Source: Escherichia phage JEP8. From it: a DNA stretch of 64,000 bases. Numbering within the stretch: position 1 is the stretch's first letter; the number at the start of each line of letters is the position of its first letter. The position numbers were made by a program, and so were the translations under genes. Of the stretch, positions 1 through 64,000 are shown in pieces. The notes under the pieces were generated by a model. It saw only the letters and a program-made list of their open reading frames with translations, made no database searches and was not told the DNA's origin. The DNA lies in sequence record MT764208.1; one strand, written 5' to 3'.

Positions 1-130
1 TATACTTTTTGTATGTACCGTGGTCGGCGTCATCCGCATTAAAGCAGACTACCTTATGACCTGCTTTAGCCCATTCTAGCCCCATTATCCCCGATCCGTC
101 AAAGTTGCAGAATATTAATTTTTGTTTCAT
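1..130 (-). CDS. hypothetical protein, partial (N-terminal 43 codons only; runs off window start)
   Basis: ATG at 128-130 overlaps the TGA of the upstream ORF (ATGA coupling); N-terminus ...NFDGSGIMG... is a glycine-rich loop; product not identifiable. Confidence 0.3.
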   Translation of the reverse strand, partial: MKQKLIFCNFDGSGIMGLEWAKAGHKVVCFNADDADHGTYKKY

Positions 131-372
131 ATACGACCCTTTAACCCAGCACAGATTTTAGTCGGTTCTTTACCGTGCCACATTAAGTAAAGTCCGTTAA
201 TGCGACCTTGTTTTGTGTGTGATTCTTTTCTGATCTTCTTATAGTGTCGTGCTTCCTCAACCGATTGTTTAGAATACCAATCATAAAGGAAGAGGCACAA
301 AGGCCAACCATTAGCGGCCTTAATGCAGTTATTAAGAAATTCCTTATTGCGTTTAATTAATTTTCTTTTCAC
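127..372 (-). CDS. hypothetical small early protein (81 aa)
   Basis: minus-strand ORF, abuts neighbouring ORFs in the same orientation. Confidence 0.45.
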   Translation of the reverse strand: MKRKLIKRNKEFLNNCIKAANGWPLCLFLYDWYSKQSVEEARHYKKIRKESHTKQGRINGLYLMWHGKEPTKICAGLKGRI

Positions 373-620
373 GCTGCCCCCATTGGTTTGATAGTAACAG
401 AATCTAAAAGACCTTTGTTAGCCAGTTCGCGGCAAGTTTTCAGATCCGCAACTTCCCAGCCAGCCGCAATCAGGTTATCAATCAGGCTGTTAGCAACTTC
501 TTCGCTCATGAAAGAGCACTGTTTGCCGATGGTGTAGCGTACACGCTGTAATTTCAGTTTACGGAAGCCTTTAACGTTCAGGTCTTTAGCGATTTTCTTT
601 GCGGTTTCGATGTTAGCCAT
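369..620 (-). CDS. hypothetical small early protein (83 aa)
   Basis: ORF preceded by conserved GGAGAATC RBS and promoter cassette at 661-689. Confidence 0.55.
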   Translation of the reverse strand: MANIETAKKIAKDLNVKGFRKLKLQRVRYTIGKQCSFMSEEVANSLIDNLIAAGWEVADLKTCRELANKGLLDSVTIKPMGAA

Positions 621-660
621 TGTTTGATTCTCCTAAGTGGTATCTCGTCTTGATGGTTGT

Positions 661-689
661 ATTGTAGGGGAGTTATCCTCCCCTGTCAA
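661..689 (-). promoter_or_regulatory. early sigma70-type promoter TTGACA-N17-TACAAT with palindromic spacer
   Basis: spacer GGGGAGGATAACTCCCC; A/T-rich tract upstream; drives 369..620. Confidence 0.6.
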
Positions 690-703
690 CACTTTTTATA
701 AAA

Positions 704-871
704 TTATTTGTTAATTTCTGGTGCGTTGCTAGGATAGTAACCTTCTTTAACTCCGAGGTATTTCGCAACCATCCCTACAATCTTCTGTGCTACTACAATG
801 TCAAATTTCAGATAATCTTCGCCGTGGGTTTCAATGATATATGCTTCACATGCTGCTTTAGTCTCGAACAT
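704..871 (-). CDS. hypothetical 55-aa protein, copy 1 of a duplicated gene (MFETKAACEAYIIETHGEDYLKFDIVVAQKIVGMVAKYLGVKEGYYPSNAPEINK)
   Basis: below the 60-aa track cutoff; hand-translated; near-identical to 3962..4129; RBS and promoter cassette upstream. Confidence 0.5.
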   Translation of the reverse strand: MFETKAACEAYIIETHGEDYLKFDIVVAQKIVGMVAKYLGVKEGYYPSNAPEINK

Positions 872-904
872 TTTGATTCTCCTATTTCGTTTCGGTATGT
901 GTGT

Positions 905-933
905 ATTATAGGGGATCTCCCGATCCCCGTCAA
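905..933 (-). promoter_or_regulatory. early promoter TTGACG-N17-TATAAT with palindromic spacer GGGATCGGGAGATCCCC
   Basis: consensus hexamers, 17-bp spacing; drives 704..871. Confidence 0.65.
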
Positions 934-947
934 CAACTTTTTTAAAA

Positions 948-1229
948 TTATTCGTGATTAGTTTCGATGTTGTGCATTTTGCACCAATTCAGCCAATCAC
1001 CCAGATCCTGATAGTTAATGCTTTTATCTGCTGCCATCGTTTTTGTCTTGATACCCATATGTGCGTTATGAGTAAGCATTTTTACAGTGAACTCAATTTT
1101 ATCGCCTTTAGCTTTAACATCAACCAGTTTGGTCCACTGGCTACCAGCGCCGCGAATGTTCATACCAACGATGTTTCCGATGTATGCTTCTTTGTTTTTC
1201 AGGATTTCGGTTGCTTTGATGAATTTCAT
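948..1229 (-). CDS. hypothetical small early protein (93 aa)
   Basis: ORF with upstream promoter cassette (1263-1291) and RBS. Confidence 0.5.
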   Translation of the reverse strand: MKFIKATEILKNKEAYIGNIVGMNIRGAGSQWTKLVDVKAKGDKIEFTVKMLTHNAHMGIKTKTMAADKSINYQDLGDWLNWCKMHNIETNHE

Positions 1230-1262
1230 TTTTGATTCTCCAGTTCGTTTCGGTATGGGTGT

Positions 1263-1291
1263 ATTATGCTATGTTCTTACTTTGGTGTCAA
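1263..1291 (-). promoter_or_regulatory. early promoter TTGACA-N17-CATAAT
   Basis: consensus -35, 17-bp spacer; drives 948..1229. Confidence 0.55.
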
Positions 1292-1299
1292 CAACTTTT

Positions 1300-1569
1300 T
1301 TAGATATTTTCAGAAATAAATTTTAAAACTTGACGTAAATGTTTCTCATCTTTGATAGTCGCCGGAAGTTCTTCTTTTACTTCCTGTGCAAGATAGATAT
1401 TTCCGTTCCAAGTGAAAGATCCGTCTTCGTTTACGCGATAGCTGAACATCCACTCGCAATCATTTTCGATTTCATATACACACAGAAGAGTGTAATCTTC
1501 AAAGCTATTGAGTTCAAGGTCGAAGCCGTGACGTTTTGCAAAGTTGGTAGTGGTTTTAGTCAGTGCCAT
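1300..1569 (-). CDS. hypothetical small early protein (89 aa)
   Basis: ORF with upstream promoter cassette (1610-1638) and RBS. Confidence 0.5.
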   Translation of the reverse strand: MALTKTTTNFAKRHGFDLELNSFEDYTLLCVYEIENDCEWMFSYRVNEDGSFTWNGNIYLAQEVKEELPATIKDEKHLRQVLKFISENI

Positions 1570-1609
1570 TGTTTGATTCTCCTAAGTGGTATCTCGTTTC
1601 GATGTGTGT

Positions 1610-1638
1610 ATTATGCTATAGGCGTGATCTGGTGTCAA
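1610..1638 (-). promoter_or_regulatory. early promoter TTGACA-N17-CATAAT
   Basis: drives 1300..1569. Confidence 0.55.
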
Positions 1639-1660
1639 TGCCTTTTTTAAAATTTTATGC

Positions 1661-1689
1661 AATAAAAAAGCCGACACTAAGGTCGGCTA
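1661..1689 (-). terminator. intrinsic terminator after 1696..2004
   Basis: hairpin AGCCGAC-N6-GTCGGCT followed by T6 on the minus strand. Confidence 0.6.
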
Positions 1690-1695
1690 ATAAAA

Positions 1696-2004
1696 TCATT
1701 TAGACAAATAATCATTCTGTGCAATCCGGTCGGCGTATGCTGGTGTTATGTCAATCGCCAGCACTTTAACGCGTGCTTTCTTGCGACCTGGGTTTTCTCG
1801 TAACCAGTGCTCATGGCCGTGAACATTTTTATACTGCGATGCTTCTTCGAAGGTACGGATCGGACCTGGGTAATCAGCGTAAAGGATCTCTAGATCTTCG
1901 GTGATGTAAAAATATACATCGTAATTGCTGTTCTCTAGCTTAAGCAGAGACTTTCGGAACATTGGGAGATTTTCGCGGGTAAATTCAAAGATATTATCTT
2001 TCAT
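1696..2004 (-). CDS. hypothetical protein, member 1 of a six-member paralog family (H-x-H-W ... V-L-A-[VI]-D-[VI] motif)
   Basis: shares ordered motifs Y-x-Y-[IV]-x-E/D, HxHW and VLA(V/I)D(V/I) with 2422, 2705, 3426, 4198, 4757; terminator hairpin downstream. Confidence 0.55.
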   Translation of the reverse strand: MKDNIFEFTRENLPMFRKSLLKLENSNYDVYFYITEDLEILYADYPGPIRTFEEASQYKNVHGHEHWLRENPGRKKARVKVLAIDITPAYADRIAQNDYLSK

Positions 2005-2052
2005 AGTATTATCCTCAATAGTTGGATGAAAAGGGGCTTAACGCCCCGTATA

Positions 2053-2340
2053 TTAAAACAGTCCTTCCTGTACACCGTAGTAGAGTTCATCGCTGATAAT
2101 TTCATTAATGCGACGGTGTGCATATTCCTGATTTGCGAAGTTGTCAGCAAGTTCTACTTTAGTTTCGCCGTCATGAGTCCATTTAGTGATAACTTTACCA
2201 TCGGCAAATTTGAAGTTGAACTCTTTAGCTACCGCATCGCGTACCAGACGTGCGAACTTGTTGTTACGGATTGCATTATCGGTTTCGTGTGCAGCGTGAG
2301 CAAATTTGTTAACTTTCAGAGTGATGGTGATGTATGCCAT
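2053..2340 (-). CDS. hypothetical small early protein (95 aa)
   Basis: ORF with promoter cassette 2387-2415 and RBS; AKEFN segment weakly shared with 5346..5657. Confidence 0.5.
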   Translation of the reverse strand: MAYITITLKVNKFAHAAHETDNAIRNNKFARLVRDAVAKEFNFKFADGKVITKWTHDGETKVELADNFANQEYAHRRINEIISDELYYGVQEGLF

Positions 2341-2386
2341 AATTTGATTCTCCTAGTTAGAAAGTGTATCTCGTTTCGATGGGTGT

Positions 2387-2415
2387 ATTATGCTATACAC
2401 CCGATCTTATGTCAA
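2387..2415 (-). promoter_or_regulatory. early promoter TTGACA-N17-CATAAT
   Basis: drives 2053..2340. Confidence 0.55.
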
Positions 2416-2421
2416 CACTTT

Positions 2422-2700
2422 TTATAAAATAATTTTTTGATATTTTTCTATGATGTTTGTGTAGGTCACATCAACCGCGAGCACCGTTGCTTCGAATCCA
2501 CCGTTTAGCCAATGGCTATGATCGTGATCGTTAAAGAAACCGAGGCCAGTGCGAAGACCTTCTTTATATTCGGCGCGTACATTCAGTTTGTCGTCGATAA
2601 ACAGATAAAACCATGAATTTTTACTAGGATTGATGATACAACCTTTCAGATTAGGGAGAATATCACGACTAAGAATAAACTTATCACCTACTTTGAACAT
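2422..2700 (-). CDS. hypothetical protein, paralog family member 2
   Basis: start trimmed to ATG at 2700 (MFKVGDKF...), preceded by GAGGA; motif HDHSHW...VLAVDV. Confidence 0.55.
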   Translation of the reverse strand: MFKVGDKFILSRDILPNLKGCIINPSKNSWFYLFIDDKLNVRAEYKEGLRTGLGFFNDHDHSHWLNGGFEATVLAVDVTYTNIIEKYQKIIL

Positions 2701-2704
2701 AATA

Positions 2705-3025
2705 TTAGTCCTCACTTATAAGGTCAAACCAATTGTTTTTCGCATAATGCTTAATGCGTGCTTGATCTGCTTCCGCTGGTGATAGATTCCATGCAACCAC
2801 TACAACTTCTGACGCATCGTCATCCGTTTTTGATACCCAATGATTGTGATTCATACAGTTATTTGCTATCGAGTGAGCAAATGATTTCATCACTGGAGAC
2901 GTATAATCATAGTAACGGATTTTCAGATTTTCATCAACATACAAGTAGATCGTATACGGCTTATATTCAGTAACCAATAACAGACAGTTACGCAATTCTG
3001 GGAAAATCTTTTTAGTTAATTTCAT
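2705..3025 (-). CDS. hypothetical protein, paralog family member 3
   Basis: motif NHNHW...VVVVAW; same length class and orientation as other members. Confidence 0.5.
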   Translation of the reverse strand: MKLTKKIFPELRNCLLLVTEYKPYTIYLYVDENLKIRYYDYTSPVMKSFAHSIANNCMNHNHWVSKTDDDASEVVVVAWNLSPAEADQARIKHYAKNNWFDLISED

Positions 3026-3239
3026 ATTCTAGTTCTCCGTAATACACAGTAATCCATTTTTCTTCATACTTTGTATCTTTCCAACACACAATCCCGTTTA
3101 CTGTGCAATCTTTGGAATTGACGAATGATTCATATTGTTCTGCATCTTCCATCATTGCATGAGCGGTCTTTTCATCGAATATATCGCAGATCGCTTTATA
3201 TGCTCGATAATCTTTAAATTTGCTCATAATTAACACCAC
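3012..3239 (-). CDS. hypothetical protein, MSKFK tandem paralog A
   Basis: N-terminus MSKFKDYRAY and central IVCWK shared with adjacent 3230..3445. Confidence 0.5.
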   Translation of the reverse strand: MVLIMSKFKDYRAYKAICDIFDEKTAHAMMEDAEQYESFVNSKDCTVNGIVCWKDTKYEEKWITVYYGELEYEIN

Positions 3240-3445
3240 TCAAGAGTTTTTGAAAACACATCTATCCATTGTTGAGTATATGCGGTTTCTTTCCATGACA
3301 CAATACCAGTCGAATAATGGTTTTTGTTTCCAGAAAAGGACGGGCATTTTGATGCATCTTCCATCATCTTTTCGGCGAACTCTGGTGCGTATACTCGCAA
3401 AATCTGTTGATATGCTTTGTATTCTTTAAATTTGCTCATAATCAT
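3230..3445 (-). CDS. hypothetical protein, MSKFK tandem paralog B
   Basis: N-terminus MSKFKEYKAY and central IVSWK; tandem to 3012..3239. Confidence 0.5.
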   Translation of the reverse strand: MIMSKFKEYKAYQQILRVYAPEFAEKMMEDASKCPSFSGNKNHYSTGIVSWKETAYTQQWIDVFSKTLEWC

Positions 3446-3704
3446 TCACTACCTTATCAGCTTCTTTTGTTGTTTTTACATCAACTGCGATAACTCGTAA
3501 AGGTTCGTCATGGTTCCACCAGTGGTCATGAATATCGGCTTGTGATTTATCACCAAAGGAATCACGAATATCATTTTTACATTTATAGCTAATGTGACCG
3601 TCATAGTCAACATAAAGGTAATTATCGAAAATCGGCGTTTTTAAGATCATACCGAAAAATCTTTCTTTGTGTGTCTTATCCAGCGTTGCAGTAATTCGCA
3701 TCAT
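3426..3704 (-). CDS. hypothetical protein, paralog family member 4
   Basis: motif HDHWW...VIAVDV. Confidence 0.55.
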   Translation of the reverse strand: MMRITATLDKTHKERFFGMILKTPIFDNYLYVDYDGHISYKCKNDIRDSFGDKSQADIHDHWWNHDEPLRVIAVDVKTTKEADKVVNDYEQI

Positions 3705-3716
3705 AATATATTCCTC

Positions 3717-3896
3717 TTAGAAAGGGATGGTCATTTCTTGAGCTTGTATGTTCTCGTTAGGATTAAACTTCATCCAACCGATATTGTCTACCAGCATATT
3801 TACATTTTTATCATATCCTACGTGAGTAGTCAACACTAAATGTGCTTTACCTTCAACGATGATTTCCATGTACTTCTGAACTTCGATAGCTTTCAT
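3717..3896 (-). CDS. hypothetical 59-aa protein
   Basis: hand-translated (MKAIEVQKYMEIIVEGK...); conserved RBS and promoter cassette 3930-3958 upstream. Confidence 0.45.
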   Translation of the reverse strand: MKAIEVQKYMEIIVEGKAHLVLTTHVGYDKNVNMLVDNIGWMKFNPNENIQAQEMTIPF

Positions 3897-3929
3897 TTTT
3901 GATTCTCCGTTTGTTGTCTTGATGGGAGT

Positions 3930-3958
3930 ATCTTACTACTCCCTTTAATCATTGTCAA
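3930..3958 (-). promoter_or_regulatory. early promoter TTGACA-N17-TAAGAT with GGGAGTAGTAAGATACTCCC hairpin
   Basis: drives 3717..3896; palindrome overlaps -10. Confidence 0.5.
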
Positions 3959-3961
3959 CTA

Positions 3962-4129
3962 TTATTTGTTAATTTCTGGTGCGTTGCTTGGATAGTAACC
4001 TTCTTTAACACCCAGATATTTTGCAACCATTCCGGTGATCTTCTGTGCTACTACGATATCGAATTTCAGGTAGTCTTCACCGTGGTTTGCTACAATGTAT
4101 GCTTCGCATTCTGCTTTAGTCGGGAACAT
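3962..4129 (-). CDS. hypothetical 55-aa protein, copy 2 of duplicated gene
   Basis: track ORF trimmed to internal ATG (MFPTKAECEAYIVANHGEDYLKFDIVVAQKITGMVAKYLGVKEGYYPSNAPEINK); about 85-90 percent nt identity to 704..871 by eye. Confidence 0.5.
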   Translation of the reverse strand: MFPTKAECEAYIVANHGEDYLKFDIVVAQKITGMVAKYLGVKEGYYPSNAPEINK

Positions 4130-4163
4130 TTTTGATTCTCCTATATCTCGTTGGTATGTGTGC

Positions 4164-4192
4164 ATTATAGGGGATCACCGATCCCCTGTCAA
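4164..4192 (-). promoter_or_regulatory. early promoter TTGACA-N17-TATAAT with palindromic spacer GGGGATCGGTGATCCCC
   Basis: drives 3962..4129. Confidence 0.65.
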
Positions 4193-4197
4193 CAACT

Positions 4198-4491
4198 TTA
4201 TAATGCTTTATATGCGTATTTCATAAATTTGTCTGCCACTTCATTGGCATGTTCAGCTTCTACGCCTGATTCGAGAACAATAGCTAGGTCGGTTTCGTCA
4301 TTCCCGCCGTACCAATGATTTGATGTTCGATTTTTTTCAATTGGAAATTGGTCACTTTTATCTGTGCGACAAAATACATCTAAATGCTCGTCGATGTAAA
4401 AGATCCAATCTTCATAAAGAATAACGGTATTAGCCAGATTTTTATTGCCTTCAACGAAAGGTTCGGCTACAAACAAATTAGTATGTTCCAT
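4198..4491 (-). CDS. hypothetical protein, paralog family member 5
   Basis: start trimmed to ATG 4491 (GAGGA upstream); motif SNHWYGG...LAIVLE. Confidence 0.5.
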   Translation of the reverse strand: MEHTNLFVAEPFVEGNKNLANTVILYEDWIFYIDEHLDVFCRTDKSDQFPIEKNRTSNHWYGGNDETDLAIVLESGVEAEHANEVADKFMKYAYKAL

Positions 4492-4507
4492 AGTAATTTC
4501 CTCAAAA

Positions 4508-4699
4508 TTATACAGCTTCGTAAACTTCCCAATGTCCAACACCAGCACGCTTAACGAAAAGGTTTTCTTTGATGTTATTCATAAACGTCTGGATGGATTT
4601 AATGCGGTTTGAAGGTTTCCATTCTTCGTTGGCATTGCGTCGATACATCATAACATTACCAGTTCGCTTATATTCAGCAACCATTTTAAGACCACACAT
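4508..4699 (-). CDS. hypothetical small protein (63 aa)
   Basis: ORF between family members; putative promoter 4751-4778 upstream. Confidence 0.4.
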   Translation of the reverse strand: MCGLKMVAEYKRTGNVMMYRRNANEEWKPSNRIKSIQTFMNNIKENLFVKRAGVGHWEVYEAV

Positions 4700-4750
4700 A
4701 ATATTATCCTCAATTTGTGGGAGAGTATTACCCCTCCCAATGATTGTTAT

Positions 4751-4778
4751 GTTATATCACACAAAATGGCGTGTCAAT
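4751..4778 (-). promoter_or_regulatory. putative early promoter TTGACA-N16-TATAAC
   Basis: weaker -10; upstream of 4508..4699. Confidence 0.35.
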
Positions 4779-5077
4779 GCTTCTTTTGCGGTTCCGCTAA
4801 GACTTTCGATCTCGCCTGGCATAACATCAACCGCCAGAACTTCTACAACATCCTCGGACCCTAACCAGTGAGTATGACCTTTGTAGAACTTGATAACCAG
4901 ACTACCTTCCTCGTCCCATTTAACGCTATCGCTAGCCCACCACACATCACCGTCGATAAAGTTGATGTAAAGCACACTACGCCACATTGAATTAATTACT
5001 TTCAATACTGCGCCTTTCATCTCTTCCACGGTATGGTCTTCCATTTTGAAGACCTCACCTACCTGAACTTTTGCCAT
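4757..5077 (-). CDS. hypothetical protein, paralog family member 6
   Basis: motif GHTHWLG...VLAVDV. Confidence 0.55.
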   Translation of the reverse strand: MAKVQVGEVFKMEDHTVEEMKGAVLKVINSMWRSVLYINFIDGDVWWASDSVKWDEEGSLVIKFYKGHTHWLGSEDVVEVLAVDVMPGEIESLSGTAKEALTRHFV

Positions 5078-5094
5078 TTAGTCACCTCTCTTTA

Positions 5095-5274
5095 TTACAT
5101 AACAATCACGCCAGCCGTTGAAAGTTGATGTTTCAACTGAGCATTTTCTGCTACCGTCAAATCAATGATTTCTTGTGACGCTGCAATCATATATCCATTG
5201 GTGATATTGTTTTGCATCAGTTCAATGGTTTCTTCGTTGTAGCGGATTTTAGCGATGATTTCGTTGAAGTTCAT
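5095..5274 (-). CDS. hypothetical 59-aa protein
   Basis: track ORF trimmed: N-terminal MLTGDHRSPIL is read-through of the promoter cassette; real start MNFNEII... after GGAGAATC. Confidence 0.45.
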   Translation of the reverse strand: MNFNEIIAKIRYNEETIELMQNNITNGYMIAASQEIIDLTVAENAQLKHQLSTAGVIVM

Positions 5275-5308
5275 GATTGATTCTCCTAGTTCGTTTCGGT
5301 ATGTGTGT

Positions 5309-5337
5309 AGTATAGGGGATCGGTGATCCCCTGTCAA
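5309..5337 (-). promoter_or_regulatory. early promoter TTGACA-N17-TATACT with palindromic spacer GGGGATCACCGATCCCC
   Basis: drives 5095..5274. Confidence 0.6.
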
Positions 5338-5345
5338 CAACTTTT

Positions 5346-5657
5346 TTAAAGTTTTTCCATGATAACGGTCATAATTACATCTTCTGCGCGAGCGGTCAGA
5401 TTATCAGCGTCAGCATGTGGGCGGTTGGTTGTTACAGAGATAACACCGTTGCGCACTGGTTTGATATTGATATCAAGATGATCCGCGAAACGTTCGCCAG
5501 TTACAGAATGAATTTTGGTGTTAAATTCTTTTGCCAGTGCCTTGCGAACTTCACGAATCAGGGTAGCGTTTTTCAGTTGGTTCTCCGCGCTCATGGTCTT
5601 CTGGGTGTTAATGGTTCCGTCGAAGTCAATCATTGGCAGCGTTACGATGTATTTCAT
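5346..5657 (-). CDS. hypothetical small early protein (103 aa)
   Basis: ORF with promoter cassette 5703-5731 and RBS. Confidence 0.5.
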   Translation of the reverse strand: MKYIVTLPMIDFDGTINTQKTMSAENQLKNATLIREVRKALAKEFNTKIHSVTGERFADHLDINIKPVRNGVISVTTNRPHADADNLTARAEDVIMTVIMEKL

Positions 5658-5702
5658 TTTTGATTCTCCGTTTAAGAAAGTGTGTTTCGTTTTGATGTGT
5701 GT

Positions 5703-5731
5703 AGTATAGGGGATACGTGATCCCCTGTCAA
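5703..5731 (-). promoter_or_regulatory. early promoter TTGACA-N17-TATACT with palindromic spacer GGGGATCACGTATCCCC
   Basis: drives 5346..5657. Confidence 0.6.
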
Positions 5732-5744
5732 CAACTTTTTTGAA

Positions 5745-6221
5745 TTATTTTTCTTGATGCTCGCGCTCGTACTTTTCGAAATAAAATTCTACTGGCTGGT
5801 CATGAATTGACAGCAAGCCAAAGCGTTTAGCCGCTCGCAATCCCATATTGCGCTGAATGTACTTCTGGAAGTTCTCGCGTATACACTTACGCCAGTATTC
5901 TAAGCCCATACAGCTTTTATAAAGATTGCATTGCACACACGCCGGATTCATGTTATCAAGTATATCATGCTCCGGTTTATGCATTCCTACGACCTTATAC
6001 TTCCACAATCCATCATCATTACGGGCAATTCGTCCATTTTCATCATAGACTACCTTTGAGCGTCGCAATACTGGTTTGATGTGGTCTGCGTGCCAGCGAT
6101 CCCCTAGTTCCTCGCCACAATAGGCACAACGTCCACCGTATTTCATTTTCAGGATCTGGCGTTGCTCTTTCTTTGACAATTTTTTAGGTTTAGGGGCTTT
6201 CGCCCCTTCATTATCACACAT
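5745..6221 (-). CDS. HNH-family endonuclease (free-standing)
   Basis: C-x2-C ... H-A-D-H-I-K-P ... C-V-Q-C-N signature; directly downstream of ligase; true start may be internal Met (MKYGGR...). Confidence 0.6.
   Translation of the reverse strand: MCDNEGAKAPKPKKLSKKEQRQILKMKYGGRCAYCGEELGDRWHADHIKPVLRRSKVVYDENGRIARNDDGLWKYKVVGMHKPEHDILDNMNPACVQCNLYKSCMGLEYWRKCIRENFQKYIQRNMGLRAAKRFGLLSIHDQPVEFYFEKYEREHQEK
6192..6207 (-). promoter_or_regulatory. RNA stem-loop GGGGCGAAAGCCCC (GAAA tetraloop) at the ligase 3' end
   Basis: same element as at 18921-18936 and 31041-31056. Confidence 0.45.
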
Positions 6222-7710
6222 CGAATACCTCTTTTACTGTATTTGCAGTGGTCTTGTCGTAGCGAATACGTTTGATGATTGGGAGAAATAAAGAGAACTC
6301 CGGTTCATCTTCTTTACGTGATTTGCTGCGAATGTACCCGTTGCATGTCATCTCAATGACTTTTCCAATCAGGTTATGACGGTCAGCCCATAACATTTCT
6401 CGGTCGAGTTCATTTCGACTATCGAACGGAATTACACGTTCGATACCATCATCACCTTTTTCGGTTGTGGTGTCGGTCAATCCCGATCCGGTGTTAGTCA
6501 TCATTCGTCCGCACGCACTACGGACAGTAAAACCGCCTACCTTATTAGGATCTTTACTATGCGGATATACATCAACAATTTCCGCGTCGAAGTCAATCAC
6601 TTCTTTAAATTTAACCTGATCTTTACTGCGACGATCTTCAAATACACCATGCAGATTTTTAAGGATAATACCTTCTAATCCCATGTTTACATAGCGATGA
6701 TATACTTCGCGAGCTTCATCGAGATTGTTAACTACGGTATTTTCGATTATCTGAACACGAGGATCGTTAAGTTCTTCAACAATCTGTTTTAGTTCTTCGA
6801 ATCGATCTTTATACTGCTTCGTTGCTTTCTCGTTACCGTAGTACACATCACGGTCGATAACATCCCAGACAGTGTAAACAATACATTGGGCTTCTTCTTT
6901 TGGAATAGTTCCTTTCAGTGATTTGTTGAGGATACCATTTCCGGTCTGACGATCTGCAACAACGGATTCTTTCACTGCTTCCGCTACTGGCGTTAATGGC
7001 ATTTCCTCTTCTTCAAATATCCATGACAGAGTACCATCATAAACGCTCTCAACGAAGTTCTGCGCTGGTGTTTGCGAAAGGGTAGGCATATATACCAATT
7101 CGCCATCTAGAACAATTCCACGGCCTCGTAGACGCTCTAAAACCGCAAACAAATCATCAAGCCCTTGATAGGTATTACCTGAGCGGGTATAGATTGCTAA
7201 TGTTTCCCCGTCAATATCAGCCATACCACGAGCGCCATCGCTTTTAAGTTGTGCATACGCCGGATACTTGATATTAGCAATAGTCTTATCAGAACATGAC
7301 GATGCAAGGTGGCACGGTTGCTGAGGGATCAGTTTCTTCCATACCTTGTTTGCAGTGGTAGCGGAACAGCCGCATTCCAGATCACGATTCAGGACCATCA
7401 TTGCAACTTTAGCATCATCCTCTGACAAGCAAGTCAGAGTATCGGTAACTAGTTGTAATGCTGCATTACCAGTTACTTGACGCGTGGCAAGTTTATTTTT
7501 AAAGACCTGTAATGCACCGGATAAAGACAATACAGACGAATAGCGAGATGGTTTATCGTATTTCTTTACGCCAAACGTAACCTGTTTGCAATATGCCAGA
7601 TAAAAGCATTCTTTCAGCGTTTCATTGCTCGCGGATTCTTTCAGAATCTTTTCTTTCAGCGATGTTTTGTCTGTTGCTGCAAGCTGATTAATGATATTAA
7701 GAATTGACAT
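6214..7710 (-). CDS. 30: ATP-dependent DNA ligase (T4 gp30 homolog)
   Basis: clear similarity along the length to T4 DNA ligase as recalled (KADGAR lysine motif, C-terminal LEGIILKN, KFKEVID); track start is GTG, trimmed to ATG 7710 preceded by GAGGTGA. Confidence 0.9.
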   Translation of the reverse strand: MSILNIINQLAATDKTSLKEKILKESASNETLKECFYLAYCKQVTFGVKKYDKPSRYSSVLSLSGALQVFKNKLATRQVTGNAALQLVTDTLTCLSEDDAKVAMMVLNRDLECGCSATTANKVWKKLIPQQPCHLASSCSDKTIANIKYPAYAQLKSDGARGMADIDGETLAIYTRSGNTYQGLDDLFAVLERLRGRGIVLDGELVYMPTLSQTPAQNFVESVYDGTLSWIFEEEEMPLTPVAEAVKESVVADRQTGNGILNKSLKGTIPKEEAQCIVYTVWDVIDRDVYYGNEKATKQYKDRFEELKQIVEELNDPRVQIIENTVVNNLDEAREVYHRYVNMGLEGIILKNLHGVFEDRRSKDQVKFKEVIDFDAEIVDVYPHSKDPNKVGGFTVRSACGRMMTNTGSGLTDTTTEKGDDGIERVIPFDSRNELDREMLWADRHNLIGKVIEMTCNGYIRSKSRKEDEPEFSLFLPIIKRIRYDKTTANTVKEVFDV

Positions 7711-8176
7711 TTTCACCTCGTTTTGTTAAACGTTCACGAATATCATTGAGGATACTACAAAATTCCGATTCAGTCAATATAGTCTTTAACGGATCAGTTC
7801 CACCTATACTATGACGCAATTTCTTATTTCCGGTAGCGAGTAATGCTTTACAAAATTCTGGGTTATTCCGTGCCATCGTAACAAATGCCAGATGTACCAG
7901 TCTGTAATAATGCTCACTCATTCGATGAATCGGGCGACCCTGAAAATATAACATGTGATTCTCTATCTTTTCGGTCCTTCCGGTTCTTTTTGCTTTGCCA
8001 CCGTGCATCAAAAAGATTTCTCTTTGTCTCTGAGGGTTCTTAAATCTTAGCCCCTGTAAAAATCCTTCTGTGCTGTTAATATCGCAACCAAATAGACGGA
8101 ATGGTCTTTTATTGAAATTACTCAATTCACCCGATGGATAAGGTCCACCCGCATAGATATCAATTTCAGAAGTCAT
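7697..8176 (-). CDS. NADAR-domain protein (YbiA-like)
   Basis: GELSNFN...F...STEGFLQGLRFK...ALLATGNKKL pattern matches YbiA/NADAR family segments. Confidence 0.6.
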   Translation of the reverse strand: MTSEIDIYAGGPYPSGELSNFNKRPFRLFGCDINSTEGFLQGLRFKNPQRQREIFLMHGGKAKRTGRTEKIENHMLYFQGRPIHRMSEHYYRLVHLAFVTMARNNPEFCKALLATGNKKLRHSIGGTDPLKTILTESEFCSILNDIRERLTKRGENVNS

Positions 8177-8330
8177 TGAAACTAATCTCGCTAATCAGAG
8201 AGAACGGATCATAATCGTCACTAGGAATATCGATAGTAATCGAGTGAGGGTTTACCCATACACCAAACTGGTCTTCTTCGGTGAATACTTCGGTATGGAT
8301 TTCGTGGATGTTTACATTCATAGTTTTCAT
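8166..8330 (-). CDS. hypothetical 54-aa protein
   Basis: hand-translated; stop overlaps the NADAR start (translational coupling). Confidence 0.35.
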   Translation of the reverse strand: MKTMNVNIHEIHTEVFTEEDQFGVWVNPHSITIDIPSDDYDPFSLISEISFNDF

Positions 8331-8369
8331 AATAAAATTCCTTAATAATCAATAACTTACAAAATCATA

Positions 8370-8402
8370 TAGCCAAAATATAGGCGGGATTATTACCCGC
8401 CG
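8370..8402 (-). terminator. intrinsic terminator after gene 31
   Basis: hairpin GGCGGGTAATAATCCCGCC followed by TATATTTT. Confidence 0.55.
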
Positions 8403-8412
8403 TTTAAAATCA

Positions 8413-8736
8413 TTAACCGTAAACTACCACAATATTCTGTTTGTGCGTTACAGTCCATTTCAGGTCGATCTCTTCTTCCTTCTTAACGCCGTTAATAACG
8501 TCTGGATGAGGAACTTTATTCATCTTTCCATGTGGCAGTAAAACAGTTTTACCCAGCAATTCTTTATCTACCGTCTCGCCAATATCAATAATCTTACCTA
8601 CCAGCGGAATCTCACCCATAGTGCGCTTTTGCTCAATAATGATCCCCATAGAGCTTTTTACTTCGGTCCCTGCGCTTTCTGCTTTAGCTTCGATAATTAC
8701 ATAATCACCAAGTGCTTTAGGAGTTTTAACGGTCAT
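8413..8736 (-). CDS. 31: co-chaperonin GroES-like (T4 gp31 homolog)
   Basis: 107 aa, GroES-like pattern (LGDYVII...G.IIDIGE), position between ligase and cd as in T4. Confidence 0.75.
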   Translation of the reverse strand: MTVKTPKALGDYVIIEAKAESAGTEVKSSMGIIIEQKRTMGEIPLVGKIIDIGETVDKELLGKTVLLPHGKMNKVPHPDVINGVKKEEEIDLKWTVTHKQNIVVVYG

Positions 8737-8777
8737 AATTTTATTACCTCTTCAAATCAATACAGTTTAATGATGAA

Positions 8778-9076
8778 TTATTTATAAATTTCGACGATCT
8801 GCGCTGGAGTCAGCCCGTCTACATTAATCAGACTATCAAGCCCAAAACTACGGAAACCTTCAACTGCAATTTCATATACTGGCAAAGATGTTTCTGATTC
8901 TTTACGCGGTTTCTCAACATTCGGAACTAACCACTTTTCGTATGTTTCGAAAGGCATCAGTGCCGGATCTCGCGGACAGTACCATCTTTCTTAGTAAACT
9001 GCAAAGAGTGAGTACCGACCGAAAACATTTTCTTTAGTGCTTCACGAAGTGCGATATTATCAATTTGTTCCGTCAT
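8778..9076 (-). CDS. two overlapping small ORFs (39 aa, 8957..9076; 59 aa, 8778..8957) joined by a TGATG overlap
   Basis: hand-translated; could be two coupled genes or one frameshifted gene. Confidence 0.3.
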
Positions 9077-9575
9077 TATCAATACCCTTCAAATCAGTCA
9101 ATAATGCTTTTGGAATACGCGTAACCGTAATATCGGCATTATTCAGAATATCAGCCCAATCACGCCCACCATTTCGATCATATGTGTCGCAGTAATATAT
9201 GTGTTTAATACCACTGTTTGCAATTGCTTTAGCGCAATCTGGACATGGTGAAGCAGTACACCACATACTAGCGCCTTCAATCGACACACCGCTACGGGCA
9301 GCAAACAAAATAGCATTTAATTCAGCGTGGATCTCGTTTTTCTGCGACCATGCACTATGCTCTGGTCGTTTTTCTGGGATCATTTTGCCTTCATCATCCA
9401 GCCAACCGCTTTTATGTGCATGACAGCTACAGTTTTCTTGCCCTGCTGGAGTGCCGTTAAATCCAGTAGAAATGATTCGCCCGTCTTTTTCGATCAGTGC
9501 GCCTACCTTCCACGAAACACATTTAGAGTTCTTTGCGATTAGATAAGCGATCTGCATGTAAGTTTGTGACAACAT
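9060..9575 (-). CDS. cd: dCMP deaminase
   Basis: zinc-binding H-A-E-x-N-A and P-C-x2-C motifs; T4 cd position. Confidence 0.9.
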   Translation of the reverse strand: MLSQTYMQIAYLIAKNSKCVSWKVGALIEKDGRIISTGFNGTPAGQENCSCHAHKSGWLDDEGKMIPEKRPEHSAWSQKNEIHAELNAILFAARSGVSIEGASMWCTASPCPDCAKAIANSGIKHIYYCDTYDRNGGRDWADILNNADITVTRIPKALLTDLKGIDNDGTN

Positions 9576-9596
9576 AATATAATCCTCACATATTAA

Positions 9597-9800
9597 TTAA
9601 CCGTATACGCGAAAGTATTCTACTGATCCGTCGCTATACTGTTTTACATTGAATGTATTCACACCATGACCATTGCTCATAATGACATATACACTACGAC
9701 GCTCATCGCTAAACGGGTTAACTGGTGCGGGTTCAATTTCAACATTAAAACCACGTTTAGCAAGTGCTTCGCCCAATTGCTTGAGTTTATCGGTAAACAT
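9597..9800 (-). CDS. hypothetical small protein (67 aa)
   Basis: ORF between pseT and cd, same orientation. Confidence 0.45.
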   Translation of the reverse strand: MFTDKLKQLGEALAKRGFNVEIEPAPVNPFSDERRSVYVIMSNGHGVNTFNVKQYSDGSVEYFRVYG

Positions 9801-10678
9801 TAAAAGTCTCCGTAGTTAACCTGAAAACATTCTACACCAATTGCGCGGTACATGTCAACCACTTGATCACGGTCATCTACTGCCAACACAACATGATAAC
9901 GCGGTGCAATTTCAGAGAAGAAAATCTCTTTCTTCACTTCATGGTCAGGACGACGATCATTAGTTTCACGTTGAAAGTGAACACTAGGTTCAATACCCTG
10001 TTCACGCAACCATTGCAGAGTATCTTCTTCGCAAACATCCTCACGCCCTGAGCATGTAATGATACGATAGCCATTATCACGATACAGTTTAAGCATTTCG
10101 ATCACTTGCGGACGTGGTTTATCTTCTTTGACCTTTGTCCAGTCAAACGGATGACGACCGCCCTTATCCGCTAATGTCCCATCAATATCAAAGATCACTG
10201 CCTTTGGCAGCATGGTATTCGGTTTGTATACTTCTTGACCCATATATTCCTGCATCAGATAAAATTGGTTACGCAAATGAGAAAGTGGGATTGCTTTCTC
10301 TCCACGATAGAAATTACGTTTCTTTAGTGTCTCGAATGATTCATTGAACACTTGTTCAGTATACACCGCGTTAAATTCTTTTGCAAGTTCTTTGTAGAAT
10401 ACACGATGTTTTTCTTTCAGGTTAGTATCAGAGATAATGATACTTAATCCGCGTGATAGAGTCTCACGAGCAATCATTCTCTGAATAGACTCTACCAGCT
10501 TTTCTTTTTCCTTAGTATACTTGTATTTCAAATGTGAGTCAACACCAAACAACATAAGACGAAGGTCATCACGATTAACATTACGATAATTACTAAACCG
10601 TTTACATGTCTCCATAGCCCATGTAGTTTTACCGGACCCAGAACAACCAACGGTTAAAATCACTTCACATTTCGGCAT
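9800..10678 (-). CDS. pseT: polynucleotide 5'-kinase / 3'-phosphatase
   Basis: N-terminal P-loop GCSGSGKTT and C-terminal HAD motif DIDGTLAD; track start GTG trimmed to ATG 10678 (TAATG overlap with upstream gene). Confidence 0.9.
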   Translation of the reverse strand: MPKCEVILTVGCSGSGKTTWAMETCKRFSNYRNVNRDDLRLMLFGVDSHLKYKYTKEKEKLVESIQRMIARETLSRGLSIIISDTNLKEKHRVFYKELAKEFNAVYTEQVFNESFETLKKRNFYRGEKAIPLSHLRNQFYLMQEYMGQEVYKPNTMLPKAVIFDIDGTLADKGGRHPFDWTKVKEDKPRPQVIEMLKLYRDNGYRIITCSGREDVCEEDTLQWLREQGIEPSVHFQRETNDRRPDHEVKKEIFFSEIAPRYHVVLAVDDRDQVVDMYRAIGVECFQVNYGDF

Positions 10679-11010
10679 TATTTCTCCTTCGGTTTGCACC
10701 GTTCCTCATTAAGTTCTTTGCGATAATAACACATGATCAACTTACTTTCAAGTGTATATCTCTTAATATCCGCAAGCCAGACTCTGAATTTTTGGGAGTC
10801 CTCCCACGACATAGAAACTCTAGGTTTACCGTCTATTGTATCCACTTTCAGGTCAATGTCAACTTTTTCTATTGGTGCTGGTAGTGGAGGATGTAATTTC
10901 GGTTCCTGTGAATAATAGTCCATTGTACACGAAGAAAGCGCAAATACAATAGGCACAGCGAAGACATGGATTATGGCGGTCTGAAAATTCTTATGTGCTT
11001 TCTTAAACAT
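10678..11010 (-). CDS. putative outer-membrane spanin (lipoprotein, Rz1-like)
   Basis: trimmed to MFKKAHK...; lipoprotein signal peptide with lipobox LSSC; follows a TM/coiled-coil gene; next to pseT where I recall the T4 spanins mapping. Confidence 0.5.
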   Translation of the reverse strand: MFKKAHKNFQTAIIHVFAVPIVFALSSCTMDYYSQEPKLHPPLPAPIEKVDIDLKVDTIDGKPRVSMSWEDSQKFRVWLADIKRYTLESKLIMCYYRKELNEERCKPKEK

Positions 11011-11126
11011 CCAGTGTATCACGAAAATTGAAAACACCATCAGGATAATAATGCTTGCACCTATCCACAGATAATCAACCAGATTAAAATGGCTTATCTG
11101 CTCTTGTGTAGGCAATATTTCTATGC

Positions 11127-11450
11127 TCATTTAGTAGCCTCCTTTAATTCTTCGGTAAACTCCTTAAATGAGTCATTAAGCTGTTTCTCTACCAACTTGG
11201 GTTTTTGTGCGACTACATAGCCTCGTGTAGCGTCTTTCATTGCTTTGTTTTGTTCTTCTGCAAACTTAGTTCTTATCCCGTACATCTCCTTTTGTAGTGA
11301 GTCTACGACCTTCATCTTTTCATCTGTCTTTTTCTTATACTCTGTAAATTCCTGATTCAGTCGATCTACCTCCTTTTTATTTTCCCACCACATATTTCCA
11401 CCTACCCCCAGCAACACAGAGATGATAACAATGTATATCAGCTTTGACAT
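11127..11450 (-). CDS. putative inner-membrane spanin (Rz-like)
   Basis: trimmed to ATG 11450 (MSKLIYIVIISVLLGVGG...): N-terminal TM segment then charged coiled-coil; track start is TTG. Confidence 0.5.
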   Translation of the reverse strand: MSKLIYIVIISVLLGVGGNMWWENKKEVDRLNQEFTEYKKKTDEKMKVVDSLQKEMYGIRTKFAEEQNKAMKDATRGYVVAQKPKLVEKQLNDSFKEFTEELKEATK

Positions 11451-11470
11451 ATTACCCCCAACGACAAAAG

Positions 11471-11488
11471 GCGGGGAACTAGCCCCGC
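11471..11488 (-). terminator. stem-loop / putative terminator after gene 63
   Basis: hairpin GCGGGGCTAGTTCCCCGC followed by CTTTTGT. Confidence 0.4.
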
Positions 11489-11494
11489 TTATTA

Positions 11495-12664
11495 TTACCA
11501 ATCAATCTTATCAGCCGGAATCAGTTTCTTATAATTCCGTAGATAGTAAGTTTTCATTGAATCCAGAATACGGTCATAATCAAGACCATCAAATGCAATC
11601 ATCAGACACATGAAAATATATGCTTGTGCATCACCATGTTTACGCGATTCGATAGTCGCATTGGATGCATATGTCTTTCTATCTTCACCCGCGTGTGCGT
11701 TATAAAACTCTGTTGCTGTCGTAAAGGCATTGCGAAGAATAGACCTGAATGCTTCCTCGAATAGCTCGATTCGTTCCAGTGCTTCCGGTTCGCCTTCATA
11801 TGCAGCACGCAAATCATCGGTTTCGCTTTCTACGACATAGTAGATCAGGTTATTAGGAAACATCGATGTGTTTTTAATGTTATGCACACCAATATACCAT
11901 TCACTCTTCACTTTGAACAGTTGACCGTCTTTAGTGCGTGCAACAATTCCTTCGATACCTTCTGCGGTCCGAACTTCATCAAGAATATTGCTAAAACGCG
12001 CTGAATCAACCTGTAACGCATTTACCAGATGAGGACGTAGGATTGAATCGGCGAATAGCATTTGATGCGGTACATACTCTCCTGTGACGTTATGGCGTAC
12101 ATTCAGAAGTGTTAGCGACGGTTCAGAATATTCTACAACAATTCGGTTGCTGGGTGCTGTATATTCAAAGTTGAAAGTATAATCAGACCCAATATCGGCG
12201 ATCTTAGCGCGTAGATCCGCATACTTCTCGGAATACAGAAGACCGTTTGCTCTCTCTGCCTGGCTTGAGTATAAGGCCGCTTTAGACTTCAACTGAACAT
12301 AGCCGTTATCAATGTATGTGCTTACTAGACTACCGTCCATTTTGTCCATGACCATTTCCACATCTTCCGGCTTAAAGCGAGCGCGATCATTCTCGCCTAA
12401 ATTAAAAAACTTCTCCATAGGACGAGATGCAATGCGGACCGGACTACCTTTATCGTCAATTTCAAACATGATCCCGCGACACTCTAACGCATCTGGTTTA
12501 TTCCACATTTCCGGTTTGCTCAAGTACAGATAACTAAAAATGCGCATACGGGTTTGCATCGCCGTAATTTCATCTTTGTAATAGAACGTATCAGATCCGT
12601 CACATAGTGCCATCAGATTTTTGAACAATGCTAAAACTTTTTTGTTGTTTTCTTTTGTTGACAT
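11495..12664 (-). CDS. 63: RNA ligase 1 / tail-fibre attachment protein (T4 gp63 homolog)
   Basis: PDALECRGIMFE...PVRIASRPMEKFFNL and downstream blocks match T4 Rnl1 as recalled. Confidence 0.9.
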   Translation of the reverse strand: MSTKENNKKVLALFKNLMALCDGSDTFYYKDEITAMQTRMRIFSYLYLSKPEMWNKPDALECRGIMFEIDDKGSPVRIASRPMEKFFNLGENDRARFKPEDVEMVMDKMDGSLVSTYIDNGYVQLKSKAALYSSQAERANGLLYSEKYADLRAKIADIGSDYTFNFEYTAPSNRIVVEYSEPSLTLLNVRHNVTGEYVPHQMLFADSILRPHLVNALQVDSARFSNILDEVRTAEGIEGIVARTKDGQLFKVKSEWYIGVHNIKNTSMFPNNLIYYVVESETDDLRAAYEGEPEALERIELFEEAFRSILRNAFTTATEFYNAHAGEDRKTYASNATIESRKHGDAQAYIFMCLMIAFDGLDYDRILDSMKTYYLRNYKKLIPADKIDW

Positions 12665-13061
12665 AATTTGTGTTCCATTCTGGTTTAAATTTTGTGATCA
12701 AAACAGGTTCTTCGATATCGGCAGTGCTTATAATATCCTTACCCGTTGGATTCTCAATATATAACTCAAAGCACTGGCGGTAATAGAATGTTACTGTCTT
12801 ACCTTCCTCTAGCGCCTTATGAATATTCTTACTCTTGCGAGTATCCGCTGTTGGTGTTTGTCTGTTAATGCTAGTCCGGTAATAGTTGATCCGCTTTCTG
12901 AGATTGACAGTCTGACCAATGTATACCAGTTCATCATCAACTACAATAGCGTAAAGAACATTTAAACGGTTCTTCTGAGGCGGCAGAATCACATCACCAT
13001 CTTTACACTCTAAACATGAATATTTAACGAATCCATAGTTTTCTATTAGCTCATTAATCAT
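12600..13061 (-). CDS. denA: endonuclease II (GIY-YIG family)
   Basis: NVLYAIVVDDELVYIGQTVNLRKRINYYR closely matches T4 EndoII; upstream of nrdB as in T4. Confidence 0.85.
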   Translation of the reverse strand: MINELIENYGFVKYSCLECKDGDVILPPQKNRLNVLYAIVVDDELVYIGQTVNLRKRINYYRTSINRQTPTADTRKSKNIHKALEEGKTVTFYYRQCFELYIENPTGKDIISTADIEEPVLITKFKPEWNTNYVNKRKQQKSFSIVQKSDGTM

Positions 13062-13077
13062 TATCCTTTCCTCACGT

Positions 13078-13105
13078 CACAACAAAGGCGGGATTTCTCC
13101 CGCCC
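13078..13105 (-). terminator. putative terminator after 13112..13510
   Basis: hairpin GGCGGGAGAAATCCCGCC followed by TTTGTTGT. Confidence 0.45.
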
Positions 13106-13111
13106 ACCTTA

Positions 13112-13510
13112 TTAACTTTCCAGAATATCGCGAGCTTCGTTACGCTCCTTGATGATTTTCAGGACAAATTCCAGTTTTTCTTTGTTCAGTGTTCCATTTT
13201 CCATTGCTTCTTTGACGGTAAACACTCCGCCACCTTGCCCGTATACAGTGACAGTGATTTCACCTAACATCGTAGTATGAAAACCGCCAATTTTCGGTGA
13301 TTCGAAAGAAACAATTACCTCGCGGACAGTATTACCGTCGTTGATTTCTGAGAGGGTAATGTCGTTTTTGTAGGCGGTTGCTTTAACCATACGGATCAGC
13401 ATAGTCTGATCTGGGGAGATGGTCATTTTGTCCATTGCATGTTGCAATGCAGCGTAACCGAAAACTTTAACGAAGTCCAGAACGTCTTTGCGAGTTTGAA
13501 ATTTAATCAT
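13112..13510 (-). CDS. hypothetical protein (132 aa)
   Basis: ORF followed by a terminator hairpin at 13087-13104. Confidence 0.5.
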   Translation of the reverse strand: MIKFQTRKDVLDFVKVFGYAALQHAMDKMTISPDQTMLIRMVKATAYKNDITLSEINDGNTVREVIVSFESPKIGGFHTTMLGEITVTVYGQGGGVFTVKEAMENGTLNKEKLEFVLKIIKERNEARDILES

Positions 13511-13543
13511 CTTGATACTCCTTAGTTGTTTTGGTATGGGAGT

Positions 13544-13572
13544 ATCTTACTACTCCCGTGATATGCTGTCAA
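13544..13572 (-). promoter_or_regulatory. early promoter TTGACA-N17-TAAGAT (GGGAGTAGTAAGATACTCCC type)
   Basis: upstream of 13112..13510. Confidence 0.5.
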
Positions 13573-13580
13573 CTGCTTTT

Positions 13581-13730
13581 TTATGCAACCGCAAACATCA
13601 ACATTTGAACATTCTTGGCTGTCTGGCTTTCAAAGTTCTGACATTCTTTGATAATGTCCTCTACTTTCTCGCCGGAGAACTCCGCGTAAATTTCGATTGC
13701 CATTTTCAGTACCGCGTCAAAGTTGTTCAT
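13581..13730 (-). CDS. hypothetical 49-aa protein
   Basis: hand-translated (MNNFDAVLKMAIEIYAEF...); conserved RBS and promoter cassette upstream. Confidence 0.35.
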   Translation of the reverse strand: MNNFDAVLKMAIEIYAEFSGEKVEDIIKECQNFESQTAKNVQMLMFAVA

Positions 13731-13768
13731 TTGATTCTCCTTAAAGTGTATTTCGTTTCGATGGGGGT

Positions 13769-13797
13769 ATATTACTATCCCCGTTTCATGCTGTCAA
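13769..13797 (-). promoter_or_regulatory. early promoter TTGACA-N17-TAATAT
   Basis: drives 13581..13730. Confidence 0.5.
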
Positions 13798-14016
13798 CTA
13801 CTTTTTAATGACAAGTTCGAATTTTGCTACCTTGCGTCCTCGTTTATTGAAAGCAACCCACGGACGGTTTTCAATGTAGAACAATTCTTCACCAATAATG
13901 AATATTGGCTGATTGTAAAGGCGACCCATCAGGTCACGCTGGCGAATGGTAGTAGATTCGTATACTTCGCCTACTACAAAGTGTTTGCTGATAGAGTCGG
14001 TGCAAGTAAATTTCAT
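13798..14016 (-). CDS. hypothetical small protein (72 aa)
   Basis: ORF with promoter cassette 14050-14078 and RBS. Confidence 0.5.
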   Translation of the reverse strand: MKFTCTDSISKHFVVGEVYESTTIRQRDLMGRLYNQPIFIIGEELFYIENRPWVAFNKRGRKVAKFELVIKK

Positions 14017-14049
14017 TTTGATTCTCCTTTGTTTCGTTTCGATGGGAGT

Positions 14050-14078
14050 ATCTTACTACCCCCGTTATTCAGTGTCAA
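14050..14078 (-). promoter_or_regulatory. early promoter TTGACA-N17-TAAGAT
   Basis: drives 13798..14016. Confidence 0.5.
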
Positions 14079-14085
14079 CTACTTT

Positions 14086-14304
14086 TTACTTGTTGTATTC
14101 ATTCCACCATTGGGTGAGCTTATCAATTATTTTTGTGTTTCTATCCAACTTCTCCCACCGTTTTCTAGGGTTTATCAACCGGAATAGGTAAGGTGTACTT
14201 GTTAAGTGAATTTGGTCAATGTAGTGATTGATGTACTGCTTTTCGATTCTAAGTTTCATCTTTTTACGATGAAAATATGCAATGACTTGTTCTTCTGTTT
14301 CCAT
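14086..14304 (-). CDS. hypothetical small protein (72 aa)
   Basis: ORF with promoter cassette 14329-14357. Confidence 0.45.
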   Translation of the reverse strand: METEEQVIAYFHRKKMKLRIEKQYINHYIDQIHLTSTPYLFRLINPRKRWEKLDRNTKIIDKLTQWWNEYNK

Positions 14305-14328
14305 ATGTTCCTCCGTTTCGATGTGTGT

Positions 14329-14357
14329 ATTATGCTATGGCAAGATCAGATTGTCAA
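14329..14357 (-). promoter_or_regulatory. early promoter TTGACA-N17-CATAAT
   Basis: drives 14086..14304. Confidence 0.55.
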
Positions 14358-14365
14358 CACCCAAT

Positions 14366-14395
14366 AACAAAAAAGTCGCCATTATGGGCGACTTT
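14366..14395 (-). terminator. intrinsic terminator after HAD-like gene
   Basis: hairpin AAGTCGCC-N5-GGCGACTT followed by TTTTT. Confidence 0.6.
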
Positions 14396-14404
14396 GAACA
14401 AACA

Positions 14405-14881
14405 TTAATCATGACCGTGATTTGCAATATCCGCTCGCGTCTTATCTTTGTGATTTCCTACGTCAAAGACACGATAACCATTTTCACGCAAAACTTTAAT
14501 CACTTCTGGGTTATCCTCAAAGACTCCGACAACTTCATCTTTATCAAAGGATTTAATTACCTCTAATTTGATGTGATAGTCTTTACGGGAATCGGTACGG
14601 CCTCTCATAAAGATTTTATCAAAACACACCCCGTTAGAAATTAACCAATCAATTGTTTCCATGTAAGCATGTGAACTTCGTCCGGTGAGGATGTAAATCA
14701 AATGCCCGTTGTCGGAAAGAGCATTAATAACACGAATTACATCGTAAATGGGGGAATCTCCCCCACATGCCTTGTTATATTCGATCCATGACTCGACTTT
14801 ATCAAGATTTTCGGTTGGCATCTTTGCTAGTCGATGTGTTGGATCTGTGATCGTAAAATCTAAATCGACAAAATATATCAT
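14405..14881 (-). CDS. HAD-superfamily phosphatase-like protein
   Basis: N-terminal DxDxT motif (FVDLDFTIT), ILTGRS, EDNPE; terminator hairpin downstream. Confidence 0.55.
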   Translation of the reverse strand: MIYFVDLDFTITDPTHRLAKMPTENLDKVESWIEYNKACGGDSPIYDVIRVINALSDNGHLIYILTGRSSHAYMETIDWLISNGVCFDKIFMRGRTDSRKDYHIKLEVIKSFDKDEVVGVFEDNPEVIKVLRENGYRVFDVGNHKDKTRADIANHGHD

Positions 14882-16038
14882 AGATATTTCCCGAATCGGT
14901 TGTAGTCATCGTCTGTTAAATCGGTATTAACCTGAGATACCAGATACATGATCTCTACTTCCTGCGCTGCATTCTGTACTTCGTCAGAGTTCAACCATTT
15001 ACGCATCCACGGTAACGGATGACGACGAACACTAAACGGGCTTTTCAGTCCGGCTGCACGCATACGGGAATCTGCCAGGTATTCTACATAGGTTTTCAGA
15101 ATTTCCGGTGACAGGTTAGGAATTGCCCCCATTGCGAATAGGTGGTCTACCCATTCTTTTTCTTGCTCGACAACATCCAGAAAGATTTTCGTTGCTTCGC
15201 CTTCAAGTTCTTCCGCAATCTGTTTCCACTCATCACCATCAACCCCCGTTTGCCATTGACGAATAATGTATTGTGTGCCTTTTAAGTGAAGTTGTTCATC
15301 ACGCGCAATAAATTTCATGATCTTCGCGTTACCTTCCAGTAAACCACGTTCGGCAAAGCTGAAAGTACATGCAAAGGACACATAAAAACGAATTGCTTCC
15401 AGTGCATTGACGCAGTGTGCACACAGATAAATCGAAGCCATCAGATCTCGTTTTGTATCTTCAAAAAATCTTCTTGCATCATCTAATGCTGTCTGGTCGT
15501 CTCGTTCTTCCCAATAGCGGAGATCTTCTTTTGCATTCTCATACTTACGAATCCAATAAAGAACGTCATCATAATATTTCCCGATAGATTCCGCTCGCTT
15601 CATGATAGCAGGGTTATCGATGATCTGGTCGAACTCACTAGCCGGATCAATGAAACAGTTACGCATAATGTGTGTATAGCTTCGGCTATGAATCGTTTCG
15701 CTGAATGTCCATGTTTGCAACCATGTATCGAGAGTTGGATCAGATACAATTGGACCAAATGCTGCGGACGGTGCGCGACCTTGAATAGAATCAAGTAATG
15801 TCTGATACTTCAAGTTTTCAGTAAAGAAACGCTTTTCAACGTCACCCATATTAAGATATTGAATGCGGTCGGTTGCAAGTGAAATTTCTTCGGGGCGCCA
15901 AAAAAATGACAATTGCTTTTCGATCAGTTCTTCAAATACTTGATGACGCTGAATATCATAGCGAGCGATACCCAACCCACTACCCAGAAACATTGGTTCG
16001 TTCATAATATCAACATGTTCGCGGTTAAATACGCTCAT
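14878..16038 (-). CDS. nrdB: ribonucleotide reductase class Ia small (beta) subunit
   Basis: diiron/tyrosyl-radical NrdB pattern; uninterrupted ORF, no intron. Confidence 0.92.
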   Translation of the reverse strand: MSVFNREHVDIMNEPMFLGSGLGIARYDIQRHQVFEELIEKQLSFFWRPEEISLATDRIQYLNMGDVEKRFFTENLKYQTLLDSIQGRAPSAAFGPIVSDPTLDTWLQTWTFSETIHSRSYTHIMRNCFIDPASEFDQIIDNPAIMKRAESIGKYYDDVLYWIRKYENAKEDLRYWEERDDQTALDDARRFFEDTKRDLMASIYLCAHCVNALEAIRFYVSFACTFSFAERGLLEGNAKIMKFIARDEQLHLKGTQYIIRQWQTGVDGDEWKQIAEELEGEATKIFLDVVEQEKEWVDHLFAMGAIPNLSPEILKTYVEYLADSRMRAAGLKSPFSVRRHPLPWMRKWLNSDEVQNAAQEVEIMYLVSQVNTDLTDDDYNRFGKYL

Positions 16039-16053
16039 TAATTCACCTCACTA

Positions 16054-16221
16054 TCACTTTTTAACACAAAAGAACTTAGTATTTCTGTTAACTTCGCTAT
16101 CCTGCTGCAATTCCTGCACAGCTTCAAAACAATTTTGATATGATGAAAACTCTACGCTGGTAACAGTTCCTTTATTATATACGCCTACGCTAACGGAAAG
16201 CAATAACCATATTGTAGCCAT
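16054..16221 (-). CDS. hypothetical 55-aa protein with hydrophobic N-terminus (MATIWLLLSVSVGVY...)
   Basis: hand-translated; paralog of adjacent ORF; TAATG coupling. Confidence 0.4.
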   Translation of the reverse strand: MATIWLLLSVSVGVYNKGTVTSVEFSSYQNCFEAVQELQQDSEVNRNTKFFCVKK

Positions 16222-16394
16222 TAGTTCACCTTTTGTTTTTCAACGCAATATAGATTCATAAAGCGTTTATTGTCTTCGCGGATAATCTCGCGAGCTTTAA
16301 CGAAATCCTGCTTTGTTGCAAATTCAATGCTTGACATATTTCCGTAATTATACATTGAATTGCTGATTGCAATCAATAACCATACAGTAGCCAT
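16221..16394 (-). CDS. hypothetical 57-aa protein with hydrophobic N-terminus (MATVWLLIAISNSMY...)
   Basis: hand-translated; tandem paralog of 16054..16221. Confidence 0.4.
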   Translation of the reverse strand: MATVWLLIAISNSMYNYGNMSSIEFATKQDFVKAREIIREDNKRFMNLYCVEKQKVN

Positions 16395-16438
16395 TATTCG
16401 ACAACCTCAAAGCATTTATCATCAGGAAGAATAGCCCA

Positions 16439-16561
16439 TTATATGCCGTATTCATCCTCAACGTAGTAGCAACTCCCATCATGTCGAGCATCATATACAT
16501 CACCGACAACAAAGCTATCAGCTAGCTCAAAATCTACAGCAACACATTTTAATTTGGTCAT
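16439..16561 (-). CDS. hypothetical 40-aa protein
   Basis: track ORF trimmed (upstream part is promoter cassette read-through). Confidence 0.3.
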   Translation of the reverse strand: MTKLKCVAVDFELADSFVVGDVYDARHDGSCYYVEDEYGI

Positions 16562-16592
16562 AATAAAATCCTCACTTGTTTTTGATGGTTGA

Positions 16593-16621
16593 ATTATAGC
16601 GGGGATTTCTCCCCGCGTCAA
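16593..16621 (-). promoter_or_regulatory. early promoter TTGACG-N17-TATAAT with palindromic spacer CGGGGAGAAATCCCCGC
   Basis: between nrdA and nrdB. Confidence 0.6.
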
Positions 16622-16629
16622 CACTTATT

Positions 16630-18873
16630 TTACAGCTTGCAAGATGAGCACTCGCTAGAGTCTTCCGTACCATCTGCACCGTCGCGAACGTTCGCATAAT
16701 ACAGGGTTTTCAGACCGTAATATTGAGCAAACAACATATCATCTAAAACATCAGCAATATCGACTTTACCAGTCTTATAAGTGCTTGGATCGTAGGATGT
16801 ATTGGAACTAATCGCCTGATCCACAAACTTCTGCATGATCGCTGCCAGTGTCAGATAAGGCTTGTTACCTTTCTTGATCAGTGTCCAAAGCAGGTCAATA
16901 ACATCAGCATTATTCTCTACGTTCGGAATGACCTGATTAAATTGCCCTTCTTTCGATCCTTTAACCGATACAATCCCGCGAGGCGGTTCAATACCGTTTG
17001 TGCTGTTAGATACCTGAGAAGACGACTCACACGGCATCAGCGCCGAAAGTGTACTGTTACGAATGCCATATTTTTTCAGGTCTTCGCGCAGTTCTTCCCA
17101 ATCCATCTCATACACAGGATCAACCAGTTCATCTACTGTCTTTTTGTACCAGTCGATAGGAAGTTCACCGCGACCATAGCGTGTTTCGTGCATCAGTTCG
17201 CAAGCACCCTTCTCTTTAGCCAGTTGCACACTAGCCTTAATCAGAGCATATTGCAAGCGTTCAAACGTTTTATGCGTAAACTCGTTAGCGTCTTCATATG
17301 TGAAGAAATTATCTGCTAGATATGATGCAAAGTTAGTCACACCAACACCCAGAGAGCGACGTTTTTTGGCTGTCAGAGCTTGTTCTACAGGATAATCCTG
17401 GTAATCTAACAGGTTGTCAAGTGCACGCACCATAACCATAGCGATCCGCTCTACTTCTTCCATATTTTCGATATCAAAGTTTCCTAAAACATATGCTGCC
17501 AAAGTACATAGGCTGATCTCTGAATCATCACGACCCATCGGTTTAGTAGGCAGAGCAATTTCACAACACAGGTTAGATTGTTTAATCGGTGCTACATTAC
17601 GAATAAACGCCCCGTGATTGTTCATGTTGTCTGTGAACGTTGGGTAGATTCGACCAGTGTTAAAACGTTCAATTGCCACCGCTAAAAACAGGTCTTCGGC
17701 TTTAACACGAGTTTTACGAACACTCGGATCTTTTTCCAGTTTTTCGTAAAGCTGACGGAAACCTTCCTCATCTCGGAAGTATAGATCCCACAACAAGCCA
17801 CCTGCAACATCTGGACTAAACAGAGTAATGTAATCCCGTTTAAGGAATCGCTCTACCATCAGGTTATTAATCTGTACGCCGTAATCAAGATGACGAATGC
17901 GGTTATCTTCCACCCCCTTATTGTTCTTTAACACAATCAGACTTTCAAACTCTAAATGCCACATTGGGTAATAGAGAGTCGCCGCCCCGCCACGAATACC
18001 GCCTTGTGAGCATGACTTAACAGCAGTCTGAAAATGTTTCCAGAATGGGATAACGCCAGTATGACGAACTTCACCATGCCCGATCTTAGATCCTTCCGCG
18101 CGAATCATGCCAGCGTTGATACCGATACCAGCACGCTTGCTAATATACTTGATGATTGCATTTGCTGTTTCGTTGATGCCCTGCAATGAGTCATCACTTT
18201 CAATCACAACACACGAACTAAATTGGCGTGTTGGTGTACGCACACCTGCCATAATCGGAGTAGGCAGAGAGATTTGCTTATTCGCAACAGCATTATAAAA
18301 ATCAATCACATGTTCAAGTCGATTTTCTGTCTCTTCTTGATGCAAGCACATACCGATCAGCATATACGCAAATTGCGGTGTTTCGATGATTTTCTTAGTG
18401 CTGCGATCCTGAACAAGATATTTCTCTTTTAACTGCATAGCACCAGCATAGGTCATTTTAAAATCAAGTTTATGGTCGATGAATTTCTCCAGATATTCCA
18501 CTTCTTCACGGGAATACTTTTGTAGAATTTCACGATCATATTTTCCGGTTGCAATATTACGCTCAATATGGCTGTAAAAATCAATCGGTTGGAATTGACC
18601 GTATACTGATTTGCGAAGCGCGAACATTGCAAGGTTACTTGCTACATATTGATAATCTGGTGTTTCTACAGTAATGTTATCTGCGGCGACCTTAATCAAT
18701 ACTTTCTGGATATCATTGGTAGACATACCTTCTGTCAGAAGTGGTTCAACCATATCAAACAATTCATATGGATCAACGTTATGACCTTCGGCTGCCGCTT
18801 CCAGAATTTTCATTACTTTTTCTTTTTCAAACGGAACAGTCAGACCGGAAGACTTAACAACATTTTTAATCAT
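16630..18873 (-). CDS. nrdA: ribonucleotide reductase class Ia large (alpha) subunit
   Basis: 747 aa with N-terminal ATP-cone and C-terminal cysteines; similar to T4/E. coli NrdA. Confidence 0.93.
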   Translation of the reverse strand: MIKNVVKSSGLTVPFEKEKVMKILEAAAEGHNVDPYELFDMVEPLLTEGMSTNDIQKVLIKVAADNITVETPDYQYVASNLAMFALRKSVYGQFQPIDFYSHIERNIATGKYDREILQKYSREEVEYLEKFIDHKLDFKMTYAGAMQLKEKYLVQDRSTKKIIETPQFAYMLIGMCLHQEETENRLEHVIDFYNAVANKQISLPTPIMAGVRTPTRQFSSCVVIESDDSLQGINETANAIIKYISKRAGIGINAGMIRAEGSKIGHGEVRHTGVIPFWKHFQTAVKSCSQGGIRGGAATLYYPMWHLEFESLIVLKNNKGVEDNRIRHLDYGVQINNLMVERFLKRDYITLFSPDVAGGLLWDLYFRDEEGFRQLYEKLEKDPSVRKTRVKAEDLFLAVAIERFNTGRIYPTFTDNMNNHGAFIRNVAPIKQSNLCCEIALPTKPMGRDDSEISLCTLAAYVLGNFDIENMEEVERIAMVMVRALDNLLDYQDYPVEQALTAKKRRSLGVGVTNFASYLADNFFTYEDANEFTHKTFERLQYALIKASVQLAKEKGACELMHETRYGRGELPIDWYKKTVDELVDPVYEMDWEELREDLKKYGIRNSTLSALMPCESSSQVSNSTNGIEPPRGIVSVKGSKEGQFNQVIPNVENNADVIDLLWTLIKKGNKPYLTLAAIMQKFVDQAISSNTSYDPSTYKTGKVDIADVLDDMLFAQYYGLKTLYYANVRDGADGTEDSSECSSCKL

Positions 18874-18920
18874 ATTACCTCACTTCATATTTTAGCAGGA
18901 ACAAGTTTATCCTCCATATT

Positions 18921-18936
18921 GGGGGCTTTCGCCCCC
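18921..18936 (-). promoter_or_regulatory. RNA stem-loop GGGGGCGAAAGCCCCC immediately after td stop
   Basis: 6-bp GC stem with GAAA tetraloop 7 nt after the td stop, upstream of nrdA RBS. Confidence 0.55.
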
Positions 18937-18942
18937 TTTTGT

Positions 18943-20175
18943 TTATACTGCCATTTGAGCGGTGATCGCTGGATGGCTTTGATAGTTGTGAATTTTAAAG
19001 TCTTTCGGAGTCTTTGTCAATACCTCATCTAAAGATTTAAATTCCGGCAACTCGATTGTTGGTTTATCAAACGGAACACGGCTTAACTGTTCCATAACTT
19101 GATCAAAATGGTTTTTGTAAATGTGAGTATCTCCACCAGAGAAAATCAGTTCTCCTACCTCAAGGTCACACATTTTAGCTATGATGTGAGTTAACAGCGC
19201 ATAGCTGGCGACGTTAAAGGGCAAGCCCAAAAAGCTGTCTACGCTTCGCTGAAACCACATACAAGACAGTTTACCCTCATTGACATAGAATTGCACGAAC
19301 GGATGACATACACCTAATACAGCATTATGTGTTCCTTGTACGTTCCATGAGTCAATGATGATACGTCGATCCGTTGGATTGTTTTTAATTTGTTCAATCA
19401 CGTTTTGTAACTGGTCTTCCCAAATCTTCGGGCGATAGACATATTCTTCATCGTCTTTAGTGCTCGATGTGTCTACGTCCATACTAGCAAAGATCGTGGT
19501 ATCGGGTGCTAAAATATCCCCACCCAGATAATCACTATCAAGCAGATAACCGAAATAACCATCATCTACCCATTCCTGGAATCCCCACAAGCAATATGCA
19601 TCATTAACAAAATTAGATTGAGTCTTCCAGTGATCTGCTACTAAGAATTGATTATATTCAGAATCAAACTCTTCATAACGCATACCACGCCAGATAGCAC
19701 ATAAACGGTCTTCTGTGTCGTTGGTTGGCGTAAAGTCTTCTACCCACGGGTGTTTAAATGTATGTGTATATTTGCTCTTAACGCGCTTAATTTTGATTTC
19801 ACCGTGTGGATGAATCGGTTTGCGTCGCCATGCCATACCATACATATTGCCAACATTATAGCCGTTGAATCGTAGCGGATTCTTTTCTTTCATATCAAGA
19901 CAGTTGCCGCGCCAAATGTCGAAGGCTTCTTCGTCAAACTGACCGCGTGTAATTTCCTGTAATCGACGGCGGTCAAGTGATCCCTCCATAAACCATAGCA
20001 ACTCGCCAATTACAGAGGCTGTAGCCATCTTTTTAGTGGTCAGTAATGGGAAACCCTTGCTTAAATCAATTCGCATCTCTGCGCCGAATTTAGAGAGCGT
20101 ACCTACCCCCGTGCGGTCTTCACGAGGCCAGCCATTATCAAGAACATCACGCAATAGTTTCAAATATTCTTTCAT
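18943..20175 (-). CDS. td: thymidylate synthase with ~110-aa internal insertion
   Basis: N-terminal (DRTGTGT, TTKK), catalytic (CH.F.QF), and C-terminal (LGLPFNIASYALL, HPAITAQMAV) TS blocks present; 410 aa versus ~286 for T4 Td. Confidence 0.88.
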   Translation of the reverse strand: MKEYLKLLRDVLDNGWPREDRTGVGTLSKFGAEMRIDLSKGFPLLTTKKMATASVIGELLWFMEGSLDRRRLQEITRGQFDEEAFDIWRGNCLDMKEKNPLRFNGYNVGNMYGMAWRRKPIHPHGEIKIKRVKSKYTHTFKHPWVEDFTPTNDTEDRLCAIWRGMRYEEFDSEYNQFLVADHWKTQSNFVNDAYCLWGFQEWVDDGYFGYLLDSDYLGGDILAPDTTIFASMDVDTSSTKDDEEYVYRPKIWEDQLQNVIEQIKNNPTDRRIIIDSWNVQGTHNAVLGVCHPFVQFYVNEGKLSCMWFQRSVDSFLGLPFNVASYALLTHIIAKMCDLEVGELIFSGGDTHIYKNHFDQVMEQLSRVPFDKPTIELPEFKSLDEVLTKTPKDFKIHNYQSHPAITAQMAV

Positions 20176-20416
20176 CCCACATCACCTTTTTCTTATTGAT
20201 TGCTTTCTTACGCAGTTTTGCTACTGTCTCGTCAATATTGATAAAGACAACGCCCGGATCGAATACAGTAACAGGTCTTGAAATGTCGCTATTTTCCTGT
20301 ACTGGAAGCCATGACGCTTGAGCTTCATCATAGAGATATTGTAAGCCGTAATAATCTACGGCTACTGCGTAGTTTTCACTGGTAGCCGTCCATAATTGAA
20401 TAATACTGATTTTCAT
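20147..20416 (-). CDS. hypothetical protein (89 aa after trimming)
   Basis: trimmed to ATG 20416, coupled (TAATG) to the upstream micro-ORF. Confidence 0.4.
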   Translation of the reverse strand: MKISIIQLWTATSENYAVAVDYYGLQYLYDEAQASWLPVQENSDISRPVTVFDPGVVFINIDETVAKLRKKAINKKKVMWDERIFETIA

Positions 20417-20508
20417 TATTGTTCCCGTCCACAATGTAAACACCGACTACCAGCAAACATCAAAGATTCACCACAATGTTTGCACTCATAATCTGTCAGA
20501 ATTTTCAT
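20416..20508 (-). CDS. 30-aa zinc-ribbon micro-protein (MKILTDYECKHCGESLMFAGSRCLHCGREQ)
   Basis: hand-translated; two C-x2-C pairs; directly after frd stop. Confidence 0.35.
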   Translation of the reverse strand: MKILTDYECKHCGESLMFAGSRCLHCGREQ

Positions 20509-20509
20509 G

Positions 20510-21091
20510 TTACGCCTTCTTACGTTCTAAAATTTGTTCGCTGACCAGGTAATCATCAAGGAAGTAATTATGTTCTTCTTTTGTTGCAAAGTTAAAATAT
20601 AATTCCTGAATCATTTCCTTAGAGATTCCAACATCATGTTCAAATGGATCGTTGATCCCTGAACGTTGAACATACGTTAACACAATACGGTCCGCAAAGT
20701 CAACCGCTTTTTCAATCAGGGAAGGTCCACCGATAACACTTACCAAACCTTGCAATTTCTCTATGACTTCTAATAATTCCTTCAATCCACCATCATTAGT
20801 AATCGCGGTATACACATCAGGTTGTTCGCCGTTTTTTGCTTTCGGTGCTGGCTTACTGGTATCGGTACTAACAACCACATTCACACGACCTTCCAGTGCT
20901 TTAGGGAGACTTTCAAAGGTATTACGTCCCATTACAACCGCCGCAAGATCAACATCTCCCATAGTGCGCATTTTAAAGTTTTCCATGTCCTTTTTGATTG
21001 GACGACCCCACGGTAAACCGCCTTTAAAACCAAACGCCCAATTTTCATCTGACATTTTAGTGTCACCAATCGCAAATACACATTGAATCAT
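20510..21091 (-). CDS. frd: dihydrofolate reductase
   Basis: 193 aa; DHFR pattern (GLPW, GR.T..S, VIGG); adjacent to td as in T4. Confidence 0.85.
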   Translation of the reverse strand: MIQCVFAIGDTKMSDENWAFGFKGGLPWGRPIKKDMENFKMRTMGDVDLAAVVMGRNTFESLPKALEGRVNVVVSTDTSKPAPKAKNGEQPDVYTAITNDGGLKELLEVIEKLQGLVSVIGGPSLIEKAVDFADRIVLTYVQRSGINDPFEHDVGISKEMIQELYFNFATKEEHNYFLDDYLVSEQILERKKA

Positions 21092-21106
21092 AATATAAAT
21101 CTCCCA

Positions 21107-21436
21107 TCAAATCAGTTTGAAATAGTTTTCGTTTACATTTTCTTCTGTGATTGCTGTCTTAAATTCTTGACCGTTATCCGGTGTGATGAAATAACGGTCA
21201 GAATAATCACGAAAACGTTTTAAGTGAGATACCCCAACATTAACACCATTTTCCCAAAAACGAAAGGTAATCATTTTTGGTTCATATCGATAGTCGCTGG
21301 TTAACACAGTACCATCCCCGCGACGGGCTTCATAAACCGTAATACATTCACGATTGGCGGCTTTTAGGCATTCTTCAATAGTGCCGCACGAGATAATACT
21401 TACTTTTTCATCTACGATTTGTTCTACAGTCCACAT
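21107..21436 (-). CDS. hypothetical protein (109 aa after trimming)
   Basis: start trimmed to ATG 21436 downstream of promoter 21468-21495. Confidence 0.5.
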   Translation of the reverse strand: MWTVEQIVDEKVSIISCGTIEECLKAANRECITVYEARRGDGTVLTSDYRYEPKMITFRFWENGVNVGVSHLKRFRDYSDRYFITPDNGQEFKTAITEENVNENYFKLI

Positions 21437-21467
21437 AATATAATCCTCTCTTTGTTTCGATATGTGC

Positions 21468-21495
21468 ATTATACACTATTGCGTTACGCTGTCAA
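21468..21495 (-). promoter_or_regulatory. early promoter TTGACA-N16-TATAAT
   Basis: drives 21107..21436. Confidence 0.55.
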
Positions 21496-23112
21496 CTCTT
21501 TTTCAAAAGTTTTTACGATATACATGATAGTGCTCAATTCAGACGGCGCTACTGTTTCTGTGTAGCCATCCGGCATATCTTCTTTTGAGATATAGGAAGT
21601 TTTACCTTTCATCGCTTCCTTGATCTTGTTCTCTAAGTCTAAGATCTTTTGACCGTCTTGTAAAGTCAATTCATAAAAGATCTCGTGGTTGAATTTGGAA
21701 AGTCGAGATTGACCTCCAATTCGTTCTTTTGTTGTTCTATTGGTTATTCCAAATTTAACGCCAACGAATATTTTTTCTTTTATTAGTTTTTGAATATACA
21801 ATACTCCTTTTTTTAAGGTATTATATCCATATTGTGCGCATTTAGGACAACGAGTTCCTTTCTGAAAGTTTGTTATTGTCGGTGTAAATTCATGGCCTTC
21901 ACTACACACCAAATTTAACTTTGTAGACACACCGTTCCATTCTCCAATAAATCCATTAAATATGATATTTTCTTTTTCGAAAATTGGTTTAAGTCTTTCA
22001 AGATATTCTTCTTTTGATAATGCATAATTATTTGCACATTTAGGACAACGAGTTCCATTCTGAAAACTGGATATGATAGGAGTGAAATTGTGGCCTTCAC
22101 AACACACCAAATCCAATTTTGTTACGTTACCTTTCCACTCACCAACGATTCCATTACAGGTTATATTTTCTTTAATAAATATCGGTGCTAATTTTTCGAA
22201 ATATTCTTCCTTTGGAATCAATTTACGTTCTCTTAATTTAAGAGCTTTACATTTCGGACAGCGGCGACCTTGTTGAAAAACTGCTATGCTCGGGGTGTAA
22301 TTGTGTTTTTCATTACACACCAAATTCAGCCTAGTTCTGCTACCTTTCCACTCACCAACGATTCCATTACAGGTTATATTTTCTTCAACGAAGATTGGTT
22401 TTAATCTTTTAAAATATTCTTCTTTTGATATTTTTCTACTGTTTCTCCAGTTGATAATACCGCAGGTCGAACACCTATTACCGGATTGAAAACCGTTTAC
22501 AGTCGGTGTAAATTTATGGCCTTCACTACACAATAAATTCATTTTTGTTGTGCTTCCGTTCCATTCTCCAATAAATCCATTAAATACGATATTTTCTTTT
22601 TCGAAAATTGGTTTAAGTCTTTCAAGATATTCTTCTTTTGATAGTAATTTCAATTCTCTTAATTTAAGAGCTTTACATTTAGGACAACGACTTCCGACCT
22701 GAAATGCTGTTATCGTCGGAGTAAATTCATGATCCTCACAACATGTTAAGTTTAGTTTTGTGTGCACGCCTTTCCATTCTCCGACGAATCCATTAAACTT
22801 TATATTTTCCTCAATAAAGATTGGTTTAAGTTTTTTATAATATTCTTCTTTTGATAGGGCATAATTATTTGCGCATCTAGAGCATCGTTTACCTTTTTGA
22901 AAATCTGATATTCTTGGTGTAAATTCATGTCCTTCACAACACACCAAACCCAATTTTGTTACGTTACCTTTCCACTCACCAACAAATCCATTAAATACGA
23001 TATTTTCTTTTTCGAAAATTGGTTTAAGTCTTTCGTAATATTCCAATGGGCTAATCGAGTTATAATTTTTCTTAACCCATTCAATCTCATGCGCCTTACG
23101 TACCAACATCAT
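21484..23112 (-). CDS. six-repeat Cys/His-rich protein with C-terminal T5orf172/GIY-YIG-like domain
   Basis: six ~70-aa tandem units (EEY.E.LKPIF..ENI.FNG..GEW.G...KLNL.C.EGH.FTP.I..FQ.G.RC..C) then GVLYIQKL...VGVKFGITNRTTKERI; start trimmed to ATG 23112. Confidence 0.6.
   Translation of the reverse strand: MMLVRKAHEIEWVKKNYNSISPLEYYERLKPIFEKENIVFNGFVGEWKGNVTKLGLVCCEGHEFTPRISDFQKGKRCSRCANNYALSKEEYYKKLKPIFIEENIKFNGFVGEWKGVHTKLNLTCCEDHEFTPTITAFQVGSRCPKCKALKLRELKLLSKEEYLERLKPIFEKENIVFNGFIGEWNGSTTKMNLLCSEGHKFTPTVNGFQSGNRCSTCGIINWRNSRKISKEEYFKRLKPIFVEENITCNGIVGEWKGSRTRLNLVCNEKHNYTPSIAVFQQGRRCPKCKALKLRERKLIPKEEYFEKLAPIFIKENITCNGIVGEWKGNVTKLDLVCCEGHNFTPIISSFQNGTRCPKCANNYALSKEEYLERLKPIFEKENIIFNGFIGEWNGVSTKLNLVCSEGHEFTPTITNFQKGTRCPKCAQYGYNTLKKGVLYIQKLIKEKIFVGVKFGITNRTTKERIGGQSRLSKFNHEIFYELTLQDGQKILDLENKIKEAMKGKTSYISKEDMPDGYTETVAPSELSTIMYIVKTFEKELTA
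21800..23055 (-). repeat. six tandem ~210-bp coding repeats inside the 542-aa gene
   Basis: repeat units evident in protein and DNA (recurring tttccactcaccaacgattccattacaggttatattttc-type segments). Confidence 0.7.
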
Positions 23113-23139
23113 TTTATCCTCCGTTGTTTCGATGTGTGC

Positions 23140-23167
23140 ATTATACATTACATCATCAGCATGTCAA
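23140..23167 (-). promoter_or_regulatory. early promoter TTGACA-N16-TATAAT
   Basis: drives the 542-aa repeat-protein gene. Confidence 0.55.
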
Positions 23168-23191
23168 CACCTTTTTCATAAAATTTTAGGC

Positions 23192-23220
23192 AATAAAAAA
23201 GCCTCCCCGAAGGGAGGCTT
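23192..23220 (-). terminator. intrinsic terminator after gene 32
   Basis: hairpin AGCCTCCC-TTCG-GGGAGGCT followed by T6ATT. Confidence 0.7.
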
Positions 23221-23229
23221 TAAAATTCA

Positions 23230-24198
23230 TTACATCGCTAACAGAGAATCCAGGTCATCCAGATCAGAAGCGGAGGAAGTACCGCCACCCAGGTCCAGAG
23301 ATGCCATCAGATCATCAGCGGAAGAATCTAACGCCGTGCTAGCTGCGTTAATACCAACTACAGTGCTAGCTGCGGTAGTACCAGCGTCGAATGCATTCAT
23401 CTGTGCGTCAAAATCATCAAGCTGGCTGTTAATCGCTGCCGCAGCACTGGAAGCCGCAGAACCAGCTACCATAGAAACGCCCATAGTTTTCTTAAATTTG
23501 GTTTCCAGTTCATCGAACGGTTTAAACTGGCTAGGCGCTACAATCTCACTCAGATCAACCATGTTTTCCATCAGATATTTCTGATATGCTTCGTCTTCAA
23601 TTTTCGGAAGCTGTGATTGCTGCATGAAACGAGAATCATCATAGTTCTGGTGTTTATCAACCTTCTTAGCTTTCAGGAGGAAGTTAGCACCGGAGAACAC
23701 ACAAGTTACATCTACCGGAACTTCGCCCATGTCGGTATTCACGTTCACCATTGCAACGATCTTATCATAAATTTTCTGACCGAAGCGGAATTTGAATACC
23801 TTACCTTCATTTTCTGGTGCTTGAGGATCTTTCAGTACCAGAATATTTGCGTAGTAAGACGCTTTACGCTTAATCAGTTGCCATTCTGTTTTATCGGTAT
23901 TGTACAGATCTTTTTCGTTAATATATTTGCACACAGGGCAAGAATCAAAATCACCGTGGGTGCTGGAGCAGTTTTCCCAATACCATTTGCCATTAACTTT
24001 GAAGGAATGGTTTACCAGTTTCACAATCGGCAGACCGTCTTCTGTCTTAGACGGCAGGAAGCGAATCAGGGCTTCACCGTTACCTGCTGCATCAGTCTTA
24101 ATCTTCCACTCTTTCGGATCTTCTTTGGAGAAACCGTTGCCACCTTTCAGTGCGGCCAGTTGAGCTTGCAGTTTGGAAGAATCTTGGCGTTTAAACAT
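23230..24198 (-). CDS. 32: single-stranded DNA-binding protein (T4 gp32 homolog)
   Basis: MFKRQ...[11 protein letters not shown]...LIRFLPSK...[36 protein letters not shown] matches T4 gp32; track start GTG trimmed to ATG 24198. Confidence 0.93.
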
Positions 24199-24234
24199 AT
24201 TCACTATTCCTTCTTTTGATTAATTTACTAGACT

Positions 24235-24262
24235 ATTATACAGATTTAAATTTACTTGTCAA
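24235..24262 (-). promoter_or_regulatory. promoter TTGACA-N16-TATAAT upstream of gene 32
   Basis: overlaps the gene 59 stop. Confidence 0.55.
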
Positions 24263-24939
24263 CTATTTGTTTCGGCTTTTAATTGAGATATTTCTTTACA
24301 CTCTTTAACTACTTTAACAAATAATGCTCTTGCTTTTGCGGCGTCAATAACAAGTAGTTTCTTGTACGCCTTCATTTTAACACTATAAGTTTGCCAAATC
24401 AAGTCTTTGGCTACCTTGTCGTGTGCGTCGATTATATTTAGAAAGCTATCTAACAACATAAACGACTCAAACGATATAATCCGATTTTGCAGTAGTTTAA
24501 AGATACCGCTAGTTTCGGTTGCGGGATTGTATGTAATTAGCTCTTTAAGAGTAACCCCGCGTTTCTCTGAGAAGTATACCAGACTTTTAATGTCATCGTC
24601 AAATCGTGTTGCTGCATCGGTTATCTTTCCTATGTATTCCATATAAAAGCCGTATGCGTCAACATCAGTGATTTCACCTACCCATGCATCGGTATTAGCT
24701 ACCAGATTGCTTAGGAATAGGAAGTATAATTCTCTTAGATTGTACTTTTCCGCTAATTTTGCGAAATAATACTTATCTCTGCGTTTATTGAATGCGGTAT
24801 CAGACAACCGCATCCTCCAATTGTATTTTACGCAATCATAACGCCCGTTCATGTGAGCTTTCATCATGCAATATAACATATACACAGATTTAGCATTAAT
24901 TCGCATATCTGGATCTGGAGGAAGACGGTTTCTGATCAT
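24259..24939 (-). CDS. 59: helicase loader (T4 gp59 homolog)
   Basis: GKSVYMLY..MK.HMNGRYD..KYNW.MR.SD.A..KRRDKYYF and LSNLVAN.DAW.G match T4 gp59. Confidence 0.9.
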   Translation of the reverse strand: MIRNRLPPDPDMRINAKSVYMLYCMMKAHMNGRYDCVKYNWRMRLSDTAFNKRRDKYYFAKLAEKYNLRELYFLFLSNLVANTDAWVGEITDVDAYGFYMEYIGKITDAATRFDDDIKSLVYFSEKRGVTLKELITYNPATETSGIFKLLQNRIISFESFMLLDSFLNIIDAHDKVAKDLIWQTYSVKMKAYKKLLVIDAAKARALFVKVVKECKEISQLKAETNS

Positions 24940-24948
24940 ACATACCCC

Positions 24949-25218
24949 TTAAATATCGAGAGTGTTGGTCGGTTCGTCGATCACTCCCTTCCTGAGCGTT
25001 CTATTTACTATACATTCTTGTGTGATCTTGTCAATAATGGACACCGGAATATACTTCTGATAGTGACCATATTCTATAGAGTTTTCCTCTACAAACTGAG
25101 TTGTCGCTTCAAGATAAGTCAATCCCTCTTCAACAACCAGTTTTTCGATTGCAAGACCGTTTGCTGTTTTATTCGCGGCTTTTACCGCATGTTCATTAAG
25201 CATTGAACACCCGATCAT
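24949..25218 (-). CDS. 33: late-transcription accessory protein (T4 gp33 homolog)
   Basis: IEKLVVEEGLTYLEATTQFVEENSI matches T4 gp33 central block; position between 59 and dsbA. Confidence 0.8.
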   Translation of the reverse strand: MIGCSMLNEHAVKAANKTANGLAIEKLVVEEGLTYLEATTQFVEENSIEYGHYQKYIPVSIIDKITQECIVNRTLRKGVIDEPTNTLDI

Positions 25219-25471
25219 AGAGTTCTACTGCCTCATCGCGTTCTGCTTCGAAGGTTTCGCGCTGTTGCTGGTGATACAGTTTAAACAGAATGCCCCACAT
25301 TTTACCATCTACGCCTAATTCTTCTTTAGCACGCTGCTTGATCTCTTTGATCTTATCGCCATATGCTTCTTGAATGGTTTTCTGATCGCTGGCTTCTTTA
25401 ATCAGTTGTGCCAGGGTATTTCCGTGCACTGCTTCGTCAAATACTACTTTTTCTTTTTTCTGTTCAGCCAT
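25196..25471 (-). CDS. dsbA: dsDNA-binding protein DsbA
   Basis: FDEAVHG..LAQLIKEASD...ELGVDGKM...FEAERDEAVELYD.VF matches T4 DsbA. Confidence 0.8.
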   Translation of the reverse strand: MAEQKKEKVVFDEAVHGNTLAQLIKEASDQKTIQEAYGDKIKEIKQRAKEELGVDGKMWGILFKLYHQQQRETFEAERDEAVELYDRVFNA

Positions 25472-25475
25472 AATA

Positions 25476-26072
25476 TTAACCCTCTTTCGTCATTAATTGA
25501 AAACCACGTTCAGCTTTTGAAATTTCGCTAGGACTTAAATCGTCACCAACATATTCTAGCATCATTTCTCGGATAATGTCAAGTGCTTTTTCATCACCTG
25601 ATTTTAACTCGAACTCAAGTTCATAGTGAGCATCTCCCATTACTTCGCCGACTTTGCAATAATAGAAAGTGTCTTTGCACATTTCCACTATAGCACCCTC
25701 AAGGTCAAGTGTCAATGACTTGCGGTATGTCATTACTTGCAACAAAGGAACTATAAGGTCGGAGTTTACGCCTAGACTATCAACATAGTGATAGAAATCA
25801 TCCATTGTTGAAAAAGTAATTTCTTCTCGGTTGAATAGTCCAGATTCACCATCACCTATTTTGACCATGATCAATGATCTATTAACGTCAAGTCGAGCAT
25901 AAATTCCTTTTCGACGCAGTGCATGATCTTCGGTATCATAATAAAATTCGTGTTTTAGAGTGTTAGCATGATCTACGATATTGTACCCGTCATACATTGC
26001 TACCCACAAATCACGGATTGTTTCTACACCATCCTGTGAATGAGCATAGTATTTTAATTCAAGTTCTTTCAT
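25476..26072 (-). CDS. CYTH-like (triphosphate tunnel metalloenzyme) domain protein
   Basis: N-terminal E-L-E-L-K-Y (ExExK), central basic LRRKGIYARL, C-terminal YELEFELK (ExExE); ~198 aa; absent at this position in T4. Confidence 0.5.
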   Translation of the reverse strand: MKELELKYYAHSQDGVETIRDLWVAMYDGYNIVDHANTLKHEFYYDTEDHALRRKGIYARLDVNRSLIMVKIGDGESGLFNREEITFSTMDDFYHYVDSLGVNSDLIVPLLQVMTYRKSLTLDLEGAIVEMCKDTFYYCKVGEVMGDAHYELEFELKSGDEKALDIIREMMLEYVGDDLSPSEISKAERGFQLMTKEG

Positions 26073-26082
26073 GTGTCAACCC

Positions 26083-27030
26083 TTAGAACTCACCAATTTT
26101 CTGCAACATTTTAACTAACGCATTTGTTACAAAATAGTTATAAATTTTACCGCGTGGTGCTGGTTTAGATTTTTCCCATGCTAACAAAATTTCATATTCG
26201 ATGTTATCGGGAATAAATTCAAAATCAATAAGTTCGCGGTTTTCGTCAAAGCGTCGTGCTTCTTCCTCTGTCATCAAAGACTTTGGATCTTCGGCATCGA
26301 AAATTTGCTCCAACCATTTGGTTGCAATTGGTTTAGCTCGTTCCCCTTCCAGTCGTGAGATAATGAAATCACTACGGCACTTGATAGAAGCTACACCGTC
26401 TTTTGCGTCACCCTTAACACATTTTACCATAAGGTCTTTGTAAGGGCTACCATATTTGCATTTCTTCCACGCTTTCTGTACTGGCGCCCACTGTTTCACG
26501 TTTTTGTATTTGTGCAACTGTGTGTAGTCACCATCGCCGGAGTTGATCAGCACCTGGCGACCTTCTACAGAAAACTTTTTAGTTAACACAGCGATTATAT
26601 CATCTGCTTCAACTTTGTCAACCTTAATAACGTGATAAGGCATGTTCTCTTTAAACTCTTCGGTGATCTTATTGATTGCAGCAAAGATCATCTCCCAATC
26701 ACGCGGATCTGCGTCTCGCTTTTCCTTACGGTTGCGTTTATAGTAAGGGGCGATATCACGTCGCCAGTAACCTTTGCTTGAATCAAAAGCAAGCACCGTA
26801 ATAGGGTATTGCTCTTTGAATTTTGTCATATTATAACGCATGGTGTCAAGAATAAGATGACGGATCATGCCTTCATTAATGGGATCTTCCGGTTTAAAGG
26901 TATGCGAGATAGTAGCAATCATAAGCTGCGACATATCAATCAAATGCACACCTTCCGGCAGTTTATCTTCTGGATCATCGAAGAAATCATTAAGTGTAGC
27001 GGTAGTTTTTGTAAACGGGTTATACGTCAT
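26083..27030 (-). CDS. rnh: RNase H / FEN-1-type 5'-3' exonuclease
   Basis: GYWRRD.A.YYK.NR, EADD.IAVL.KKFS.EG, DGD.TQLHKY.NVKQW, GDKKD.VASIK.RSDF match T4 RNase H. Confidence 0.92.
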   Translation of the reverse strand: MTYNPFTKTTATLNDFFDDPEDKLPEGVHLIDMSQLMIATISHTFKPEDPINEGMIRHLILDTMRYNMTKFKEQYPITVLAFDSSKGYWRRDIAPYYKRNRKEKRDADPRDWEMIFAAINKITEEFKENMPYHVIKVDKVEADDIIAVLTKKFSVEGRQVLINSGDGDYTQLHKYKNVKQWAPVQKAWKKCKYGSPYKDLMVKCVKGDAKDGVASIKCRSDFIISRLEGERAKPIATKWLEQIFDAEDPKSLMTEEEARRFDENRELIDFEFIPDNIEYEILLAWEKSKPAPRGKIYNYFVTNALVKMLQKIGEF

Positions 27031-27032
27031 AA

Positions 27033-27230
27033 TTAAGTTCTCTCCACTCTCACAACAACATATTCGCCAAACGAGTTAGATACTTCACGATCATACCCGT
27101 ATTTCTCCATAACTCGCAGAATTGCATTGTTTAATTCGGCGCGGAAATAATTGTAATCCTTATCAGGGATTCTGTCAACTACCCATTTTGCACCGTCTGA
27201 CAAATCAACTTTAACCATAATATATATCAT
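27033..27230 (-). CDS. hypothetical small protein (65 aa)
   Basis: ORF immediately upstream of rnh, divergent from gene 34. Confidence 0.45.
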   Translation of the reverse strand: MIYIMVKVDLSDGAKWVVDRIPDKDYNYFRAELNNAILRVMEKYGYDREVSNSFGEYVVVRVERT

Positions 27231-27258
27231 CCTCTTTTGTTTCTATCAAGCCTTATTT

Positions 27259-27266
27259 TATAAATA
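27259..27266 (+). promoter_or_regulatory. T4-type late promoter TATAAATA for gene 34
   Basis: exact TATAAATA about 28 nt upstream of the gene 34 ATG, followed by AAGGAG RBS. Confidence 0.7.
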
Positions 27267-27294
27267 TGAACATACTATAAAAGGAGACCCAATA

Positions 27295-30200
27295 ATGGCA
27301 GATTTTTCTCAACATTTCAAGGCCACATTTGGCTTTGACGCTGGTAATGAAAAGGTCGTCAATGTAGCATTGGCTGATAAGAATGTCAACACCGATGCGG
27401 TCAACGTTGAATTTTTCAATTACCATAATGGTATTACTCAGTATGACACAACTCGCGGTTATGATCAATACGGAACTACAATCTATCAAAACCGTCCGTA
27501 TTATGCAAAAGAAGATATCACAAAACCAGCAGGTGATTTTGACCCGACTAAATGGCAAGCACTGCGCACGGACCCACGTTGGGATTATATTGCAGCAACT
27601 TCCGGTGATACTCCTTTACAGTCTGGTGATTATATCGCAGCAGATGGTCAATTTGCAAACTTGACTTTCTCTATGCCAACTAAACCAGCAGAGGGAGACA
27701 CTATAACAGTAAAAGATATCGGTGGCAAGTGTGGTGTTAACGAATTATCGTTCTTGAGTTCAGGACATGAGTTTTACCATAACGGTAATGTGTATAACCG
27801 AAAATGGTATTGCACTACCCCGTATGCAATGAACTATTTCATCTTTGTTCGTAATCGTTGGCATGTTTATCAGACAGGAACAGAGCCACGCGGTGTGTAC
27901 GCACAGCCAGCGATTGATGCTATTCAAATGCAGAATGGTGATCAGGTCTTTCGTCGTAGTTCGTTGGGTAATATTACCTTAGTGCTTCCTAAGTTTGCCA
28001 ACAATGGCGACATGATCCAGACTACAGACCTTGACGGATTAACCGCAACCAACCACGTTACGGTTAAAGTTCATGAGCACGCAGAAGAACAATCAATTGG
28101 CACGTCCGGTCTAAAAGAGATTATCGGTAAGCGTAGCGGTCATGGTGTATTCATCTTTGACAAGACGGAAAACTTATGGCGTTTGTGGGATGGTGATCAG
28201 TCTGTTCGTCTTAAACCGATCATCGATGACACTCGCTTGCAACCTAATAGCTATGTTGCTGTATTTGGTGGTCGTGATGTTACTCTGACGCTGCCGACCA
28301 ATGTCGAGCCGGGTGATCGTATTCAAGTTTCTATGCAGTATATGCACGGAAACCAGAATTGCCGTATTATCACCCCCACAGAGGATACAAAAATCCTTAT
28401 GCAGAAAAACATGGTTCAGTTTCCTAAGCGTAGCGAGTACCCATTCAATGGGACCGATACATGGACTGGAGTGTCTGAATTGTCTTTCAACGCTGCAAAT
28501 GATTATGTACCTTATCTGGAGTTCTCTTATTCAGAAGGTGATGATGGTAAGAAATACTGGTTGGTGGCACATGCTCACCCGATTGTAGAACGAGTAGATC
28601 CGACTCGTAAAGACCGTGTTGGTGTAATTGCACTGGCTACCCAGGATGAAACAAACAAAAACCATGAAGATAATCCTAGCGACGAAGTTGCGGTGACTCC
28701 AAAGGTTCTGGCTAATAAAACAGCCAACGAAACTCGACGCGGTATTGCTCGCATTGCAACTCAAGCGGAAACGCATCAAGATACTGGTTCCAACTTCCTG
28801 GATGATGTTATCGTTACGCCTAAAAAGTTAAATGACTGTGTTGCTACCGAAGCCCGTCGTGGTGTGATGGAAATTGCAACCCAGCACGAAACCAATGAAG
28901 GTTTAGACGATACCCGCGCTATTACTCCTAAGAAATTAGAAGAACGTCGCGCTTCCGAAGATCTCGCTGGTATTGCTGAAATTGTTCAGGTTGGCGGTAG
29001 TGCTGCCGCTCGACGTGGCGAAGCTGGTACAGGGATCTATAACATCAACGACCATGCTAAAATTGTTACGCCAAAAAACATCAACGAGGTCAAGGCGACC
29101 GAAACTTCCCGTGGTGTTGGCTATCTGGCAACTGACGCGGAAGTGCAAGGGGCTACAGAATCAACCCCGCAAGATGCTTTACTAATCACGACTCGCACGC
29201 TAACGAAACGTACTGCTACCGAATCGCGCACTGGTATCGCTGAAATTGCAACTCAGGAAGAAACAAACTTAGGTCAAAGTGATAACCATATCATCACGCC
29301 TAAAAAGCTGCATACTCGCCGCGCAACGGAAACTTTACACGGTTTAGCAGAAATTGCAACTCAGCCGGAATTTGACGCAGGTCTTGACGATGCTCGCATT
29401 TCTACCCCATTGAAGATTAAAACCTTCTTTGAGAATGCACAGCGTTTGAAAGTAGATCCGACTCAGGGGCTTAACCTTACTGGTGATTTGTGGCAAGGTA
29501 TCATGATCCGTGGTCTGGACGCAACCGAAGACACAAAAGGTGTCGCTAAAGTTGCTACTACTCAGCTTACGGATGCTGGTCAAGATGATACTACAATCAT
29601 CACGCCTAAAAAGCTGCAAGACAAAAAGGCCACAGAAGGTAAAGAAGGTATTATCCGAGTTGGTACTCAAGCCGAAACCGTGGCTGGTACACTGGCTAAT
29701 GTAGCAATTTCTCCGAAGAACTTCAAATATGTTGTTCAGACAGAGGATACATGGAAAGCAACCGAAGCGCGTCGTGGTTTCTTGAAAGTTGCCACTCAGG
29801 AAAACTGTTTTGTTGGTGATAATCTGCAAGGTTCTACTCAAGAACTAGGAAACTACCAGCATGACGGAATTGCTGTTACTCCTAAAGGATTAAACTACGC
29901 TCTTGCTAATTTCTTACCTAAGATGGCAACCGCTCAGAATAGTTTGAAATTGGGTAACGTAGAGGCCGCTAAATGGGCGCGTAGAGACATTGACCAGACC
30001 ATAGAGAGCAATTACACGTTTAATAAAAACGTTAACGTGAAGGGCGATTTAGGGTGCTTAAAATCCGGTTCCTTTGAAACTCTGTCTGTGACTAAGAACT
30101 CTACTGATGTTCCGAGTAATGGTCATCTGGTGTTGGGTGAGCGTGGAGTTGACGGTCACACCGGAATTACATTGCATGGCACAACCGCATCGGAAGGCAT

Positions 30201-31035
30201 GAAAAACTCCTGGTCTATTATCGTTGGTGGTACTGGAACGGCGCAAGCAGTTAATAGTGGCGCTATCGCTTTCGGTCAAATCAATGATGGTGGAGTCGTC
30301 GAGCATTACGCCTTTGCTATGGAACACAATGGCGACGCGACAGCATATAGAGACTTTATTGCAGGTCGCAACCTGTATGCGAAACAAGGCGGTTTATACA
30401 TTGTTGACCAGTCTAATCCGGCAATGACTCGTTCCCCAGATGGTATGCTGAATATCGGTCACGGTGGAAGTGTTAACATCAAGGCAGGTCATCAAACGTT
30501 AACTACAGAGATCGCCGGACAGAAATATCAGATCGTACACGCAGGAAACGCCGACGAAGTTCTTAACCGTCGGTTTGTTAAGAATGCTGGCGATACAATG
30601 GTCGGTAAGCTGACTATGGATAATGCGCCTATTGTTTCTGTTAAACATGAAGCTAGCGCGGCAACCGCTCCGGCAATTGGTAACATCGGTTTCTGGAATA
30701 TGCGAGTTACTACCCAGAACATCAAAGAAACTTATCCAGAGAAGAAAAACGGTACTCTGATGCAATGGGGTACTGACGCGGACGGGCTTACCCAGCTTTG
30801 GTCCCCTGATGGTACTCATAAACATTATATCCGTTCCGGTACTGGTGGTCAATGGACCGCATGGGGTGAAATTTACACCAAACAGAATAAGCCTACCGCT
30901 CAGGAAATCGGGGCAGTAGTTGCAGAAGGTGGTTTAATGAACTCTATGACGGTGCGTGACTGGATCAAGGTTGGTAATGTTAAAATCATCGCCAATAATC
31001 TGACTCGTACCGTAGATTTTATCTGGGAAGACTAA
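27295..31035 (+). CDS. 34: long tail fibre proximal subunit (T4 gp34 homolog)
   Basis: 1246 aa; extensive blocks shared with T4 gp34 (ISTPLKIKT, SPKNFK...TW.A, RRGIARIAT repeats, C-terminal VRDWIKVGNV). Confidence 0.93.
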   Translation: MADFSQHFKATFGFDAGNEKVVNVALADKNVNTDAVNVEFFNYHNGITQYDTTRGYDQYGTTIYQNRPYYAKEDITKPAGDFDPTKWQALRTDPRWDYIAATSGDTPLQSGDYIAADGQFANLTFSMPTKPAEGDTITVKDIGGKCGVNELSFLSSGHEFYHNGNVYNRKWYCTTPYAMNYFIFVRNRWHVYQTGTEPRGVYAQPAIDAIQMQNGDQVFRRSSLGNITLVLPKFANNGDMIQTTDLDGLTATNHVTVKVHEHAEEQSIGTSGLKEIIGKRSGHGVFIFDKTENLWRLWDGDQSVRLKPIIDDTRLQPNSYVAVFGGRDVTLTLPTNVEPGDRIQVSMQYMHGNQNCRIITPTEDTKILMQKNMVQFPKRSEYPFNGTDTWTGVSELSFNAANDYVPYLEFSYSEGDDGKKYWLVAHAHPIVERVDPTRKDRVGVIALATQDETNKNHEDNPSDEVAVTPKVLANKTANETRRGIARIATQAETHQDTGSNFLDDVIVTPKKLNDCVATEARRGVMEIATQHETNEGLDDTRAITPKKLEERRASEDLAGIAEIVQVGGSAAARRGEAGTGIYNINDHAKIVTPKNINEVKATETSRGVGYLATDAEVQGATESTPQDALLITTRTLTKRTATESRTGIAEIATQEETNLGQSDNHIITPKKLHTRRATETLHGLAEIATQPEFDAGLDDARISTPLKIKTFFENAQRLKVDPTQGLNLTGDLWQGIMIRGLDATEDTKGVAKVATTQLTDAGQDDTTIITPKKLQDKKATEGKEGIIRVGTQAETVAGTLANVAISPKNFKYVVQTEDTWKATEARRGFLKVATQENCFVGDNLQGSTQELGNYQHDGIAVTPKGLNYALANFLPKMATAQNSLKLGNVEAAKWARRDIDQTIESNYTFNKNVNVKGDLGCLKSGSFETLSVTKNSTDVPSNGHLVLGERGVDGHTGITLHGTTASEGMKNSWSIIVGGTGTAQAVNSGAIAFGQINDGGVVEHYAFAMEHNGDATAYRDFIAGRNLYAKQGGLYIVDQSNPAMTRSPDGMLNIGHGGSVNIKAGHQTLTTEIAGQKYQIVHAGNADEVLNRRFVKNAGDTMVGKLTMDNAPIVSVKHEASAATAPAIGNIGFWNMRVTTQNIKETYPEKKNGTLMQWGTDADGLTQLWSPDGTHKHYIRSGTGGQWTAWGEIYTKQNKPTAQEIGAVVAEGGLMNSMTVRDWIKVGNVKIIANNLTRTVDFIWED

Positions 31036-31040
31036 TTAAA

Positions 31041-31056
31041 GGGGGCGAAAGCCCCC
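31041..31056 (+). promoter_or_regulatory. RNA stem-loop GGGGGCGAAAGCCCCC (GAAA tetraloop) between genes 34 and 35
   Basis: perfect 6-bp GC stem with GNRA loop immediately after gene 34 stop; same element recurs at 6192-6207 and 18921-18936. Confidence 0.55.
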
Positions 31057-31068
31057 TATGGGGTTATT

Positions 31069-32208
31069 ATGACACAAGATATAGAATTACGCAACACTGG
31101 AATTAGGTTTGCGCATTTCGATGAGGACTCCGCGACATTTACCAGCATTTCAGAAAACAACTCTGTGATGTATAAGCTGGAAGTGCGCGGATCTAATGCG
31201 GATTCTACCAAACCAGCAAGGATTAGATTTAATGGAGTGGAGATCGTTGGCACTGGCTATGAAAATGGCCTAAATTTTAAAGTTCTTACTCCAACTGGAC
31301 AACTACACGAAGAAAAGGTATTCTATGGTCGCGGTGCTGTTTTGGCAATGCGTGATTATCTTTCTTTGCTGAAAGGTGACTATATCATTGCGATGGCAAC
31401 GCATGGAGAATTGTTTGCAGATCCGGTAAGTGATGTTGTATTTTCTAAGCTGGGTTCTGTATCATTCCCGAATCACATTTTGTTACAGCAAATGCCTCGT
31501 GTATCCTATGCAGCAATTTATTCTACGAAAATGGGTAAAATTGTGTGCGAAGGTATGCAAGCGACCCACGGGGAAGGACAAGATTCATCTATACAAATTG
31601 AGAAAGTCTATGATACTATAGATGATCTTGCTATAACAGGAACACCACAACGATTTTTAGATTATCCGGTTGAGTATGTTAGCGAAGATGCCGAACATTT
31701 CGAGCTAATACAATGGCCTCACGATGAGATCAGCGCCCCACTTGAGGATTTTAACATAAAGGCAGGTGACAAACTATCAATATCCTTTGAATTGTTCCGT
31801 GATAGTGCCGCAGCCGCAGCCAACGTAACAGCGCGTTTCTATCACAACTACTTCACCGATGGACAATATAAAACTGGTGTTCGATACAATGCCAGCAAAA
31901 AAGATCAATGGGAAAAGTTTGAAGCCGTCTATACCGTACCGGAAGGAGTTGATAGTGTAGTAACTGGTTGTATCAGATATCCAACCAACTCAAATGAAGG
32001 TATTGTTAAAATTAGAAACATACTAATAACGCCGATCAGTGGAGTCGTCAAAACTACTGGTCCTACTTCATTTGGTGTTAATGGTGTTAGAACAACTCAT
32101 ATTCAGGATAACGGTGATTTTACTAACCCTGTAATGAGTCTTCTTAAGCTGCCTAGAGACAATAAACATATCACATCCAACAACTTTAAAGAGTTCGATG
32201 TTGATTAA
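31069..32208 (+). CDS. 35: long tail fibre hinge connector (T4 gp35 homolog)
   Basis: 379 aa (T4 gp35 372 aa) in the gene 35 position. Confidence 0.8.
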   Translation: MTQDIELRNTGIRFAHFDEDSATFTSISENNSVMYKLEVRGSNADSTKPARIRFNGVEIVGTGYENGLNFKVLTPTGQLHEEKVFYGRGAVLAMRDYLSLLKGDYIIAMATHGELFADPVSDVVFSKLGSVSFPNHILLQQMPRVSYAAIYSTKMGKIVCEGMQATHGEGQDSSIQIEKVYDTIDDLAITGTPQRFLDYPVEYVSEDAEHFELIQWPHDEISAPLEDFNIKAGDKLSISFELFRDSAAAAANVTARFYHNYFTDGQYKTGVRYNASKKDQWEKFEAVYTVPEGVDSVVTGCIRYPTNSNEGIVKIRNILITPISGVVKTTGPTSFGVNGVRTTHIQDNGDFTNPVMSLLKLPRDNKHITSNNFKEFDVD

Positions 32209-32218
32209 CATTTTTTTA

Positions 32219-32250
32219 CAAGCCGATCCATGTGGTCGGCTTTATTTTTA
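32219..32250 (+). terminator. putative intrinsic terminator after gene 35
   Basis: hairpin AGCCGA-N9-TCGGCT followed by TTATTTTTAT. Confidence 0.55.
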
Positions 32251-32370
32251 TACAGTTGGTTAAAATGTAACCAAAACGAAGAAAGATCTTTAGAATAATA
32301 GAAAATTTGTTTCGGTTAAAAATTAGTCAGTGCCTACGGCACGTCGCGAAGCGATATTTTGTTAACATTC

Positions 32371-32378
32371 TATAAATA
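32371..32378 (+). promoter_or_regulatory. T4-type late promoter TATAAATA for gene 36
   Basis: exact TATAAATA ~33 nt upstream of gene 36 ATG. Confidence 0.65.
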
Positions 32379-32411
32379 CTCGGAACTATAACTAATTTTT
32401 GAGGTTACTTT

Positions 32412-33902
32412 ATGGCAGATTTGAAATATGGATCTACTGTAGGTGGATCTCCCATTTGGACGCAAGGAAACTTGACGATCCAGCCAGCAGGGGATCAGCT
32501 TTTCTACAAAGGTCATAAAATCTATACCGCTTTTGATAGACCTTCGGCTACCGATTTTGATGCTGTTAGTGCATCCGAAGGTGGCACATTTCAAAAGCAA
32601 GTTCATTTCGAGGAAGGTTTAAGCGTAGGTAGCGCATCGGCTGGAGAAACCAAAAAGAATGGTATCTTTAAAGGTCAGAGTGATGCTGCTAATTTTGACG
32701 GTGTAAGCTGGGGTTTGCATTCATGGAAGTCAATAGGCTTTGTTAATGCCCGTGATGGCGTTATTATGGCGTATATTGACACCACAACGGGCGAATTTAA
32801 GTCTAAAGGGACTATCGAAGGGACAACCATTAAAGACACAGGTCAACGCGTCTATAGCCCTGTTAATAAACCAACGAATAATGATTTAGATTTGGTGTCT
32901 CGTCGCGGTGATACTCTCACAGGAACATATAATTTAAACACTGTCACTGTTAAACTATCGGTTGATTCTAAATTAATTGCAAGGGAACGTGATTTAATTA
33001 ATTTTGATGCGACTAAGATCTATTATGGTAACGTTCTTGATACGTTGGTCTTCCGAAGTAAAGATGAGCCTACCATTTTTGTTAATGGCAGAGAAGGTCG
33101 TTTTTATCACACCAATAATAAACCAACTAAAGCCGATGTTGGGCTAGGCAATGTCACCAATGATGCACAGGTTAAACGTGCTGGTGATATTATGGAAGGT
33201 AACTTGCAAGCGCCTAGAATGTTGGCGACAAACGATCCTGCTGGTCCGAATGAATTGGTTCGTTTGAGCTACTTTGAGAGAAAATCAATGGTAGCAAATC
33301 CAACCATCATTGGAAACGTTGATTGGAACACTCTTATTAATCGCGGTATCTATCGTGTGGAAAATGCTGGGTCGGGTACTAATAAACCGTCTGATAGCTA
33401 TTATAACGGCGTTTTGATGGTATATCGCCCAGAAGATGCGGTCGGTACTCGTCGAATTGTTCAGGTGTATTATCCTGAATCTATTGACCATCCGATGTGC
33501 TGGCGTTCTTGTTCTAATGAATCATGGACTGCATGGAACTATGTAGATCACCGTAAATTAGCCGATATTCGCTATGTTAACGTAACTGGCGATACCATGA
33601 CAGGACCGTTAACTGTTCCGGCTGCAAACGGTGTTAGAACGGCTAAAACTAACTATAACGGGGATAACTGTTATGCGGCGTTAAGCGGTGCTGATGGTAC
33701 TGCTATGATTCACCGCATTAGTGATATTAAAGGGACCGAAAAGCTGGGGATCACCCATGACTCAAAGGTCGTGTTTTTCCGTTCTAGAAACAATACTCAA
33801 ACCGTGGACCGCTATCAGCTTTATCATGAAGGTAATAAACCTACTCCGGCTGATGTTGGAGCGGTTCCACTTAATGCGGTGATTGATTTTGGTACTTTCT
33901 AA
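32412..33902 (+). CDS. 36: long tail fibre distal connector (T4 gp36 homolog), enlarged
   Basis: N-terminus MADLKYGSTVGGSPIWTQGN...PAGD matches T4 gp36 (MADLKVGSTTGGSVIWHQGN); 496 aa versus 221 in T4. Confidence 0.8.
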   Translation: MADLKYGSTVGGSPIWTQGNLTIQPAGDQLFYKGHKIYTAFDRPSATDFDAVSASEGGTFQKQVHFEEGLSVGSASAGETKKNGIFKGQSDAANFDGVSWGLHSWKSIGFVNARDGVIMAYIDTTTGEFKSKGTIEGTTIKDTGQRVYSPVNKPTNNDLDLVSRRGDTLTGTYNLNTVTVKLSVDSKLIARERDLINFDATKIYYGNVLDTLVFRSKDEPTIFVNGREGRFYHTNNKPTKADVGLGNVTNDAQVKRAGDIMEGNLQAPRMLATNDPAGPNELVRLSYFERKSMVANPTIIGNVDWNTLINRGIYRVENAGSGTNKPSDSYYNGVLMVYRPEDAVGTRRIVQVYYPESIDHPMCWRSCSNESWTAWNYVDHRKLADIRYVNVTGDTMTGPLTVPAANGVRTAKTNYNGDNCYAALSGADGTAMIHRISDIKGTEKLGITHDSKVVFFRSRNNTQTVDRYQLYHEGNKPTPADVGAVPLNAVIDFGTF

Positions 33903-33906
33903 TTTT

Positions 33907-33927
33907 AGCGGGGATTATCTCCCCGCT
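33907..33927 (+). promoter_or_regulatory. stem-loop AGCGGGGA-ttatc-TCCCCGCT between genes 36 and 37
   Basis: 8-bp stem followed by TTTTC; possible attenuator or RNA-stability element. Confidence 0.4.
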
Positions 33928-33972
33928 TTTCTAAATAATGTTATTCTAATAACCGTTTAAGGATTTTATAAA

Positions 33973-36741
33973 ATGGCAGATTTAAGCAGAATCCAATTTA
34001 AACGTACTAGCACTAAAGGCCGTCGACCTGATGCTGGTACGATGAATCCGGGGGAATTGGCAATCAACCTTGCGGATCAATATCTTCTTACTAAAAATGA
34101 TTCCGGTGCTATTATCAATTTAAGTTGTCCTCCGGTTTATGACCGCGATGTTACAATGGCAGGTAAGGTTAAAGGTAATAATTATATCTTAAGTAAAACC
34201 GCTAACTATCTGGAAGATCAGACAGCGCGAGATCTTAACTACTTTGGTGCTTTCCGTACCAATGGTCTTGATGGTTTTCTCGAACTCACGCTAAACGTTC
34301 CTCATTCTTCTGGTGTTCAGCATGGTCGAGGATTTACTTTCCAGTATGGACACACTGGATCGCGTGTAGAAACTTATGGCTATAATAAAGAAGGTCAAAA
34401 AGCATTTAGCTATAAAATGTATCATGAAGGTGATAAACCAACTCCAGGAGAATTGAACGTTTATAGCAAACAAGAAGTTGACCGTATGTTTGTTAAGAAC
34501 GTTAAACTTGCTACATCTCCTAGTGATATCGTTGAAGGCTATTTTAAATTAGCAACTGCAATGATTCCACAAAACGGTCTTAGCGTATTTTTCCGTATTC
34601 ATGGTGGTAACGGATATAACGTTACTGCATACGATCAAGTTGATATTGTAGAAATTGTTATTCGCAGTGGAAATGGTCGCCCTAAAGGTGTTAACGTTAT
34701 TGCATATCGCCGAAATACAAACAAATCATTTGATGTTTTGGCTGTTAATACTTCTGGTGATAACTATGATATCTATGTGAAATATCAGCGTTACACTGAT
34801 AACGTTATTGTTGAATTTGGTAAAAGTGTTGGTGTTAATCTGGTAGTTCATGACGTTCCAGATTTTGTTGCTGATCGTCCTGCTGGCGATAATGTTATTG
34901 GCGGTCGCGCGGTAACTCTTTTTAATACTGAAAATAAACGTGGTGTGTTAAGTTTTGATGATAACACACAAAACAGCTATGACATTGTTCACTTGAGTAA
35001 TGATAGGGGTACAGGACGAAAATATATTCGTAAATTCCGTAGCAACTATAATGAAATGATCTGGCATGAGACGGTTCAAGGTGCTACTTATCGTCTGGCT
35101 ACTGGTGCAACTGATGTTCAGGATATTCTAACCGTTGAATCTGTTAGCTCAATTTCTGGAACTCATAAAGGTAATATTACTTCTGGTCGTATGCTGTTAA
35201 ATGGTGGTAGTAATGTTATTACCTTGCGGCGTCCTGCTGGTCAATCCAACCATATTGCGTTTCAAGATAATCGTACTGGAGATATTACCCGTCAAGGATG
35301 GATCGGTTATGCCAATGCTAATACTAACGTTTTTGAATGGTATAGTGATGTAGGTGGCAGTTCTATTCGTCAACATATCGACGGACAGATCGAATTTCAG
35401 ACAGGTAGCATGAAGCGAGTTTATACTAACGGACAATTCATTTCATTATATGCCGATGGCTTCCGTACTGTATATGGTAACTATGGTTCATGGTGGCGAA
35501 ATGACGGTAGTAACGTTTATCTGATGAGCACAAAATCAGGCGACACTATGGGTCCGTGGAATACCTTTAGGCCGTTCATCTATAGCCTAGCCAATGGTAA
35601 CGTTACATTGGGGGGTAGTGATGCTGGCAACCATTTAATGCGTCTCAATAATGAAAGTAAACGAGTTGAAGTGAACGCAACCACACATCTTGGAAGCAGA
35701 CTGTATTGGGAACGTAACGACGAAGGATCGAAATCTGTATTCTTTGTTAAATCTTGGGGTAATGAAACTCGCGCTCAAGTGTGGGAACTTGCAGACGAAA
35801 CAAGCTATCATCTATATTCTCAGCGTGATTCTAACGGATCGATTCAATTTCGTGTTGCTGGTAGTTTGGAAACTGGAGGCCGCGCCCAGATTAATGGCGA
35901 TTTGGTCGTTACTAATGTTCTTCGTACAAATAACCAAATACAGATTTATAGAGATAACAACAAAGAGATCTGGTTTAAAGATGCTAATGGTACTAACCGT
36001 GGTGTTATCTGGGGAGATGGTGGCGGCAAAATGAGATTGCGTAACTATTCTGGTGGAGAATATGACCATGTGTTCGAAGCTGGTATGATTCGCCTTGAGC
36101 GTGGTTACGCCAATGGACAAGGTGCTGGGTTGATTCGCGGAGAAGTACAAGGTGGAGCATGGTCTGAATGGAGAACTCGCGCTGCTGGCTTATTGGTTGA
36201 CTGTCCAAATGCTCAAACTTCCGCATATAACGTATGGAAAGCGACCAAATGGGGTTTAGACCACATCGCGGCAATGGGTGTTCATGTTCCTAACGGTAAT
36301 GTTGGTAACTCTATTGCGCGTCTGCATGTTGGTGGCACTAACTTTGACTTTAACGCCTCCGGTGATTTCCAGGCAGGTCGTAACGGTAATTTTAACGATG
36401 TTTATATTCGCTCTGATGCTCGCCTTAAAATCAATAAGGAAGAGTATAAAGAGAATGCCACCGATAAAGTTAATCGCTTGACTGTGTACACCTACGATAA
36501 GGTTAAGTCTTTGACGGACCGCACTGTTATCGCTCATGAAGTTGGTATTATTGCTCAGGATCTTGAAAAAGAATTGCCGGAAGCAGTAACAACTTCTAAG
36601 ATCGGCGATCCTGATAAGCCAGAAGAGATCTTAACAATTTCTAACTCTGCTGTCAACGCTCTTTTAATTAAGGCGTTTCAGGAAATGAGCGAAGAATTGA
36701 AAGCCGTTAAAGCTGAACTAGCGGAACTTAAAAAGAATTAA
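33973..36741 (+). CDS. 37: long tail fibre distal subunit / receptor-binding protein (gp37) with C-terminal intramolecular chaperone domain
   Basis: 922 aa in gene 37 position; C-terminal ~110 aa (SDARLKINKEEYKE...IAQDLEKELPEAV...coiled coil) resembles the auto-cleaving S74-type chaperone of T5 pb1 / endosialidases. Confidence 0.85.
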   Translation: MADLSRIQFKRTSTKGRRPDAGTMNPGELAINLADQYLLTKNDSGAIINLSCPPVYDRDVTMAGKVKGNNYILSKTANYLEDQTARDLNYFGAFRTNGLDGFLELTLNVPHSSGVQHGRGFTFQYGHTGSRVETYGYNKEGQKAFSYKMYHEGDKPTPGELNVYSKQEVDRMFVKNVKLATSPSDIVEGYFKLATAMIPQNGLSVFFRIHGGNGYNVTAYDQVDIVEIVIRSGNGRPKGVNVIAYRRNTNKSFDVLAVNTSGDNYDIYVKYQRYTDNVIVEFGKSVGVNLVVHDVPDFVADRPAGDNVIGGRAVTLFNTENKRGVLSFDDNTQNSYDIVHLSNDRGTGRKYIRKFRSNYNEMIWHETVQGATYRLATGATDVQDILTVESVSSISGTHKGNITSGRMLLNGGSNVITLRRPAGQSNHIAFQDNRTGDITRQGWIGYANANTNVFEWYSDVGGSSIRQHIDGQIEFQTGSMKRVYTNGQFISLYADGFRTVYGNYGSWWRNDGSNVYLMSTKSGDTMGPWNTFRPFIYSLANGNVTLGGSDAGNHLMRLNNESKRVEVNATTHLGSRLYWERNDEGSKSVFFVKSWGNETRAQVWELADETSYHLYSQRDSNGSIQFRVAGSLETGGRAQINGDLVVTNVLRTNNQIQIYRDNNKEIWFKDANGTNRGVIWGDGGGKMRLRNYSGGEYDHVFEAGMIRLERGYANGQGAGLIRGEVQGGAWSEWRTRAAGLLVDCPNAQTSAYNVWKATKWGLDHIAAMGVHVPNGNVGNSIARLHVGGTNFDFNASGDFQAGRNGNFNDVYIRSDARLKINKEEYKENATDKVNRLTVYTYDKVKSLTDRTVIAHEVGIIAQDLEKELPEAVTTSKIGDPDKPEEILTISNSAVNALLIKAFQEMSEELKAVKAELAELKKN

Positions 36742-36781
36742 GGAAACTCCCAGGGAAGGGAACTACTAAGGAGAAACGGCT

Positions 36782-37021
36782 ATGGTCTATAATATCGTCA
36801 TTGGCGCTTTGTCTAATTTCGGAATGAAATTATTGTCAAAGTTAATTAGTGAAAAGATGCTCACTAAAATTTTCTTCTATTGCGCTCGTCGTCTTGCGGC
36901 TTATACCAATACGCCAATTGATGATCGTTTTGTGGAAGAACTTTATAAGGAGTTTAATAAAGATCAGTCAGAAGATAGTAACGAGCAAGATAAATCTAGT
37001 GATAGTCAACTACCTAAATAA
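36782..37021 (+). CDS. hypothetical 79-aa protein in the position T4 uses for gp38
   Basis: AAGGAG RBS 8 nt upstream of ATG; amphipathic N-terminus, acidic Ser-rich C-terminus. Confidence 0.5.
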   Translation: MVYNIVIGALSNFGMKLLSKLISEKMLTKIFFYCARRLAAYTNTPIDDRFVEELYKEFNKDQSEDSNEQDKSSDSQLPK

Positions 37022-37054
37022 GAGTACACTGTCATAGTTATCTTAGGGCATTAT

Positions 37055-37711
37055 ATGCAAGTTTCTGAAAAAGGGAAAGACTTTGCTATCTCAAATGTCC
37101 TGCGCGCTATTTTCACAACTAAAAGCACGGAGTTGCTCGTACTTCGTGTTTTTGCTGCCGTCGTGTTGTCTATATTGGCATTTGTCGTTTATAGTAAAAA
37201 CGAGTTATTTGCGCTTTATAAAGAGACTCGTTATGAGACTTATGCTCACATTCTCCAGGTAGAGAAAGACCGCAATTTTGATAATGCAGCACAGGAGCAG
37301 TTACAGATAGTTCATGTGTCGGCTGATGCCGATTTTTCTGCTGTTTTTAGTTTTCGTCCGAAAAACCTAAACTATTTTGTTGATTTGGTGGCATATGAAG
37401 GAAAGCTACCACATACAATCGATGAAAAGAATTTAGGCGGATTCCCTATCAATAAAACGAGTGAAGAATATCGTAGACATCTTTTAGGTAAATCATATTT
37501 TACCGATAAAGATTTCCAGTATATTCCATCAAGAGAAAAGAAATTAGAGAATATCGATATAGGTTTCATGTATTCTTGTCCTATATTCAATCTCGATAAT
37601 GTCTATTCTGGTAGTATCGCCATTTCATGGAAGAATAAACCGGATATTGACATTGAGAATTTAGATACTCTTTGCAATCAATCTGCCAGAATCCTCGGAA
37701 GGATTAGATAA
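37055..37711 (+). CDS. t: holin (T4 gpt homolog)
   Basis: 218 aa as in T4 T; N-terminal TM segment; blocks LEQLQIVH.S.EADFSAV.SFRPKNLNYFVD..AYEGKLP, MYSCP.FNLDN.Y.G, ARILGR match T4 holin. Confidence 0.92.
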   Translation: MQVSEKGKDFAISNVLRAIFTTKSTELLVLRVFAAVVLSILAFVVYSKNELFALYKETRYETYAHILQVEKDRNFDNAAQEQLQIVHVSADADFSAVFSFRPKNLNYFVDLVAYEGKLPHTIDEKNLGGFPINKTSEEYRRHLLGKSYFTDKDFQYIPSREKKLENIDIGFMYSCPIFNLDNVYSGSIAISWKNKPDIDIENLDTLCNQSARILGRIR

Positions 37712-37714
37712 CTT

Positions 37715-37750
37715 AAAGGGGAAGCCTTTCGGCCTCCCCTTCTTTTTATT
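37715..37750 (+). terminator. putative intrinsic terminator after holin (convergent junction)
   Basis: GC-rich hairpin (AAGGGGAAGCC/GGCCTCCCCTT) followed by CTTTTTATT. Confidence 0.55.
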
Positions 37751-37994
37751 GGCGCATAGACGCGCCTGAATCACATTTTGACGCTGTATGATGAAAACAG
37801 GTAGCGTACCAGTCATCGGCTTGTTTGTCTTCGTCAGAAAACGCGTAATTTCGTTGTACGCCGTTTTCTACTTTGACCAGTGCAATAGCTGTTTCTGGAA
37901 GATCAATCAATCGGACAAAATCACCATCTTCCCACTCTACACGAGCAATATCATAGCCCATCTCAAAGTATACAATCGCTTGTTCTAATTTCAT
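37746..37994 (-). CDS. hypothetical protein (82 aa)
   Basis: first minus-strand ORF after the tail-fibre operon. Confidence 0.45.
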   Translation of the reverse strand: MKLEQAIVYFEMGYDIARVEWEDGDFVRLIDLPETAIALVKVENGVQRNYAFSDEDKQADDWYATCFHHTASKCDSGASMRQ

Positions 37995-38320
37995 TCTGGA
38001 AACTTCCCGTAAACATTCTCTGCCAACTTACGTGCATCTTTTACAATATCTTTCATGTAATGACTATAATTTTTAGCTAGATCAATGATGCAATCAACAA
38101 AGAAGTAATAGCGTCGCAGTGCGACCAGCTCAACATCTTCAAGATGACCATTTTCTCCAATCGCTGAAATATGTTTAAATTCCTTTCGGATCGCGTCCAT
38201 CGCTACATTAACTTCTTTTATAATATCTTTCGTATTATATGCACCTCGACTAATCAAAATTTTGGTTAGGTCTTCTGCTTTTTCGTGAAAGTTGTCAATT
38301 TCAAACTCGATCATAATCAC
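37991..38320 (-). CDS. hypothetical protein (109 aa), tandem paralog A
   Basis: C-terminus ...ENVYGKFPE and overall pattern shared with 38429..38761. Confidence 0.5.
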   Translation of the reverse strand: MIMIEFEIDNFHEKAEDLTKILISRGAYNTKDIIKEVNVAMDAIRKEFKHISAIGENGHLEDVELVALRRYYFFVDCIIDLAKNYSHYMKDIVKDARKLAENVYGKFPE

Positions 38321-38428
38321 CTCTCATAATTTCACGCTGTTGTTTCAACATTTTTTCGTGGTTTGCTAATTCTATACCTTGTAATAGCATAACCAGTGCA
38401 ATTTTCAATGATTCATCATCTTTCATAA

Positions 38429-38761
38429 TCAAAATTTACCGAAAATATTCTCTGTCATAATTCTTGCTTCGTCGATTATTTTCGTCATGTTCATGGTGTA
38501 GTTATGATCATTTAGTGCTTTAATAACAACGAGCAAGGAATCTAAAAACACTCGATACCGGGTATATTCTACGCTATTTGTGAATACCGATGTTTTCTCT
38601 ACTTTATCGATCAGATAGCCTAAAGCCGATAGCGCCTCGTTTACTTCCCGTGTTACTTTATCGGCGCTAAACAACACCGGATAAAGACGCGGTGTGATTA
38701 ACCGCGCTGCCTCTTTCAATTCGGTCGCTTTCCATGATTCATATTTGTCAAAATTAAACAT
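38429..38761 (-). CDS. hypothetical protein (110 aa), tandem paralog B
   Basis: C-terminus ...ENIFGKF; paralog of 37991..38320. Confidence 0.5.
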   Translation of the reverse strand: MFNFDKYESWKATELKEAARLITPRLYPVLFSADKVTREVNEALSALGYLIDKVEKTSVFTNSVEYTRYRVFLDSLLVVIKALNDHNYTMNMTKIIDEARIMTENIFGKF

Positions 38762-38773
38762 TGTATAATGTCC

Positions 38774-39106
38774 TTACAGATGAAAACCTGTTACAATTAC
38801 CGCATCGATCATACCGCTAGGAATAAACGGTTCACCCTCTTTTATTTCAACTTTGAATTGATGCCATTTCGCCAATACTTCTTCCGGTACACCCAGCGAT
38901 TCGGCGTCTGCTTTAGTTTCATCCATAATCCAACTAGGCTGCATGAGAGCATAGTTTACATAGTCCATTTCTGGGGTCATGTCATCAATGTTAATATATT
39001 TGCAGTTGACGCGTTTCAGAATTTCAAATTCTTTATTGTCAACCTGTACCATGTATAATTCAGTAGTTTCTGGAATCACTTCCCACACAATCAGTACATT
39101 TTTCAT
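38774..39106 (-). CDS. hypothetical protein (110 aa)
   Basis: ORF in accessory cluster. Confidence 0.45.
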   Translation of the reverse strand: MKNVLIVWEVIPETTELYMVQVDNKEFEILKRVNCKYINIDDMTPEMDYVNYALMQPSWIMDETKADAESLGVPEEVLAKWHQFKVEIKEGEPFIPSGMIDAVIVTGFHL

Positions 39107-39114
39107 AGTTCACC

Positions 39115-39483
39115 TCACTTAACAAAGATTTTCTTTAATGCTTTCAGGATCGTTGCTTCCGGCGCTTCTTCCGGTGGAGGAAGCAATTCTACCACTTCCT
39201 CTTCCAACTCGATATAGTCTACCAGATATTCTACATAGAATGCAAGTGCTTCCATGAAATTAGATGCTACATCCGATTCGCCACACGCGCCCACATGCAT
39301 TGTATAAACATCACTGCGATCAAGTTTGTGGATGCTTCCCAGATAGTTTCGGTTATACCAGACTTCCCACACTTTCAGCTTTCCGGTTTTGGTTGATGTT
39401 TTATAATCGGTTTCGTAATGATGCAATTGACGTTGCAGATCATTGATAATAACACATTTTTCGTAATTGTTTTGAATTTCCAT
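39115..39483 (-). CDS. hypothetical protein (122 aa)
   Basis: ORF in accessory cluster. Confidence 0.45.
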   Translation of the reverse strand: MEIQNNYEKCVIINDLQRQLHHYETDYKTSTKTGKLKVWEVWYNRNYLGSIHKLDRSDVYTMHVGACGESDVASNFMEALAFYVEYLVDYIELEEEVVELLPPPEEAPEATILKALKKIFVK

Positions 39484-39493
39484 GATGTAATCC

Positions 39494-39685
39494 TCACTTA
39501 TCGTTAAGAAGTTCTAAAACTTTCTGTCGTACTTTGTCAATATTAGTTGATTCAAAAACTGTACGGTATCCCCAGCTTTGACCGTATGAGCGGTTGCAAT
39601 CTCCATATCCCCATTGTTCAACCTGATAGTATTCAAGGAATGGGTGCTGCCGAACTATGATACCATCGCGATTAAAAATTACCAT
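39494..39685 (-). CDS. hypothetical protein (63 aa)
   Basis: ORF in accessory cluster. Confidence 0.4.
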   Translation of the reverse strand: MVIFNRDGIIVRQHPFLEYYQVEQWGYGDCNRSYGQSWGYRTVFESTNIDKVRQKVLELLNDK

Positions 39686-39708
39686 AATATAATCCTCACG
39701 TCAACAAC

Positions 39709-39996
39709 TTATTTTCGGTTGTGGTCACGATATGTTTTAAAATATCCCTCGTACCACGGTAAAACATCTGGATTTTTACCACTATACAGACCTTTAACCA
39801 TCATGTCAATAAGGCCATCCGGTGTTTGATAGTTTCCAGCTTTTATAAGCTCTCTGATTAAAATCTCTCTGTATATGTCTTTCGGATCTTCGTAATCAAC
39901 TTGTATTGTGGTTGTGGTCTCATTCAATTTGGTTTCTGGAGTATCTCGCATTGCATCCCACCAATCTTTTGTGACCTTCATGTTATTGAATTGCAT
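39709..39996 (-). CDS. hypothetical protein (95 aa)
   Basis: ORF in accessory cluster. Confidence 0.45.
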   Translation of the reverse strand: MQFNNMKVTKDWWDAMRDTPETKLNETTTTIQVDYEDPKDIYREILIRELIKAGNYQTPDGLIDMMVKGLYSGKNPDVLPWYEGYFKTYRDHNRK

Positions 39997-40007
39997 AATT
40001 TAACCTC

Positions 40008-40766
40008 TTACTTGCAAACGTATTGGTCTACATCAATTGCTCCACCGAATGTAGGATGACGTTTTTCAAATCGAATAGTTCCGTCGTTTGGTTCGAAAAC
40101 GGAGTATTCATATAGATCTTTCTTGCCAACATTCTTATAAAACCCGCCTTTAGTCATAACGGTTTCTTGTACGTTTGCTTTGTGTACGTTGTATTCATCA
40201 ATGTATACAAAATCAACCATCTTCCCATTTTTAATTGTTACTTTAAGATCACCCGGTTGATTTCCATATTTGGCATACAGTGGCGCTTCTTTAATTTTTG
40301 TGGAAATTCCATCTTTCATACTCCACTCATAACGAACGGTGCATTGATAGGTAAAAGTTTCGACCTTCGGTTCTTCTACCACTTTTGCTTCCTGTTTCTG
40401 TTGTTCTTCTTCAACCTTTGCAGAAGTCTCTGAATCGCTTTCTGACGAGGTTTCTTCTTTAGGTAATACATTCATCAAGTTTTGGATTTGAGCGTTATAT
40501 ACAGCCTCCAGTGGCTGAATCTGCCCGATATTGATCATTGTATCACGAACAGTTTTATTCCAGTTTCGTTGCTCTTGTTTCAGAGACGGATCAATCTTAA
40601 CAGCCTTAACATACACTTCATGAAGTTTAGAGTCCAGTGCGGAGATAGACTCATTAGCACAAATAAACTTCTCTGATTTGGTAGTAGCTTTAGCGCAATC
40701 AAAGGACGCAGCATTAGCACCGAAAGCAGTAGCGGAAAGAACGATAGCAGCGATAATGTTTTTCAT
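40008..40766 (-). CDS. secreted DUF1311 / LprI-like (lysozyme-inhibitor-like) domain protein
   Basis: signal peptide MKNIIAAIVLSATAFGANA; then DCAKATTKSEKFICANESISALDSKLHEVY...QRNWNKTVRD typical of DUF1311; extra ~130-aa C-terminal domain. Confidence 0.55.
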   Translation of the reverse strand: MKNIIAAIVLSATAFGANAASFDCAKATTKSEKFICANESISALDSKLHEVYVKAVKIDPSLKQEQRNWNKTVRDTMINIGQIQPLEAVYNAQIQNLMNVLPKEETSSESDSETSAKVEEEQQKQEAKVVEEPKVETFTYQCTVRYEWSMKDGISTKIKEAPLYAKYGNQPGDLKVTIKNGKMVDFVYIDEYNVHKANVQETVMTKGGFYKNVGKKDLYEYSVFEPNDGTIRFEKRHPTFGGAIDVDQYVCK

Positions 40767-40800
40767 AATATATTCCTCAATGTTTTGTCTTGATGGGAGT

Positions 40801-40829
40801 ATCTTACTACTCCCTTAATCCTGTGTCAA
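40801..40829 (-). promoter_or_regulatory. early promoter TTGACA-N17-TAAGAT (GGGAGTAGTAAGATACTCCC type)
   Basis: upstream of the DUF1311 gene. Confidence 0.5.
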
Positions 40830-40836
40830 CTAATTT

Positions 40837-40992
40837 TTAAATTTCTTCTACAGTAAAGTCTTCAATGTTGTTGTGCTCGGCGAACGTTGCCAGACCAGCA
40901 TTCCATGCATCATCCTCAGAGAAGAATACACCGTAACGTTCATATCCTTTAGCGCCTTCAAATTTAACCATTAATTTGTGAGTATGTTTCAT
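40837..40992 (-). CDS. hypothetical 51-aa protein
   Basis: track ORF trimmed (MLTGDRRSPIL is promoter-cassette read-through); start MKHTHKLMV... Confidence 0.4.
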   Translation of the reverse strand: MKHTHKLMVKFEGAKGYERYGVFFSEDDAWNAGLATFAEHNNIEDFTVEEI

Positions 40993-41022
40993 TTTGATTC
41001 TCCTTCGTTGTCTTGATGAGTT

Positions 41023-41051
41023 TAGTATAGGGGATCGCCGATCCCCTGTCA
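41023..41051 (-). promoter_or_regulatory. early promoter TTGACA-N17-TATACT with palindromic spacer GGGGATCGGCGATCCCC
   Basis: drives 40837..40992. Confidence 0.6.
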
Positions 41052-41061
41052 ACAACTATTT

Positions 41062-41274
41062 TTAATTTTTACCCGCTCGTGCATTAATACGCATTTTCTG
41101 CATAGCCATGATCTGGCTTACTGCTTCTTCTTTACGTTTTTGCGTGATAACGTGACCAGATTCCGCAAACTCTCCCGCAACTTCTTCTACAATCTCGCGA
41201 ACTTGAGAACGTCCAAAGATGCGGTTTCCTTCGTAGCTCATAAATTCAGTCACTACTTGCTCAATAGATTTCAT
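41062..41274 (-). CDS. hypothetical 70-aa protein
   Basis: trimmed to ATG downstream of promoter 41304-41332. Confidence 0.4.
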   Translation of the reverse strand: MKSIEQVVTEFMSYEGNRIFGRSQVREIVEEVAGEFAESGHVITQKRKEEAVSQIMAMQKMRINARAGKN

Positions 41275-41303
41275 GTGATTCTCCTTTCGTTTGGTATGGG
41301 AGT

Positions 41304-41332
41304 ATAATACTACTCCCATTTCTTTACGTCAA
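41304..41332 (-). promoter_or_regulatory. early promoter TTGACG-N17-TATTAT
   Basis: drives 41062..41274. Confidence 0.5.
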
Positions 41333-41335
41333 CAA

Positions 41336-41497
41336 CTATTTTAAATTATTTTCGACCTTCACCCATTCCGCGTATTCTTGCGCGGCTACTTTCGGATTTA
41401 AGCCGTCTTCGTACATTGCATCAAGTAATTCTTTGTCGGTGGGCTTATACCCTAGATAAGCCTCCACCTGATTTTTCCAAATTTTATACCAGTTCAT
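41336..41497 (-). CDS. hypothetical 53-aa protein
   Basis: trimmed to internal ATG (MNWYKIWK...). Confidence 0.35.
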   Translation of the reverse strand: MNWYKIWKNQVEAYLGYKPTDKELLDAMYEDGLNPKVAAQEYAEWVKVENNLK

Positions 41498-41501
41498 ATT
41501 A

Positions 41502-41774
41502 TCACCAATCAAGAGCGCGTGTCTCTGCGTCTTCCCATGCTTGATCCATAACAGCCTTGAAAACATATTCTAGAGTATCATCTTTAGAGAATCCGAAGAC
41601 TTTAGACGGAATATCTTCGATTGCTACTCCCGCAACTTCTGCATTACGCGCTTGGCAATAATGCAACTCTAAGTTATCGAGATAGCGACCGCCTAATTTC
41701 TCCATATCATCCCAGCATTTCCAGTAACCTACTTTATCTGCAATTGCCAACACTTTGCTGTTTTCGTTGCACAT
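41502..41774 (-). CDS. hypothetical 90-aa protein
   Basis: trimmed to ATG downstream of promoter 41806-41834; length equals T4 AsiA but no sequence resemblance seen. Confidence 0.45.
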   Translation of the reverse strand: MCNENSKVLAIADKVGYWKCWDDMEKLGGRYLDNLELHYCQARNAEVAGVAIEDIPSKVFGFSKDDTLEYVFKAVMDQAWEDAETRALDW

Positions 41775-41805
41775 CTTTGATTCTCCTTTTGTTTGGTATG
41801 TGTGT

Positions 41806-41834
41806 ATTATGCAATGTTGGATTCTGTAAGTCAA
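41806..41834 (-). promoter_or_regulatory. early promoter TTGACT-N17-CATAAT
   Basis: drives 41502..41774. Confidence 0.5.
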
Positions 41835-41845
41835 CAACTTTTTAA

Positions 41846-41875
41846 AATAAAAAAGCCGACCACAAGGATCGGCTT
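41846..41875 (-). terminator. intrinsic terminator after 41885..42280
   Basis: hairpin AGCCGATCC-TTGTGG-TCGGCT followed by T5ATTTT. Confidence 0.6.
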
Positions 41876-41884
41876 AATAATCAG

Positions 41885-42280
41885 TTACTTACTAAATTTC
41901 TTTTTGGCTTCGTCTACCGCATGAGATGCCAGTACCGCAGCCGCATGTGCACTTTTATCTGTGTTGCAGAGAACGCCCAGATAAACATCACGCCAAAGTT
42001 TAATCATCTCGTAGATCATATCAATATCATTTTCTTGTTTGTTGGCGATGCTATTCGTCGTTATCTGGTAAGGTAACGGCTTGATCTGTACTGGTTCCGC
42101 CATCGGGCTAATCGGCTTCGGATCAGTCATAATAGGTGCTGTTGTGGGTGGTGTTTTCCATACGCCATTATTCCACGGTTTAATCGTTGTATCGTAAAGT
42201 TTATAAGGATTTTTGTCTGGGTCAACCATCCAGGCATGATGAGTACCCAAACCATTTGAAGTAATGCGTCGTTCAGTCAT
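41885..42280 (-). CDS. hypothetical protein (131 aa)
   Basis: ORF followed by terminator hairpin 41854-41874. Confidence 0.45.
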   Translation of the reverse strand: MTERRITSNGLGTHHAWMVDPDKNPYKLYDTTIKPWNNGVWKTPPTTAPIMTDPKPISPMAEPVQIKPLPYQITTNSIANKQENDIDMIYEMIKLWRDVYLGVLCNTDKSAHAAAVLASHAVDEAKKKFSK

Positions 42281-42482
42281 ACTTTCCCTCCAAAAATTCT
42301 TTCATCAAATAGTCTATCGTTGCTCTGTGTTCTGGTGTGTTTGTGATCTCTGCTAACTTATTCAGAGATTCAATAGTGATCCGGTTGGCTTCTTCCATAG
42401 TCTCAACGACCATTGGCGCAATCTTTTTATTGTTGTACACGAAAGCCACATAACCGCCTTCTGGATATTCTTTCATAATCAA
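42273..42482 (-). CDS. hypothetical protein (69 aa)
   Basis: ORF immediately downstream of gene 52. Confidence 0.45.
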   Translation of the reverse strand: MIMKEYPEGGYVAFVYNNKKIAPMVVETMEEANRITIESLNKLAEITNTPEHRATIDYLMKEFLEGKYD

Positions 42483-43843
42483 CCCTTCTTAAGTTCTTTA
42501 AGATCTTTCTTATATTCCTTCATTGCGGTCGTCTTTGTCCAATACTCATATTCACTATGATGTTTATCGGCATCTTTGACCAGTCGACCATACTCTTCTT
42601 GAGTAACGCTATACAATGGCATAGAAACTAGCTTATCGGCGTATGGACGCAGTTTTTCATGTCCATTGATGGATTGCATTACCTCGGCCTTTTTCTTGCC
42701 CTGTAGCTCGATTTCGCCCTTAATTACGCGATCGATAAATTCGGCTTTAGCCATTGCATAATTGTATGCTTCCAGTGTTTCCGCTTGCATCAATTCAATG
42801 CGTTTATCTACATAGCCTAATCGGATTTCGACGAATCGACGGATCAGATCGCTCGCTTTTTCGAATACTTCTACTAAACCACGTTCGTTAACTACTACGA
42901 TATTCTGGGCTACTAACTGCGTTAGTTTAAAATCCTTCATGATTTGCTCATGTCGAGCGGATTCATCTTCGCTTTTGAAATAATCGCGTTTCAGTGTTAC
43001 TTCAAATCTGAATCCGTCCTTAGAGCAACGGTCATTATACGATACAATCAGATCTTTTTCTTCCAGTGCATCCAGTACCGCTACATATTCTTCACGGTCG
43101 AACTTATAAGGAACTTCTGATATTGTCAGTTTAGTCTTGCCGTTTAGTTCATATGTACCCTCAAGAATCACACCATCGCGATCATCTCGCGGGATAACTT
43201 TACCCTTGAATTTCGGGAATTGAACACTAGGTTCTTTATCCAGTTTTCCGGCAAGTGCTAGCTCTGTGCATTCAATAAGGCTTTCCAGTGAATGCGGTAA
43301 AATGTCAGTTTTATACCCTGTAGCAATACCACTAATACCATTAGCTAGTACCATTGGCACAACTGGCAAGTAGAACGCTGGCGGGATGTGTTCCAGATCT
43401 TCGTGCTTAGGTGCGCAATTCATATCTTTATAGATTTTAAAGAAGTTTTCATGCACACGAGCAAAGATATAACGTGCCGCACCTGCTTTCTGGACTAAAC
43501 GCGATCCGAAGTTACCTTGACCGTCAAGCAGTGGAGTATTATTGCTCCATGTATTCGCCATGAGTGATCCGGCTTCTACGGCATTAGTTTCCCCGTGGTG
43601 ATAACCCAACTCAGCAACACCAGATCCAATATCTGCCATCTTACGGAATTTCTTACGGTCGCCTTTACTCTTTTGAAGTGCGCACTCCATAACAAAGCGT
43701 TGCACTGGTTTAAGCCCATCCACTAATTGAGGAATCCCGCGTTCCTCGGCAGAATAGATCGCATATTCCTTAGCTTCATTATGTACAATGCTTTCAAGGC
43801 TGCGGTAAGTAAATGTGTTTACAATTTGACTAATTTTATCCAT
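42479..43843 (-). CDS. 52: DNA topoisomerase II medium subunit (T4 gp52 homolog, GyrA-like)
   Basis: DGLKPVQRFV, GYHHGE, LLDGQGNFGSR, ARYIFARV blocks as in T4 gp52; track GTG start trimmed to ATG 43843 after GAGGTGA. Confidence 0.9.
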   Translation of the reverse strand: MDKISQIVNTFTYRSLESIVHNEAKEYAIYSAEERGIPQLVDGLKPVQRFVMECALQKSKGDRKKFRKMADIGSGVAELGYHHGETNAVEAGSLMANTWSNNTPLLDGQGNFGSRLVQKAGAARYIFARVHENFFKIYKDMNCAPKHEDLEHIPPAFYLPVVPMVLANGISGIATGYKTDILPHSLESLIECTELALAGKLDKEPSVQFPKFKGKVIPRDDRDGVILEGTYELNGKTKLTISEVPYKFDREEYVAVLDALEEKDLIVSYNDRCSKDGFRFEVTLKRDYFKSEDESARHEQIMKDFKLTQLVAQNIVVVNERGLVEVFEKASDLIRRFVEIRLGYVDKRIELMQAETLEAYNYAMAKAEFIDRVIKGEIELQGKKKAEVMQSINGHEKLRPYADKLVSMPLYSVTQEEYGRLVKDADKHHSEYEYWTKTTAMKEYKKDLKELKKG

Positions 43844-43850
43844 CTTCACC

Positions 43851-44213
43851 TCATACACGCTTACAAATCACATTCTTTACTTTATCAGATTTATCAGCCC
43901 AATCCAATAGCCATTTTAACGGAAGGATTGAAACAATAAACGGGGCAGCAATCAAAGCAAACATGATACACCTGATAATCAGGAAAACGCAAGTGACAAA
44001 ACTAGCGATAGTGATCCCGACAAAACAAAATACCATAGAAAACAGAGTAATGATATAGAAAGGCCAGAATACCCACTCCCGCATCTTAACTCCTTTGTAT
44101 TCTCTGAATTGCTTAAAATCTACAAACAACTCTCGGATAGACGCGTACAGGACCGAAAAATCATCTTTCATTGCTCTGAATGAGCAATCTTCTATTTTAG
44201 AATGACCTAGCAT
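43851..44213 (-). CDS. hypothetical membrane protein (120 aa)
   Basis: two or three predicted TM segments. Confidence 0.45.
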   Translation of the reverse strand: MLGHSKIEDCSFRAMKDDFSVLYASIRELFVDFKQFREYKGVKMREWVFWPFYIITLFSMVFCFVGITIASFVTCVFLIIRCIMFALIAAPFIVSILPLKWLLDWADKSDKVKNVICKRV

Positions 44214-44215
44214 TA

Positions 44216-44509
44216 TTAACCGCCTTTAACCATTGATACAGGAATTGTTTTCTGATTTGTGTATAATTGGCCTACTTCAATTTTTTCTTGAATCACCACG
44301 ACGTTACAATATCCACTGTCTTTAAGTTTTCTGATAATGACTCGCTTTTGTTCGTCGGTGATAGGATTGACTGTTCTCACCAATTCACCGCAAATAATAG
44401 CACCATCTTTACAATTGCCAGTAACTTTCATGCTACGACCGTGAACAACAACCACATCACCGTAAATCACATTTTCGTCGTCGTATTTGGTAATAACCGT
44501 GACTGTCAT
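44216..44509 (-). CDS. hypothetical protein (97 aa)
   Basis: ORF between rIIB and gene 52. Confidence 0.45.
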   Translation of the reverse strand: MTVTVITKYDDENVIYGDVVVVHGRSMKVTGNCKDGAIICGELVRTVNPITDEQKRVIIRKLKDSGYCNVVVIQEKIEVGQLYTNQKTIPVSMVKGG

Positions 44510-44554
44510 AATGTATTCCCTCTAAGAAAGGCCGCTTTGCGCGGCCTATGTTGA

Positions 44555-44881
44555 TTATTGTTCTACAGTATAACCGTTGTTTTCAAGCCATGCAATAACA
44601 ATCTTTTCGCCAATTTCATCGAGCATTTCATCAGCGCCGTATTCTTTAATGAAAGTCGATGGATCATTATTGCTTACTACGTGCTGGATCACAACATGTT
44701 CAGGAATTGCGTCTAGCAGTTCGCTATGATCATACTCATTAACGATATCTTCAACACTAACATTATTAACCAAATCAACATCATCCATAGTCACAGTAAC
44801 GCGACCGGACGGACGCAATGAATATTGGCTACTTTCAACTTCAACATGTGCACTTTCGCAAGTAACTTTCATATCAATCAT
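44555..44881 (-). CDS. hypothetical acidic protein (108 aa)
   Basis: ORF immediately downstream of rIIB; not similar to T4 DenB. Confidence 0.45.
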   Translation of the reverse strand: MIDMKVTCESAHVEVESSQYSLRPSGRVTVTMDDVDLVNNVSVEDIVNEYDHSELLDAIPEHVVIQHVVSNNDPSTFIKEYGADEMLDEIGEKIVIAWLENNGYTVEQ

Positions 44882-44895
44882 AATTAATTCCTCTG

Positions 44896-45897
44896 TTAGT
44901 AATGGCTAAACCCTTCGGTCACATCTTCAACCACATAGTAACGATGACAGCGCATTTTGGCATTCGCATAATCTTTCGGGATACTTACAACGTGACGCGG
45001 ATCAACTTTACATTTAATGATTCGGCCTCGTCCACCGCCATAGTGCGGAATATAGTGTTTCGCTGCAACGTGGAGGCCATTAGAGCAAGTGCGATCATCA
45101 TCCGGGTCCACGTCTTTACGCTTCATTTTAACCGTGCGACCTGGGCTATTATCAAACGTATGCGTAAAGAAATCTTTATAATCAACATCAACACGTTTCC
45201 ATGCATAGAAACAACCATCTTCCACGATCTCAATGTCGTTGTGCTCTAAGAAGTCAAACAGACGATCTACGGCCTTACGGCTAGGGTTTTTCTTGCACTT
45301 CTCAAAGAAGTTCAGATAGTGCGTATATGGCTTATTCTCTTTAATCGACTCCACAACTCGACGAGTCAGATTATTATCAAGAACAATATTATGATAATAC
45401 ACAATACCATTTTCGATACGGAAAGCGCCGTGATAATATACTTCAACCGCTTTCTTAATGTCAATCAGCGTAATAGCTTTGATGAAATCATTATGTTTAA
45501 TCGCTTCCAGTGCTTCATTAAAGTTAACATGCGACGGATCAGCAGTATAAACAATGTCACCACATGTAATAGTAATAAACTTAGTTGAGGCTATTGCTAC
45601 GATTTTTGAGGAAGTAGTCACGGGCTTTTTTGCGCGTTCACCGCCTTTTCCTTTACTGGTTTTACGGCGTGCTTTACGTTTTTCTAGTGCCTTGCGACCT
45701 TCCGCTACTGCGTCTTTCTGAATCAGTAATACACGGGAGGCAGTACGACGAGATACCCCAAATGCTGCCGCAAGTGCTTCGCGGGTAGTAAACTTACCTT
45801 CGCCCCACTGTTTAGCCAGTTTGATTTGTTTTTCAGAATCCAGGCATTGAACGTTACGGTCAGAGACGGTGATTTTTGCTTTAGTCATAGTATTCAT
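44896..45897 (-). CDS. rIIB: rIIB protein
   Basis: KAVDRLFDFL...DIEI.EDG.FYAWK, TFDNSPG..VKM, HPR.VVSIP.DY..AKMR...Y.VVEDVTE match T4 rIIB. Confidence 0.92.
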   Translation of the reverse strand: MNTMTKAKITVSDRNVQCLDSEKQIKLAKQWGEGKFTTREALAAAFGVSRRTASRVLLIQKDAVAEGRKALEKRKARRKTSKGKGGERAKKPVTTSSKIVAIASTKFITITCGDIVYTADPSHVNFNEALEAIKHNDFIKAITLIDIKKAVEVYYHGAFRIENGIVYYHNIVLDNNLTRRVVESIKENKPYTHYLNFFEKCKKNPSRKAVDRLFDFLEHNDIEIVEDGCFYAWKRVDVDYKDFFTHTFDNSPGRTVKMKRKDVDPDDDRTCSNGLHVAAKHYIPHYGGGRGRIIKCKVDPRHVVSIPKDYANAKMRCHRYYVVEDVTEGFSHY

Positions 45898-45949
45898 TCC
45901 TCTATTAGTTGGGCGACTATCGCCGCCCGATTCACATCATTATACCAGA

Positions 45950-46081
45950 ATTATTTTGCTTCTACAACCTTGCGGATTGTGCGGTCTGATACATTATAGA
46001 TTCGTGCCAGTTCGCCTTTAGTCAAGCCGCGAGCGTATTGTTTACGGATGGTTTCTTTCTGGATAGCGGTCAGTTTAGTCA
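45950..46081 (-). CDS. 43-aa helix-turn-helix micro-protein (MTKLTAIQKETIRKQYARGLTKGELARIYNVSDRTIRKVVEAK)
   Basis: hand-translated; GAGGTGA RBS 5 nt upstream; resembles the N-terminal HTH of rIIB. Confidence 0.5.
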
Positions 46082-46093
46082 TAATATCACCTC

Positions 46094-48202
46094 TTAAAAT
46101 TTAACATTCTTAACCAGTTTCATAAAGTCTTGTGCGCGTTTGTCGTTATGCAGAATACGATACCAGTTATCTACAATATCATACAGTAACGGGCTATTCT
46201 CTTTAAACTTCGCACAAACTGCTTTAATTCGTTCGTTTGCTGCCGTGAATTTTTCATCACAGATCTTTTTAGTTTCTTCGTCCATAATCCAACGAGTAAT
46301 AAGGAGTAACTTGGAAACCTCTTTATTATAATGACGACCGTACAGTCTGTCAATAAATTCTGGAATACAGCGTTCTAATTCATCGTCATGAAACAACATA
46401 GTGATCACACCCAGATATTCGCCATACCCCAGATGATTGGTCTTAACCTTCTTAGCCAGACCAGCCAGCTTACCGCGAACAAATTCTAGCGCACATTCCA
46501 ATTGTTCGTCAACGAGATATTTTTGTGTCTCGTTACGGGTAATAATATACTTTGTTACCCCGAAGTAGTCAAGCGCCGTGTGTAATGTATTTTCATTATA
46601 GATCGATTGACGGCTACGGCTTTCGAATGCATCACCCACGCGGAACATGTGCAAGCCTGATAACTCGCGAATCTCTGCCGCTTTCATGTGATGGCTGGTT
46701 TTATGCCAACTGTCACCAATCTTTTCCATGATATACACGTTAGGCAGCTTGGGAGTAGCTTCACGTTGTGTACGCTCGGTCTTCTCCGGCTTAACTGCTT
46801 TAGCACGCAGATCATCGGCCTCTGATACCTTAATCACGGTCATTTCAGAATCATCATAATACTGTTTGATGTACTCGAAAGTCTCCATATGTTTTTCGTT
46901 GCGCTGACGGAACACAAGTACCTTTTTATTGATGCCGTATTCCTGGACCATGCCGTTAAGAGTCAGTGCACGCAGTTTCGGTTTATCGGTATCATCAATA
47001 AGACACGTAATATCTTCTTTATGCATCCATACAAAATGCGTAATGTTGTATTGACTGCTAACGAAAGCAGGGCGCAATTTACTGATTGTGTGACGAGTAC
47101 GATACAGAGTATACACCTGACCTTCTACGTCGTTAGGCGAATCTTTACCCGCATTCACAAACTTATTATAGATTGCTACCGGATCATCCCACTTCCCGAT
47201 CTTACCCATCTTGCTAATAATATTGCGTTGAGTCGATGAATACTCGCTCATAAATTGCGCAAGTTTACGCTCTGTTTTAATGTTGGCGATCTTTTCTTTA
47301 ACCTTTTCCAACATCATTTCATTGATTTCTGCAATACGTTTTTCGATGTTTGCTTTAGTCTCAATTGACAAGTGAACTTCTTCACGCGATGGCATCAGGT
47401 CCAGATCACCCAACTCAAAATTAATGTAAATGGTCTGGTGCTGGCGGTTTACAGCTTCTAACCATGTTCCGCGAACATATTCATACGGGATCGGATACTG
47501 AATCTTACCCATGATTGCATATACTACATAGGAATCGTTATCACGCCCATTGCAAACATAATAATTATCAAAGCTAGGGAAATAATTAATTTCGATTGCA
47601 TTGATATTAGGTTTGTGTTCCCCAAAATGACGCAGTACAAATTGCGCTTCTCGATGCCATGTCTGAATATCTTTTTCTTTCACCGGAATAGTGATTTTCA
47701 GACCATTGTCTTCATAGGTCGGTTCGTCGAAAATCTGCACCATTTTCGGCATAGAGTTTTGCACAAATGCCGTAAAGCCATAAGCGCGACCATTGTAATA
47801 GTTTACGATTGTAAAGGTGTCAGTGTAGCTATAAGCAGATTTCGCACCTAAACCAAAAGATCCGATATAATCATTAGTTTGGTCTTTTGTTGATTCAAAG
47901 TAAACCGTAAACAGTTGTTCTAATTCTTTCTTAGACGGAATACCCGTACCATAATCACGCACAGAGAAATAAGGTTCAATTGCGGTAGGCAAATGAATAT
48001 CAAACGGACGATCTAAGGTTCCGGCTTCTTTGTGAGTGTCGGTAGCATTGCACGAATACTCACGGACGCAAGCACGTTCACAATATTGATAAGTGTTCTT
48101 AGAAAGCACCATAAAAGCCTTGCTACTTGCTTTCAGTGAAAAATCAACCGCACCGCTCAAGTCACTGCCAAATACTTCTTCATTATCAATATGCATTTTC
48201 AT
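46094..48202 (-). CDS. rIIA: rIIA protein
   Basis: 702 aa (T4 rIIA 725); N-terminal GHKL-ATPase-like motifs (DYGTGIP, GSFGLGAKSAY); upstream of rIIB. Confidence 0.9.
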   Translation of the reverse strand: MKMHIDNEEVFGSDLSGAVDFSLKASSKAFMVLSKNTYQYCERACVREYSCNATDTHKEAGTLDRPFDIHLPTAIEPYFSVRDYGTGIPSKKELEQLFTVYFESTKDQTNDYIGSFGLGAKSAYSYTDTFTIVNYYNGRAYGFTAFVQNSMPKMVQIFDEPTYEDNGLKITIPVKEKDIQTWHREAQFVLRHFGEHKPNINAIEINYFPSFDNYYVCNGRDNDSYVVYAIMGKIQYPIPYEYVRGTWLEAVNRQHQTIYINFELGDLDLMPSREEVHLSIETKANIEKRIAEINEMMLEKVKEKIANIKTERKLAQFMSEYSSTQRNIISKMGKIGKWDDPVAIYNKFVNAGKDSPNDVEGQVYTLYRTRHTISKLRPAFVSSQYNITHFVWMHKEDITCLIDDTDKPKLRALTLNGMVQEYGINKKVLVFRQRNEKHMETFEYIKQYYDDSEMTVIKVSEADDLRAKAVKPEKTERTQREATPKLPNVYIMEKIGDSWHKTSHHMKAAEIRELSGLHMFRVGDAFESRSRQSIYNENTLHTALDYFGVTKYIITRNETQKYLVDEQLECALEFVRGKLAGLAKKVKTNHLGYGEYLGVITMLFHDDELERCIPEFIDRLYGRHYNKEVSKLLLITRWIMDEETKKICDEKFTAANERIKAVCAKFKENSPLLYDIVDNWYRILHNDKRAQDFMKLVKNVKF

Positions 48203-48216
48203 AATATAATCCTCAC

Positions 48217-48474
48217 TTAATTAAAATCTTCTTTGTCCATCTCTGCGTAGATTACATCCCACGCCCATAAATCAATAAACGCATTATATGTCACGGTGCA
48301 ATCGTTGTCAATCACTTCTTTCGCATATTTCTTGATGTTTTCGTAGGCAACTTGCGGATCAATTTTGTGTTTACGAAGGTGTGCATATTCATACCTCAAA
48401 CATTTCATAAACAGGTCCATCGATTTCTTTTCTCGATGACACTTGGCGATCAGAAAATCAAAACTTCGACTCAT
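48217..48474 (-). CDS. hypothetical protein (85 aa)
   Basis: ORF directly upstream of rIIA. Confidence 0.45.
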   Translation of the reverse strand: MSRSFDFLIAKCHREKKSMDLFMKCLRYEYAHLRKHKIDPQVAYENIKKYAKEVIDNDCTVTYNAFIDLWAWDVIYAEMDKEDFN

Positions 48475-48484
48475 TTTCTACTCC

Positions 48485-48679
48485 TTATACATTTTCAATC
48501 ACCCATTGCAGATGGGCTTCTGCGTCAACCAATTCAGCGCGGCTTTTCTCTAAGCACTTGCTGTATTCTTTACGTTCCCAATCAGCAATTTCGTTTTTCA
48601 GGACTTCTTCATAGTAAGCAATTACGCCTTTCAGGTCTGAAACTTTACGGCTTGCCAATTCGATGTAATGGTTACGCAT
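48485..48679 (-). CDS. hypothetical protein (64 aa)
   Basis: ORF with conserved RBS. Confidence 0.45.
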   Translation of the reverse strand: MRNHYIELASRKVSDLKGVIAYYEEVLKNEIADWERKEYSKCLEKSRAELVDAEAHLQWVIENV

Positions 48680-48870
48680 TTTGATTCTCCTTTGTTACTA
48701 GATAACGAATTTGGTCTTGCATTGCGATCAGTTCCCAGCGTGCTACTTTCATCATGGAAACCGACTCTTTGAACATAATATTAGCTTTTTCCTTATTCCC
48801 TGTCAAGTAGATTTCTGCAATTTTTCACAAAATTTTTGAGTTTCTTCATTCTTAAACGGTTTCATATAAG

Positions 48871-49230
48871 TCAACCTTTTGTTTTCGATGGGGATATTAT
48901 GATATATCCCCGATCCAGTGTCAACAGATTTTTAATCTTTTTCAATGCATCCATTACTCGCTCTGCGATCAGTTCTCGTAAGCACTGATAACCATGATAT
49001 TTGATGGCAATGTCACGCAGATCATTAACCAGTTCCCGTACTTCATGGTCTTTCAAATCGTCTCTGTATTTCGATTTAACCGTGTCTTTAGGTGGATTTC
49101 TGATAACCTGAAAACCTTGTTCTGCAATCACTGCGGCTTCGCGCTGGCGTTCATGCTGTACTGTATTTTTGATCAGGTCTGCTTCCATGAACTTTGCCAT
49201 ACTCATCATCATGTTATTCTTTTTGCTCAT
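48871..49230 (-). CDS. hypothetical protein (119 aa after trimming)
   Basis: trimmed to ATG 49230 downstream of promoter 49255-49282. Confidence 0.45.
   Translation of the reverse strand: MSKKNNMMMSMAKFMEADLIKNTVQHERQREAAVIAEQGFQVIRNPPKDTVKSKYRDDLKDHEVRELVNDLRDIAIKYHGYQCLRELIAERVMDALKKIKNLLTLDRGYIIISPSKTKG
48896..48924 (-). promoter_or_regulatory. early promoter TTGACA-N17-CATAAT with palindromic spacer
   Basis: spacer CTGGATCGGGGATATAT; upstream of 48485..48679. Confidence 0.5.
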
Positions 49231-49254
49231 TATTAAATCCTCATAAAAGAAAAG

Positions 49255-49282
49255 GGAGACTCCCATTATAGAGAATCTCCCT
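49255..49282 (-). promoter_or_regulatory. early promoter TTGACA-N16-TATAAT
   Basis: between gene 39 and 48871..49230. Confidence 0.55.
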
Positions 49283-49295
49283 TGTATGTCAAGTG

Positions 49296-51119
49296 TTATG
49301 ATTGCATCCACGCTTTTCTGCGATCGGAATCTTCACTATAGAGCAAATCGAATAGCTCTTTATAGTTTTCTGGTAACGTGATGACCTCCATTACAGGATC
49401 GTTGATCACGCGATGATAGTCTGATTCTGTGAGTGATGCCAACCCTTTGATATATCGAATGTTATAGCCTTTGATATTGTCTCGATCGTTCTCGAAATCT
49501 TCTAGGTCATAATACCATCGAACATCGTCACCTTTCTTTGGTTCCGCAATGATAATAGGCGTTTTGATAAACCGGATTCGTCCATCTTCGAACAATTCAG
49601 GCCAACGTGCAAAGAAAGAGATCAGACTAGGCTTAATAGACCCGGTCCCGTCAGTATCAGCGTCTGTCATAATCGCAATATTTTTGTATTGCATAACTTC
49701 CAACGCATCAACACCAAATTGCAAACCAGTGATCGCCATGATGTTAAAAATTTCGGCGTTCTTAACGATCTTTGCCTCCGGTTGTTCCCACGTTGTAAGA
49801 GTTTTGCCTCGCAACGGGAAACCTCCATGTAAATCTTGATCACGTACAGAGATCAGATAGTTGATCGCGGAATCACCTTCCGTCAAAAACAGGGTAGTTT
49901 CTGCGTCAGTTCCAATAAGGTTAGCTTTAACGTGTTTTGCCACCTTAGCCCGTTTCGCTGCCTTTGCTGCCTTAGTCGCTGCCGCTTTATCTGCTGCCTC
50001 TTTGCGTGCCAGGACTACAGCAATAATAGGCATGATAATGTTTTCTTTCTTAGCAATGACTTTAGCCAGCTTTTTAAAATCAAGATCAATATGACGCTTG
50101 ATATCACCAGTTGGATTAGTCAATCGTTCTTTTGTCTGTGAATCAAAACGAAGGTTAGGCAATTCACGAACAATAAGAATACAGGTCAATCCAGACTTAA
50201 CCGCAGCTTTAGTAACATCAACCTTATATTCTTTCTTGATTCGTTTTACAATCTCTTCACAAAGATCATCTGTCACATAATCAACGTGTGTTCCCCCGTT
50301 TTTGGTAAACAGACCATTAGCAAAGGATACTGATTTAAAACCTTCTCCCTCGACCGCAGGAACTAGGGCAAGTGAAAAGTTTTTATCTTCAATGACAAAC
50401 GGGTCATCATTGTATAGTTTAGCATAGTCCTTGAACTTGCTGGTTATCTTTTTGCCATTAAACTTAAACGTGATCTTAGGAAAGATTACACTTAAGGAAT
50501 ACATACGGTCACAAATCACATCTGAAATTTCTTGTGACATGATCATGCCTTCAAAATGATCGAAATCAGGGCAGAATGTAACCTTAGTCCCTTTCAGCTT
50601 TGATGGTTTAGATGACCAACTAATATTTTCAGCACCATTGGTGCATTGTACGGTCAATTCATTCTCACCATCGCATGTCACACCAGTAAACCACGATGAG
50701 AAAAATGATGTGAGCGCGCTTCCTATCCCATTCATCCCCATAGTGACACGATTTGTATCATCAAAGTTAGATCCTGCTTTAGCTCGTGTCCATGCAGCCA
50801 CTGGTTGGGGAATCTGTTTCCCTTCTGGTGTAGTGACTATATGTTGTGGAATGCCGCGACCGTTATCTGTTACCGACACAATGTTATCTTTGATATCTAC
50901 GCTAATAACATTAGCGTATTCAAAATTAGTGCGGATCGCTTCGTCTACCGAGTTGTCGATAATCTCATCAATAATTTTAACTAGACCGGGAACATATGAT
51001 ACTTTGGTCCATTTTCCAAAAAGGAAACGATTATGTGATTCATAAGTCGTTGACCCTATGTACATAGAAGGTCTTTTAAGACAGTGAGCGCGATCATCTA
51101 ACAGCAAAAATTCAGACAT
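49296..51119 (-). CDS. 39: DNA topoisomerase II large subunit, GyrB-like (T4 gp39 plus gp60 equivalent as one ORF)
   Basis: GHKL ATPase motifs (IIDNSVDEA, DNGRGIP), TOPRIM region; 607 aa continuous. Confidence 0.9.
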   Translation of the reverse strand: MSEFLLLDDRAHCLKRPSMYIGSTTYESHNRFLFGKWTKVSYVPGLVKIIDEIIDNSVDEAIRTNFEYANVISVDIKDNIVSVTDNGRGIPQHIVTTPEGKQIPQPVAAWTRAKAGSNFDDTNRVTMGMNGIGSALTSFFSSWFTGVTCDGENELTVQCTNGAENISWSSKPSKLKGTKVTFCPDFDHFEGMIMSQEISDVICDRMYSLSVIFPKITFKFNGKKITSKFKDYAKLYNDDPFVIEDKNFSLALVPAVEGEGFKSVSFANGLFTKNGGTHVDYVTDDLCEEIVKRIKKEYKVDVTKAAVKSGLTCILIVRELPNLRFDSQTKERLTNPTGDIKRHIDLDFKKLAKVIAKKENIIMPIIAVVLARKEAADKAAATKAAKAAKRAKVAKHVKANLIGTDAETTLFLTEGDSAINYLISVRDQDLHGGFPLRGKTLTTWEQPEAKIVKNAEIFNIMAITGLQFGVDALEVMQYKNIAIMTDADTDGTGSIKPSLISFFARWPELFEDGRIRFIKTPIIIAEPKKGDDVRWYYDLEDFENDRDNIKGYNIRYIKGLASLTESDYHRVINDPVMEVITLPENYKELFDLLYSEDSDRRKAWMQS

Positions 51120-51125
51120 ATTATA

Positions 51126-51869
51126 TCATTCTCCGTCAGTTCGTTTCAGGTATTCCAACGCTGCATATAGTCTTTGCGGATCGTCTTTGAACATTCCTAA
51201 TCCGGCGTTACATTTTCCACAAAGAACACCTCTTATCTTACCAGTCTTATGATTATGGTCAAGATGTTTCCACTTTTGGCGTTTTCTCTCGCCGCATCGT
51301 TCATTTATGAATTTTACACCGCATATCTCGCAATTGTCAACTCTGTCTAAAATTTCTAACGCTTCTCGTTTTGTTATTTTTATACCATCTTCGGCGTGGT
51401 GATATGGTCTATCTAGTTCTCGTTCTCGTTTCTCAAACAATCGACACTCATCAGAACAATACTTTTGAGATGCGTTTATTGCAACAAATGGTTTACCACA
51501 TTTAGCGCATTCTCGTTCAATCTTTATGTTTTGTGCCTGATCCAACGATGCGCAACGAGAACAGCAAAATTTATGATAGCCTCTAGAGTATGTATGATAA
51601 TTTACAGGATTTGGGCATCTTGCACATTTAACTATTCCTGTTATTCCGTGGCGCAATCTATAAACAGCCTCGTTATATGGTTGTTGATTTCTGAGACCTC
51701 CATTACAGAACTTAAACTCATTCCTTATAATCTGAAATTCCGCAGGATACAATTTTTCCATTTCTGGAATTTTATTTTCTTTAAAAAGATTTGAGTTTAG
51801 TCTATTTCCGCTTTTCGCCTCCAGAACATCAACAATAAACTTTTTGATGTTCACTTTTTCTCTCTCCAA
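51126..51869 (-). CDS. endonuclease VII-family (HNH-like) protein, likely free-standing homing endonuclease
   Basis: multiple C-x2-C zinc ribbons and C-terminal HLDHNHKTGKIRGVLCGKCNAGLGMF. Confidence 0.6.
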   Translation of the reverse strand: MEREKVNIKKFIVDVLEAKSGNRLNSNLFKENKIPEMEKLYPAEFQIIRNEFKFCNGGLRNQQPYNEAVYRLRHGITGIVKCARCPNPVNYHTYSRGYHKFCCSRCASLDQAQNIKIERECAKCGKPFVAINASQKYCSDECRLFEKRERELDRPYHHAEDGIKITKREALEILDRVDNCEICGVKFINERCGERKRQKWKHLDHNHKTGKIRGVLCGKCNAGLGMFKDDPQRLYAALEYLKRTDGE

Positions 51870-51957
51870 TACATAACATAACCATAACTTACTGCAACCG
51901 CCACAAAGACGGCTGCAACAATCATATTAAAAATTGAGTGATTGTCAAGTATATGAT

Positions 51958-52131
51958 TCATGACACGCGCACATTTTTATCGTAATACCCGCCATTAATC
52001 CCGCGCGGGGCAGTTAATCCCTGTTTGCATTCTTTACCACATTCAGGGCATTCTGCCTTTTCACGCTCGGAAATTTTGCGGATTTTCTGAAATTGACCGT
52101 GTTCTTCACAAGAATAATCATATAATGGCAT
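51958..52131 (-). CDS. zinc-ribbon protein (FmdB-like), 57 aa
   Basis: trimmed to MPLYDYSCEEHG...CPECG; two C-x2-C pairs. Confidence 0.4.
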   Translation of the reverse strand: MPLYDYSCEEHGQFQKIRKISEREKAECPECGKECKQGLTAPRGINGGYYDKNVRVS

Positions 52132-52132
52132 A

Positions 52133-52801
52133 TTATCCCCTTTGTTTCTTAACTGAATTTGGATCTGGATTTTCTGGCAAGTCTTCCAGACCCATAGCAT
52201 AACGTTGTGCATAGATTAGCATAAGAATATCGCGAGCGCAATCATGAATCGCATCATGGGCGATAAACCCATCTAGCGTACCCATTGGTAACGGACACTC
52301 ACACATCCCGCGATGCATCAATGTACGCTCAATGGCGGTACGAACATCTCGGATGTTCCAGAATCGCACAGGTTCAAGATTGAACGTCTCTCGTGTATTG
52401 TGTGCACGGCGGATCATATCAACTAGTAACGGAATATCAAACGCATTACCGCGTGACCACATTACTGATTTAACCGGATCTACTCCTACGGATTCACAGA
52501 ATGCGTTAAAACGCGCTAAACCTTCTTTAGTTGATACTTCCGTACCATTTGTGATTAATTGCTTTCTCATGCCTTCTGAGGCGGTATTCTTCCACCATTC
52601 AACCACACCATGATCAAACACTCTTACACCTTTCTGGGAAGGAATATCAAATTTTACCAGAAAGGAATTGTCAACCAGTTCTTTAAATGTAGGTGGGTTG
52701 TGCGGATCTTCTTTAAATCCGATTGCCGCCATATTGATAACCGCCCCATCAGGCGGATAACCTAAACTTTCAAAGTCAATCATTAAATCCACTGGAAGCA
52801 T
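52133..52801 (-). CDS. dexA: exonuclease A (DnaQ-like 3'-5' exonuclease)
   Basis: trimmed to ATG 52801 after GGAGGA; DnaQ Exo I motif LMIDFESLG; T4 dexA position upstream of dda. Confidence 0.75.
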   Translation of the reverse strand: MLPVDLMIDFESLGYPPDGAVINMAAIGFKEDPHNPPTFKELVDNSFLVKFDIPSQKGVRVFDHGVVEWWKNTASEGMRKQLITNGTEVSTKEGLARFNAFCESVGVDPVKSVMWSRGNAFDIPLLVDMIRRAHNTRETFNLEPVRFWNIRDVRTAIERTLMHRGMCECPLPMGTLDGFIAHDAIHDCARDILMLIYAQRYAMGLEDLPENPDPNSVKKQRG

Positions 52802-52802
52802 T

Positions 52803-53045
52803 TTAAATATCCTCCGCGATATGCCGGAACAACTCCAGATCGTTTTTATCCAGAATGAAACCGCTACAATCAATAATCCCGTTACCGTAATTATCGGTTA
52901 ACAGTCGTTCCGTTGCCATGTATGCGCGTACTTTGTTGTTAAAATTCATTACATGTTGTGCATAGTCACAATGAATCTTTTGACGGTTCCAAGCGACAAT
53001 TGATTGTAGATGTATTACATTAGCCACATTATTAATAACAACCAT
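52803..53045 (-). CDS. hypothetical protein (80 aa)
   Basis: ORF between dda and dexA. Confidence 0.45.
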   Translation of the reverse strand: MVVINNVANVIHLQSIVAWNRQKIHCDYAQHVMNFNNKVRAYMATERLLTDNYGNGIIDCSGFILDKNDLELFRHIAEDI

Positions 53046-53224
53046 ATCAAAAACCTCGCTTAGTGAAATATTCGATCATTTTATTGATACATTCAGCTTC
53101 ACTGTCGCCGGACACGTTCCATCCATAATAACCCCAACAAAAACACATGGTAACAGTTCCATTGTGACGGCGTACCGTCACTTCGTCAAATTCGGGGATA
53201 TTTCGCATAATCATAATAGTTTCC

Positions 53225-54616
53225 TCAAATATAGTCTACCCGATAACGTGCACGGGTAACACCCACATATAATAACTGCATTGCCAGTTCAAAGTCAACA
53301 TTATCTGTACACATGCAAGGAGTATACAGGAACACGCGGTCTACGCTGATCCCTTGTGACTTATGAATAGTGCAAGCTGGTAATGCTTTTACATTCAGGA
53401 ACATACGTTTCATCGTCCAGAAAGAATCCCAATCTGGTTTAAAGTTTGGATTCTCTTTCTTCATTTCGCGATATTGTCCGGCGACCGTATTCAGGTAGAT
53501 AGAGAAAATGTTCTTCTGTCGTTGTTCTGTCAGAATATTGATTTCTACTAAATCCGGTTTGTCGGTAGTGATTCCGACTGCATCTAAACCAACTTTCTGA
53601 TTCAGGATCTCTTTGACTTCGTCATTATCTACGCTTTCCACTTTAAGAGTATACCCTAAAACTGGTTGCGGATCTACCCCCGTGCAACGTAATGTAAATT
53701 CGCGCGGTATAACCTCTTTAACTCGGATCATCTCACCGTTGTTAAAAATCACATTAGGAATCTTCTTCCCGCGTTCATCTCGCAGATATTCGATCAACGG
53801 TTCCTGAGTAACCAGAATTTCATCTACAATGACCGGATCTTCTGTATTGTAAATGCGCTTACGCACAATTTCATTGAGTTTTTCGACACTCTTATTAGTG
53901 TAAGCCAGAATACGGTTTTCTAACAGGTCTTCCGGCGTTTTAACTGCTTCAAAATAACGAGTCATAAACTCCGGCAGAGTTGAGCTATGGAATACACCCT
54001 CGTTACCGCACTGCTTTTCGAATACCCATTTACCGTTACGGACAGCGGTCGCCACATCAATTATTGGTGCATTAGATCGTTTAATCTCTGTAAGTTCTAC
54101 ATTATGAAACCTTTCATCGGTGAAGAAAGGAGAGATCGACGTTGCACCGCTCGGATCAACTGGTCGTAACTGGTACAGATCACCCACGGCAATAATAACA
54201 ATTCGACCGTTGATACTCTTCATGAGAATATCAAATAGTTTCTTATCGACCATACTCGCTTCATCAACAATGATGATCTGAACATCATCTAGCTTAGGAG
54301 TATCTTTTTGCTCAAATACTTGAGTATCTTCATAGTTGGTCGGGTTTAGTCGCAGTAGTGCATGTAAAGTAAATGCTTGACGACCTACCGCTTTACTCAA
54401 AACTTTTTTAGCCTGGTGGGTAGGCGTTGCCAAAACCACACCAGTTACACCACGGCGGACCATTTCCTGAACAATGAATTTCATCATTGCGGTTTTACCA
54501 GTACCCGCCGCACCACGGACAGTTGTATGCTTCTTTTGTTCAATGCGTTTCATTAGAACATCAAAAGCATGTTTTTGCCCGTCTGTTAACATATCGAAAG
54601 TTAATACTCTGCTCAT
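53225..54616 (-). CDS. dda: Dda DNA helicase (SF1B)
   Basis: LT.GQK.AF...MK.I..KKH.T..G.AGTGKT, APTH.AKK.LSK, RSNAPIIDVAT.VRNGKW, LYVGVTR match T4 Dda. Confidence 0.92.
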   Translation of the reverse strand: MSRVLTFDMLTDGQKHAFDVLMKRIEQKKHTTVRGAAGTGKTAMMKFIVQEMVRRGVTGVVLATPTHQAKKVLSKAVGRQAFTLHALLRLNPTNYEDTQVFEQKDTPKLDDVQIIIVDEASMVDKKLFDILMKSINGRIVIIAVGDLYQLRPVDPSGATSISPFFTDERFHNVELTEIKRSNAPIIDVATAVRNGKWVFEKQCGNEGVFHSSTLPEFMTRYFEAVKTPEDLLENRILAYTNKSVEKLNEIVRKRIYNTEDPVIVDEILVTQEPLIEYLRDERGKKIPNVIFNNGEMIRVKEVIPREFTLRCTGVDPQPVLGYTLKVESVDNDEVKEILNQKVGLDAVGITTDKPDLVEINILTEQRQKNIFSIYLNTVAGQYREMKKENPNFKPDWDSFWTMKRMFLNVKALPACTIHKSQGISVDRVFLYTPCMCTDNVDFELAMQLLYVGVTRARYRVDYI

Positions 54617-54930
54617 TATCCTAAAATCCTCACCTTGCGAACACAGATAGTATTGAGTTCTCGCCGTACCCGTTCTTTTTCATATTCAGGAATTTTATAT
54701 TCGATACCATCCCGAACAATTTCAGAAGACCGGATTATGCCAAATTTTCGTTTAGGTACAACCTTGTATTTCGGTTCACCCGCCAATAGACTCTCACAAT
54801 AATCTATCTGATCACACATTGACGCTAACGCAGCATCATGTGTTTCGCAAGTTAGGACGCGACCCTTCGCGTCCACTGAGTATTGAAAGAATCCGTCTTT
54901 ATCACGATAACATACAGCAAATACATGCAT
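54616..54930 (-). CDS. hypothetical protein (104 aa)
   Basis: ORF upstream of dda, coupled start/stop. Confidence 0.45.
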   Translation of the reverse strand: MHVFAVCYRDKDGFFQYSVDAKGRVLTCETHDAALASMCDQIDYCESLLAGEPKYKVVPKRKFGIIRSSEIVRDGIEYKIPEYEKERVRRELNTICVRKVRILG

Positions 54931-55685
54931 TATAAACCTACCTTCGCTTTCATCAATTCAATCCACGACGCATCAATCGGAAGCCCGTATTTCACGCGTT
55001 CTTTTTGTGCTGGCGTTAAGTTCTCATACTTAGAAAGAGATTCAATCAAAACGCTGGTATATTTTAGCACGATTTCGGTATTGTTTGCAATAGCCTTAAG
55101 TTTTTCTTCTTTCTTGTTGATTTCGCTAAGGGCTTGCTTGAGATCTGCAATTTTCTGATAACGTTCTTCCATACGGAAGAGAGTATTTTTAATCGCTCGC
55201 TCGGCTGCCTCTGCTTTCTCCGGTTCGTTGTGCTTTTTATGGCGCTCGATTGCTAATTTCTTTTCTTCGATTGCCATTTCCTGATTTTTGATGCGATTCT
55301 CGTTAAGTTCGATCCACTCGATGTACTTCGCACGTAGGGCAATTTCATCATCAGAAAGTTTACCGTTAGTTCCTAGTTCCTGGATCTCTTTAAGAGATTC
55401 GATAGTGTGATTGCCACGGAAAGAATTGTATTTCAGTTTAACCGGAATTACATTGCCATCAACATATCCCAGATTGCAATCAATGCGCTCTAAGGAGAGT
55501 CCATCATCACCTTCACCGAAAGCCTCACCGGAATAGGCGCAATGAGTCTGACGGTAAATGTTACGCACAGTGACTAAGCTCATAGAGAAGTCTTTGTTGC
55601 GACGTGAAGCACCAGCCATGATAGAGTTCAGCCGGAAAACAACCAGCGCCAATTCTTCGTTAGATTTAAAAGCAAACAGTTTCAT
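54930..55685 (-). CDS. hypothetical coiled-coil protein (251 aa)
   Basis: ORF with promoter 55715-55743 and conserved RBS. Confidence 0.5.
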   Translation of the reverse strand: MKLFAFKSNEELALVVFRLNSIMAGASRRNKDFSMSLVTVRNIYRQTHCAYSGEAFGEGDDGLSLERIDCNLGYVDGNVIPVKLKYNSFRGNHTIESLKEIQELGTNGKLSDDEIALRAKYIEWIELNENRIKNQEMAIEEKKLAIERHKKHNEPEKAEAAERAIKNTLFRMEERYQKIADLKQALSEINKKEEKLKAIANNTEIVLKYTSVLIESLSKYENLTPAQKERVKYGLPIDASWIELMKAKVGL

Positions 55686-55714
55686 AATTGATTCTCCTTA
55701 GTTGGTATGTGTGT

Positions 55715-55743
55715 ATTATTGTCTATCTGGTTTGTGCTGTCAA
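55715..55743 (-). promoter_or_regulatory. early promoter TTGACA-N17-AATAAT
   Basis: drives 54930..55685. Confidence 0.5.
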
Positions 55744-55746
55744 CAC

Positions 55747-56250
55747 TTAAATTAAAGAAAATTTGTAAATCTCTATCAGATCGCCATTACACGCGTAAAC
55801 TTCCTCGATCTCATCAAGGATCATGGTCGTCCCTGTCTTGTATATGCACTCGCGCTCATCTGCCAACATAGCATACAAAGACAGTCGAGTAGTCGGATTG
55901 TCATACTCTTTAGACACCACTCGGTCAATAGCATGTTCGTAATAATTCATGCAAGGCTTGGTAGGTTTTATTGCAATAATCTTTCCTGTTGCATAAACAT
56001 CGGTTGCAAAGTCCTCTGCTGTTGATTGCAGTGGCGTAAAGCTCATAGGACGCTCTACAACGAAAGAATCGCCTACAATTAAGGTATCCAGCTTACGGCC
56101 TTCTCTTTTGCTCACACCGCGATACAAGGCTTCATGATGCACTAACCGCTCAGTCTTTTCAATCAATCCATTAAGGATCGACATATCGATATTTTCTTTA
56201 GAGTTCATCACCTCATCAATGATGTTAAGTTCTTCTGGTGTAAATTGCAT
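55747..56250 (-). CDS. hypothetical protein; possible ADP-ribosyltransferase fold
   Basis: ordered R (LYRGV) ... S-x-T (PMSFT/STAE) ... E-x-E (DERE) residues; sits in the region where I recall T4 modA/modB mapping; weak. Confidence 0.35.
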   Translation of the reverse strand: MQFTPEELNIIDEVMNSKENIDMSILNGLIEKTERLVHHEALYRGVSKREGRKLDTLIVGDSFVVERPMSFTPLQSTAEDFATDVYATGKIIAIKPTKPCMNYYEHAIDRVVSKEYDNPTTRLSLYAMLADERECIYKTGTTMILDEIEEVYACNGDLIEIYKFSLI

Positions 56251-56253
56251 AAT

Positions 56254-56283
56254 AAAAAAGCCTCCAATCTTTCGACGGGAGGC
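56254..56283 (-). terminator. hairpin plus U-run between gp56 and the ART-like gene; 3' arm contains GGAGG
   Basis: GCCTCC-N11-GGGAGGC followed by T6ATT then ATG; overlaps promoter 56284-56312. Confidence 0.45.
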
Positions 56284-56312
56284 ATAATAAAACCATGATA
56301 GAGTAGTGTCAA
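56284..56312 (-). promoter_or_regulatory. early promoter TTGACA-N17-TATTAT
   Basis: drives 55747..56250. Confidence 0.5.
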
Positions 56313-56319
56313 CTAATTT

Positions 56320-56844
56320 TTAGTAGCCGCGTTCTTGACGGGCGAAGTTTTCAGCATTTTTCAGATAGTACAGAATAAAGAGTTCTTGAGCGTCAATACC
56401 CAGCGGGATCATCTTTGACAGAATGAAGTGGATCGCGTCCACAAATTCAAATTTCACTTCAAGCTGATCTTCTGGTGACAGTTCAGAGAATTTACGCGCT
56501 CGCGCTTCCCCGTGGTTCTTTTTCCACATTTTCCAGATTGCACTTGCATCTTTACCATTGGACATTCCACCCAGCGATGTGTAAAGCTCTCGTGTTTCGT
56601 CTGCGATAGCGTCATCCATCCGTTGCATCCAATCCAGCATTTCACCGCAAGTCTCTAGCTTAGTTGGATTTGGGACCCAATCAAATTTTTCGGATAATGC
56701 AACCTGTAAACCAGTTTGCATTTCGAGCATCACCTGAAACGGATCTTTACCTTCTGCAATCGCGTGATGATATGCGGCGATAGCCGCGTCAATATTTTTT
56801 TCGTTAACCAGACCAGCACAAGAATTAAATTCTGACATATTCAC
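56320..56844 (-). CDS. 56: dCTP pyrophosphatase (T4 gp56 homolog)
   Basis: C-terminal YYLKN.ENFARQ.RGY and internal blocks match T4 gp56 as recalled; adjacent to gene 61. Confidence 0.8.
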   Translation of the reverse strand: MNMSEFNSCAGLVNEKNIDAAIAAYHHAIAEGKDPFQVMLEMQTGLQVALSEKFDWVPNPTKLETCGEMLDWMQRMDDAIADETRELYTSLGGMSNGKDASAIWKMWKKNHGEARARKFSELSPEDQLEVKFEFVDAIHFILSKMIPLGIDAQELFILYYLKNAENFARQERGY

Positions 56845-56852
56845 CTCATTAA

Positions 56853-57881
56853 TTAAAATTTACAATATTTCATAAACCGCATTTTAGCCATCAGACCTTG
56901 TACGGTGTTCTCTTTGATATATTCCATGATCTGGTCGCGTGTAGCGCCCTCGTCCTGAATCATGGCGTTAACGTCTTTAGAATGCCACGGACAACGATCC
57001 CACAAAACAATCTTTTCCCCTGCATTGATAAACTTTTCCAGTCGGTGCATTGTATCGGCAGACCGTGGTTCCGCATCAAGTACAAACACTCGCTGGTCTG
57101 GGAAAGGGATTTCATCTAATCCCAAAGTACCGCCAGTAATTGCACACCCGTTATCAATAAACAATGAATCGATCGGACCTTCTAAGAAATACACTGGTTT
57201 ACTCGGATCGGCGCGTTCAAGACCATAGACCTTACTCGCTAACTCATGAGTTTTAATCGTCATATATTTGGTCTTTCCGTAATCCTTTCTCAATGCTCGC
57301 CCCTGAATGGATTCTATCTTGTTCTCGCGGTTAAAGATAGGAATCACTAAACGCGGTTCCGGTTGTGGATTCTTGAAAGTATCAGCCTTAATGTGATTTG
57401 CTACCTTTTGCCATTCTCTCGTGAAATACAGAAGATCCCATTTATCGTGAGGAATACAGCGATCACTGACATACTTTATTATAGGATGATTAGCCGGAAG
57501 AGTATCTAACCTCTCGCAGAAAGGCAATGTTTGCACTTTCTTAATCTCCGGCTTTTCTACCTTTTTCAGTGGCTTGAACGTGGTGTTCTTGTGGTCGCCT
57601 TGTTCCTTCCGTCGTTCCATAAGCCATTCCCTGAATAGGTCCGGCTTATACTGTTTGAGAAATTCACCCAACGGCTGATTGTAGTTACAGTTGAAACATC
57701 CGGCTCGCAAACTATCCTTATAGGTATAGATACGGAATCGCGCTTGAGTATGATTTTTCTTTGAGTCACCGCAGATCGGACAACTACAGACCAGCGTAAA
57801 TGAGCTAGTATGCAACCGTTTAAAATTTCGTTCGCCGTATATGGCTTTTTCCGCTATTTCATAATCTGCGTAGTAAATCAT
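56853..57881 (-). CDS. 61: DNA primase (T4 gp61 homolog)
   Basis: 342 aa as in T4; N-terminal zinc ribbon (CSCPICGD...CFNC) and TOPRIM region. Confidence 0.88.
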   Translation of the reverse strand: MIYYADYEIAEKAIYGERNFKRLHTSSFTLVCSCPICGDSKKNHTQARFRIYTYKDSLRAGCFNCNYNQPLGEFLKQYKPDLFREWLMERRKEQGDHKNTTFKPLKKVEKPEIKKVQTLPFCERLDTLPANHPIIKYVSDRCIPHDKWDLLYFTREWQKVANHIKADTFKNPQPEPRLVIPIFNRENKIESIQGRALRKDYGKTKYMTIKTHELASKVYGLERADPSKPVYFLEGPIDSLFIDNGCAITGGTLGLDEIPFPDQRVFVLDAEPRSADTMHRLEKFINAGEKIVLWDRCPWHSKDVNAMIQDEGATRDQIMEYIKENTVQGLMAKMRFMKYCKF

Positions 57882-57890
57882 ATTAACCTC

Positions 57891-58094
57891 TTATAGCTCA
57901 AATTTCATGAAAGTTCCCACACTTTCATTTTCATTCTCTCCGTTTTCATCTAAGCCAAATTTGTAGACACTACCATCTGGCGATGTGTAAGAGAATACAC
58001 GAAAACGGCCTACCGAATCAAGTTCTGCAAATTCATATTCTTTTCCGGCTTCAAAAAGTGCATATGTGCTTTTAAGACATTTCATCGTAATCAT
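57891..58094 (-). CDS. hypothetical protein (67 aa)
   Basis: ORF; two further coupled micro-ORFs (a 2-TM peptide and a ~58-aa peptide) lie at 58094-58406. Confidence 0.4.
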   Translation of the reverse strand: MITMKCLKSTYALFEAGKEYEFAELDSVGRFRVFSYTSPDGSVYKFGLDENGENENESVGTFMKFEL

Positions 58095-58414
58095 TTAAGC
58101 GCCACCGACAACAGAATGAGAACTACACCAACATACATTGTGATCTCGGATAACTTTTCTGTTTTTGTTTTGTGTCCAGATAATCCGAAAACAACAACAC
58201 CGACAATAGCGGACAGCAAGCCAACGATAAACATGATGATACTAAGCACCGTCTTTCTCCTTTTTGCGTTTTTCTTTACCCGCTACACTAGGTCCACGAT
58301 TGGTAATAGATCCGCTCGTTTCACCTGCTGCGATCTTCTCAGGATTGCCGCCAGCATCGCCAGCGGTCATATCTTCTTTGAGTTTATTTTCTTCAACAAA
58401 CTGTTTAAATCCAA

Positions 58415-58792
58415 TCATAGAATAATCTCTTTCAGTAAGTCAACAATCTGGTCTTTCGTCAGTTTATCCTGATTCTCTACAATCTTGATAACACAAGCAT
58501 TAACATCTTTTCGAGTCACGCGGGAGATCGTTTTAATACGATGAAACGGTTCGTAGAAATATACTGCTTCATTATAGAGCGCAGCAATTTTTCGACGCAT
58601 TTGATCTTTATCTGACAAGAAAACAAGTGCTGTTTTATGACCTTCTACACCCGCCACGTTATATAGTTCAGCAACACCCCAGCGACCTTCCGGTTCAATC
58701 ATTCCGGCGTGTTTACCGTCGATAAAAATAAGAATATCTCCGTTGAATGCGGTTTTGAATGCTACATCTTCCGGCGTAATCATATTTTTCAT
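58415..58792 (-). CDS. hypothetical protein (125 aa)
   Basis: ORF between genes 41 and 61. Confidence 0.45.
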   Translation of the reverse strand: MKNMITPEDVAFKTAFNGDILIFIDGKHAGMIEPEGRWGVAELYNVAGVEGHKTALVFLSDKDQMRRKIAALYNEAVYFYEPFHRIKTISRVTRKDVNACVIKIVENQDKLTKDQIVDLLKEIIL

Positions 58793-58822
58793 AATATAGT
58801 CTCCTTAGAGTTTCATTATAGA

Positions 58823-59458
58823 TCAAGCGAATGTAGAAAGCAAATGTTTTGTTTCTTTCAGTTGTCGTTCAAGATCTTTGCGTTTCTCTTTAAGTTGCAT
58901 TTTAGCATTATTTCGCTGTTTTTCAACATCTTTATCAATGCTCTTATTCCAGTTATCAATATCAGAATAAGTTGGCATACCCAATTCTAGACCTAATGCG
59001 GTTGGATACAGGGTAACAGTCCATAAACCGCTAATCTTCTTAAATAGGTCTGGGTGTAGTGTACTATCTACATCTTCCGGTGTCAACTCTTTTTCTTCTT
59101 TCAGTGGTGGGATCTCGTCATATGGTTCCAGCGCATTTACTTTAATATCAGATACCTCATCAAAGAATCCGCGTACATCCGCAGGAAATACACAAGCAAT
59201 TTCCCAACCGTGATCACGCAGAGAAGTAATATTTTTCACTCCCCCACCATGTGTGATGATTGATGTGACATTGCCATCGAGGTCCACCGAATTTACGAGA
59301 AATGGCTTATCGTCTGTCAGATCATTATAAAACTGTGCTTCGGCTGTAGTCATCTCCAGAAACAGATCTCGGATCGGACGACCATCAGGTGCGTTACCTT
59401 CCTTGAGAGTATAAAAGCGACTTACGATCCATTTTGGCGGTAAAGCATTAGCGGTCAT
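58823..59458 (-). CDS. hypothetical protein (211 aa)
   Basis: ORF immediately downstream of gene 41. Confidence 0.5.
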   Translation of the reverse strand: MTANALPPKWIVSRFYTLKEGNAPDGRPIRDLFLEMTTAEAQFYNDLTDDKPFLVNSVDLDGNVTSIITHGGGVKNITSLRDHGWEIACVFPADVRGFFDEVSDIKVNALEPYDEIPPLKEEKELTPEDVDSTLHPDLFKKISGLWTVTLYPTALGLELGMPTYSDIDNWNKSIDKDVEKQRNNAKMQLKEKRKDLERQLKETKHLLSTFA

Positions 59459-59508
59459 GTTATATCTCCTATCAAATCATTCACCAGCGCCCCGCAGGGC
59501 GCATTTTA

Positions 59509-60921
59509 TTAGAAAGTCATGGTATTTGCTAGCTCGTCGAGTTTTTCGCGTTTCTCGGCTTGCTGTGCGCTTTGTGGTTTAACTTGTGCATTCTCCTGAT
59601 CTGCGATCTGGTTTGGTACTTCATACCAACGCTGATTGCCTTTCTTCACACCAACGTTAAACCGTGAATAATAGTTCTTATCACCGTAACGAGACTTGAT
59701 CTGCTTCATGAGTTGGACGCCCATTTTAGCCAGGTCTTCGGTTTCGATAACACCCAACATAAAGTCGGCAGTAGCCGGAAGACCTGCTGATTCAGCGGTA
59801 TCACTCATGTTAAGGTCGGAAGCATCCCAACCCGCGCGGGTAGTCTGTGCCGCAGTCCAACCAACAACATCCCACTTAACAAAAAATCCTCGCAGTTCTT
59901 CCGCAATCGCCTTAACTAGTGTGTAACTATTTTCAGAGTATACACGCAAGCGAGACGATGCGCAAATCCCCAGATAGTCAACAATCACAACATCAGGTTT
60001 AAACTGTTTCTTGAGTCGCAATTCATTCATTAACGCCTCAAAGTGATTGGAGTTCGCGCCACCAGTCGGATACTGCTTGATCATCAATTTTCCAACCGGA
60101 CGATCTCCGATCTTCTTATTCTTAACACGCTTCATGCGTGCGGAATATTCCGCAAAAGAAACATTACCATTATCCAATTCATCTAATGTAATGTCAAGCA
60201 AGTTTGCGTCGATACGTTTTGCTACTACATGCTCTGCCATCTCCATTGAGATATACAATACATCATAACCACATTCCATATAATCCGCAGCAAGAGAACA
60301 CAAGCCAAGCGATTTACCAACGTTTACACCAGCAAGCAACACATTTAGCGTTTTTCTTTCCGCCCCTCCTTTCGTGATTTTATTCAACATCGGCAGCTTA
60401 AACGGGATCTTATTCGCCTTAGTCTGATATAGCAAGAATCGTTTTTCAAAGTCATTAAACCAGTCATGACCTACATCAGAATCAAACGTAATGGATAGTG
60501 CTTCCTGCATGATCTCAGGAATAGCACCCTCACTCGGCAATTTCTTATTCTGTTTCTCTTTTGGTAGTTGTGCGTTCGCCTGAATCTCTAGCGCCCGTGA
60601 CATTGCATTATACATGGCACGGTCACGAATAAATTTTTCGGTTTCCTTCATTAACCAATCAAGGTCTTCCGGTGTATTCTCAAGCGAATCAAGAAGAGTT
60701 TTAGCCCCTTCATATGTTGTCTGATTGCCTCTCTCCTTGTCTAAAGCAATCTGTAATGCAGTTGGCGTAGGAATATTGGAATATTCGTCTACGTGCTTTT
60801 TAATCAGCTTATAAATCAGTTTTTCTTCGTCTTCGGTGAAGTAGTCCGCTTTAAGGTGAGGCCATACATTCGTAAAGAATGCGCCATTGTAAATCAACTG
60901 TGAAAAGATAGTTTTAATCAT
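59509..60921 (-). CDS. 41: replicative DNA helicase (T4 gp41 homolog, DnaB-like)
   Basis: 470 aa; Walker A GVNVGKS and RecA-like core; between 61 and uvsX as in T4. Confidence 0.9.
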   Translation of the reverse strand: MIKTIFSQLIYNGAFFTNVWPHLKADYFTEDEEKLIYKLIKKHVDEYSNIPTPTALQIALDKERGNQTTYEGAKTLLDSLENTPEDLDWLMKETEKFIRDRAMYNAMSRALEIQANAQLPKEKQNKKLPSEGAIPEIMQEALSITFDSDVGHDWFNDFEKRFLLYQTKANKIPFKLPMLNKITKGGAERKTLNVLLAGVNVGKSLGLCSLAADYMECGYDVLYISMEMAEHVVAKRIDANLLDITLDELDNGNVSFAEYSARMKRVKNKKIGDRPVGKLMIKQYPTGGANSNHFEALMNELRLKKQFKPDVVIVDYLGICASSRLRVYSENSYTLVKAIAEELRGFFVKWDVVGWTAAQTTRAGWDASDLNMSDTAESAGLPATADFMLGVIETEDLAKMGVQLMKQIKSRYGDKNYYSRFNVGVKKGNQRWYEVPNQIADQENAQVKPQSAQQAEKREKLDELANTMTF

Positions 60922-60923
60922 AC

Positions 60924-61235
60924 TTATCCCCCAACTACACGCATAACAAAGGTCTTAAGTTTATACCAGAAAGTTTCCTTTTTCAACTTTTCTTCTGCTT
61001 CTTTGATCTGCGCGGTTAACGCCTTAATGATGTGAGGATATACCACATCACGATCTGACGGCGTGGAGTAGTCGACCACAATACCTTTAGTGTCTGGATC
61101 GTATTCAACATTATGAATATAGACAATATGATGTTCTCCCTCTTCATCAACAATTATCAGTTCCTGAATAACTGTCTTCATTGCTTCTTGAATCAAGCCG
61201 TGTGCTTCTTCTAAACTTGTTGGTTTCTTATCCAT
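60924..61235 (-). CDS. hypothetical protein in gene 40 position (possible gp40 homolog)
   Basis: 103 aa with hydrophobic C-terminus; positional inference only. Confidence 0.4.
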   Translation of the reverse strand: MDKKPTSLEEAHGLIQEAMKTVIQELIIVDEEGEHHIVYIHNVEYDPDTKGIVVDYSTPSDRDVVYPHIIKALTAQIKEAEEKLKKETFWYKLKTFVMRVVGG

Positions 61236-61261
61236 AATATAATCCTCTCAGTAAAAATCTC

Positions 61262-61290
61262 ATTTTACTACTTTAATTATTCTATGTCAA
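61262..61290 (-). promoter_or_regulatory. promoter TTGACA-N17-TAAAAT upstream of gene 40 position ORF
   Basis: consensus -35, 17-bp spacing. Confidence 0.5.
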
Positions 61291-62026
61291 CAAATTTCCA
61301 ATTTGGAAAGTCTGGACACATACAACGACGGCGAACGGTTCCGCGCTCGTTTCCTAGTACCTTAGATACTTCCGATACAGATTTATAGATCACACCATCA
61401 ACAGATACAGCCTTTCGGTCTTTTCTGTTTTGTTTCTTGCTCTTTTCTCGTCTGGCTTCGACATTCTCCGAATCATTCCATTGTCTCTTTGCTGTCTCGC
61501 GGGAAGATATTGTCTTTTGTTCTTTAACAATATCTTTAACAAGTTGTTCTTGTCCTGTTATCTTCGCCCACACATTAACAGACTGAATAGCATTAGCCTC
61601 ACTCATTCCCCAACGTTTACCGGATATATTCTTACGACGAACGCGTAGAAATTCGTTAAAGACTTCTTCGCATTGGTGCATATAATCACGAAAACCATAT
61701 TTCTTAGCCCATGCCTCTTTAATTGCACCAGACATATTTTCGGCAATACGTCTACGCACCCATGCATACTCCTTATTATTGCGACCGTGACTGGTCATAC
61801 ACATCATACGTGCAGCCATAATAAGACCAACATTCTTAGGATACATTTTAGCTAACAATAAGTGAGCGGTAAAGTGTTCCTCCGGTGTCAATGGAACGAG
61901 ATTTTCCTGTTCATCCGTGCCGCCCATACAACGTGGTTTAACGTGATGGATCTCTATGTATCCGGTCGGCTTCTCTCGGTTTCTTGCTCGTTCAATCAAT
62001 CTTTCGTAATGTGTTTTGTAGTTCAT
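61277..62026 (-). CDS. HNH homing-endonuclease-like protein (free-standing)
   Basis: YIEIHHVKPRCMGGTDEQENLVPLTPEEHFTAH HNH motif plus C-terminal DNA-binding-like module (SVDGVIYKSVSEVSKVLG); start ambiguous (ATG 62038 or 62026). Confidence 0.65.
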   Translation of the reverse strand: MNYKTHYERLIERARNREKPTGYIEIHHVKPRCMGGTDEQENLVPLTPEEHFTAHLLLAKMYPKNVGLIMAARMMCMTSHGRNNKEYAWVRRRIAENMSGAIKEAWAKKYGFRDYMHQCEEVFNEFLRVRRKNISGKRWGMSEANAIQSVNVWAKITGQEQLVKDIVKEQKTISSRETAKRQWNDSENVEARREKSKKQNRKDRKAVSVDGVIYKSVSEVSKVLGNERGTVRRRCMCPDFPNWKFVDIE

Positions 62027-62039
62027 GTGATCCTCCATA

Positions 62040-62064
62040 TGAAAAAGGGGCATAAAGCCCCTTA
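62040..62064 (-). terminator. intrinsic terminator after uvsX
   Basis: hairpin GGGGC-UUUAU-GCCCC followed by TTTTTC; overlaps the annotated start region of the HNH gene. Confidence 0.55.
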
Positions 62065-62077
62065 ACTGCCACTGATA

Positions 62078-63148
62078 TTATGCTAACATATCCTCGACTT
62101 CTTTGTCAACTGCTTCGTCGCTGATAACTTGACCTAACTGATAGTGATCGTTGATCGCTTTCTGGAAGTGTTCATTGGTCAGAAGTGGTTTCCAAAAATC
62201 AACACTATCCGTTTCTTTAGCGCGGAACTTGCGGTCTTCGGTTTCCATTTCTCCTGTTTCAGCATTCAGGATTGAGCGAGAATACCAACCATTCGACGGT
62301 TTAACAATCCAACCCAACTCGATAGCCAGTTCAAGCAATCCAGAGTAAGGATCAATGCCACCGCTAAAGGTTACGCTAATCGGGAACTTCGATTTTTCTT
62401 TAACGGTTCGTGATTTTTCCGCATTCAGGATAAAATCATAACCAGTAATTTCGGTTCCTTCTTTCTGCTGACGACGGCTAATAATGAATACTTCGTTTGC
62501 ACTGTACATACCACCAGTACCACCCGACATAATCTCTTTCGGATACAGAGACATTTCAGAGTAAGTATGGTTAATAGCGATGCACGGGATATCATTCATA
62601 GTCAGATAAGGTGTCATCATACGGAACAAGCCTTTAAGTGCTTTAGCTCGCGTCATATCCTGCGCTGATTTCTCATTAATCGCGTCTTCAACTTCTTTTT
62701 TGCTTGCCAAGTTACCGATTGAGTCGATAAAGATGATCACTTTATCTTCACGGGTAATTTGCTCAAGCTGGTTCATGATTTCAAATTTAAGTTCTTCGAT
62801 GTTCTTGATTGGAACATGCACCACGCGATCAGGATCTACACCCATAGATGACAGATAAGCGGACGTAATACCGAACTCAGAATCAAAGAACAAACACGCC
62901 GCATCAGGATTCTGTTTCATGTATGCACTAACACAAGTTAATCCCATGTTTGATTTAAAGTGCTTAGACGGACCAGCAAAGAAAATCAGACCAGATTGAA
63001 AGCCCTTTTTAAGATCACCTGAAAACGCAATATTCAGCATCGGGATCTTAGTGCGAGTATTTGTTTTTTCGTTAAAGAAGCTGGATTTAGACAGTACCGC
63101 AGTAGTTTTCAGGGTAGAGTTCTTTTTCAGTTTTTCCAGTACAGACAT
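62078..63148 (-). CDS. uvsX: UvsX recombinase (RecA-like)
   Basis: TKIPM.NIA.SG...G.QSGL...AGPSK.FKSN, FYDSEFGIT.AYL.SMGVDP.RV, IDS.GNLASKKE.EDA.NEK match T4 UvsX. Confidence 0.92.
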   Translation of the reverse strand: MSVLEKLKKNSTLKTTAVLSKSSFFNEKTNTRTKIPMLNIAFSGDLKKGFQSGLIFFAGPSKHFKSNMGLTCVSAYMKQNPDAACLFFDSEFGITSAYLSSMGVDPDRVVHVPIKNIEELKFEIMNQLEQITREDKVIIFIDSIGNLASKKEVEDAINEKSAQDMTRAKALKGLFRMMTPYLTMNDIPCIAINHTYSEMSLYPKEIMSGGTGGMYSANEVFIISRRQQKEGTEITGYDFILNAEKSRTVKEKSKFPISVTFSGGIDPYSGLLELAIELGWIVKPSNGWYSRSILNAETGEMETEDRKFRAKETDSVDFWKPLLTNEHFQKAINDHYQLGQVISDEAVDKEVEDMLA

Positions 63149-63159
63149 TATTAATACCT

Positions 63160-63387
63160 CTATTCAGTTAATCCGTAATACTTTAATTGCTTCATTGTTA
63201 TTCGATCTTTGTAGTGCTCTTGAATTAACTTTTTCATCGCATCAACATCGATCGTCACAAATACTTCGTTGCTGTGATTTCCGTGAACTTTCTTGAAATG
63301 CTCTATGCCTTCCTCACGTTCACGTTTAATCTTTTCAATGTCTCTCATAATATATTTCTCACATTGGCGGGTATCGTAACCCAACAC
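63160..63387 (-). CDS. hypothetical protein (75 aa)
   Basis: ORF upstream of uvsX. Confidence 0.45.
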   Translation of the reverse strand: MLGYDTRQCEKYIMRDIEKIKREREEGIEHFKKVHGNHSNEVFVTIDVDAMKKLIQEHYKDRITMKQLKYYGLTE

Positions 63388-63409
63388 CCGCCATTATACA
63401 CACTTTATC

Positions 63410-63979
63410 TTAAATGTCAAACAGGTCCGTAAGCGATGCCACCTTTTCATATTGCAGCTTTGCAGCCGTGGTAATGTTCTCCAGTGGTTTGACGAAAGTC
63501 TTATTAAACAACAAAGGCCAGTCTAACCACTTTAACACCTCGCTTTCAATCTCTGGAGGAATACGAGTACCGGACAACCAACCAAAACAGATTTCTCCAA
63601 ACGGATTTCGATCTTTCAGCGGTACAATCATAACCTTCTCGCCTTCACGAATCGGATCTAGTCCGAATTTTCGAGCATTACGATTATAACACAATACACT
63701 CTTAACCGCATACGGACAACCCTTAATCGGATACCCGTTTGAATCGCTGTATTTCTGTAGGTTGTTTGCAGATGATACCGCAGCAACATCAAGATAGTCA
63801 AGTTTTCTAAATTCTTGCTCAAAAATACCGTAGTATTCCTGCAATGACTCTTCACCTTCCTGCAACATACGGCGAATACATTCTTTCAGTGATTTCTGAC
63901 ATGCTTTCGGGGTGGAGCTACGTTGCGTTTCCAAGCCCATGATTTTTAGCTTAGGTTCAGCAAAGCGCGTTCCTTCCAT
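63410..63979 (-). CDS. hypothetical protein (189 aa; start near window end is uncertain)
   Basis: ORF at window edge; not similar to T4 beta-glucosyltransferase as recalled. Confidence 0.4.
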   Translation of the reverse strand: MEGTRFAEPKLKIMGLETQRSSTPKACQKSLKECIRRMLQEGEESLQEYYGIFEQEFRKLDYLDVAAVSSANNLQKYSDSNGYPIKGCPYAVKSVLCYNRNARKFGLDPIREGEKVMIVPLKDRNPFGEICFGWLSGTRIPPEIESEVLKWLDWPLLFNKTFVKPLENITTAAKLQYEKVASLTDLFDI

Positions 63980-64000
63980 ATCCCAAACATTAAGAGCATA

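Follow-up and report, generated by a model that had tools for sequence, protein, structure and literature searches.

Gene content and position of the array

The DNA analysed here, a single window of 64 kb, belongs to a Krischvirus, i.e., an RB49/phi1-like coliphage. It is 98% identical to ELT4/ECD7, and nucleotide identity to Krischvirus genomes ranged from 94 to 98%, with colinear alignments. Positions 1-7500 align end to end with the phi1 interval from ORF187 to gp30 at 95% identity, and the region at 620-5745 is colinear with phi1 ORF190-ORF212 and RB49 ORF190c-212c, beside the gp30 DNA ligase gene. Its gene content is of the phi1 type, lacking ORF192, ORF195/196 and ORF211. ORF212 (5745-6221), which is HNH/EndoVII-like, heads the array. 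The small ORFs around the promoter modules described below matched no Pfam family, and their PHROGs matches were only to groups of 'unknown function'; the ten module copies are spread over a 5-kb stretch made up of such small ORFs. Ten promoters are annotated at the same positions in the GEC-3S record. Coordinates of the modules, related promoters and terminators are collected in Table 1.

Table 1. Promoter modules, related promoters and terminators in the 64-kb window (E, profile E-value; z, folding score against dinucleotide shuffles)
Feature	Position	Strand	Hairpin	Details
PeSL upstream of ORF210	5655..5756	-	AGGGGAT-cacgt-ATCCCCT in spacer, 5708-5726	-35 5726-5731, -10 5703-5708, SD GGAG 5666-5669, ATG 5657; E 8e-17; orthologue of phi1/RB49 PeSL211/210
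PeSL upstream of ORF209	5272..5362	-	GGGGATC-acc-GATCCCC in spacer, z -2.98	-35 T 5337, ATG 5274; E 5e-20
Divergent promoter TTGACA-17-TAACAT	4697..4802	-	TGGGAGGG-gtaata-CTCTCCCA, downstream of -10	-35 T 4777; GAGG-type SD; ATG at 4699 (ORF207); overlaps 3' end of ORF208
PeSL upstream of ORF205	4127..4217	-	GGGGATC-ggt-GATCCCC in spacer	12/12 sigma-70 match; orthologue of PeSL206/205
PeSL upstream of ORF204	3894..3983	-	GGGAGTA-gtaaga-TACTCCC over -10 (TAAGAT), z -4.5	precedes six genes (ORF204-199); profile match
PeSL upstream of ORF198	2338..2440	-	GGGTGTAT-agcata-ATACACCC over -10, z -3.3	-10 CATAAT; profile match
Canonical intrinsic terminator after ORF198	2033..2047	-	GGGGCGTTAAGCCCC + TTTT	
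Canonical intrinsic terminator after ORF197	1669..1688	-	AGCCGACCTTAGTGTCGGCT + TTTTTT	
PeSL-type promoter upstream of ORF194	1567..1663	-	absent, z +1.0	preceded by terminator 1669-1688
PeSL-type promoter upstream of ORF193	1227..1316	-	absent, z +0.55	
PeSL upstream of ORF191	869..958	-	GGGGATC-ggga-GATCCCC in spacer	orthologue of phi1 PeSL between ORF193 and ORF191
PeSL upstream of ORF190	618..714	-	AGGGGAG-gataa-CTCCCCT in spacer, z -4.3	
Four PeSLs, ORF225-229 hyperplastic block between denA and nrdB	13508..14382	-	over -10 in 3/4	-35 T 13572, 13797, 14078, 14357; profile match
PeSL after nrdA	16559..16646	-	GCGGGGA-gaaa-TCCCCGC in spacer, z -3.9	
PeSL-type promoter, downstream flank of ORF240	21434..21520	-	no strong hairpin	profile match
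PeSL-type promoter upstream of ORF240	23110..23192	-		profile match
Four PeSLs, ORF261-265 block	40764..41859	-		-35 T 40829, 41052, 41332, 41834
PeSL-type promoter inside 3' end of upstream ORF	48862..48949	-	GGGGATAT-atcata-ATATCCCC over -10	profile match
Promoter	49228..49317	-	13 bp, over -10, z -4.5	U-tract follows (canonical-terminator look)
PeSL-type promoter, -10 of CAATAAT type	55683..55768	-	absent	SD GGAGAATCAAT
Promoter	56248..56337	-	GCCTCC-N12-GGAGGC + TTTTTT, directly past -10, includes SD	
Strong promoter TTGACA-17-TAAAAT	61233..61315	-	weak, A/T	marginal profile match, E 3.1

A promoter module recurs on the minus strand

An nhmmer profile seeded with 11 module copies returned 23 hits across the 64 kb (E<0.01; best E 5e-20), all of them on the minus strand. 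Together with direct reading of the sequence, this confirmed that a ~90-bp module recurs on that strand. The flagged region, for which a sequence-only reading had claimed at least ten copies in 5 kb, holds nine full modules (-35 T at 5731, 5337, 4192, 3958, 2415, 1638, 1291, 933 and 689) and the divergent promoter at 4777 as a tenth, so that the claim was roughly borne out. The further sites listed in that reading, at 13.5-14.4, 16.6, 21.5, 23.1, 40.8-41.8, 48.9-49.3, 55.7, 56.3 and 61.3 kb, were all recovered; those at 56.3 and 61.3 kb are weak profile matches (E 0.22 and 3.1) with a strong promoter and a different leader. The profile search found no copy in the plus-strand tail-fibre block, and no Rfam family matched at the gathering threshold anywhere in the 64-kb window.

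Weak sigma-70-like matches are common in this A/T-rich genome (29 versus 20.5 expected from shuffles), as would be the case if the repeats were an effect of chance or composition. The probability of that explanation is negligible, and a chance origin is refuted by the E-values of copies confined to one strand, by the 11-mer GGAGAATCAAA, which occurred 16 times with at most one mismatch (shuffles predict 1.85), always on the minus strand, and by conservation of the modules and their positions across over 50 related genomes.

These modules are the published PeSLs (promoter-early-stem-loop elements) of RB49-like T4-type coliphages, at the locus of their first description. PeSLs were defined in the hyperplastic region (ORF190-212) of RB49/phi1, next to the ligase gene (Arbiol et al. 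2010, PMC2839356), and the locus studied here is orthologous to that phi1 ORF190-ORF212 region. The identity that had been suggested from the sequence is thus correct, and it is not new.

Promoter, leader and downstream genes

Alignment of the cassettes, a proposed check, yielded a consensus of TTGACA-17 bp-TATAAT with leader, SD and ATG. In full, an A/T tract (AAAAAnTTTAAAAAAGTTG in the aligned copies) precedes TTGACA, the 17-bp spacer and TATAAT, after which come ACACCCAT, a leader rich in A and C, GGAGAATCAAA and ATG. TTGAC and CAT were invariant among 22 aligned copies, with the A-tract and GGAG nearly so, and GGAGAATCAA followed by ATG was present in 9/9 full modules of the flagged region. 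The preceding gene usually ends within the A/T tract upstream of the -35; in 17 of 25 copies its stop codon was 0-14 nt away from the -35. Within positions 1-7000, the best twelve matches to the sigma-70 consensus (10-12/12) were all on the minus strand. Ten of these twelve are modules, each matching at 10-12 of 12 positions and each with a spacer of exactly 17 bp.

The description of the modules as driving single small genes held for about five of ten (ORF210, 205, 194, 193 and 191). Six genes follow the 3958 module, two to four follow 5337 and two follow 2415.

The hairpins vary in sequence and position but keep their pairing

The palindrome had been placed inside the 17-bp spacer. That placement is right for GGGGATC-N3-GATCCCC, found in 7/26 promoters, but not for GGGAGTA...TACTCCC (GGGAGTAgtaagaTACTCCC), which covers the spacer end, the -10 (TAAGAT) and the discriminator. 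Perfect hairpins, at -4.6 to -20.7 kcal/mol, occur in 18/26 promoters, and 14 of 20 folded cores reached z <= -1.8 against dinucleotide shuffles. By folding (z>0 or near 0) and a perfect-hairpin scan, no hairpin was found in modules 1638, 1291, 14357, 41834 and 55743.

Stem variants among the copies include GGGGATC, GGGGAG, CGGGGA, GGGAGTA, GGGTGTAT and GGGGATAT, and hairpin placement relative to the -35 and -10 differs between copies. Double compensatory changes keep pairing (GGGGATAT/ATATCCCC versus GGGTGTAT/ATACACCC), and the loops vary freely (GATAA versus ACACC; ACC, GGT, GGC and GCC). Stems that differ while pairing is kept and loops are free fit selection on the hairpin itself better than a sequence-specific operator.

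We therefore regard it as quite improbable that the palindrome is a DNA-level site, either an operator shutting the early promoters or a cruciform/hairpin target of a nuclease or recombinase in an integron-like mobilisation. In favour of such a site, a protein bound to the palindrome would block RNA polymerase, since the palindrome lies within or over core elements of the promoter. The spacers also contain more GATC (Dam) sites than expected (13 versus 4), and the HNH/EndoVII-like ORF212 stands at the head of the array. However, the varied stems and placements are ill-suited to one sequence-specific protein, stems of 6-8 bp with loops of 3-6 nt are short for cruciform extrusion, and RB49/phi1-type phages are not known to have an integrase or a dedicated recombinase (PMC2839356).

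No module hairpin of positions 1-7000 was followed by a U-tract that passes an intrinsic-terminator scan. The next 8 nt after module hairpins contain one to three T (four at 16621), and in the whole window only the copies at 49292 and 56312 look like intrinsic terminators. Judged by sequence, the module hairpins of the flagged region are not canonical intrinsic terminators. Since they lack a U-tract, termination as a part of the PeSL concept depends on a single reporter construct from the literature, in which the stem-loop of the orthologue of the 5731 module cut downstream lacZ expression about as much as rrnB T1 (PMC2839356).

The missing U-tracts are what would be expected if the modules were simply strong early promoters, alike through a shared sigma-70/translation-initiation optimum and local duplication, with neither hairpin nor recombination functional in the cassette sense. 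The hairpin would then not be a terminator; it would stabilise the 3' end of the upstream mRNA or shield it from exonucleases, or be a leftover. At least five modules without a hairpin keep all other parts, separate canonical terminators stand where needed (1669-1688 and 2033-2047), and tandem paralogue families indicate that local duplication is common here. We consider this account possible, though clearly the less probable one: the compensatory changes that keep the hairpin in varying registers to the promoter argue for selection, and the rrnB T1-like reduction of lacZ also speaks against it. It differs from the cassette reading in emphasis alone, function versus by-product, and not in the nature of the elements.

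Most indels among nine relatives break at modules

The proposed comparison of cassette and ORF content across related phages was carried out by our own alignment of the region with nine relatives, which gave five indels; in four of the five, a breakpoint lay within a module or at its edge. ORF210 is missing from ELT3 and SFHK24, both of which have a 5731/5337 hybrid module. ORF191-187 are missing from MIZ4, whose hybrid module has its crossover near the -35. In RB49 and MIZ4, ~100-nt terminator-plus-promoter repeats, of which the terminator at 1669..1688 is a part, flank ORF195/196 on both sides. ORF192, an insertion in RB49 and FL38, begins or ends precisely where the A/T edge of module 933 lies, and the ORF211 indel has no PeSL on its left side. 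A promoter-plus-gene unit was also found in duplicate within the array (4199-3961 versus 940-703; 86% nucleotide and 89% amino acid identity), and the two copies flanking ORF240 are 77% identical.

The hybrid modules and flanking repeats among the nine relatives support the earlier suggestion that the repeats mediate gene shuffling. Crossovers in the hybrids fall in identical stretches, either from the A/T tract to the -35 or from the -10 to the SD; that any identical stretch serves is what plain homologous recombination predicts, and not what a dedicated DNA site would require. Part of the association between indels and modules could be passive, because viable indels must be intergenic and about half of the intergenic gaps hold a module. 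If the promoters alone were functional, crossovers between copies would be a passive by-product, without function, of the very active T4-type recombination system. The authors who described PeSLs left open whether recombination is a mere by-product; they showed mini-circle formation experimentally (PMC2839356).

The SD block resembles RegB/S1 sites

In 13 modules, GGAGAAUCAAA agrees with the RegB/S1 consensus GGAGRAYARAA at 10 of 11 positions, the mismatch being a C at position 8, where A is strongly preferred. T4 RegB/S1 cleavage sites lie in the Shine-Dalgarno sequences of early genes (Durand et al. 2006, PMC1702504). Like them, the conserved block lies in the SD of promoter-proximal early genes and may be a RegB site. 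The motif is on 9/9 PeSL-led genes and not on the internal genes of the flagged region. A RegB homologue exists in Krischvirus GEC-3S, its gene lying outside the 64-kb window; RegB of the RB49 type is divergent (42% identity to T4 RegB). The RegB/S1-site likeness of the SD block and the GATC-enriched spacers are additions to PMC2839356, in which the words RegB, GATC, methyl and leader were not found. The missing U-tracts behind the hairpins are probably a further point that PMC2839356 does not make.

Proposed working of the module

As PeSLs, the modules are very probably composite cassettes for early transcription in T4-like coliphages of the RB49/phi1 type (Krischvirus). The A/T tract, with the stop codon of the upstream gene, would serve as an UP-like element for a near-consensus sigma-70 promoter (TTGACA, 17 bp, TATAAT/CATAAT/TAAGAT) that unmodified host RNA polymerase could use right after infection. 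Promoter activity was shown with lacZ for PeSL206/205, the orthologue of the 4192 module (PMC2839356), and the other modules are presumably active as well. The probable transcription start is the A of the invariant CAT, 5-7 nt past the -10. Translation of the first small ORFan would then be driven by the strong SD (GGAGAATCAAA) together with an unstructured leader of 20-45 nt that is rich in A and C. Because the G-run/C-run hairpin lies upstream of the module's own start, its RNA form is expected only in read-through transcripts from upstream, which it may attenuate or whose 3' ends it may cap. Because the ~90-bp units share one orientation and 60-95% of their sequence, homologous recombination of the phage crosses over between them and so deletes, inserts or swaps promoter-plus-gene cassettes, as the hybrid modules and flanking repeats of the relatives and the published mini-circles show.

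Comparison with known systems

Integron cassettes are likewise small exchangeable genes separated by imperfect palindromes and pass through circular intermediates, but they are promoterless and a tyrosine-recombinase integrase acts on their attC sites. An integron cassette array was rejected here because each cassette has its own promoter and the array is headed by an HNH/EndoVII-like gene instead of an integrase gene. Lambdoid morons (Hendrix et al. 2000) are also single accessory genes with their own promoter and terminator, inserted between genes. Unlike the present cassettes, morons lack a common flanking repeat and are thought to insert via illegitimate recombination, whereas in the present array recombination acts on the conserved regulatory module itself.

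The PeSLs/PmSLs of PST/T4 and nt-1/KVP40 resemble the present elements as composites of promoter and stem-loop in hyperplastic regions near indels (Comeau et al. 2014, PMC4122927). They differ in promoter consensus (TTTACW...TAYWAT and TTGYVH...TAWWAT), in their A/T-richer stems and in having the stem-loop upstream of the promoter (PMC4122927); the elements described here are of the RB49 type, with near-perfect sigma-70 promoters and G(n)-loop-C(n) hairpins. RB49/phi1 PeSLs run from an A/T tract with a stop codon through TTGACA-N17-TATAAT to an SD and an ATG. Their stem-loop, typically of the G-run/C-run kind, falls within the spacer, across a promoter box such as the -10, or directly up- or downstream, and the elements are intergenic and clustered in hyperplastic regions ahead of ORFans. 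Modules 5731, 4192 and 933 are the orthologues of the tested PeSL211/210, 206/205 and 193/19x, respectively. Genus, locus, architecture and association with ORFan indels are the same, and nothing essential differs.

Repeated promoter modules and their identity

On the minus strand between 400 and 6000, a repeated module is recognisable by eye. An A/T tract leads into (G)TTGACA; after 17 bp of spacer come a TATAAT-like hexamer and ACACACAT, then a short run rich in A and C, and finally GGAGAATCAAA with ATG. With at most one mismatch allowed, the 11-mer GGAGAATCAAA has 16 occurrences in the window, on the minus strand only, against 1.85 predicted by shuffles. An nhmmer profile seeded with 11 module copies and run over the whole window scored 23 copies at E<0.01, with a best value of 5e-20, and these too are confined to the minus strand; nine of them, together with one divergent promoter, lie in 620-5745 (Table), which confirms the repetition noticed in the sequence-only reading. 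The sites which that reading placed elsewhere were all recovered; at 56.3 and 61.3 kb this means no more than a strong promoter whose leader differs. A match at 59086 (E 1e-4) was without an assigned Shine-Dalgarno (SD) sequence or ATG and was left out of the module count.

The twelve top matches of a sigma-70 consensus scan of 1-7000 include all ten promoters of the region (10-12 of 12 positions, spacer 17). Across an alignment of 22 sequences, TTGAC and a CAT 5-7 nt past the -10 were invariant, and the A-tract and GGAG almost so. The stop codon of the preceding gene lies 0-14 nt 5' of the -35 in most copies, so that the A/T tract overlaps that gene's end. One copy elsewhere in the window sits inside its upstream ORF (48871-48949), and its sequence is therefore also coding. 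No Rfam family was matched in a scan of the whole window.

These properties match the promoter-early stem-loops (PeSLs) named by Arbiol et al. 2010 in phages phi1 and RB49, where about 50 are present per genome, mostly in hyperplastic regions and 5' of ORFans (PMC2839356). In the published layout, a consensus sigma-70 promoter follows an A/T tract that holds the stop codon of the preceding gene, an SD and an ATG come last, and a polyG/polyC stem-loop usually lies between the two boxes or across the -10 (PMC2839356); the concept was widened to other T4-like phages by Comeau et al. 2014 (PMC4122927). The locus is also the same. The region shares 94-98% identity with about 58 Krischvirus genomes (RB49-like, Straboviridae), is colinear with phi1 ORF187-gp30 and RB49 ORF189c-gp30, and has promoters annotated at the same ten positions in the GEC-3S record. 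The 2-kb insertion that ECD7 and GEC-3S seemed to have (7.5 vs 5.6 kb) is not real: repeats had given rise to a second BLAST segment, and the loci are colinear. The rest of the window holds the expected genes gp31, cd, pseT, rnlA, denA, nrdAB, td, frd, gp32, gp59, rnh, tail fibres 34-37, t, gp52 and rIIB.

Published experiments cover orthologues of individual modules, which we name by the position of the -35 T. Promoter activity was demonstrated for PeSL206/205 (module 4192), a terminator-like effect was reported for the stem-loop of PeSL211/210 (module 5731), and mini-circles from PeSL-by-PeSL recombination were detected around ORF192 and ORF210 (PMC2839356), at the locus studied here. The identification proposed from sequence alone was thus correct, and the feature is not new: sister phages have it at precisely this locus, where it has been described and in part characterised. 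No Krischvirus transcriptome paper came up when the literature was searched for transcript data on early promoters of the RB49 type. The small ORFans include several paralogue families (Table); when ten proteins (ORF212, 210, 208, 206, 205, 202, 198, 197, 194 and 193) were searched against Pfam and PHROGs, a function was returned only for ORF212 (HNH).

Features of the flagged region and related sites (window positions)
Feature	Position	Strand	Remarks
Profile-matched modules (-35 T)	5731, 5337, 4192, 3958, 2415, 1638, 1291, 933, 689	minus	
Tenth promoter	4777		divergent
GGAGAAUCAAA block	623-633, 872-882, 1231-1241, 1572-1582, 2343-2353, 3898-3908, 4131-4141, 5659-5669	minus	others outside region
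Canonical terminators	1669-1688, 2033-2047		only two in region
GATC in promoter spacers (examples)	5719-5722, 5325-5328, 5318-5321, 4180-4183, 2403-2406, 1626-1629, 48912-48915		
ORF212	5745-6221	minus	HNH/endonuclease-VII-like; Pfam HNH; PHROG 2118, E 7e-55; between DNA ligase and first cassette
ORFan paralogue families	369-5657	minus	
ORF191/ORF205			89% aa identity; promoter module duplicated as well
ORF201/ORF202			44%; paralogues
ORF197/199/200/203/208			common HW...V(L/I)A(V/I)D motif
ORF198/ORF210			common PHROG 7474
ORF211 indel	5761-5764		replaces last codons of ORF212; L003 (RB49 locus) 2826-3176, reverse complement
phi1 ORF240 homologue	21484-23112	minus	542 aa; six tandem repeats of ~213 nt (71 aa) each
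Modules flanking ORF240 homologue	21452-21503, 23124-23175		paralogous; 77% identical
Module with hairpin over -10	48871-48949	minus	within last ~18 codons of upstream ORF (49230-48871)
Hairpin GCCTCC-N12-GGAGGC	56250-56312	minus	directly past -10, then TTTTTT, ATG; 3' arm is the SD

Cassette differences among relatives

When the window was aligned with nine relatives, five indels were found, and in four of them a breakpoint lies inside a module or at its edge, which supports the earlier suggestion that the repeats mediate gene shuffling. ORF210 is absent from ELT3 and SFHK24, which have a single hybrid module with the left part of 5731 and the right part of 5337; ORF191-187 are absent from MIZ4, where the crossover of the hybrid module is near the -35. 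ORF195/196, present in RB49 and MIZ4, are flanked by direct repeats of about 100 nt, each a terminator plus promoter module, of which the window has one copy, and the insertion point of ORF192 in RB49 and FL38 coincides exactly with the A/T edge of module 933. ORF211 of RB49 and PHB13 adjoins module 5731, but its left side lacks a module. Some cassette differences at the locus are of a kind other than PeSL-by-PeSL.

The gene content of the window is of the phi1 type, without ORF192, 195/196 and 211. Within the region, a unit of promoter plus gene has been duplicated whole (ORF205 and ORF191). IMG/VR scans with two module variants (a spacer-hairpin promoter and a -10-overlapping hairpin) gave matches every one of which BLAST, run against the window or phage records, showed to be a Krischvirus relative, and thus no sign of cassette spread to unrelated phages.

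Hairpins and their possible terminator role

Two main hairpin types were distinguished by position relative to the spacer and the -10. The palindrome described in the sequence-only reading as lying in the spacer holds for type one, which fills the spacer in seven copies (e.g., GGGGATC-N3-GATCCCC, GGGGAG-gataa-CTCCCC and GCGGGGA-gaaa-TCCCCGC), but not for type two, which spans the -10 and discriminator in about nine copies (e.g., GGGAGTA-gtaaga-TACTCCC, GGGTGTAT-agcata-ATACACCC and GGGGATAT-atcata-ATATCCCC). Folding against dinucleotide shuffles gave z <= -1.8 in 14 of 20 cores and no structure in modules 1638, 1291, 14357 and 41834.

Since the registers of the hairpins relative to the promoter differ, variants were compared directly, one distinct variant against another, using 55 distinct promoter cores from the window and ten loci of the nine relatives. 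Loops vary freely while stems change by paired substitutions, as in GGGGATAT/ATATCCCC vs GGGTGTAT/ATACACCC (G-C/A-T to T-A/G-C), which argues that the pairing itself is under selection. A role as a sequence-specific DNA-binding site is unlikely, given that the copies differ in stem sequence and in register; a structure-specific role would still fit.

The promoter and recombination roles are well supported by the published experiments on orthologues and the comparisons with relatives. Least secure in the mechanism is the terminator role, because the hairpins are not canonical intrinsic terminators by sequence, several modules have none, and the region has real terminators elsewhere. In the flagged region no module hairpin has a U-tract after it, and in the whole window only copies 49292 and 56312 have a hairpin and then a T-run; by sequence, most hairpins are not canonical terminators. 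The probable start site is downstream of the hairpins, so the RNA form would arise only in read-through transcripts from upstream. The data would equally suit a function in attenuation or in protecting the 3' ends of upstream mRNAs. At 56250-56312, read-through transcripts would terminate and have their SD hidden, and the 5' arm is probably missing from locally started transcripts, an arrangement that resembles SD sequestration in T4 gene e (PMC3014915).

The SD block, RegB and GATC sites

All nine PeSL-led genes of the region begin with GGAGAATCAA, and internal genes of the same operons have GAGG-type SDs. The conserved SD block, GGAGAAUCAAA, agrees at 10 of 11 positions with GGAGRAYARAA, the RegB/S1 cleavage consensus of T4 (PMC1702504), and every PeSL-led first gene has it, which suggests a built-in shut-off site for early mRNAs. 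A RegB homologue is encoded by Krischviruses (see also PMC3014915); it does not lie within the window, and RegB is not mentioned in the 2010 PeSL paper (PMC2839356). Cleavage by RegB at the GGAGAAUCAAA sites is a tentative proposal that we would sooner doubt than accept. If true, the block would make each cassette a self-contained unit, "on at infection, off by RegB".

GATC is about threefold enriched in the 29-bp promoter cores (13 observed vs ~4 expected), frequently at spacer positions 4-7, including in modules without the GGGGATC hairpin; across the whole window this Dam site is 1.5-fold over-represented, and the genus has a Dam methylase gene. The enrichment may reflect shared ancestry or methylation-sensitive promoters.

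Significance and comparison with known systems

PeSLs are a published model of how accessory genes of large lytic phages can be exchanged while the core genome stays intact, and their presence in one more Krischvirus isolate adds nothing conceptually. Of modest value are the hybrid PeSLs and repeat-flanked cassettes that the newer genomes (ELT3, SFHK24, MIZ4, FL38 and PHB13) independently give at the type locus, strengthening a recombination model originally based on two genomes; the finding that most hairpins are, by sequence, non-canonical as terminators; and the easily testable idea that the SD block may double as a RegB site. The RegB reading is the only part of the proposal of cassettes as active units with sequence support here. 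It is very improbable that the cassettes do more than offer passive homology, with the DNA of their conserved hairpin as the target of a phage-encoded structure-specific nuclease that actively starts cassette excision and insertion. One candidate for such a nuclease would be ORF212, the HNH/EndoVII-like protein encoded at the array's head, and the arrangement would then amount to an integron-like system without an integrase.

Follow-up and report, generated by a model that had tools for sequence, protein, structure and literature searches.

Two 55-aa early genes of Escherichia phage JEP8 (MT764208.1), here called copies A and B, most probably represent an old pair of phrog_8009 paralogs, each borne on its own promoter-early stem-loop (PeSL) cassette, which are selectively kept and still recombine with each other. 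PeSL cassettes have been described from the hyperplastic regions of phages RB49 and Phi1 (Arbiol, Comeau, Kutateladze, Adamia and Krisch 2010, PMC2839356; Comeau et al. 2014, PMC4122927), and the pair is an ordinary example of this system that contributes one modest new detail.

Genomic setting of the two copies

The analysed stretch of 64 kb (the window) belongs to a Krischvirus, i.e. an RB49/Phi1-like T4-type coliphage, and is 98% identical to Krischvirus genomes across its first 8 kb. Its locus is collinear with Phi1 ORF190-213, as judged from the Phi1 and GEC-3S annotations, and lies in the hyperplastic region adjoining the DNA ligase gene, which is bounded by gene 30 (ligase) and a methyltransferase block and is rich in PHROGs of unknown function. 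The two ORFs proposed in an earlier note on this DNA are both real and correctly placed (Table 1; coordinates include the stop codon). They form direct repeats 3.26 kb apart, and the window contains exactly two copies of the gene. A 67-aa extended form of copy B starting from an ATG at 4165 was ruled out, as this ATG overlaps the -10 box, so that transcription would be expected to begin only downstream of it; it is also disfavoured by the consensus Shine-Dalgarno (SD) site standing before the ATG at 4129. No tRNA genes were found in the window, and an Rfam search of positions 1-8000 gave no RNA element match.

Table 1. Positions of the two copies, their PeSLs and the intervening genes in the window.
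Feature	Position	Strand	Evidence
PeSL of the ORF190 homologue, 3' of copy A; delimits the A cassette on its 3' side	621..703	-	Fold, promoter scan, GEC-3S promoter annotation
Copy A, 55-aa early ORF, equivalent to Phi1 ORF191 / RB49p191, phrog_8009	704..871	-	ORF list, position in Phi1/GEC-3S annotation, PHROG match
PeSL driving copy A	872..940	-	Promoter scan, hairpin fold, PeSL definition of Arbiol 2010
Intervening block of ten small early ORFs, homologues of Phi1 ORFs 193, 194 and 197-204	948..3896	-	ORF list, PHROGs, paralogy
PeSL of the ORF204 homologue, 3' of copy B; delimits the B cassette on its 3' side	3897..3961	-	Fold, promoter scan
Copy B, 55-aa early ORF, equivalent to Phi1 ORF205 / RB49p205, phrog_8009	3962..4129	-	ORF list, BLASTP, PHROG match
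PeSL driving copy B	4130..4199	-	Promoter scan, hairpin fold

The block between the copies comprises four paralogs of the HxHW family and the tandem pair ORF201/202, all PHROG assignments being of unknown function. The view that the repeats bracket a paralog family applies to these four HxHW members, but two of the six lie outside. A segmental duplication, with the block 210-208-206-205 mirrored by 198-197-...-191, was ruled out, since divergence is much greater in the other paralog pairs: identity is 44% for ORF201/202 and 25-32% within the HxHW family, and ORF198/210 have no detectable BLASTP similarity.

Divergence, alleles and selection

The proteins of copies A and B are near-identical, as had been noted before, with 49/55 residues in common (89% aa identity; BLASTP E = 6e-37), although they differ at six positions (3, 7, 13, 14, 15 and 32) rather than about five, and the residues at position 3 are E and P instead of E and T. 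Near-identity is not found at the DNA level. The pairwise alignment that the earlier note had suggested as a check, on the understanding that an identity much below its estimate would speak for ancient paralogs, had essentially this outcome, with 142/168 identical nucleotides in the ORFs (84.5%, or 15.5% divergence). The 26 nucleotide differences are spread over 22 codons (16 with synonymous and 6 with non-synonymous changes), and synonymous divergence is near saturation (pS 0.53, dS 0.92; dN 0.064; dN/dS 0.07).

A-type and B-type alleles are distinct in every two-copy genome examined and form separate lineages in 15 genomes, copies of the same type differing between phages by 0-8 nt (0-6 nt if the converted patch of phage Brandy is left aside) as compared with 26 nt between A and B. 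Throughout Krischvirus, the B-type allele is conserved, and the six amino-acid differences are largely lineage-specific, not random. These comparisons indicate that A and B are old paralogs that arose before the sampled Krischvirus genomes diverged, and that both copies are kept by purifying selection. Both genes were found in 51 phage records deposited independently, and a protein 100% identical to that of copy A in 43 phage records. A single copy is carried by 7/58 Krischvirus records, no listed record has the gene in more than two places, and an amplified state (>2 copies) was found in none of the records listed.

PeSL cassettes

Each copy is preceded by its own PeSL, consisting of a sigma-70 consensus promoter, a G-rich/C-rich stem-loop and an SD site. 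In copy A, an AT-rich tract that contains the stop codon of the preceding gene (...TAATTTTAAAAAAGTTG-TTGACG) leads into the -35 hexamer TTGACG (933-928), which is followed by the -10 hexamer TATAAT (910-905), the leader, the SD site AGGAG and the ATG; the promoter scan gave a score of 11/12 with a 17-nt spacer, and this spacer holds the stem-loop GGGGATC-GGGA-GATCCCC (928-911; -14.9 kcal/mol, z = -2.6), the first G of which is common to the -35 hexamer. Copy B likewise has an AT-rich tract including the stop codon of the gene before it (...GCATTATAAAGTTG-TTGACA), then a perfect 12/12 sigma-70 consensus promoter (-35 TTGACA, 4192-4187; -10 TATAAT, 4169-4164) with the stem-loop GGGGATC-GGT-GATCCCC (4186-4170; -14.1 kcal/mol, z = -2.2), the leader, SD site and ATG. 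Besides the AT-rich tract, both copies therefore have the further features by which PeSLs are recognized: a near-consensus promoter (TTGACA, N17, TATAAT) directly upstream, a stable G-rich/loop/C-rich stem-loop within or overlapping the promoter, and an SD site with start codon at the 3' end (TAGGAGAATCAAA(A)ATG in both) in a hyperplastic region with an ORFan downstream. Recombination at PeSLs, visible as indels and replacements between closely related genomes, was found as well (see below).

The PeSLs that bound the two cassettes on their 3' sides are similarly built. The one serving ORF190 has its -35 at 689-684, the -10 TACAAT at 666-661 and the stem-loop GGGGAG-GATAA-CTCCCC (-19.4 kcal/mol, z = -5.8); in the one serving ORF204, the -35 TTGACA (3958-3953) begins 3 nt past the stop codon of copy B and the stem-loop overlaps the -10. 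Nine PeSL-type promoters are located on the minus strand from 618 to 5731. The orthologous PeSL206/205 of Phi1, which corresponds to the PeSL of copy B, reached approximately 13,000 Miller units when fused to lacZ, and for the PeSL211/210 stem-loop, activity as a terminator in vivo has been published (PMC2839356).

The repeat itself extends from 703-940 versus 3961-4199 (240 nt, 85%; blastn self-comparison) and is made up of the ORF and the upstream promoter/RBS cassette, the similarity ending at the stop codon. The cassette part of this repeat does not single out the pair: the cassettes upstream of A and B are 69% identical over 95 nt, while the A cassette and that of the unrelated gene ORF209 are 72% identical (89% over 82 nt by blastn). 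Since the match to ORF209 is at least as good, the upstream similarity is not specific to A and B.

Recombination between the copies

The differences between A and B are unevenly distributed, 25/26 falling in nt 1-120 of the ORF and one in the last 48 nt (binomial P = 0.0018), and the third codon positions reflect the same bias (17/40 versus 1/15; Fisher p = 0.012). The last 48 nt look homogenised between the copies, with a small number of sites to judge from. An RNA element in this conserved 3' region was ruled out, as there is no Rfam match and the outgroups P0003 and swi2 vary there at synonymous sites. Short gene-conversion patches occur in Brandy, Whisky and phiS; the B copy of Brandy has six consecutive A-type synonymous sites, and the A cassette of Whisky combines a B-type leader with B-type sites at nt 116/119.

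Cognac and FL04 each possess one fused copy that joins the ORF206 side of B to the ORF190 side of A, an arrangement equal to a 3,258-bp deletion with the ten-ORF block missing; a contiguous ORF206-ORF190 junction was found in these two of 58 records only. In three flanking-gene trees (ligase, ORF190 and ORF207-209), Cognac and FL04 are never sisters and are each nested among two-copy genomes. Their junctions, taken from public short-read assemblies, differ, which points to independent deletion events, and the fused copy of Cognac consists of a B-type promoter/stem-loop and an A-type ORF. Whisky, which comes from the same laboratory and method, keeps both copies. Both crossovers are located in the promoter cassette directly upstream of the ORF and not in the coding repeat; the paralogous coding sequence may therefore contribute little that is not already provided by any PeSL pair.

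Cassettes have also been lost or rearranged elsewhere at this locus: the A cassette is missing in Brandy, JK32 and UPWr_E1, phiS is without ORF206-210 and has B fused to PeSL-210, nearby cassette-by-cassette deletions occur without the involvement of any paralogous ORF, and stem-loop and leader modules are swapped between genomes. The ongoing recombination postulated by the earlier note is thus borne out by the conversion patches and the fused copies. Its prediction that the 3 kb between the repeats could be deleted or amplified agrees with the deletion in Cognac and FL04, but amplification was seen in no genome.

Protein family

Both proteins match phrog_8009 over their full length (1-55 of 55; A, E = 6.8e-38; B, E = 9e-38), a very small enterobacterial-phage family of PHROGs v4 without functional annotation. 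The 55-aa protein had no matches in Pfam, in NCBIfam or in a profile search against the PDB. An AlphaFold2 model reached a pLDDT of 89.6, with 3/5 models below 50, and Foldseek gave no fold match for it in the PDB (best E = 4.3) and retrieved from BFVD only its own family and an uncharacterised Henu8 protein. Two word-indexed homology searches yielded nothing informative on function, nor did the 12 clusters, all stand-alone proteins of 50-75 aa, from an exhaustive HMM search of 1.84 billion representatives; an IMG/VR scan for further loci returned two. The family is also present in unrelated siphoviruses (Swiduovirus, Sashavirus) and in one Salmonella chromosome, and the closest known relative of each copy is the other (89% aa identity versus 83% to P0003 and ~72% to the swi2 group). 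With low confidence, we would guess that the protein acts in the cytoplasm in host takeover or in an accessory role and is dispensable.

Discussion

We propose that each copy acts as a separate PeSL cassette with a strong sigma-70 promoter, a spacer stem-loop, a consensus SD site and an ATG, that the stem-loop would double as an attenuator of upstream transcription, and that host RNA polymerase would transcribe each copy separately right after infection, as suggested by the sequence and the published test of the orthologous PeSL206/205. The most likely route of origin is that a cassette of PeSL plus ORF was copied or re-inserted at another PeSL, because the homology extends from within the PeSL to the stop codon, at which the following PeSL begins. 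Since then, purifying selection has preserved both copies, and the residues of helix 1 have become lineage-specific. As direct repeats in a T4-type phage, a highly recombinogenic type of virus, the copies still interact, which is shown by the short conversion patches, the homogenised 3' end and the unequal recombination by which two natural isolates independently lost the 3,258-bp interval and its ten ORFs.

Among the alternatives, a xenologous origin deserves the most attention, although we regard it as clearly less likely than an old duplication. Here, one copy would have come from a diverged phage, in the form of a PeSL mini-circle or cassette that was inserted at a resident PeSL, and the two would never have been one locus. 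The divergence between A and B far exceeds that between orthologues in the genus, mini-circles from the same region have been documented and their insertion proposed (PMC2839356), and the occurrence of the family in Swiduovirus, Sashavirus and a Salmonella chromosome suggests that it moves horizontally. However, no closer relative of either copy than the other is known, a donor lineage is not known, and the outcome would mechanistically be the same as duplication via cassette copy.

A more far-reaching idea, which we consider rather improbable, is that the pair is more than a passive relic: the two gene copies and their PeSLs would serve as handles by which the 3.26-kb ten-gene module excises as a mini-circle with one hybrid copy and re-inserts into other co-infecting Krischvirus genomes, so that it would be gained and lost as a unit, while the fixed differences in helix 1 would have led to sub-functionalisation, the A and B proteins acting on different targets in the host.

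It is very unlikely that the single-copy state of Cognac and FL04 is ancestral and that two copies arose by insertion of the 3.26-kb block. Direct-repeat recombination is reversible in principle and a Campbell-type circle insertion would create flanking repeats, but this is opposed by the nested, non-sister positions of the two genomes and by their differing junctions; moreover, the B-type promoter/stem-loop joined to an A-type ORF in Cognac requires both parents, and the A/B divergence is older than the split of the sampled genomes.

No more credit can be given to the view of the earlier note that a recent in-genome duplication was kept for gene dosage. While the protein identity, the identical SD/ATG context and the very strong promoters driving both copies are in its favour, the near-zero synonymous divergence expected of such a duplicate was not observed, and a dS of 0.92 with 16 synonymous codon changes largely refutes a recent date. 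The alleles are fixed and distinct across the genus, their residue differences are largely lineage-specific, no listed record has more than two copies, and the seven single-copy Krischvirus records represent viable phages; dosage selection is accordingly not supported. Chance similarity or a sequence or assembly artefact is practically negligible in view of the BLASTP E-value and the independent deposition of both genes.

The published RB49/Phi1 PeSLs come from the same genus and the same locus (ORF190-210) as those in the window; for this region, promoter and terminator assays, an ORF191-194 mini-circle in RB49 and inverse PCR have been reported (PMC2839356). The architecture (AT-rich tract, TTGACA, 17-nt spacer with G-rich/C-rich hairpin, TATAAT, SD, ATG) and the behaviour (loss, swap and deletion of cassettes by PeSL-PeSL recombination) are the same here, and the published crossovers, between -10 and ATG or between SD and -10, resemble that of Cognac. 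Unlike in the published cases, 168 nt of diverged coding homology adjoin the PeSLs that recombine, and the coding repeats themselves can be seen to have undergone gene conversion. The texts of PMC2839356 and PMC4122927 mention neither the paralogy of ORF191 and ORF205 nor the 3.26-kb deletion between them. Membership in phrog_8009, the profile of which both copies match end to end, is uninformative on mechanism. Comparable cases are repeat-mediated deletions in the accessory regions of T4-type phages, a possible example being the spontaneous 'ORFanage' deletion reported for a cyanophage (PMC4503421), in which a variable region likewise lost a set of small genes without known function and the phage stayed viable.

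The A/B pair reveals no new kind of element and no new function. It provides a natural example of the PeSL shuffling model, in which two independent ten-gene deletions have become fixed in public genomes and the same locus also displays single-cassette losses, promoter-module swaps and gene conversion between paralogs. The ten intervening ORFs, and either 55-aa copy singly, are dispensable for a viable phage, which is useful for engineering or minimising RB49-like therapeutic phages.

The duplicated gene and its surroundings

Over its first 8 kb, the JEP8 sequence shares 95-98% identity with RB49/Phi1-like coliphages, which are T4-type phages of the genus Krischvirus. Both copies of the 55-aa gene, A and B, lie there in a run of short, function-unknown genes on the minus strand, between gene 30 (DNA ligase) and a methyltransferase block; judged by gene order in the annotated Phi1 and GEC-3S genomes, A and B correspond to Phi1 ORF191 and ORF205 (see table). 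The near-identical gene pair described in an earlier note is real at the protein level, with 49 of 55 residues identical (BLASTP, E = 6e-37; differences at positions 3, 7, 13, 14, 15 and 32), but its DNA identity had been overstated and amounts to only 84.5% (142/168 nt). The 26 nucleotide differences result in 16 synonymous and six non-synonymous codons. In a blastn self-comparison, the repeat spans 240 nt at 85% and comprises the ORF plus approximately 70 nt 5' of it; it is the longest repeat within the first 6.3 kb. The gene is present exactly twice in the 64-kb window, with 3,258 bp from start codon to start codon.

Positions of features in JEP8 and, with the prefix L, in loci fetched from other phages and contigs
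Feature	Position	Strand	Remark
Copy A	704-871	minus	55 codons, ORF list
Copy B	3962-4129	minus	55 codons, ORF list
Repeat, A side	703-940		
Repeat, B side	3961-4199		
Codon 3 of copy B	4121-4123	minus	
Upstream in-frame ATG of copy B	within 4130-4165	minus	
H-W paralog	1696-2004	minus	
H-W paralog	2422-2700	minus	
H-W paralog	2705-3025	minus	
H-W paralog	3426-3704	minus	
H-W paralog	4198-4506	minus	
H-W paralog	4757-5077	minus	
ORF201/202 equivalents	3012-3227, 3230-3439	minus	phrog_8471
ORF198 equivalent	2053-2340	minus	phrog_7474
ORF210 equivalent	5346-5657	minus	phrog_7474
HNH endonuclease gene	5745-6221	minus	phrog_2118
DNA ligase gene 30	6214-7716		
Nine PeSL modules	between 618 and 5731	minus	
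Intrinsic terminator	1669-1688	minus	3' of ORF197 equivalent
Intrinsic terminator	2033-2047	minus	3' of ORF198 equivalent
PeSL-type promoters	13508-14078	minus	
PeSL-type promoters	40990-41332	minus	
PeSL-type promoter	40990-41052	minus	hairpin as in A and B
swi2 homologue	L015 2501-2656		
Sasha homologue	L016 1492-1680		
P0003	L017 5001-5165		7.6-kb contig
Loss of A cassette	L008/L009/L010 about 9400-10020		Brandy, JK32, UPWr_E1
Loss in MIZ4	L003 9405-10046		
Fusion in phiS	L014 2655-2911		

Codon 3 of copy B encodes proline (CCG) in JEP8 and glutamine (CAG) in all 14 other B-type alleles examined. In a mechanical ORF list, copy B is 67 aa long, because it is read from an in-frame ATG that overlaps the -10 box of its promoter. 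Apparently, some gene callers set the start of this gene wrongly, because the public cluster P0004 (MHTYQRDIGESKMFQTK...), which is also divergent at its C-terminus, was called from the upstream ATG.

Further paralogs populate the region. Six proteins of approximately 92-106 aa, four encoded between A and B and two outside, have in common an invariant H-W motif and, after it, a hydrophobic V/I-x-A-x-D stretch; they are 25-32% identical in pairwise comparisons and are spread over PHROGs 9345, 17255, 15972, 15965 and 16486, all function-unknown. The tandem ORF201/202 equivalents have 44% protein identity and retain weak nucleotide similarity (72.5% over 91 nt). The equivalents of ORF198 and ORF210, located inside and outside the A-B interval, respectively, match the same PHROG at about 1e-43 and have no homology detectable by pairwise BLASTP; they form a third paralog pair, which is much older. 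The HNH endonuclease gene, which shares 8 nt with the 3' end of the gene for DNA ligase, is a possible mobile nuclease at the edge of this hyperplastic region.

The 55-aa protein family

Both proteins align over their full length with the function-unknown family phrog_8009, and no match was found in Pfam, NCBIfam or PDB sequences. It is a very small family: searches of 5.8 billion sequences and, exhaustively, of 1.84 billion sequences yielded 17 and 12 clusters, all of them stand-alone proteins 50-75 aa long, encoded by phages of enterobacteria or on prophage-like contigs. Homologues share about 70% identity in Swiduovirus-type siphoviruses and about 40% in Sashavirus; in swi2 and Sasha, the one phage examined from each, it heads a small operon adjoining the terminase genes. 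P0003, the closest homologue outside Krischvirus (83% identical), is encoded at the end of a small-ORF run next to PHP-domain and 2-hydroxyacid-dehydrogenase genes. AlphaFold2 predicted a compact helix-helix-strand-helix-strand unit (best-model pLDDT 89.6, with only two of five models being confident) that had no significant structural neighbours; in this model, the residues that distinguish A from B are grouped on helix 1 (7 and 13-15), apart from residues 3 and 32. We can only infer that the protein is a dispensable, cytoplasmic early accessory protein.

An old paralog pair with ongoing exchange

The earlier note had taken the duplication to be recent and to imply dosage selection or ongoing recombination. 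A recent origin is contradicted by a dS of 0.92 between A and B (Nei-Gojobori; pS 0.53, dN 0.064). Moreover, the 26 diagnostic sites clearly assign every copy in the fetched Krischvirus loci to either the A or the B type, and same-type copies of different phages are 0-8 nt apart (0-6 without a converted patch in phage Brandy). Therefore, the two types separated long before the sampled genus diverged. With a dN/dS of 0.07, purifying selection acts strongly on both copies. Nothing points to dosage selection: tblastn located the gene at 121 places in 70 records, with totals consistent with 51 two-copy and seven single-copy Krischvirus records, and no listed record contained more than two copies.

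Ongoing recombination, in contrast, is supported. Of the 26 differences, 25 are located in nt 1-120, which leaves a single one for the last 48 nt (binomial P = 0.0018), and third codon positions differ at 17/40 versus 1/15 sites (Fisher p = 0.012). Given that the outgroup homologues P0003 and swi2 have free synonymous differences in the last 48 nt, this argues for a homogenised 3' end and not for nucleotide-level constraint. Brandy B carries six consecutive A-type synonymous sites, though copy A is no longer present in this phage; isolated B-type sites occur in A of phiS, JSE and ECD7, and the A cassette of Whisky combines a B-type leader with B-type nt 116/119. Promoter, stem-loop and leader modules were also swapped between cassettes across genomes.

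PeSL cassettes and natural deletions

Almost every gene of the run is preceded by the same type of module: an AT-rich tract, TTGACA, a 17-nt spacer usually with a G-rich/C-rich hairpin, a TATAAT-like -10 box, a short leader, AGGAG and ATG. A promoter scan recovered the nine modules as its eight top-scoring matches and one further match. The B promoter is a perfect 12/12 sigma-70 consensus, and the A and B hairpins have folding energies of about -14 to -15 kcal/mol. Arbiol et al. 2010 (PMC2839356) described these modules, at the same locus of RB49 and Phi1, as PeSLs (promoter-early stem-loops). There, PeSL206/205, the promoter of copy B, reached about 13,000 Miller units, a PeSL stem-loop terminated transcription as well as rrnB T1, and mini-circles, one carrying ORFs 191-194, arose by recombination between neighbouring PeSLs (PMC2839356). 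The ORF191/ORF205 paralogy is mentioned neither in that paper (PMC2839356) nor in its 2014 sequel.

The similarity previously noted in the flanks lies 5' of the ORFs and is generic to PeSLs, not specific to the pair: over 95 nt, the module of A has 69% identity with that of B but 72% with that of ORF209 (89% over 82 nt in blastn). On the 3' side, similarity does not extend past the stop codon, and each copy is followed there by a different PeSL subtype. What is repeated is therefore a single [PeSL + ORF] cassette.

PeSL hairpins are not every transcription boundary in the region, given two intrinsic terminators (GC stem, then T-run) that match those annotated in GEC-3S. PeSL-type promoters also occur elsewhere in the window, one with the GGGGATC...GATCCCC hairpin of the A and B cassettes, and a subtype with a hairpin overlapping the -10 box (GGGAGTAGTAAGATACTCCC) is also present.

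That the repeats could delete the interval between them, as had been proposed, is borne out by two sequenced phages, with crossovers in the already-known PeSL elements. Only one copy is present in each of Cognac (MZ504877) and FL04 (PP358550), with ORF206-210 on its 5' side as in B and ORF190/189.1 on its 3' side as in A; the ten ORFs between A and B are absent. A query across the fused junction was contiguous in only these two of 58 records. The two junctions are not the same: in Cognac, a B-type -35 box and stem-loop precede an A-type ORF, placing the crossover between stem-loop and codon 3, while in FL04 the A-type sequence already begins in the 3' part of the stem-loop, with the crossover in the -35 box or 5' arm of the stem. 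Cognac was assembled with SPAdes from IonTorrent reads; Whisky, assembled by the same method, retained both copies. Trees built by neighbour joining from ligase, ORF190+189.1 and ORF207-209 never placed the two phages as sisters and nested each of them among two-copy genomes. The simplest reading of these sequences is that two independent 3,258-bp deletions occurred.

Brandy, JK32 and UPWr_E1 lack the A cassette alone, MIZ4 lacks A together with ORF190 through the methyltransferase block, and phiS lacks ORF206-210, with B fused to PeSL-210, an ORF210-type PeSL with a long leader. These architectures show that PeSL-by-PeSL events need no coding repeat. The PeSL cassette system is already known, and the paralogy of A and B and the specific deletions are small additions to it.

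Follow-up and report, generated by a model that had tools for sequence, protein, structure and literature searches.

The HNH nuclease gene that directly follows the DNA ligase gene of Escherichia phage JEP8 is best explained as a resident, vertically inherited gene that is co-expressed with the ligase, and not as a mobile homing endonuclease, a reading that we hold with modest confidence. The gene encodes an identifiable HNH protein with an intact active site, is fixed beside the ligase gene and has diverged along with it, is under purifying selection, overlaps the ligase gene at its start and contains a hairpin whose pairing is preserved by covariation. The analysed DNA, a stretch of 64,000 nucleotides (MT764208.1) referred to here as the window, belongs to an RB49-like T4-type phage of the genus Krischvirus (RB49/Phi1/JSE-like).

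These observations correct the default homing-endonuclease label: throughout a deep clade of T4-type phages, the gene reads as an old, strongly conserved companion of the ligase gene that has become fixed, and not as a recent selfish invader. Its product can reasonably be proposed to be a functional DNA-processing enzyme instead of a parasitic one. The link to the ligase consists of an overlapping start, which ties the nuclease to ligase expression, and of an RNA hairpin conserved in one sublineage. The locus offers a clean case for studying the domestication of HNH nucleases by phages; it opens no long-standing question and demonstrates no surprising mechanism.

Identity and fold of the HNH protein

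The open reading frame at 5745..6221 on the minus strand, with its ATG at 6221 and its stop at 5745, encodes a protein of 158 amino acids and is the ortholog of RB49 ORF212 and phi1p212. RefSeq records of RB49, Phi1, JSE and others already list the gene as an HNH endonuclease. All motifs given in the preliminary description of the locus are found, exact to the base: C32-x2-C35 at 6128-6117, H44-A-D-H47-I-K-P starting at 6092, and C95-V-Q-C98-N99 at 5939-5925. The Pfam search that it had proposed returns the HNH family PF01844 with 27 bits, above the cutoff of 21.4, and the profile of PHROG 2118, “HNH endonuclease”, matches the full length of the protein (residues 4-157, E=7e-55). The predicted zinc ligands C32, C35, C95 and C98 and the predicted catalytic residues D46-H47, N90 and N99, which represent an HNN variant, are invariant in an alignment of 68 family members and are all retained in the JEP8 protein. 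The AF2 model (pLDDT 92.7) places the putative HNH core in strands 44-47 and 53-57 and helix 96-102, and its best structural matches in Foldseek are HNH domains throughout. Sequence, residues and modelled fold together assign the protein to the HNH, or beta-beta-alpha-Me, superfamily, zinc-ribbon subtype, and mark the reading frame as a genuine zinc-ribbon HNH nuclease gene.

No extra DNA-binding or specificity module (NUMOD, AP2, IENR1 or HTH) is detected in the protein, for which Pfam gives the HNH domain alone; the C-terminal helices could conceivably include a novel binding module. The search of 1.84 billion representatives for the family returned essentially stand-alone proteins only, of 110-250 aa, and no fusions or added domains were found among the 156 cluster representatives at E<=1e-30. 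The protein sequence by itself had no significant match in the PDB, Foldseek found no PDB match to the model at E<=1e-3, and the BFVD matches are unstudied family members only. In PADLOC and NCBIfam the protein resembles PtuB, retron and Cas9 HNH domains at the motif level only. Our literature search found no report on this gene in RB49 or Krischvirus and no experiments on a close homolog.

Distribution, co-divergence and selection

The preliminary description regarded the gene as a typical homing-endonuclease invasion and proposed comparing the flanks of the ligase gene among relatives for presence/absence polymorphism. The comparison contradicts that view. The HNH gene is present in a single copy, abutting the ligase gene, in 58/58 Krischvirus genome records, among which no such polymorphism occurs; a 59th ligase match, a 1.5-kb partial RB49 entry and not a genome, was left out. 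An ortholog also lies directly after the ligase gene in four divergent metagenomic T4-like relatives, L104, L004, L106 and L107, with ligases 72%, 70%, 60% and 51% identical to that of JEP8 and HNH proteins 84%, 69%, 56% and 59% identical, respectively, the two series tracking each other across the lineages. The orthologs from L106 and L107 pass the PF01844 threshold, while that from L104 is slightly under it at 20.0 bits. The next relative, L109, which has a ligase identity of 48% and a T-even-like layout, is without the HNH gene. The HNH proteins of the Krischvirus clade form a branch of their own with 56-84% mutual identity and an N-terminal extension that reaches back into the ligase gene.

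The HNH gene belongs to a syntenic core block, 31 / 30.3 / 30 / HNH, the order of which is the same in L104, L106 and L107. The upstream neighbour of the ligase gene in this block, encoding gp30.3 (7697..8176, minus strand; Pfam PF08010), overlaps the ligase start.

The within-genus pN/pS ratio is 0.024 for the HNH gene and 0.032 for the ligase gene, with dS values of 0.157 and 0.124, respectively, and 37/42 polymorphic sites of the HNH gene are at third codon positions. Purifying selection on the HNH gene is as strong as that on the ligase gene. The GC3 of the HNH gene, 0.453, is closer to that of the accessory ORFs than to that of core genes (0.374 +/- 0.045). Since its homologs elsewhere occur in small sipho-type phages and prophages and its GC3 is accessory-like, some ancient lateral acquisition is still likely.

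Junction with the ligase gene and start codon

The directly upstream gene of the same operon encodes the ATP-dependent DNA ligase gp30 (6214..7710, minus strand; Pfam PF01068, PHROG 114). Relatives annotate a ligase coding sequence of 1497 nt, and an alternative GTG start at 7716 appears in the list of open reading frames of the window. The ligase and HNH genes overlap by 8 nt, ATGTGTGA (6214..6221, minus strand), the HNH start codon being positioned within the last ligase codons and stop. A Shine-Dalgarno sequence, AAAGAGG (6228..6234, minus strand), is located 6 nt upstream of the HNH ATG within the ligase coding sequence, and a ribosome-binding site is annotated at the equivalent place in phage Makalu_002. 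Given this overlap and the good Shine-Dalgarno sequence ahead of the ATG, translation of the nuclease is probably coupled to that of the ligase. The junction varies among the relatives, with a TAATG overlap in L004 and L104, a 23-nt overlap in L107 and a 16-nt gap in L106; a Met start over the ligase stop is retained in the two closest divergent relatives, and is followed by Cys in L004. No promoter belonging to the HNH gene itself was detected, the 11/12 matches on the coding strand all being downstream of its stop.

It had been proposed that the true start may be an internal methionine. This start is unsupported because residues conserved in the family, L15, K18 and the invariant R21, are upstream of Met26; homologs align to the protein from residue ~12-19, and the ATG at 6221 has its own Shine-Dalgarno sequence. 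A TTG at codon 15 was also considered and rejected, as no Shine-Dalgarno sequence precedes it.

On its other side the HNH gene borders an array of small variable ORFs; it thus stands between the ligase gene and the accessory genes, as initially described, and it is free-standing in that it lies outside any intron. A promoter scan (11/12 match) and alignment with relatives identify a PeSL-type cassette at 5703..5731 (minus strand), composed of TTGACA, a 17-nt spacer with the stem-loop GGGGAT/ATCCCC, and TATACT, which ends the ligase-HNH unit and opens the variable array. A second PeSL copy is found at 5309-5337. The PeSL concept has been introduced earlier (PMC2839356, PMC4122927), and PeSL mini-circles and modular shuffling have been described for RB49 and phi1 (PMC2839356 for the mini-circles).

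The GNRA hairpin

The 5′ end of the HNH gene contains the GNRA tetraloop hairpin AGGGGC-GAAA-GCCCCU (6192..6207, minus strand), which had been noticed earlier and is confirmed here with a predicted energy of -12.6 kcal/mol. It starts 6 nt past the ligase stop and occupies positions +15 to +30 of the HNH coding sequence, or codons 5-10. The 14-nt core of the hairpin has three exact copies in the window against 0.05 expected, far more than chance would give, and the two other copies are located 5-6 nt past the stops of td and gene 34. In L104 the hairpin is GGGGAC-GAAA-GUCCCC, with two compensatory pair changes, and is positioned 16 nt past the ligase stop, at +18; it is missing from L004, L106 and L107. 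Nucleotides 1-42 of the HNH coding sequence show zero polymorphism among 10 Krischvirus sequences. As judged from these alignments, the hairpin was inserted in frame in one lineage, that of Krischvirus and its closest relative, with its pairing kept by covariation, the covariation being between two distinct hairpin sequences in all.

The hairpin was considered as an intrinsic terminator and rejected, as no U-run follows it and it is unlisted in the terminator scan. Its position suggests that it probably shields the ligase message on its 3′ side, restricts independent translation starts on the nuclease gene, or does both. The effect on initiation is uncertain because the hairpin begins at the edge of the ribosome footprint.

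Proposed role and alternative explanations

The resident-gene explanation would involve a single acquisition by an ancestral phage of the Krischvirus-like T4-type clade, the likely source being the small HNH genes found in the early, replication or nin regions of sipho-type phages and prophages. The gene has since been maintained in the last position of the 30.3 / ligase / HNH block. The arrangement of the genes suggests that it is read from the ligase transcript. The adjacency to the ligase gene may mark only the landing place, on the border of the hyperplastic region that separates gene 30 from alt. By homology to the HNH endonuclease of Geobacter metallireducens (Gme HNHE), the protein would be a metal-dependent enzyme that nicks or cleaves DNA with little intrinsic sequence specificity. 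It would probably act in replication, recombination or repair of the phage DNA, and its nicks could be substrates for the co-expressed ligase. This biochemical role, unproven as it is, is an extrapolation from a relative whose alignment with the protein spans about 55 residues.

HNH nucleases are a classic homing endonuclease family of T4-type phages, and the gene might be a free-standing homing endonuclease that invaded beside the ligase gene and became fixed in all sampled relatives, maybe being kept active by unsampled HNH-less relatives or by marker exclusion of co-infecting phages. The gene lies right where a conserved gene gives way to a hypervariable region, it has an accessory-like GC3, its family is patchy over unrelated small phages and prophages, and true homing endonuclease genes are found at ligase flanks elsewhere, as with an HNH-AP2 gene upstream of the ligase gene in a Pseudotevenvirus. 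The survey of Petrov et al. 2010 places the gene under “other HNH” in its tally of putative homing endonuclease genes. What makes this origin unlikely, though deserving of some weight, is that presence/absence polymorphism is absent from 58 genomes and from four lineages down to 51% ligase identity, that HNH divergence follows that of the ligase, and that a fixed selfish nuclease without empty sites would be expected to decay, in contrast to the observed pN/pS of 0.024. Moreover, the start overlaps the ligase stop without a promoter of its own being found, Pfam finds no NUMOD, AP2 or other specificity domain, fusions are absent, and the truly polymorphic homing endonuclease gene of RB49 is a different one, ORF040, which is absent from phi1. 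Sporadic presence, a specificity module and relaxed selection or divergence discordant with the flanks, by which homing endonucleases are recognized, are not observed for the ligase-linked gene. A weapon that degrades or nicks the DNA of the host or of competing phages or plasmids (shut-off or exclusion), with timing or a mark, for example Dam methylation, protecting the phage DNA, would fit the early-type operon, in which the next early promoter comes after the HNH stop, the invariant catalytic residues, which imply a conserved nuclease activity, and the Dam methylase encoded by RB49. Such a role appears improbable, however, as the similarity to defence and restriction HNH effectors, PtuB and Cas9 among them, is generic and confined to the motif (E about 1e-3 to 1e-2), neither Pfam nor the family fusion search revealed a sensor or specificity domain, the relatives in temperate phages are located among recombination and replication genes, and there is no sign of discrimination between self and non-self.

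A branched-DNA resolvase of the endonuclease VII type, acting on Holliday junctions or mismatches as a second enzyme to gp49, is suggested by weaker PHROG matches to “endonuclease VII” families (E=1e-9 and 6e-7), by BFVD family members auto-named “recombination endonuclease VII”, by the presence of T4 EndoVII (1EN7) among the Foldseek matches, by the near-equal size (158 aa vs 157 aa) and by homologs in nin regions beside other recombination genes. We give little credence to this function: RB49 has a bona fide gene 49 (39134-39607), to which the family aligns in hhalign with only 38% probability over 34 N-terminal residues, so a replacement of gp49 is rejected; Pfam at E<=0.01 returns HNH PF01844 alone and no endonuclease VII family; the Foldseek match to T4 EndoVII has E=0.19 and TM 0.27; Gme HNHE was reported to be no junction resolvase by itself (PMC3765158); and prophages carry the HNH family alongside RusA or Rap, not in their place. 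Terminase cofactors are numerous among phage HNH proteins of similar size (PMC3592412, PMC5304195), and a packaging-associated HNH protein that aids the terminase, as in HK97-like cos phages, was also considered, as gene 1 of phage Bas77, which encodes a homolog, lies about 0.8 kb ahead of the large terminase gene. Bas77 is the only case near a terminase; no terminase family ranks among the 25 neighbour families (PHROGs and Pfam) that occur most often at 22 non-redundant loci, and the annotated phage contexts are mostly replication or early regions. No requirement for an HNH factor is known for T4-type headful packaging. The JEP8 gene itself is in the ligase operon, away from terminase and portal genes, and on this gene context an HNH protein of the HK97 gp74 type is rejected, a packaging role being very improbable.

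The explanation as a resident gene co-expressed with the ligase can be extended to a more speculative scheme, in which ligase and nuclease, conserved together and coupled in translation, would act as a nick-and-seal module. Nicks or breaks would be made in the phage DNA by the nuclease, possibly at the PeSL stem-loop cassettes of the neighbouring hyperplastic region, the breaks would prime recombination-dependent replication or PeSL mini-circle and shuffling events, the ligase would close them, and the GNRA hairpin would set the nuclease-to-ligase ratio. We regard this scheme as a long shot.

Comparison with known systems

The T4-type free-standing HNH homing endonucleases (MobA-E, I-TevIII and HNH-AP2 proteins such as RB49 ORF040) have the HNH motif and the small gene size in common with the ligase-linked gene. 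These genes are sporadic between closest relatives, as ORF040 is between RB49 and phi1, and bear added DNA-binding modules such as AP2, whereas the ligase-linked gene has no such module, is fixed, co-diverges with the ligase gene and is without a detected promoter. The likeness to T4 endonuclease VII (gp49) comprises the superfamily fold, the zinc-ribbon arrangement, the similar length and weak family-level matches, but the ligase-linked protein falls outside the EndoVII family, and the phage has its own gp49.

The small HNH nucleases of PHROG 2118, such as Bas77 gp1, eiAU-183 gp20 and Sasha gp76, are 26-50% identical to the JEP8 protein over residues ~12-155 and share its invariant residues. 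Their genes are likewise tightly packed in operons, with starts overlapping the upstream gene. They differ in that the proteins, of 120-145 aa, begin about 12 residues further downstream, and in that the genes adjoin helicase, polymerase, ParB, NinG, RusA or Q and, in the sampled loci of other phages, never a ligase gene. The context of the family elsewhere is early, replication and recombination regions, with NinG/Rap, NinB/Orf, RusA, ParB, O-like, helicase, polymerase and primase genes.

Among solved structures, the family profile has a single significant match, Gme HNHE (Gmet_0936, PDB 4H9D; E=3e-5), which is also the top Foldseek match of the model in the PDB. Its residues C38/C41/D53/H54/N68/C73/C76/N77 align one to one with the predicted zinc-binding and catalytic residues of the phage protein (PMC3765158). 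The alignment spans only ~57 residues of the 112-residue chain, and the whole folds do not match (TMq 0.31). The phage protein, unlike Gme HNHE, has a ~20-residue beta-hairpin insertion between the motif halves and a conserved C-terminal helical region of ~50 residues (R111, R129, F146, F148 and E149). Both proteins are small and stand-alone, without a separate DNA-binding domain. Gme HNHE is reported to be a weak, non-specific, Mn-dependent nickase that prefers damaged DNA, and it is suspected to function in repair or recombination together with a partner that it needs (PMC3765158).

The HNH gene and its surroundings

The ORF at 5745–6221 (minus strand) begins with ATG at 6221, comprises 158 codons and ends at 5745. 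The encoded protein contains C32-AY-C35, H44-ADH47-IKP and C95-VQ-C98-N99, all of the motifs named in the preliminary description and exactly as written there. The Pfam search proposed in it gave a match to HNH (PF01844) of 27 bits, above the curated threshold of 21.4, and PHROG 2118, “HNH endonuclease”, matches the protein over its whole length (E=7e-55). These matches bear out its naming as an HNH nuclease. The gene also lies where it had been placed, between ligase and the accessory array: the ATP-dependent DNA ligase gp30 (PF01068, PHROG 114), itself preceded by gp30.3 and gp31, is upstream and a series of small ORFs, none with a known function, is downstream. The window is 96–99% identical to Krischvirus genomes (RB49, Phi1, JSE, GEC-3S), where the orthologs RB49p212 and phi1p212 carry the RefSeq label “HNH endonuclease”. 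The annotation as such is already public, and the family is one of a known kind; what is new is that the gene is a long-standing resident, under selection and coupled to ligase, and that the junction has a hairpin of conserved structure.

For the ligase itself, the ORF listing gives GTG at 7716 as the start, two codons upstream of ATG 7710, but the latter (1497-nt CDS) is the start in all annotated relatives and is the likelier one.

The suggestion that translation of the HNH gene starts at the internal Met26 is not supported, because residues upstream of it are conserved in the family alignment (L15 and K18 nearly invariant, R21 invariant), distant homologs align from residue ~12–19 onward, AAAGAGG lies 6 nt upstream of ATG 6221, and in the T4-like metagenomic relatives L004 (MCKPKK...) and L104 (MSETNEG...) the protein still begins with a Met whose codon lies at the ligase stop or overlaps it.

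Conservation of the ligase-HNH pair

The gene had been interpreted as a homing-endonuclease invasion, for which presence/absence polymorphism at the ligase flank was to be sought. Megablast with the HNH gene alone returned 58 records, each with a single copy at coordinates contiguous with ligase, while the ligase alone returned 59, the additional one being AJ550428, a partial RB49 sequence of 1.5 kb. The megablast-positive Krischvirus genomes are all very close, and deeper relatives were therefore sought in a large protein collection, where L004 was reached via the HNH protein and L104, L106 and L107 (a 169-kb contig) via the ligase. Their ligases are 70%, 72%, 60% and 51% identical to that of the window, correspondingly, and their HNH orthologs 69%, 84%, 56% and 59%. 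The T4-type gene order rnlA / spanins / pseT / cd / 31 / 30.3 / 30 is intact in all four, with the HNH ortholog directly after ligase; three have an HNH start that overlaps the ligase stop, and in L106 the start lies 17 nt beyond the stop. The next relative, L109 (48% ligase identity, T-even-like layout), has no HNH gene after ligase, but a short gene followed by an Alt ADP-ribosyltransferase. Since all four divergent relatives have the pair and L109 lacks it, the pair is a shared derived feature of the whole Krischvirus-like clade, across which the two genes diverge at about equal pace.

In nine Krischvirus sequences (36 pairs), the HNH gene has a pN/pS of 0.024 and a dS of 0.157; the ligase values are 0.032 and 0.124. 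With the window sequence added to the alignment, 37 of the 42 polymorphic HNH sites are third codon positions. Pfam found no additional DNA-binding module in the protein, a search with the family profile among 1.84 billion cluster representatives recovered almost only stand-alone proteins (110–250 aa), and a promoter scan found no sigma-70-type promoter between the ligase and HNH genes, all strong matches on the HNH strand lying past the HNH stop. The absence of an extra module and of an own promoter, together with the stand-alone family, speaks against a mobile gene.

The HNH gene is thus universal at this locus in the 58 records and the four divergent relatives, with no insertion signature and no presence/absence polymorphism, and these sequence comparisons do not support a homing invasion. 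Petrov et al. 2010 counted one “other HNH” each for RB49 and phi-1 among putative homing genes; this entry is most likely the present gene, for which the putative homing label is likewise not supported. An alternative is that the protein is a homing enzyme that has become fixed. The polymorphic homing endonuclease recognised in this group, RB49 ORF040 (HNH-AP2), is absent from phi1, unlike the gene described here.

In a Pseudotevenvirus, Klebsiella phage iPHaGe-KPN-12i, an unrelated HNH-AP2 type gene (L098:1469–2020) lies upstream of ligase and overlaps its start. The ligase of the Slopekvirus Klebsiella phage CPRSB is annotated as three consecutive CDS pieces (L099:1998–3525). Genuine mobile endonucleases evidently make use of the sites beside ligase in other T4-type genera, or these sites are disrupted there. 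A small ORF with a weak GIY-YIG match between the ribonucleotide reductase small-subunit gene and rnlA (L104:498–938) is possibly a seg-like homing endonuclease.

Boundary with the accessory array

Directly after the HNH stop lies a promoter/stem-loop (PeSL) type cassette (5731–5703, minus strand) with TTGACA, a 17-nt spacer containing a GGGGAT/ATCCCC stem-loop, and TATACT. A near-copy with the same boxes and a stem-loop in the 17-nt spacer is found at 5337–5309 (minus strand), and the two flank the first accessory-array ORF (5346–5657). Both match the mobile promoter/stem-loop modules reported for RB49 and phi1 (PMC2839356, PMC4122927).

Three gene arrangements start right after the HNH gene (window ~5745–5760) in close relatives: ORF211 is present (L009, L092, L095), PeSL and ORF210 follow (L093, L094, L096), or an ORF209-like gene is next (L090, L091, L097). 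The HNH gene is accordingly the last stable gene before the hyperplastic region. In genomes of the RB49/JSE type, the inserted ORF211 joins within the last five HNH codons, a recombination junction that alters the C-terminus (...ERENKE vs ...EREHQEK; 157 aa vs 158 aa).

The hairpin at the ligase-HNH junction

The GNRA hairpin noticed in the 5′ end of the gene was confirmed by folding: AGGGGC-GAAA-GCCCCU (6207–6192, minus strand) has a predicted energy of -12.6 kcal/mol. It begins 6 nt after the ligase stop, at +15 of the HNH CDS, and belongs to a stretch of about 8 codons (DNEGAKAP), inserted in frame, which L004, L106 and L107 lack. The L104 hairpin, GGGGAC-GAAA-GUCCCC, has the identical codon register. 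Read by eye, two of its six pairs differ in both partners (one from A-U to G-C, the other from G-C to A-U), and pairing and the GAAA loop remain intact at the cost of two amino-acid changes. These paired changes with retained pairing and loop are direct, if small-sample, evidence that the hairpin structure itself is under selection.

The exact 14-mer of the hairpin occurs three times in the window against 0.05 expected. The core GGGGCGAAAGCCCC recurs at 18922–18935 (minus strand), 6 nt after the thymidylate synthase stop and before nrdA, and at 31042–31055 (plus strand), 5 nt past the gene 34 (tail fibre) stop and before gene 35. Both copies extend to the 16-mer GGGGGCGAAAGCCCCC and lie just ahead of the next Shine-Dalgarno, so that the core resembles a recurring intercistronic element placed close to stops. 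A fourth copy, a variant with 2 mismatches, is at 16601–16614 (minus strand). A terminator was considered and rejected, the hairpin having no U-run and not appearing in the terminator listing.

T4-type mRNAs carry stable intercistronic tetraloop hairpins, and by analogy the junction hairpin would belong to them. Its probable effect is on the stability or processing of the message. As the HNH start lies upstream of it, the hairpin at +15 may also damp independent initiation of the nuclease.

The 410-aa thymidylate synthase ORF (18943–20175, minus strand) is matched by PF00303 in two stretches, the best covering residues 254–410 and profile positions 110–266. This split suggests a mid-enzyme in-frame insertion of roughly 130–140 residues.

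Origin, structure and likely activity

Outside the Krischvirus-like clade the nearest homologs are only 26–50% identical and come from 35–67-kb sipho-type phages and prophages of Proteobacteria and other bacteria; no large T4-type genome was among the sampled non-Krischvirus phage records with a homolog. GC (0.438) and GC3 (0.453) of the HNH gene exceed those of core genes (0.410 ± 0.025 and 0.374 ± 0.045), akin to the downstream accessory ORFs. The simplest account would be that the clade ancestor acquired the gene laterally once, long ago.

With 68 homologs as input, the AF2 model reaches a confident pLDDT of 92.7. It comprises an N-terminal helix, a β-hairpin/helix HNH core with the motif halves separated by an extra inserted β-hairpin, and three or four C-terminal helices with conserved R111, R129, F146, F148 and E149. 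Codon 72 (6006–6008), in the inserted β-hairpin region, encodes Leu in the window and Ser in all nine other Krischvirus sequences compared and in L004 and L104; from these sequences, Leu72 appears private to this phage.

The working model, by analogy, is an enzyme of phage DNA metabolism that would nick or cleave with low specificity and be made together with ligase. In 22 non-redundant viral contigs the homologs neighbour early, replication or nin-region type genes (NinG/Rap, NinB/Orf, RusA, ParB-like, O-like, Q antiterminator, integrase). The homolog is flanked by polymerase and helicase in eiAU-183, follows primase and methylase in Sasha and helicase in fEg-Aba01, and adjoins RepB, xis and int in AH07. 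A packaging cofactor is an alternative; terminase families are not among the top neighbour families of the 22 contigs, and Bas77 is the only annotated phage with the homolog near terminase. The protein might instead be a nuclease directed against the host or competitors, or a second resolvase. Replacement of endonuclease VII was considered and rejected, because RB49 possesses a gene 49 and the profiles match weakly.

Foldseek gave no whole-fold PDB match at E<=1e-3, and its top matches are HNH domains, those of the Geobacter metallireducens nickase Gme HNHE (4H9D), Cas9, Cap5, T4 EndoVII and McrA. Gme HNHE is the one solved protein significantly matched by the family profile (E=3e-5), and its zinc cysteines and D-H / N / N residues pair one-to-one with those of the phage protein. 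Its reported activity is weak, non-specific and Mn-dependent nicking with a preference for damaged DNA; it is reported as no junction resolvase when alone, and is suspected to act in repair or recombination with a partner (PMC3765158).
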